Assembly (NCBI GenBank): GCA_046758505.1
Contig: JBHIAH010000048.1
Location: 1-19,118, forward strand
Reading direction: 5' to 3'
Length of the DNA: 19,118 nt
Source of the DNA: Candidatus Methylomirabilales bacterium
GTDB taxonomy: Bacteria; Methylomirabilota; Methylomirabilia; Methylomirabilales; CSP1-5
The notes below the pieces were generated by a model. It did no database searches. It worked only from the letters and a program-made list of their open reading frames with translations, and had not been told where the DNA came from. Positions 1 through 19,118 of this stretch are shown here, piece by piece. Within the stretch, counting starts at the first letter, position 1. Every line of letters starts with the position of its first letter. A program made the translations under genes and the position numbers.

Positions 1-140
1 ATTGGCCTGCCTGGCTACAAACGGCGCCTGCGAGCGGAATGGGGTCAGGTCTTGAATCTTGACATTTCCCCCTTCCCACGTTCACCCGGACGCGACCCAA
101 GGCCTTTGGGGCGTGCCGCTCGTCCCCCGGCCGGGCTCCC

Positions 141-181
141 AAAACACAAAGCACCGGGGGGCCTCTGTGGTCCGCCCGGTG
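141..181 (-). terminator. Putative intrinsic terminator (minus strand)
   Basis: Stem CACCGGG/CCCGGTG (152-158/175-181) with an inner imperfect stem, followed on the minus strand by CTTTGTGTTTT. Confidence 0.45.
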
Positions 182-364
182 TCTCCATGCTTCCGGGTCG
201 TATCGACTCCATTTTCAACCCTACCGATAAGCACTCAACTCATCGCCATAACGTCGTAAATATGCGATGGTTTTTTGCCCCCCTTGTCAAGAGCTCGGCC
301 GGTAGCGTGAGGCGTCTCAGCCTCTCGCATTTGTGCGCCCGTAGGGTACTGATCTTGACGTGTC

Positions 365-829
365 CTACTCCTCCTCGACCGTCCCACTGTACTCGATGGC
401 GATGCCCCGGCGCACGCTCTGGGACGCGGGGCACCCCTTCTCGTGGACCTCGATGGCCCGCTCGGCCTCCCCGCGTTTGCCTGCCGGGACCTTCACATGA
501 TAGCGCACCGCGATCTTTGTGATCAACAGGTGCCCGTCGACCTTTTCAATAACGCCGTCAACCTCCGACCAGAGCTTGTCCGGCTGGGTCGGAATTTTCC
601 GTGCCGCTAGCGCCACGGCTAGCGTGCCCGTCATTCAGCCCGCGACGGCGGCAATCACATGGTCGAGCGTCGTCGGCAATTCCTCTTGCGGCTCGACCCC
701 GTAGAATTTCTTGACGCCGCCGTGGACCCCGTAGCGGACCGGCTCCGGAAATGACTCAATGTAGGCGCGCCGGACCGGACCCTTGTCTTTGACGATCTTG
801 ACCTTGGAGGTGTGGATCAGCTCTCCCAT
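365..829 (-). CDS. OsmC/Ohr-family peroxiredoxin-like protein, probable selenoprotein (in-frame TGA at 637-635 = Sec65), 154 aa
   Basis: ORFs 635..829 and 365..634 are in the same frame and separated only by one TGA (...LDHVIAAVAG-TGA-MTGTL...). GGAGG RBS lies upstream of ATG 829. TGA falls at the first conserved Cys of OsmC-like proteins, and the C-terminal CPAS matches the second Cys motif (CPVS-like). A hairpin follows the TGA. Confidence 0.85.
603..627 (-). promoter_or_regulatory. Candidate bacterial SECIS element
   Basis: mRNA after UGA reads AUGACGGGCA-CGCUAGC-CGUGGC-GCUAGCG-GC. This is a perfect 7-bp stem (605-611/618-624), extendable by 2 bp across a bulged A. The apical loop starts 17 nt after UGA and has G at its second position. 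Confidence 0.7.
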
Positions 830-923
830 CGTCTCCTCCCGTCGTGAGGGGTGTTGACCGCTGGCCTGGATGGCACGTATCCGTCACCGGTCGGGGCCTT
901 CGGCAGTCGGTGGTGGCCCTCAT

Positions 924-952
924 ACGCTACCAGGGGTGGCTGCGCGGGTCAA
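924..952 (-). promoter_or_regulatory. Putative sigma70 promoter for the OsmC-like gene
   Basis: Minus strand TTGACC (952-947), 17-nt spacer, TAGCGT (929-924), about 95 nt upstream of the start codon. Confidence 0.45.
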
Positions 953-1066
953 GGAAAACGTGGTTTGAATTTTTCGCTTTACACCACGACTGCCGATATG
1001 TTACCTACACGGAAAGGGAATATCCTGCCACTGGCCGTCCAGGCGACGCGTCGTGAAGGAGAACCC

Positions 1067-3154
1067 ATGAAGGGACACGAAGTTGCGCAGATCCGAAATG
1101 TGGGAATCGTCGCCCACGGGCAGGAGGGAAAGACCTCCTTGACGGAAGCGATCCTCTTTGACACCGGAGTGTTGACCCGCCTCGGGCGCGTCGAGGAAGG
1201 GAACACCACCACCGACTTTGACGAGGACGAGATCAAGCGGGGGATCACCGTCAGTGCGGCCGTCGCCTACACCGAGTGGAAAGGGGTAAAGTTCAATCTG
1301 ATCGATACGCCCGGCTTCTCCAACTTTCTGACCGATACGCGGATCTGCCTGCGGGTCGCCGATGTCGCTCTGATTCTGGTGGGCGCGGTAGACGGGGTCA
1401 AGGTCCAGACGGAAAAGGTCTGGGGATATGCGGAGGGGTACGGCCTGCCCGTGGTCTTCTTTGTCAACAAGATGGATCGGGAGCGGGCAGACCTCTTTCG
1501 GACCCTCGAGGATCTCCGCAAGGGCCTGAGTCCTGCGGCCGTCCCCTTGCAGATCCCCATCGGGGCCGAGGGGAGCTTCCGGGGCGTCGTGGACCTCTTG
1601 GGGATGAAGGCGTACACGGTTCAGGGGGGCGGGTCGGCAACGGTCAAGGAGGAGGAGGTCCCGTCTGAGCTTGCGGAGCAGGCGGCTGCGCTCCACAACG
1701 CCCTCGTCGAGGCCGTTGCGGAGTCGGACGACGCCCTGCTGGAACAGTATCTGGAGAGTGGGACCCTGACCCCCGAGGACCTCCACGCCGGACTGCGCCG
1801 TGCCATTGCCGCCCGGTGTCTCTTCCCGGTCCTCTGCGGCTCGGCAACCAAGAACATCGGCGTGCAGCCCCTCCTCGATGCTCTCATCCAGTGCTGTCCG
1901 TCCCCCCTGGATCGGCCGCCGGTGGAGGGGATAGAGAAGAAGTCGGGAGAGCGGGTCTCCAGGGCGACGCGGCTGGAGGAGCCGCTGACGGCCCTGGTCT
2001 TCAAGACCATCAGCGACCCCTACGCCGGCAAGATCAGCGTCTTCCGGGTGTATGCCGGGCAAGTGAAGGCCGATAGCAGTATCTATAACGCGACCAAGGG
2101 GGTCAAGGAGCGGATCGGACAGCTTTCTCTTCTGCGGGGAAAGCAGCAGACCCCGGTGGGGGCGGTGGGTCCGGGAGACATCGGGGCGGTGGTGAAACTG
2201 AAGGAGACCGGCACGGGCGATACGCTGTGTGACGAAAAATCCGCCATCCTACTCGAGCCGCTTCCGCTGTCGACCCCCTCGATCTCTTACGCGGTCGCCC
2301 CCAAGTCCAAGGGGGATGAGGAGAAGCTGTCCGGCGCCTTGAGCCGCCTCATGGACGAGGATCCGAGCCTCAAACTGGGCCGGGACCAGCAGACCAAGGA
2401 AACGATCGTCTCGGGCATGGGGAAGGTCCACCTGGAGGTGTCGCTGGACCGGCTCAAGCGAAAATTCGGGGTGGACGTCTTCATGAAGACCCCGCGTGTT
2501 CCCTACAAGGAGACCATCCGGGGGGTCGCCTCCGTTCAGGGGAAGTATAAGAAACAGACGGGAGGCCGGGGACAGTACGGCGATTGTTGGATCAAGGTGG
2601 AACCCTTGCCGCGGGGGGCCGGCTACGAGTTTGTCAATCAGATTGTCGGGGGGGTGATCCCGCGGCAATACATTCCCGCGGTGGAGAAGGGGATACTGGA
2701 GGCCATGGAGGGAGGCGTCTTGTCCGGCTATCCCGTCACCGACGTGAGGGTGTCCCTCTACGACGGCTCGTACCATACGGTGGACTCTTCGGAGATGGCC
2801 TTTAAGATCGCCGGCTCCCTCGCCTTGAAGAAGGCGGTGCAGCAGGCCACCCCGGTCCTCCTCGAGCCGATCATGACGGTGGAGGTGAGCGCGCCTGATG
2901 ATGCCATCGGGGACGTGATCGGCGATCTCAACTCACGGCGCGGGCGGGTGATGGGGGTCGAAGGCAAGAGTAAAAGCCAGGCCATCAAGGCGGTGGTCCC
3001 GCTGGCGGAGATGCTGGAGTACGCCCCTCACCTGCGCTCGCTGACGGGGGATCGCGGGGACTACACCATGGAGTTTTCTCATTTCGAAGAAGTGCCGGCT
3101 CACATCCAGGAGAAACTGGTGGCCGAGGCCAAAAAGGAAGAGCAGGGGGACTAG
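1067..3154 (+). CDS. fusA: Elongation factor G-like protein (EF-G2-type paralogue), 695 aa
   Basis: Motifs IRNVGIVAHGQEGKTS, RGITV, DTPGFSNF, NKMD, GMGKVHLE, KKQTGGRGQYG and GSYHTVDSSEMAF. Start moved from 851 to ATG 1067, which follows an AAGGAG RBS. The gene is not in an rpsL-rpsG-fusA-tuf context. Confidence 0.92.
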   Translation: MKGHEVAQIRNVGIVAHGQEGKTSLTEAILFDTGVLTRLGRVEEGNTTTDFDEDEIKRGITVSAAVAYTEWKGVKFNLIDTPGFSNFLTDTRICLRVADVALILVGAVDGVKVQTEKVWGYAEGYGLPVVFFVNKMDRERADLFRTLEDLRKGLSPAAVPLQIPIGAEGSFRGVVDLLGMKAYTVQGGGSATVKEEEVPSELAEQAAALHNALVEAVAESDDALLEQYLESGTLTPEDLHAGLRRAIAARCLFPVLCGSATKNIGVQPLLDALIQCCPSPLDRPPVEGIEKKSGERVSRATRLEEPLTALVFKTISDPYAGKISVFRVYAGQVKADSSIYNATKGVKERIGQLSLLRGKQQTPVGAVGPGDIGAVVKLKETGTGDTLCDEKSAILLEPLPLSTPSISYAVAPKSKGDEEKLSGALSRLMDEDPSLKLGRDQQTKETIVSGMGKVHLEVSLDRLKRKFGVDVFMKTPRVPYKETIRGVASVQGKYKKQTGGRGQYGDCWIKVEPLPRGAGYEFVNQIVGGVIPRQYIPAVEKGILEAMEGGVLSGYPVTDVRVSLYDGSYHTVDSSEMAFKIAGSLALKKAVQQATPVLLEPIMTVEVSAPDDAIGDVIGDLNSRRGRVMGVEGKSKSQAIKAVVPLAEMLEYAPHLRSLTGDRGDYTMEFSHFEEVPAHIQEKLVAEAKKEEQGD

Positions 3155-3270
3155 TGCCGCTCCAACGTATTGCCCCGACCACCGTCAGGAAGTCAGCAAG
3201 CCTCCTGGTGTTGGCATCGGACACCTCTACCGGGTGAGGAAAGGTAGAACGGCAGTAGGGAAAATTCTCC

Positions 3271-3299
3271 TTGCCTCTTGGTCGCCGCTATGCTATAAA
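3271..3299 (+). promoter_or_regulatory. Putative sigma70 promoter of the rimP-nusA-infB operon
   Basis: TTGCCT (3271-3276), 17-nt spacer, TATAAA (3294-3299) with an extended -10 TG at 3291-3292. Confidence 0.6.
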
Positions 3300-3307
3300 C
3301 AAAGAGT

Positions 3308-3338
3308 AAAGTGGGCCCGGGCCCACTTTCTTCTTTTC
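3308..3338 (+). promoter_or_regulatory. rimP-leader hairpin (terminator/attenuator-like)
   Basis: AAAGTGGGC-CCGG-GCCCACTTT is a perfect 9-bp stem followed by CTTCTTTTC. It lies between the promoter and the rimP start and resembles the conserved GTGGG...CCCAC hairpin seen upstream of rimP. Confidence 0.65.
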
Positions 3339-3351
3339 TGGGACGGAAAGA

Positions 3352-3819
3352 ATGGCCCCCGTCGACCCGGTGATTGAGCGGATCCGGGCCCTCGCCCTTC
3401 CCGTGGTCGAGGGCCAGGGAATGGAGCTTGTGGATGTGGTATTTCGTCGGGAGGCGCGGGGCTGGATGCTTCGCCTGTATCTGGACAAGCCGGGAGGGGT
3501 CACGGTCGAGGACTGCCGAGAGGTGAGCGAGCAGCTGTCTGATCTCTTGGACGTGGAAGAGCTCATCGAACATCCGTACACCCTGGAGGTTTCCTCACCC
3601 GGATTGGACCGCGTGCTCAGGACCCCAGGGGATTTCCTGCGGTTTGCGGGGCGGCGCGCCCGGATTCAAACGACGGCTCCGATCGGGGGGCAGCGGCGGT
3701 TTCATGGCCGCGTGGAGGGATACCGGGAAGGGATGGTGATCTTGCGGCAGGAGCAGGGCCCGACGCTGCTGATCCCCCTCGAGGCGATCGCGAAGGCCCG
3801 GCTTGAAGTCGAACTGTGA
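3352..3819 (+). CDS. rimP: Ribosome maturation factor RimP
   Basis: LRLYLDKPGGVTVEDC, YTLEVSSPGLDR motifs; position upstream of nusA. Confidence 0.96.
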   Translation: MAPVDPVIERIRALALPVVEGQGMELVDVVFRREARGWMLRLYLDKPGGVTVEDCREVSEQLSDLLDVEELIEHPYTLEVSSPGLDRVLRTPGDFLRFAGRRARIQTTAPIGGQRRFHGRVEGYREGMVILRQEQGPTLLIPLEAIAKARLEVEL

Positions 3820-3821
3820 AT

Positions 3822-3911
3822 GGTTCATGGTGCAGGGTTCACGGTTCAGGGATAAGAGGACTTTTTTCTCGTCAATATCGGCCCTGAACTATGAACCATG
3901 AACTATGAACT
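3822..3911. repeat. Inverted pair of heptamer tandem arrays (GGTTCAN x4 ... NTGAACY x4)
   Basis: ggttcat ggtgcag ggttcac ggttcag at 3822-3849, and ctgaact atgaacc atgaact atgaact at 3884-3911. Confidence 0.85.
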
Positions 3912-3933
3912 CGACGGAGGGAGATAGATCACG

Positions 3934-5268
3934 GTGGATCTGATCCAGGTCATTGAGCAAATCGGACGAGAAAAAGGCATCGAGCGGGACGTGCTGATCG
4001 ATGCCGTGGGTGCGGCGATCCTATCGGCCTCTCGGAAGACCTTGGGGACCCTGTCGGATCTCCGGGTCGACTTCGATCAGGGCGCCGGGCAGTTTGTCCT
4101 GTACACCGTGAAAAAGGTGGTCGAGGAGGTGACCAATCCCCGCACCGAGATTACGCTCGAGGAGGCCCGCCGCCACCAGCCGGGGCTGGAACTGGGGGAC
4201 GAGTTCCGGGTCGAGGTTCAACCGCGCGGGTTTGGACGCATTGCCGCCCAGACGGCCAAGCAGGTCATCATCCAACGGGTTCGGGAGGCGGAACGGGACA
4301 GTATCTTCCAAAGCTTTAAGAACCGCGAGGGGGAATTGATCACCGGGGTCGTGCAGCGCGTGGTGAAGGACAATGTCATCGTCAATGTGGGGAAGGCCGA
4401 AGCGATCCTGCCTCCGCGGGAGCAGCTCCATCGGGAGGACTACCGCCCCGGCGACCGGATTCGGTCCTATATCGTAGAGGTTAAGAAGGGGACCCGGGGA
4501 GCCACCGTCCTCGTGTCGCGGAGTCATCCGGGGATGCTGTTGAGGCTCTTTGAGGTCGAAGTGCCCGAGATCGAGGAGGGGATCGTCGAGATCAAAGGCG
4601 TGGCCCGGGAGCCGGGGGAACGGGCCAAGATTGCCGTTGTGTCCCGTGACAGCAATGTCGACCCGGTGGGGGCGTGCGTTGGATACCGGGGCTCACGGGT
4701 TCAGGTGGTTGTCCGGGAGTTGGGAGGCGAAAAGATTGATATCATCCCGTGGCGGGAGAATCCGGCCGACTTTGTGCGCAGTGCCCTGGCCCCTGCCGAG
4801 GTGCAGTCTGTGATGGTGGACGAGGAGAGTCATACGCTCCACGTGGTCGTGGCGGACGAGCAACTCTCGCTTGCCATCGGCAGGCGAGGGCAGAACGCTC
4901 GCCTGGCGGCCAAGCTGGTTGGGTGGAAGGTGGACATCAAGAGTCCTGCCGAGCTGGCCCGGCAGGCGGAGGAGAAGGCGGCGCGGGCCCGAGTGACCCT
5001 TGAGGAGCTGGCGGGGGTCTCTGGGATCGGCCCCAAGATCGCCGGGCGCTTGGTTGAAGCGGGCTTCGATACCCTGGAGCGGCTGAGGCGAGCGTCCGCG
5101 GAGGATCTGAGGGCCGTCAAGGGTATCGGGCCGAAGACCGCCGCGACGATCGTCACCACCATTCAGGACATCGCGGCCCGTCCCGTGGCTGACGTGGAGC
5201 CTGCGGCCACCCCATCCGAGGAGGCACCCCCTGAGGAAGCGGCGGTCGAGCCGGAGATCGCATCATGA
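3934..5268 (+). CDS. nusA: Transcription termination/antitermination factor NusA with C-terminal HhH repeats (start may be ATC at 3928)
   Basis: FGRIAAQTAKQVIIQ, S1 and KH domains (DPVGACVG, SLAIGRRGQNARLA), two HhH motifs (GVSGIGPK, AVKGIGPK). Confidence 0.97.
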   Translation: MDLIQVIEQIGREKGIERDVLIDAVGAAILSASRKTLGTLSDLRVDFDQGAGQFVLYTVKKVVEEVTNPRTEITLEEARRHQPGLELGDEFRVEVQPRGFGRIAAQTAKQVIIQRVREAERDSIFQSFKNREGELITGVVQRVVKDNVIVNVGKAEAILPPREQLHREDYRPGDRIRSYIVEVKKGTRGATVLVSRSHPGMLLRLFEVEVPEIEEGIVEIKGVAREPGERAKIAVVSRDSNVDPVGACVGYRGSRVQVVVRELGGEKIDIIPWRENPADFVRSALAPAEVQSVMVDEESHTLHVVVADEQLSLAIGRRGQNARLAAKLVGWKVDIKSPAELARQAEEKAARARVTLEELAGVSGIGPKIAGRLVEAGFDTLERLRRASAEDLRAVKGIGPKTAATIVTTIQDIAARPVADVEPAATPSEEAPPEEAAVEPEIAS

Positions 5269-5921
5269 TGGAAGGCAGAATGTCGAGCGGAGGAGCAAAA
5301 TCGCCGGAGCGAACCTGCGTGGGGTGTGGTCAGAGGCGAGGCCAGAGGGAGCTTCTTCGGTTCAGTGGCGGCCCGGCCGGACTCCAAGTCCATCTCGAAG
5401 GGGGGGCGGGGCGCGGGGCCTATTGCTGTCCCGACGCCGGCTGTCTGGAGCGGACCGTACAGCGAAAGGCCTTGCAGAGAGCCCTCGGAGCGGACCTTGA
5501 TCCGCTGAGTGTCCAGGGGCTCCGGGCGGGGATCCACCGGGCAGTGCTTCGAAAGGTCCACAGGCTCCTGGGCTTGGCTCGAAGGGCCAAAAGAATCGTG
5601 GCCGGGCCCAGGGCGGTGGCGGCCGCCCTTGCGACGGGTCGGGTTCGACTGCTTCTCTTCCATCACGATGTCTTCCCGCAGGGCGATAAACGGTTGGCGG
5701 AGGAGGCGGAGCGGCGAGGGGTGCCCGTGGTACGGGTGTTCTCCCGGGACGATCTGGAAGGGGCGATCGGGGCTCCTTCGCCAGGGGCGGTGGCACTCTT
5801 AGACGGCAGCTTTGCCGAAGGGATCCTCCGGACCTCGCGGTACTGGATTCCCTTCATGAGCGAGGAGAGACCGCTCGGCACGGGAGAGGAACGGCAGAGG
5901 GGAGGTGGGTGGCGTGGGTAA
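5265..5921 (+). CDS. YlxR (DUF448/RnpM)-L7Ae (YlxQ-like) fusion RNA-binding protein
   Basis: N-terminal PERTCVGC...GRGAYCC...CL is YlxR-like and C-terminal [14 protein letters not shown]...LEGAIG is L7Ae-like. It lies between nusA and infB. Start is 5265 (ATGA overlap with nusA) or 5280. Confidence 0.85.
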
Positions 5922-8355
5922 CATCCGGGTGTACGAAGTGGCCAAGGAGCTCGGCCTGTCCAGCAAGGAGGCCGTCGAGCGCCTGGCCAAGGCTGGGTTC
6001 TCCGTGAAAAGCTCGAGCAGCTCGGTGGACGAGGCGAAAGCGCGGGCTGCCTTGTCCAAGGCGGAGGTCTCTCCAAAGAAGGTGTCCAAGAAGGCGACCA
6101 AGGGGACGTCTGCCGTGAAGGCCAAAGCACCCAAGCGGGCGAAAGAGGGCCTCGAAACGAAGCCGGGCCATGGGGCGGAGGCAGGGGCGAGACCGGCCCC
6201 TGCTCCGCCCAAGCCAGCCCCCGGGGTGAGGCCGCGACCGAAGGCCCCCCGCGCCGAAGAGGTGCCTCCCAGAAAAGAGATCACCTCTCCACTCCGGCCC
6301 CCGGAGAAAGAACCGGCGGCAGTCAAGGGGAAGCCTGCCCCACCGCCTTCCAAGGCAGCGGCCAAGCCTGCAGCGCCACCGGCTGCGAAACCTCCCCACG
6401 TTGAGGCCCGTCGTCCAGGGGCTCCCGTGGTGGAGAAGCCGAGTCGCGTGCCGGACCGGCCCGACCGCGTGGGACCAACGCCGTCCGTGCCCCCCCCCAA
6501 GGCCCCGGCACCCCCCAAGGCCCCGCCCCCACCACCCGAGCGCAGGGAACCGGTGGCGCCTCCGGTTCCGAAAGTGGTCAAGGTAGCCGAGACGATTACC
6601 GTGAAGGAGCTCAGCGAGAAATTGGCGACGAGCTCGAGTGAGATCATCAAGAAATTGATGAAGATGGGGATCATGGCCACCGTCAACCAGAGCCTGAACC
6701 CCGAAGTGGTCAAGCAACTCGCAGGCAAGCTCGGCTTCGATGTCGAGGTGGCCCCGGTTGAGGAAGTGGAGGAGGTCGTTGCCGAAGTCGAGGATCCGAC
6801 CCAGCTTCGCTTCAGGCCACCCGTGGTCACGGTGATGGGGCATGTGGACCACGGGAAGACCTCGCTCCTGGACGCGATCCGACATACCGATGTCATCGCC
6901 GAGGAGGTGGGGGGCATCACCCAGCATATCGGTGCCTGTGAGGTGGAACTCCCTCCGGATCCCGGGACGAAGTTTCCCGGGGGCCGCGTGGTCTTCCTGG
7001 ATACGCCTGGGCATGAAGCCTTCACCGCGATGCGGGCGCGGGGGGCCCACGTGACCGATGTTGTCGTGCTCGTGGTGGCCGCGGATGACGGGGTCATGCC
7101 CCAGACGGTTGAGGCCATCAACCACGCGAAGGAGGCGAATGTTCCGATGCTGGTGGCGATCAACAAGATCGATAAGCCGGGCGCGGATCCCAACCGGGTG
7201 AAACAGCAGCTGACCGAATACGGGCTGATCCCGGAGGACTGGGGAGGGCAGACCATCTTTGTGGAGGTTTCGGCCAAGAAGCGGGTCGGCATCGAGCATC
7301 TCCTGGAGATGCTCCTCCTCCAGGCGGAGATTATGGAGCTGAAGGCCAATCCCTTCAGACCGGCCAAGGGGGTGGCGATCGAAGCAAAGCTCGACCGGGG
7401 CCGGGGACCAGTCGCCACCGTCCTTGTGCAACAGGGGACGCTCAGGGGTGGGGATGTCTTCGTGTTGGGGAATACATACGGACGGGTCCGCGCCTTGGTC
7501 AATGACAAGGGGCGGAAGGTGCAGGAAGCCGGGCCGTCCACCCCCGTGGAGGTCCTGGGCCTTTCCGGTGTCCCGGCGGCGGGGGACACCTTGGCGGTGG
7601 TGGGTGATGAGCGAAAGGCCCGGCAGGTCGCCTTGATCAGACGGCAGCAGCAGCGGGACGACGTCTTTGCCGCTCAGCGCCGACTGACGCTCGAGGACCT
7701 CCACCAGCGAATCAAGGAGGGAGAGGTGAAGGAGCTCCGCCTCATCCTCAAGGGGGACGTCCAGGGCTCGATCGAGCCGCTCAGGGAATCACTGGAGCGG
7801 CTGAGCGCCCCGGAGATTCAGTTGAAGGTAATCCATGCGGGCGTGGGAGGGATCAGTGAGTCGGATGTGATGCTTGCCTCCGCCTCGAATGCGATCGTCC
7901 TGGGGTTTAATGTCCGCCCCGATCCGAAAGCCCAGCGGGTGGCGGAGCAGGTGGGAGTGGAGGTCCGGGTCTACACGGTGATCTATGATGCGGTCGCCGA
8001 GATCAGGGAGGCGATGGAAGGAATGCTCGAGCTGCAGTATGTTGAGCGGACCATGGGCCGGGCCGAGGTCCGGGCGACCTTCGGTGTCCCCCGGCTCGGA
8101 ACGGTGGCCGGCTGCTACGTCAGCGAGGGGAAGGTGCTCCGGGATGCCGCCATGCGTCTCATCCGCGATAGCCGGGTGGTCCATCAGGGCAAGATTGCCT
8201 CGCTCCGTCGCTTCAAGGACGATGTCCGCGAGGTGCAGAGTGGTTATGAGTGCGGCATCGGTCTCTTGAACTTCAGCGACATCAAGGTGGGGGACATCAT
8301 CGAGGTGTACGAGCTCACGCCGGTGGCCCCCACCCTGCAACCGACGCATGGGTGA
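5914..8355 (+). CDS. infB: Translation initiation factor IF-2
   Basis: [12 protein letters not shown]-terminal domain, Pro/Ala/Lys-rich linker, [38 protein letters not shown]. Start set at GTG 5914, 8 nt after GGAGG (5901-5905). Confidence 0.97.
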
Positions 8356-8407
8356 TCGGAGGCCGCGCGGTCGAGGTCGGGGAGCGGGTCGCGGTGAACC
8401 GGAGACG

Positions 8408-8713
8408 ATGATGGTCGTGGGAACGTGTCGGGTGGAGCTCAGAATTCCTCACACCTCTTCCCTGAAGGGAAAGAGGCAGGTCCTCCGCAGCATCAAGGAC
8501 CGCGTGCGGAACCGGTTCAACGTCTCCATCGCCGAGGTGGGGTACCTCGAGGAGTGGCAGCGGGCGACGCTGGCCGTGGCCTGCGTGAGCAACGAAGCCA
8601 AGGTGGTGGATGAGATGCTCAGCAAGGTGGTCGACTGCATTGAAGGGCACGGGCTGGCGCTCCTGGTGGACTATGCCATCGATGTGGTTGTTCACGGCAA
8701 CGGGTTCGCGTGA
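8408..8713 (+). CDS. DUF503 (YlxP) family protein
   Basis: SLKGKRQVLRSIKDRVRNRFNVSIAEV motif; typical position between infB and rbfA. GGAG at 8401 precedes ATG 8408/8411. Confidence 0.9.
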   Translation: MMVVGTCRVELRIPHTSSLKGKRQVLRSIKDRVRNRFNVSIAEVGYLEEWQRATLAVACVSNEAKVVDEMLSKVVDCIEGHGLALLVDYAIDVVVHGNGFA

Positions 8714-8742
8714 ATGGCGGGATCTCGCCGAGGTGTGTCGGG

Positions 8743-9099
8743 ATGTCTCGGGCAGAGCGGGTCGGGGATCTCTTGCAAGAGGAGCTCAGTGAGCTCCTCT
8801 TGCGCGACATCAAGGATCCCCGGATCGGTTTTGTGACCATTACCGGGATTCGGGTCAGCGCCGATCTCCGCCACGCCCGGGTCTACATCGTCACCCACGA
8901 AGCCGGAGAGGGGCAGCAGCGTACCCTGGAGGGGTTGCAGAGTGCCCGCGGCTACCTCCGGGGCGTCCTCGGACGGCGCCTTCACCTCCGCTACGTCCCC
9001 GATCTGAACTTCTGCATCGACGAGACGCTGGAGCAGAGCTTCCGAGTCCAGGAGATCCTCAAGTCCCTGGGGACGGGGGGCGGGACAGATGAGGAGTGA
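8743..9099 (+). CDS. rbfA: Ribosome-binding factor A
   Basis: MSRAERVGDLLQEEL, IKDPRIGFVTIT, DLRHARVY, LRYVPDLNF. GAGGTG RBS precedes ATG 8743. Confidence 0.95.
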   Translation: MSRAERVGDLLQEELSELLLRDIKDPRIGFVTITGIRVSADLRHARVYIVTHEAGEGQQRTLEGLQSARGYLRGVLGRRLHLRYVPDLNFCIDETLEQSFRVQEILKSLGTGGGTDEE

Positions 9100-10087
9100 T
9101 CTCGCGGAGATTGTGGCGACCCTAAAGGGGGCGAGGTCAGTGGCCATCCTTTCGCATATCCGGCCGGAGGGGGATACCCTGGGCTCCGCGCTGGGGTGTT
9201 ATCTTACCCTGCGGGGCATGGGCAAGGAGGTGGCCACCTTTAATCCAGACCCGGTCCCCAAGAACCTCCGCGCCTTGCCGGGTGCGGCCGAGGTGATCCG
9301 TGCGGACCGGCTGCCCCGGCGCTTTGACTGCTATCTCGTTGTGGACGCCACGGATCCCGGGCGCGTGGGTGGGTTGCTCGGCGGGGCGCCGCCGGGAGGG
9401 CCGGTGATCAATATCGACCACCACATCAGCAACACCCACTTTGGAACGTATAACTGGGTGGATCCGAAGGCCGCCGCCGCCGGCGAGATGATTTATTACC
9501 TGATCGCGGAGCTCGGAGTCCCCCTCTCGCGGGAGGTGGCCACCAACCTCTATGTCGCGATCTTGACCGACACCGGCTCCTTTCACTATGCCAACACCAC
9601 CCCGAGGGCCCTTCGGGTGGCGGCGGCGCTGGTCGAGGCCGGCGTGGTTCCTCAGCAGGTGGCGGAGCTCCTGTTCGATCAGCGAGGCGTCGAGGAGCTG
9701 CGTCTCTTGGGAACCCTGCTCACCAAAATTCAGCTCTCTGCTGATGGCGCGGTGGCGTGGATCGAGGTGACGCGGGAGATGCTGGAACAGGACGGGGATG
9801 CCCGGGATGCCCTCGAAGATCTGATCAACTACCCCCGGTCGGTCAAGGGGGTGGAGGTCGCTCTCCTCTTGAGGGAGGAGGGGGGGGAGGGCGTGCGGGT
9901 CAGTCTCCGGTCCAGGGGAAAGGTGGACGTGGCGGCCGTGGCAAAAACGTTTCAGGGCGGGGGACATAAGAACGCTGCCGGGTGTACGGTCGTCGGTTCT
10001 CTTCCCGAAGCCCGGGAACGCATCATTGCGGAGGTTCGTCGCGTATTCGCCGGGGGCGGAGACGAGTGTTCTGATGGGAAGGGCTGA
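9089..10087 (+). CDS. nrnA: DHH/DHHA1 phosphoesterase (NrnA-like oligoribonuclease/pAp phosphatase)
   Basis: HIRPEGD, VVD, NIDHH, ILTDTGSF, SLRS and GGGHKNAAG motifs. Confidence 0.9.
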   Translation: MRSDLAEIVATLKGARSVAILSHIRPEGDTLGSALGCYLTLRGMGKEVATFNPDPVPKNLRALPGAAEVIRADRLPRRFDCYLVVDATDPGRVGGLLGGAPPGGPVINIDHHISNTHFGTYNWVDPKAAAAGEMIYYLIAELGVPLSREVATNLYVAILTDTGSFHYANTTPRALRVAAALVEAGVVPQQVAELLFDQRGVEELRLLGTLLTKIQLSADGAVAWIEVTREMLEQDGDARDALEDLINYPRSVKGVEVALLLREEGGEGVRVSLRSRGKVDVAAVAKTFQGGGHKNAAGCTVVGSLPEARERIIAEVRRVFAGGGDECSDGKG

Positions 10088-11039
10088 AGCCCGAGAGATC
10101 TCCGGGGTTCTCAACGTCGATAAGTCCACGGGGATGACATCCCATGATGTGGTGGATGTCATCCGGCGGTTGTACCATGTCCGAAAGGTCGGGCATACTG
10201 GGACCCTGGATCCCCGGGGGACCGGGGTGCTCCCCATCTGTGTGGGCCGCGCCACAAAGATTGCCCAGTTTTTGACGACCGCCGACAAAGAGTACGAGAT
10301 GGTCGTGCGGCTCGGGGTGAGCACCGATACCCAGGATGCGGATGGCAAGGTCATCGACGAGGCAGAGGTTCGGGTGACCCGGGAGGGGGTGGAAGCGGCC
10401 CTCCGGAATTTCATGGGGGAGGTGCAGCAAGTCCCCCCCCTCTTCTCGGCGAAACGGGTGAAGGGAGAACGCCTGTACAAGATGGCCCGCCGCGGAGAGG
10501 ACGTCCCCCGGGATCCGGTCACAGTCCGGATCTACGGCATCCGCCTGATCTCCTTCGGTCCCCCGCTTGTCGGGCTCTGGGTGCACTGCAGCAAGGGGAC
10601 CTATGCGCGGACGCTCGCCGACGATCTGGGAAAGATGCTCGGCTGTGGGGCGCATCTCCACAGCTTGGTCCGCGTCCGCGCGGGCCGCTTTGAGCTGAAG
10701 GATGCCCTGAGCCTGAATGAACTCACGGCCATGGTGGCGGACGGAAGAGGGGAGGAACCACTCATTCCGGTGGAGGAGGCGCTGGATCACCTCCCCGCAG
10801 CGCGAGTCCTCCCTGAAGCCTCCCGGCTCATCCTGCATGGCTCGCCGGTCACGGCTGCGCAAGTGGTGAGTGTGCCCCCGGAGGTGGGGAAGGGGGCGGT
10901 GGTCCGGGTCCTGGGGTTCAGGCGTCACCTCTTGTCTCTGGCGACTGCCACGGTCGACGCCGCGGATTTCACCCAGGTGGACCCCCGCCGGGTGGTCCTC
11001 ACGCCGGTTCGCGTGTTCAGGTCTGCCCAGAGCCAGTAA
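10074..11039 (+). CDS. truB: tRNA pseudouridine(55) synthase TruB
   Basis: GVLNVDKSTGMTSHDVV, KVGHTGTLDP, QVPPLFSAK, CSKGTYARTL. ATG 10074 chosen as start. Confidence 0.95.
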   Translation: MGRAEAREISGVLNVDKSTGMTSHDVVDVIRRLYHVRKVGHTGTLDPRGTGVLPICVGRATKIAQFLTTADKEYEMVVRLGVSTDTQDADGKVIDEAEVRVTREGVEAALRNFMGEVQQVPPLFSAKRVKGERLYKMARRGEDVPRDPVTVRIYGIRLISFGPPLVGLWVHCSKGTYARTLADDLGKMLGCGAHLHSLVRVRAGRFELKDALSLNELTAMVADGRGEEPLIPVEEALDHLPAARVLPEASRLILHGSPVTAAQVVSVPPEVGKGAVVRVLGFRRHLLSLATATVDAADFTQVDPRRVVLTPVRVFRSAQSQ

Positions 11040-11043
11040 AGGT

Positions 11044-12048
11044 ATGCAGATCATTCGGGACATCGCACACCTGCAAGGGAAATCCTTTCCGCACGTGGCC
11101 GCGGCTGTCGGGACGTTTGATGGGGTCCATGCCGGTCACCAGCGGATCATCCGCACGGTCGTGGAGCGCGCCAGACAGACCGGGGGGACGGGGGCCGCCC
11201 TGACCTTCATCGACCATCCGTTGCGTATCCTGCAGCCGAATCGGGCTCCGAGCCTCATTACCCCCTCCCCCCTCAAGGAACGGCTCCTGAATGGCATGGG
11301 GGTGGACCTGCTGATCGCCGTCCCCTTTACGGCGAGCCTTGCCGGGATGGAGGCGGAAGCCTTCGTGGAGGAGATCCTGTGGAAGGCGCTTCGGGTGGAG
11401 TTTCTCTGTATCGGGTTCGATTTTCACTTCGGCAAGGGTCGGCGGGGCACGTCAGATCTCCTCAAACGGATGGGGGAGGCTCTCGGATTCGCCGTGGAGG
11501 TTGTCCCGCCGATCGCGGTGGAGGGGACCGTCGTCAAGTCGGGCCTGATCCGCGATCTGTTGCATCGGGGGAAGGTGGGCGAGGCCGCGCGGTATCTCAC
11601 CCGCCCGTACGCGATCGCTGGCGAGATCGTCCCCGGCGCGGGTCGAGGGAGGGACTTGGGTTTTTCGACCGCGAATGTGGTCCCCCCTCAGGACTTTCTC
11701 ATTCCCGATGGGGTGTACGCGGGCCGGGCGTATGCCGGTGAGCGAGGGTACGACGCCGCCATTAATGTCGGCGTGGCACCCACGTTCGGGAGGCGGGGCC
11801 GCCGCGTGGAAGTCCACCTCCTCGATGTTGGGGAGGATGGGGTACCCGGGTATGGGCAGGCGGTGTTGGTCACCTTCTGGGAGCGGATCCGGGAGGAGAT
11901 CCGATTTGCCTCTCCGGAAGAGTTGAAGGCCCAGGTGGCGCGGGACATCCGGCGGGCCAGGGAGGTCCTCCGGCAATCCTCGTCGCCGGCTCCGGCAGAT
12001 TGGCCTTTACTCGGGATCGGGTCCTGTGTTAGACTAACGCACGATTGA
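11044..12048 (+). CDS. ribF: Bifunctional riboflavin kinase/FAD synthetase
   Basis: [49 protein letters not shown] 11044 lies just after the truB stop. Confidence 0.95.
12006..12035 (+). promoter_or_regulatory. Putative internal promoter for rpsO inside the ribF 3' end
   Basis: TTTACT (12006-12011), 18-nt spacer, TAGACT (12030-12035) with an extended -10 TG at 12027-12028. Confidence 0.4.
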
Positions 12049-12062
12049 GAAAGGGTGGAGGC

Positions 12063-12332
12063 GTGGCGAAGGATCTTGCCCAAAAACGGGAGCGGATTAA
12101 AGAATTTAACCTGCACGGGCAAGATACCGGCTCGCCAGAGGTCCAGATTGCCCTTCTGAGCACGCGGATTGAGTCTCTCAGCCAGCACCTCACCCTCCAC
12201 AAGAAGGATCACCATTCCCGGATCGGTCTTCTTCGGATGGTCAGCCGCCGACGGAAGCTTCTCAACTATTTGAAGCGTAAGGATGTGGAGCGATACCGGA
12301 AGCTCATCCAGCGACTGGGGATTCGTCGCTAG
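12063..12332 (+). CDS. rpsO: 30S ribosomal protein S15, 89 aa
   Basis: [38 protein letters not shown] 12063 gives the canonical 89-aa length. Confidence 0.97.
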
Positions 12333-12460
12333 GGGGGTCTATAGTCTCCCATCTCAACGGTTCCCCACGGTGTCGTCGCTCTGCCCGCGGCAGATGGCAA
12401 CAACGGGGTCATCTCTCGCGGGCTTTTTTCGTATGAGCTGACAAGGGGGCAGATAAAGCG

Positions 12461-14647
12461 ATGGTTGAACGCCTAGAGATCGAAATTGGAGGGCGACCGT
12501 TTTCCCTGGAGGCGGGCCGGGTGGCCCGCCAGGCAGATGGAGCGGTCTGGGTCCGGTGCGGGGATACGGTGGTCTTGGTGACCGCGGTGGCCGCGAAGCA
12601 CCCGCGGGAAGGGATCGATTTTTTCCCCCTGACGGTGGACTATCAGGAGCGCGCCTATGCTGCTGGCATGATTCCCGGGGGCTTTTTCAAGCGGGAAGGC
12701 CGGCCGCGGGACCAGGAGATCGTGACCGCGCGTCTCATTGACCGGCCCATCCGTCCCCTCTTTCCGAAGGGCTTCCGTCGGGATGTGCAGATCATCGCCA
12801 CGGTTCTCTCCGCCGACCATGAGAACGATCCTGATGTGCTCGCCCTCGTGGGGGCCTCGGCAGCCCTGACCATCTCATCCATCCCCTTCCTGGGACCGAT
12901 CGGCGCCGTTCGGGTCGGCCGGGTGGGGGGGCGGCTGGTTGCAAATCCTACCTACGAGCAGATGGAGGAGTCGGACCTGGACCTGGTGATCGCCGGGACC
13001 AAGGCGGCGGCGATGATGGTGGAGGCGCGGGCCAAACAGGTCCCCGAGGCGGTGATCCTGGAGGCCATTGCCTTTGGCAACGCCGTCATTGCCGACATTG
13101 TGCAGATGCAAGAGACCCTGGCCGCTTTGGTGGGTCGGTCCAAGATCCCCTTCACCTCACCCACGGTGGACCCCGCCCTGCTCGAGCGGGTCTCGGGGCT
13201 CGCCCGCGGACCCATTCGGGGGCTCGCGGCCCTGCATGAAAAGGAGGGCCAGCGGGCCCGGCGCGAAGAGATCGCAGATGAAACCCTGCAGGCCTTCGCC
13301 GGGGAACCGGTCGAGATTCAGGCGCAGGCGAAGGAGCTGCTGGAGAAGATCGAGAAAGAGGAGATGCGGCGCCTGATTCTGGAAGAGGGGCATCGGGCTG
13401 ACGGCCGGTCCCCAGAGGATGTCCGCCCAATCACCTGTGAGGTCGGGGTCCTCCCCCGGACCCACGGCTCTGCCCTCTTTACCCGGGGCGAGACCCAGGC
13501 CCTGGTGACCACCACGTTGGGGACGTCTGAGGATGTCCAACGCCTGGACAGCATCGAGGGAGAGGGGTTCAAACGTTTCACGCTGCACTATAACTTCCCC
13601 CCCTTCAGCGTGGGGGAGGTCCGGTTCCTCCGGGCCCCCGGCCGTCGGGAGATCGGTCACGGGACGTTAGCCGAAAGGGCCCTGCTCTCTGTCCTTCCGA
13701 GTCCTGACGAGTTCCCGTACACTATCCGGATCGTCTCCGAGATTCTCGAGAGTAACGGCTCGTCCTCCATGGCCTCAGTCTGCGGTGCGACGCTAGCCCT
13801 CATGGATGCCGGGGTGCCCATCAAGTCGGCCGTGGGGGGGGTGGCCATGGGGTTGGTGATGGAAGAGGGGAGGTCCGCGATCCTCACCGACATCATGGGC
13901 CTCGAGGACCACCTCGGCGATATGGACCTTAAGGTGGCCGGGACGCGGGAGGGCATTGGGGCGGTTCAGATGGATATGAAGGTCCAGGGGGTGACCGTGG
14001 CCCTGATGGCCGAGGCCTTGGAGCGGGCCCGGCAGGCGCGGCTGCAGGTCCTCGATGTGATGGAAAAAACGTTGGCCCAACCCCGTCCCAACATCTCTGT
14101 CTATGCCCCGCGCCTGCTCACGGTGAAGGTCCCCGTGGACAAAATCCGGGAGGTGATCGGCCCGGGCGGGAAGGTCATCCGGGGGATCATCGAGGAAACC
14201 GGCTGCAAGATCGACATTCGGGATGACGGGACGGTCGAAATCGCTTCGACGGACGAAGCGGCGGCGGAGAAGGCCGTGGCCATCATCAACCGGATCGTCG
14301 AGGTGCCGGAGGTGGGGAAGGTCTACACGGGGAAGGTGAAGCGGGTCGTCGAGTTTGGCGCCTTCGTGGAGATCCTCCCCGGGACCGACGGCCTCCTCCA
14401 CATCTCCCAGATCGCCGAGCATCGTATTCAGCGGGTGCAGGACGTGCTCTCCGAGGGAGATGAGGTGAGCGTCAAGGTGATCGAGATCGACCCGTCGGGG
14501 AAGATCCGCCTGAGTCGGAAGGAGGTCCTGATGGCTCAGGGGGGCGAGGCAGCGGGGGATCGGAAGGAAGGCGGGCCGCCCCGGCGCGCGGATGGGGGGG
14601 GCCGGGGGCAGCGGGATATGCCCCGGGAGCGAGAGAGGAAACGGTAG
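12461..14647 (+). CDS. pnp: Polyribonucleotide nucleotidyltransferase (PNPase)
   Basis: DFFPLTVDYQE, RLIDRPIRPLF, HGSALFTRGETQ, LESNGSSSMAS, EDHLGDMDLKVAG, followed by KH and S1 domains. Confidence 0.98.
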   Translation: MVERLEIEIGGRPFSLEAGRVARQADGAVWVRCGDTVVLVTAVAAKHPREGIDFFPLTVDYQERAYAAGMIPGGFFKREGRPRDQEIVTARLIDRPIRPLFPKGFRRDVQIIATVLSADHENDPDVLALVGASAALTISSIPFLGPIGAVRVGRVGGRLVANPTYEQMEESDLDLVIAGTKAAAMMVEARAKQVPEAVILEAIAFGNAVIADIVQMQETLAALVGRSKIPFTSPTVDPALLERVSGLARGPIRGLAALHEKEGQRARREEIADETLQAFAGEPVEIQAQAKELLEKIEKEEMRRLILEEGHRADGRSPEDVRPITCEVGVLPRTHGSALFTRGETQALVTTTLGTSEDVQRLDSIEGEGFKRFTLHYNFPPFSVGEVRFLRAPGRREIGHGTLAERALLSVLPSPDEFPYTIRIVSEILESNGSSSMASVCGATLALMDAGVPIKSAVGGVAMGLVMEEGRSAILTDIMGLEDHLGDMDLKVAGTREGIGAVQMDMKVQGVTVALMAEALERARQARLQVLDVMEKTLAQPRPNISVYAPRLLTVKVPVDKIREVIGPGGKVIRGIIEETGCKIDIRDDGTVEIASTDEAAAEKAVAIINRIVEVPEVGKVYTGKVKRVVEFGAFVEILPGTDGLLHISQIAEHRIQRVQDVLSEGDEVSVKVIEIDPSGKIRLSRKEVLMAQGGEAAGDRKEGGPPRRADGGGRGQRDMPRERERKR

Positions 14648-14649
14648 CG

Positions 14650-15906
14650 ATGCCTGCCCGTCCCTTTTACCGGAAAGAAGTCCTCGACAACGGCCTCGTC
14701 ATCCTGACCGAGAAGATGCCGGGCGTGCGGTCTGTTTCGATGGGCATCTGGGTCCAGGTGGGCTCGCGAGAGGAGGAGGGGAGTCAGGCGGGGATCTCGC
14801 ATTTCATCGAGCACATGGTCTTCAAGGGAACGGAGAAGCGGAGTGCGGAGGAGATTGCCGCGGCCGTCGATTCCGTGGGGGGAAGTTTGGACGCCTTCAC
14901 GAGTCGGGAGTACACCTGCTTCTCCGCCAAGGTCCTGGGAGAGCATCTGCCGCTGGCCGTGGATCTGCTGGCAGACCTCGTCCTCCACGCCCGCCTCGAC
15001 CCAGCGGACATCGAGAAGGAGCGGGAGGTGGTCCTCCAGGAGATCAAGATGGTGGAAGATGCTCCCGATGATCAGATCCATGACCTCTTCACCCAGACCA
15101 CGTGGGCGGACCATCCCCTGGGGCGCCCCATCCTGGGTTGGCGTGAGACCCTCCGCCGGATCGGACGAGACGAGATCCTGAAGTATATGGACCGCTACTA
15201 CCGGCCCGACCGGGCGATCATTGCGGCCGCGGGTGATCTGGACCATGATGCCCTGGTCGGTCTCCTGACGGCCGCCTTTGGGGGCTGGGGTGGGCGCGCA
15301 GGCCGGGGAACGACCTCCCCCCCCGTGCCGCATGTGACCGCCGTGAATGAAGATCGGGATCTCAGCCAGGTCCACCTGTGCCTGGGCATCGGTGGCCTTG
15401 CGTACGCCCACCGGGACCGCTATACCCTCTCCATCCTCAATACCATTCTGGGGGGTGGGATGAGCTCCCGCCTCTTCCAGGAGATCCGGGAGCGACGAGG
15501 ACTCGTCTACTCAATCTACTCCTATGCGGCCTCGTACCGCGACGGGGGGCTCCTCGTAGTCTATGCCGGAACCAGTAACGACCACTATCAGGAGGTGGTA
15601 GATCTCATTCAGGCCGCGTTTCGGGAGGTTCGGGATCGGCCTGTGGGTTCTGCGGAGTTTCGGCGTGCCAAGGAGCAGCTCAAGGGCAATCTCCTCCTCG
15701 GCCTCGAGAGCACCAGTAGCCGGATGACGCGGCTGGCCAAGATGTACATGTACTTCGACCGGTGCTTCGGATTGGAGGAGATCATCCAGGGCATCGAGGA
15801 GGTGACGCCGGAGCGCCTCCAGCAGCTCACCCGATCCCTCTTTGACGGCGGGGCGTGCACCTTGGCTTCCATCGGCCGCATTCCTCATCCCTCTCCATCG
15901 GCTTGA
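14650..15906 (+). CDS. M16 family (pitrilysin-like) zinc peptidase
   Basis: HFIEH (inverted HXXEH) motif, LGGGMSSRLFQEIRERRGLVY; typical position after pnp. Confidence 0.93.
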   Translation: MPARPFYRKEVLDNGLVILTEKMPGVRSVSMGIWVQVGSREEEGSQAGISHFIEHMVFKGTEKRSAEEIAAAVDSVGGSLDAFTSREYTCFSAKVLGEHLPLAVDLLADLVLHARLDPADIEKEREVVLQEIKMVEDAPDDQIHDLFTQTTWADHPLGRPILGWRETLRRIGRDEILKYMDRYYRPDRAIIAAAGDLDHDALVGLLTAAFGGWGGRAGRGTTSPPVPHVTAVNEDRDLSQVHLCLGIGGLAYAHRDRYTLSILNTILGGGMSSRLFQEIRERRGLVYSIYSYAASYRDGGLLVVYAGTSNDHYQEVVDLIQAAFREVRDRPVGSAEFRRAKEQLKGNLLLGLESTSSRMTRLAKMYMYFDRCFGLEEIIQGIEEVTPERLQQLTRSLFDGGACTLASIGRIPHPSPSA

Positions 15907-15984
15907 CGCCCCGAGGGGTCTTATTCGCACTCGCGCGGATCGCTTCTCTGGGACGATGCTGCCACGTGTGAAAGAGGCTGAGCG

Positions 15985-17277
15985 ATGATTCCCCGCTACA
16001 CCCTCCCCCGCATGGCTGCGATCTGGGAGCTCGAACACCGGTTTCAGGTGTGGCTTCGGATCGAGGTCCTGGCCTGTGAGGCCTGGGCGCAGCTCGGGAC
16101 GATTCCCCGCCGGGCCCTGCAGGCGATTCAGGAGAAAGCCGCCTTTGACGTGGGGCGCATCGAGGAGCTCGAGCGGACGGTCCGGCATGAGGTGGTGGCG
16201 TTTCTCACCGCGGTGGCCGAGCGGGTCGGCGAGCCCAGCCGCTACCTCCACCTCGGCCTGACCTCTTCCGATGTCATGGACACCGCCTTGGCGTTCCAGC
16301 TCCAGGAGGCGGCGGCACTCCTCTCGGAGGATCTCGACGCGCTCCTTGAGGTCCTCAAGACGCTGGCCAGGACCCACAGACAGACCGTGATGGTCGGGCG
16401 GACGCACGGCGTGCACGCCGAGCCGATCACCTTTGGGCTCAAGGTGGCCCGCTGGTACAGCGAAATGCTCCGAAACCGAGATCGACTTGCGCAGGCCACG
16501 GACGCGGTCGGCTATGGCAAGGTCTCGGGCGCGGTCGGGACCTATGCCCATCTCCCTCCCTCCATCGAGGCGTACGTCTGTGAGAGGTTGGGGTTGAAGC
16601 CTGAGCCGATTTCGAGCCAGATCATCCCCCGGGATCGGCATGCCCAGTTTCTCCTGACGCTCGCCACCGTCGGCGCCGGTGTGGAGAACATCGCCACCGA
16701 GATCCGCCATCTGCAGCGGACCGAGGTCTTCGAGGCCGCTGAACCCTTCACCGAAGGGCAGAAGGGTTCCTCCGCCATGCCCCACAAGAAGAATCCGGTG
16801 ATCTGCGAGCAGGTCTCGGGGCTCTGCCGGATCCTTCGGGCAAATGCCATCGCGGCCCTGGAGGATGTTCCGCTCTGGCATGAGCGGGACATCAGCCATT
16901 CCTCGGTGGAGCGCGTTATCCTGCCCGACTCCACCATCCTGCTCGATTACCTGCTCGCCAAGATGCGGGAGGTGTTGGAGGGACTCCAGGTCTACCCCCA
17001 GCATATGGAACAGAACATCCAGCGCACGCAGGGCCTCCTTTTCTCCCAGCGGGTCCTCCTGGCCTTGACCGAGAAGGGGGTGTCCCGGGACGTCGCGCAC
17101 CACCTGGTTCAGCGAAACGCCATGCGAGCATGGGAGGCCGGAGTGGATTTTCAGGCCCTGGTGCTGAAGGACCCGGAACTGTTGCAACACCTCGCGCCAG
17201 ACGAGGTGGCCGCCTGCTTCGATCTGAAGCCGTACCTGGAGCACGTGGACACCATCTTCGCCCGATTGGGGCTGTAG
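15985..17277 (+). CDS. purB: Adenylosuccinate lyase
   Basis: MIPRY, HLGLTSSD, GRTHGVHAEP, GSSAMPHKKNP, WHERDISHSSVER. Confidence 0.98.
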   Translation: MIPRYTLPRMAAIWELEHRFQVWLRIEVLACEAWAQLGTIPRRALQAIQEKAAFDVGRIEELERTVRHEVVAFLTAVAERVGEPSRYLHLGLTSSDVMDTALAFQLQEAAALLSEDLDALLEVLKTLARTHRQTVMVGRTHGVHAEPITFGLKVARWYSEMLRNRDRLAQATDAVGYGKVSGAVGTYAHLPPSIEAYVCERLGLKPEPISSQIIPRDRHAQFLLTLATVGAGVENIATEIRHLQRTEVFEAAEPFTEGQKGSSAMPHKKNPVICEQVSGLCRILRANAIAALEDVPLWHERDISHSSVERVILPDSTILLDYLLAKMREVLEGLQVYPQHMEQNIQRTQGLLFSQRVLLALTEKGVSRDVAHHLVQRNAMRAWEAGVDFQALVLKDPELLQHLAPDEVAACFDLKPYLEHVDTIFARLGL

Positions 17278-17283
17278 AGCGAC

Positions 17284-17991
17284 ATGGAGCGACGAACGAA
17301 GATCTATGAGGGCAAGGCCAAGATCCTGTACGAGACCGACAATCCGGATCTCGTGATCCAGTACTTCAAGGATGAGGCTACGGCCTTTAACGCCGAGAAG
17401 CGGGGGATCATCGAGCACAAAGGGATCTACAACAACCGGATTTCGTCGGTGCTCTTTGCATATCTCAAGGACCAGGGCATCCGGACCCACTTCGTGGCGC
17501 AGCTCTCCGACCGCGAGATGCTCGTGAAGAGGCTCGAGATCATCAAGGTCGAAGTGGTGGTCAGGAATATGAGTGCCGGGAGCCTTGCCAAGCGTCTGGG
17601 GCTGGAAGAGGGGAGACCGCTGCGGGAGCCGGTCCTCGAGTTTTTTTACAAGGAGGATGCCCTGGGCGATCCCATGATCAATGACGACCACATCCGGTTG
17701 CTGAAGCTTGCCACCCCTCCGGAGGTGCGCGCCATCCGCAAGCGGGCCCTCCTGGTAAACGACCTTCTCCGGGCGTTTCTCGATACGCGCGGGATGATCC
17801 TCGTGGATTTCAAGCTCGAGTTCGGGCGCCACCGCGGGCGGCTGCTGCTCGGGGACGAGATTACCCCTGACGGCTGTCGCCTCTGGGACACGCAGACTTT
17901 AGAGAAGATGGATAAGGACCGGTTCCGGAGGGATCTCGGCAAGGTTGAGGAGGCCTATCAGGAGGTCTACCGGCGCATCTGCAGCGAATGA
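17284..17991 (+). CDS. purC: SAICAR synthetase
   Basis: YEGKAK, FKDEATAFN, EVVVRN, LVDFKLEFG, DEITPDGCRLWD, DKDRFRRDLG. Confidence 0.98.
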   Translation: MERRTKIYEGKAKILYETDNPDLVIQYFKDEATAFNAEKRGIIEHKGIYNNRISSVLFAYLKDQGIRTHFVAQLSDREMLVKRLEIIKVEVVVRNMSAGSLAKRLGLEEGRPLREPVLEFFYKEDALGDPMINDDHIRLLKLATPPEVRAIRKRALLVNDLLRAFLDTRGMILVDFKLEFGRHRGRLLLGDEITPDGCRLWDTQTLEKMDKDRFRRDLGKVEEAYQEVYRRICSE

Positions 17992-17992
17992 C

Positions 17993-18058
17993 AGCTGTCA
18001 GCCGTCAGCAGCCAGCAGTCAGCTAGCGCTCTTGGGTAGTTGCTGACCGCTGATAGCT
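17993..18058. repeat. Inverted heptamer repeats (AGCNGTC-type ... GCTGANN)
   Basis: agctgtc agccgtc agcagcc agcagtc at 17993-18020, and gctgacc gctgata gct at 18042-18058. Confidence 0.7.
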
Positions 18059-18066
18059 TGGAAGAA

Positions 18067-18939
18067 ACGGAGGCACGAGTTGCGCCGTCCTCCGAGGTCA
18101 GCCCTTCCCCTGCCGCCCAGGGGAAGGATGGTAAGGTTTGCGCTGCGTTTGGGGGCGGCTCGGGAAAGCCTCCTCGTCGTTGGCGAAACAGTTTACGGGG
18201 GGTGCCCGCCCGCAGGTCTGCTCCATCGAGAAGGAGCTTCTTTGGTGGACCCATGGTTCAATGGTGCCCGACACCTCGGATGCTCATCGCAAGTGTCTCG
18301 GGGTCCAGACTGTTACTACGGAGGCACGGGTTTCGCCTTCCTCCGAGGTCGGTCTTCCCCTCGCCCAGGAGAAGAGGGTTGAGGGGTCATGGTGGGGGGC
18401 TCGGGAAAGCCCTCCTCGCCGTCGGCGAAACAGCTTGGAGTGGGTGTGCATCCGTCCGTTGGTCCCATCGGGAAAAGCATCGTTTTCGATCCCAGGTGAT
18501 CGACGGCGCTAGGGACCTTGAACAGCCATCGTGAGTGTCACGCGGTCGAGGGTGGGTCAGCCGGGGCGCGGGTTTCGCCATCCGTCGAGGTCGGGCCTCC
18601 CCGAGCCCCACAGGGGGTGAGGCGGACGGCGGGGATCCAAGGACGAGCAAGCCTTTTCGAAACCGGTCCTGATCTTCTCCCCGCCGCAGGCCAACGGGGC
18701 TTAGGAGTCATGATGAGCGGCGCGGGAAACATCGCCTCGTCGTTGGCGAAACAGTTTACGGGGGGTGCCCGCCCGCAGGTCTGCTCCATCGAGAAGGAGC
18801 TTCTTTGGTGGACCCATGGTTCAATGGTGCCCGACACCTCGGATGCTCATCGCAAGTGTCTCGGGGTCCAGACTGTTACTACGGAGGCACGGGTTTCGCC
18901 TTCCTCCGAGGTCGGTCTTCCCCGCGCCGCAGGGGCAGG
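18067..18939. repeat. Tandem array of inverted-repeat-bounded ~214-bp units (three full units plus a lone right arm)
   Basis: Left arms GGGAA..CCTCG..GGCGAAAC end at 18189, 18431 and 18752. Right arms GTTTCGCC..CGAGG..YTCCCC start at 18079 (variant GTTGCGCC), 18330, 18572 and 18893. Each core is 140 bp. 18172-18360 is identical to 18735-18923. Confidence 0.88.
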
Positions 18940-18948
18940 AACTATATT

Positions 18949-18975
18949 CTCGACACTCGACTCTCAGCTCTCGAC
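18949..18975. repeat. Heptamer tandem repeat (CTCGACN-like x4)
   Basis: ctcgaca ctcgact ctcagct ctcgac. Confidence 0.65.
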
Positions 18976-19012
18976 GGTGCCGTCGGAGCCGAAGGGTAGT
19001 GGTGAAAGAAAA

Positions 19013-19118
19013 ATGATACGGGCAAAGATCTATGTGACGCTCAAAGGGGGCGTTCTCGATCCCCAGGGGGAGACGGTCAAGGGGGCGCTGGAGACGCTCG
19101 GGTTTGCCGGTGTGCGGG
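19013..19118 (+). CDS. purS: Phosphoribosylformylglycinamidine synthase subunit PurS (5' part only, runs off the window)
   Basis: Manual translation from ATG 19013 gives MIRAKIYVTLKGGVLDPQGETVKGALETLGFAGVR, with the PurS VLDPQG motif. It follows purC and is absent from the ORF track. Confidence 0.93.
   Translation, partial: MIRAKIYVTLKGGVLDPQGETVKGALETLGFAGVR

Follow-up and report, generated by a model that had tools for sequence, protein, structure and literature searches.

Near one end of the window, by which we mean the whole 19,118-nt stretch of DNA analysed, two short open reading frames (ORFs) abut in the same frame with a single TGA between them, which raises the question of whether they are two genes, one broken gene, or one gene whose TGA is read as an amino acid. 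An initial annotation had placed a hidden OsmC/Ohr-like selenoprotein at 365..829 without stating its strand. The gene is indeed present and lies on the minus strand, with an ATG at 829-827 and a TAG at 367-365; a plus-strand reading of 365..829 was rejected, as it has stops all through. The 64-aa ORF (829-635) and the 89-aa ORF (634-365) adjoin in one frame as had been described, with only the TGA at 637-635 between them, and the read-through protein is 154 aa long and reads AAVAG-U-MTGTL around residue 65. The two ORFs are almost certainly one gene, the product of which is likely an antioxidant enzyme of the OsmC type with selenocysteine (Sec), encoded by the UGA, in its reactive site. The features on which the reading frame rests are as follows.

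365..829, minus strand: OsmC/Ohr-fold gene of 154 codons plus a TAG stop, with an internal TGA predicted to be read as Sec (PF02566 score, pLDDT and fold comparison).
835..839, minus strand: Shine-Dalgarno sequence GGAGG, 5 nt ahead of the start codon (from the sequence).
635..637, minus strand: in-frame TGA, codon 65, predicted Sec at the first (peroxidatic) Cys position (77 TGA, 4 Cys and 0 TAA/TAG in 81 loci).

To judge how codon 65 behaves in relatives, we scanned GTDB species genomes, and compared the window's locus with the best 80 of the 517 relatives found. Column 65 of these 81 homologous loci holds TGA 77 times, TGC three times, TGT once, and never TAA or TAG, and the terminal stops of the same loci are mixed (35 TAG, 28 TGA and 18 TAA). 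Both halves of the protein are conserved, with mean identities of 74% and 66%. Among the source genome (G000) and 60 relatives, 40 of the 61 genomes have a match, at 49 places in all; one TGA is found in 43 of these, which are all the matches of at least 42% identity, and the remaining six are 27-32% matches without a TGA. All 30 loci that were cut out carry TGA at column 65; since this set and the 81-locus set overlap and are related, the counts overstate independence. The TGA form was found across Methylomirabilota, Acidobacteriota, Armatimonadota, Nitrospinota and Bacillota, and in the last of these (401 genomes, from the phylum of a Clostridia-labelled genome) it occurs in 5/5 loci, each time followed by a Leu codon.

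Where the protein is full length in databases, the same column is mostly Cys: the best 120 database matches include 17 full-length homologues, of which 14 have Cys, 2 Trp and 1 Gly, and Cys is found in 54 of 64 more distant full-length relatives. The latter are the proteins of 140-205 aa among 150 listed of the 296 matches at 1e-10 in a profile search of 1.84 billion representatives, and they also supply the distant-relative counts given below. An in-frame UGA is therefore aligned with the Cys of homologues and kept in other organisms, with coding conserved on either side of it (77/81 loci), and it can be stated with near certainty that this UGA is decoded as selenocysteine, as predicted from conservation.

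The initial annotation had named three results that would speak against Sec: a genome without Sec machinery, a residue other than Cys in the homologues and a TGA introduced by sequencing. None was borne out, given that the genome has the machinery (see below), that column 65 shows TGA or Cys, that the TGA is shared by 43 of 49 places, and that no letter other than the reference was seen at 635-637 in 4/4 DNA runs (contigs, possibly from the source samples and then not independent). The four runs in which the gene is best represented come from a single study of hydrothermal-vent metagenomes, and the relatives of the gene carry NC10/Methylomirabilota labels; no RNA run with the gene was present among the listed holders. 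A pseudogene, a sequencing error, or a TGA read as Trp or Gly by an alternative code is extremely improbable. For an alternative code one could point to the W, W and G at column 65 of three full-length database homologues, but these are the table 4 and table 25 readings of TGA, the W proteins fall into a cluster with others that stop precisely at column 65 (seen as proteins, not DNA), and TGA is the commonest stop of this genome (302 of 586 long ORFs). Decay or error would also have to have produced the same TGA across five phyla.

A split gene, in which translation stops at the TGA and restarts at the adjacent ATG to give two polypeptides that assemble, deserves closer attention, as the TGA is directly followed by ATG here and in 54 of the 77 TGA loci altogether. 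The other 23 have a Leu codon (CTG, CTC, CTA or CTT) and so cannot restart, and Met is also found at position 66 in some Cys homologues. The ribosome-binding site had been claimed to stand ahead of the first ORF alone; this was confirmed in the 53 TGA-ATG loci having a usable start, where an SD-like word precedes codon 1 in 53/53 and codon 66 in 0/53. Moreover, the codon is never TAA or TAG, a break here would, by the structure model, sit within helix 54-76 and remove a catalytic residue, and the SECIS-like hairpin described below is under selection. We therefore consider a split gene very improbable, although some restart at Met66 may still occur under selenium shortage. The reading as one Sec-containing gene also explains its appearance in databases. 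Standard pipelines had been expected to break such a gene, and 103 of the best 120 database matches are C-terminal halves of 88-93 aa; in NCBI entries the two halves are named separately, as "hypothetical" and "OsmC family protein".

Insertion of Sec in bacteria calls for a hairpin (bSECIS) downstream of the UGA, and such a hairpin is predicted in the gene.

605..624, minus strand: predicted bacterial SECIS with a 7-bp stem, a 6-nt loop CGUGGC and an energy of -10.4 kcal/mol (hairpin rules of PMC13188914).

According to those rules, as given in PMC13188914, the loop is 3-9 nt with a G among its first two letters, the spacing is 16-37 nt and the energy is at most -7.5 kcal/mol. The window's hairpin, whose loop starts 17 nt past the UGA, has all of these properties. 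In our own implementation of the rules, 75 of 77 TGA loci passed, compared with a single borderline case in the four Cys loci and 174 (4.35%) of 4000 TGAs picked at random from the genome; when the test was slid along the same genes, 0-27% passed, except at offsets covering the same hairpin. The stem contains two Leu codons, each of them the rare CTA, which makes up 1.3% of Leu codons genome-wide. Within a 35-locus clade, defined by the tree and not by the hairpin, CTA accounts for 48 of 70 stem Leu codons but for 4 of 214 in the rest of these genes, and the entropy of third positions is 0.51 bits at the stem versus 1.22 bits elsewhere. (An earlier grouping for synonymous sites by the hairpin itself was dropped as circular.) Across 20 aligned sequences 96.4% of cells in the stem pair, with wobble changes only and no two-sided compensatory change, and the folding z-scores are modest (-1.1 to -2.1). 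An Rfam scan of window positions 1-1100 matched nothing up to E 5.

The position of the hairpin differs within the family. The loop starts at +17/18 in this clade, at +25/26 in most others including Bacillota, and at +19/20 in a few; because the +25/26 register is commoner across the family, +17 would be the derived state. Seven loci (L062, L065, L066, L069, L071, L077 and L094) have the +17 hairpin together with a weak overlapping +26 one, about 10-37 nt after the TGA, and these are possible intermediates of a SECIS shift.

The initial annotation had implied that selA, selB, selC and selD are carried by the organism. All four were found in the genome, each over its curated cut-off (selA 607.5 bits, selB 333.2, selD 406.8, and tRNA-Sec 80), and selD carries a TGA of its own. 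A crude scan of the genome gave 35 TGA-plus-hairpin candidates, of which about 14, on contigs C1, C6, C7, C10, C19, C24, C73, C93 and C114, have motifs that look selenoprotein-like (CxxU, UxxC or TxxU). With some 14 motif-bearing candidates, the genome looks Sec-rich. Among related genomes selA is present in 53 of 61, and in 25 of 25 good ones; being near universal within its own order, its co-occurrence with the gene there says little. Outside this set, selA is present in 34 of 36 additional genomes that carry the TGA, most of which belong to other phyla, and in 3/3 Bacillota holders; of the two genomes without a selA match, one has selB. By way of background, BSepDB counts 16,621 Sec-utilising species among 64,762, as stated in PMC13326102. 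Three incomplete metagenome-assembled genomes with the TGA gene gave negative results: selA and tRNA-Sec were not found in G014 and G055 (74% and 76% complete), and in G071 (1.9 Mb) selA was not found and no selB match was over cut-off.

To understand what the protein does, its family and fold were determined. The read-through protein scores 46.4 bits against PF02566 (cut-off 27.5), compared with 32.4 for the C-terminal half alone and nothing for the N-terminal half alone. A structure model with Cys substituted for Sec has a pLDDT of 93.9 and resembles OsmC/Ohr structures from end to end (Foldseek E 5.5e-9; VIA Z 14.9, with 139 residues aligned at rmsd 2.2). Pfam score, fold and two redox residues, U65 and C133, place it in the OsmC/Ohr superfamily. 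As had been expected, residue 65 aligns with the first catalytic Cys of E. coli OsmC, and the CPAS motif noticed near the C-terminus (residues 133-136) opens with the Cys that aligns with the second. The residues of the predicted active site are listed here.

431..433, minus strand: Cys133 (CPAS), predicted resolving cysteine (Cys in 81/81 loci; aligns with the second OsmC Cys).
722..724, minus strand: His36, candidate active-site residue that may replace the OsmC Arg (76/77 TGA loci, 4/4 Cys loci).
662..664, minus strand: Asp56, invariant, which may correspond to the OsmC/Ohr Glu with an offset of one residue (81/81 loci).

In Ohr/OsmC enzymes the first Cys attacks the peroxide and then forms a disulfide with the second, which is reduced by lipoylated proteins; Arg and Glu assist, and both are missing in a poorly characterised third group (PMC5384416, PMC8945050). 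One family member without Arg/Glu was inactive in one study (PMC5384416). The canonical pair looks to be absent from our protein as well: no invariant Arg was found across loci at OsmC's Arg site, judged by sequence, and the Glu site (10 before the Cys) would be Leu55, or Asp56 if a one-residue gap is opened. His36 is kept in 45 of the 64 distant relatives and the Asp56 column holds 61 Asp and 3 Glu in the same proteins (both counted by eye), and Thr54 is conserved too. We tentatively propose that His36 and Asp56 might take over the roles that Arg and Glu play in canonical members.

Based on these data, the locus is very probably a single 154-codon gene with UGA as Sec; its product, predicted to be an enzyme with the OsmC/Ohr fold, would likely reduce hydroperoxides via Sec65 and Cys133. 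By established Sec biology, SelB with Sec-tRNA would bind the hairpin 17 nt downstream and insert Sec; by OsmC/Ohr chemistry, the protein would dimerise. The selenolate of Sec65 would then attack the peroxide and form a selenosulfide with Cys133, to be re-reduced by a dithiol, probably of a lipoylated protein. Lipoyl domains gave four matches in the genome but also matches in 14/14 controls, and are thus not discriminating. By analogy, a Sec/Cys redox cycle is highly probable, and peroxide is a reasonably likely substrate. The earlier view of the enzyme thus holds for the predicted Sec/Cys redox pair; the protein is not a canonical OsmC/Ohr, and given the apparent lack of the Arg/Glu pair its peroxidase activity is something we infer.

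A true selenoprotein that is not a peroxidase, in other words a third-group OsmC-like protein using Sec65/Cys133 for other redox chemistry or for sulfur/selenium transfer, is unlikely but deserves to be taken seriously. The protein stays under the OsmC (30.4 vs 85.8) and Ohr (18.4 vs 88.85) cut-offs, its top VIA matches are uncharacterised or YhfA-like (2onf, 1ml8 and 2pn2, largely tied), the canonical Arg/Glu were not found, and the family has conserved GxHG and TLD motifs of its own. On the other hand, the solved structures closest to it in sequence belong to bona fide OsmC enzymes, both catalytic positions are retained, the invariant Asp56 can be aligned with the Glu, and a selenolate requires less activation than a thiolate. 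Third-group proteins themselves "remain to be investigated", in the words of PMC8945050. Hydroperoxide reduction by Sec65 and Cys133 is therefore kept as the likely function.

The surroundings of the gene point to no partner. The commonest neighbour cluster (630 crude ORFs at 80 loci) occurs in only 7 loci, hence there is no conserved operon, and no fusion was found at E <= 1e-10 among proteins of 344-2000 aa, which is weak evidence. From 851 to 17991 on the plus strand the window carries genes that we take, by eye, to be an EF-G paralogue, rimP, nusA, infB, rbfA, DHH, truB, ribF, rpsO, pnp, an M16 peptidase, purB and purC, the presumed EF-G paralogue being divergent from the Sec gene. No tRNA was detected in the window, and a promoter and terminator scan was uninformative, with one consensus-like site within the gene and four terminator-like sites on the plus strand. 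Two repeats were also observed. Positions 38-184 hold a dispersed repeat that probably resembles MITE or REP elements; at least 11 other contigs of the genome carry related copies, and the window's contig starts beside the repeat. Degenerate direct repeats fill 18067-18930 between a purC-like and a purS-like ORF, with three 194-nt copies, two of them 99% identical, at spacings of 242 and 321 nt.

Elsewhere in the genome, a second OsmC-family gene was observed (G000:C1:74704-75060, minus strand), with a TGA at the first Cys position between LGALGT and VGVTL and a passing hairpin of -10.0, so that both OsmC-family genes of the genome carry TGA. We assume this second gene to be the more YhfA-like one. 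Similar TGA genes occur at loci L139, L141, L143 and L144, and the weak score of the second gene against the Sec-containing OsmC family NF041052 makes it possibly a third Sec branch.

How the Sec form arose was addressed with trees. In a FastTree phylogeny, midpoint-rooted and with column 65 masked, the TGA loci form one group (support 0.86) amid Cys proteins, with several Cys rows nested within. In an IQ-TREE phylogeny, the four Cys loci form a group of their own (100/97), which sits with two TGA loci in a larger clade (100/100). Both results suggest that Sec was gained from a Cys ancestor, with reversions afterwards, bearing in mind that the trees are unrooted and that full-length database entries are biased to Cys. 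The gain probably had an origin separate from that of the catalogued family. Loss of the Sec machinery was discarded as the cause of the Cys forms, as three of four Cys holders keep selA.

Several further observations concern individual carriers. In G063, whose genome holds the Cys form, the selA match is in two pieces (G063:C32:9217-10588), possibly through frameshift or decay. Contig CAXMLS010000606.1 carries a Cys paralogue (L105) and a TGA paralogue (L108) about 6 kb apart, a natural Cys/Sec pair. In cultured Bacillaceae, 66-aa "hypothetical proteins" (WP_078549163.1, WP_102346004.1 and KAA0548429.1, seen as proteins only) are the family's first half and end at the TGA column; WP_078549163.1 is from Litchfieldia alkalitelluris and KAA0548429.1 from Bacillus sp. 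BGMRC 2118.

We give nearly even chances to a broader proposal, that this is an uncatalogued subfamily in which Sec arose separately in a His/Asp-type OsmC-like family lacking the Arg/Glu pair, reached five or more phyla, gave way to Cys again on several occasions, and had its SECIS moved by about 8 nt via double-hairpin intermediates. If true, the Cys/Sec paralogues and the Bacillaceae copies could be used directly to ask what the OsmC fold gains from Sec, and how coding-region SECIS elements evolve. The known picture of Sec decoding is unchanged by our results. They correct a systematic mis-annotation, with 517 places in GTDB species genomes encoding a relative, and would add a subfamily that is absent as a separate entry from the 119-entry catalogue and from NCBIfam 20.0; new here are the probable separate Cys-to-Sec origin with reversions, the shifted SECIS and the Bacillaceae first halves. 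The branch also has cultured hosts and naturally occurring Cys forms, with which a first biochemical test could be made.

Selenium versions of the OsmC fold are already known, and the widespread branch reported here is distinct from the catalogued one. Sec-containing OsmC-like proteins, mentioned in the initial annotation, were indeed described in 2005 (Zhang, Fomenko and Gladyshev; PMC1088965; PF02566, motif UxxT). The OsmC-like selenoprotein family appears in Table 1 of PMC13188914, and in the 2026 catalogue it is a single entry of 119, predicted and not verified, in agreement with PMC9312934. Its published representatives read GFULLT (supplements, PMC2398784, PMC12013277). We found no description of the present branch in the literature searched, outside which lay Haft and Tolstoy 2025 (PMC12013261), Deng et al. 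2026, the BSepDB contents and the Sargasso supplement, any of which may contain it.

Compared with OsmC (TIGR03562; E. coli 1qwi/1nye) and Ohr (TIGR03561), the protein shares the whole-length fold, at 12-25% identity, and two redox positions, which lie 68 residues apart here and about 60 apart in OsmC/Ohr (PMC5384416). It differs in having Sec in place of the peroxidatic Cys and in missing both family cut-offs; the conserved Arg was not found, and the Glu site holds Leu or, with a shift, Asp. With the YhfA/Ohr-like third group (1ml8, 2onf) it shares two redox positions and the apparent absence of the Arg/Glu pair (PMC8945050), a PTTLD...C segment that aligns ungapped with YhfA, and the top VIA rows; identity is only 12-16%, and Sec and the His/Asp motifs set it apart.

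The closest parallel is NF041052 (OsmC_like_Se), which likewise has an OsmC fold with Sec in the column of the first catalytic Cys, keeps the second Cys and has a downstream SECIS. The Sec of its member L145, which is over cut-off, aligns with U65, at 26% identity over 98 aa. However, our protein reaches 21 bits with this model, whose cut-off is 95, and over-cut-off NF041052 matches were found in 0/61 related genomes. Another member, L153, reads GFULLT like the published UxxT set, whereas our protein reads AGUMTG; in place of UxxT it has UMTG, with Gly at position 68 in 81/81 loci. Unlike the UxxT family, it carries GVHGG-KKFY and PTTLD motifs and nests among Cys proteins that belong to its own subfamily. 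Under the rule that the catalogue applies, the same domain with a different Sec motif would make it a further subfamily. As far as its sequence tells, the protein works like the known OsmC-like selenoprotein family, yet stands outside it.
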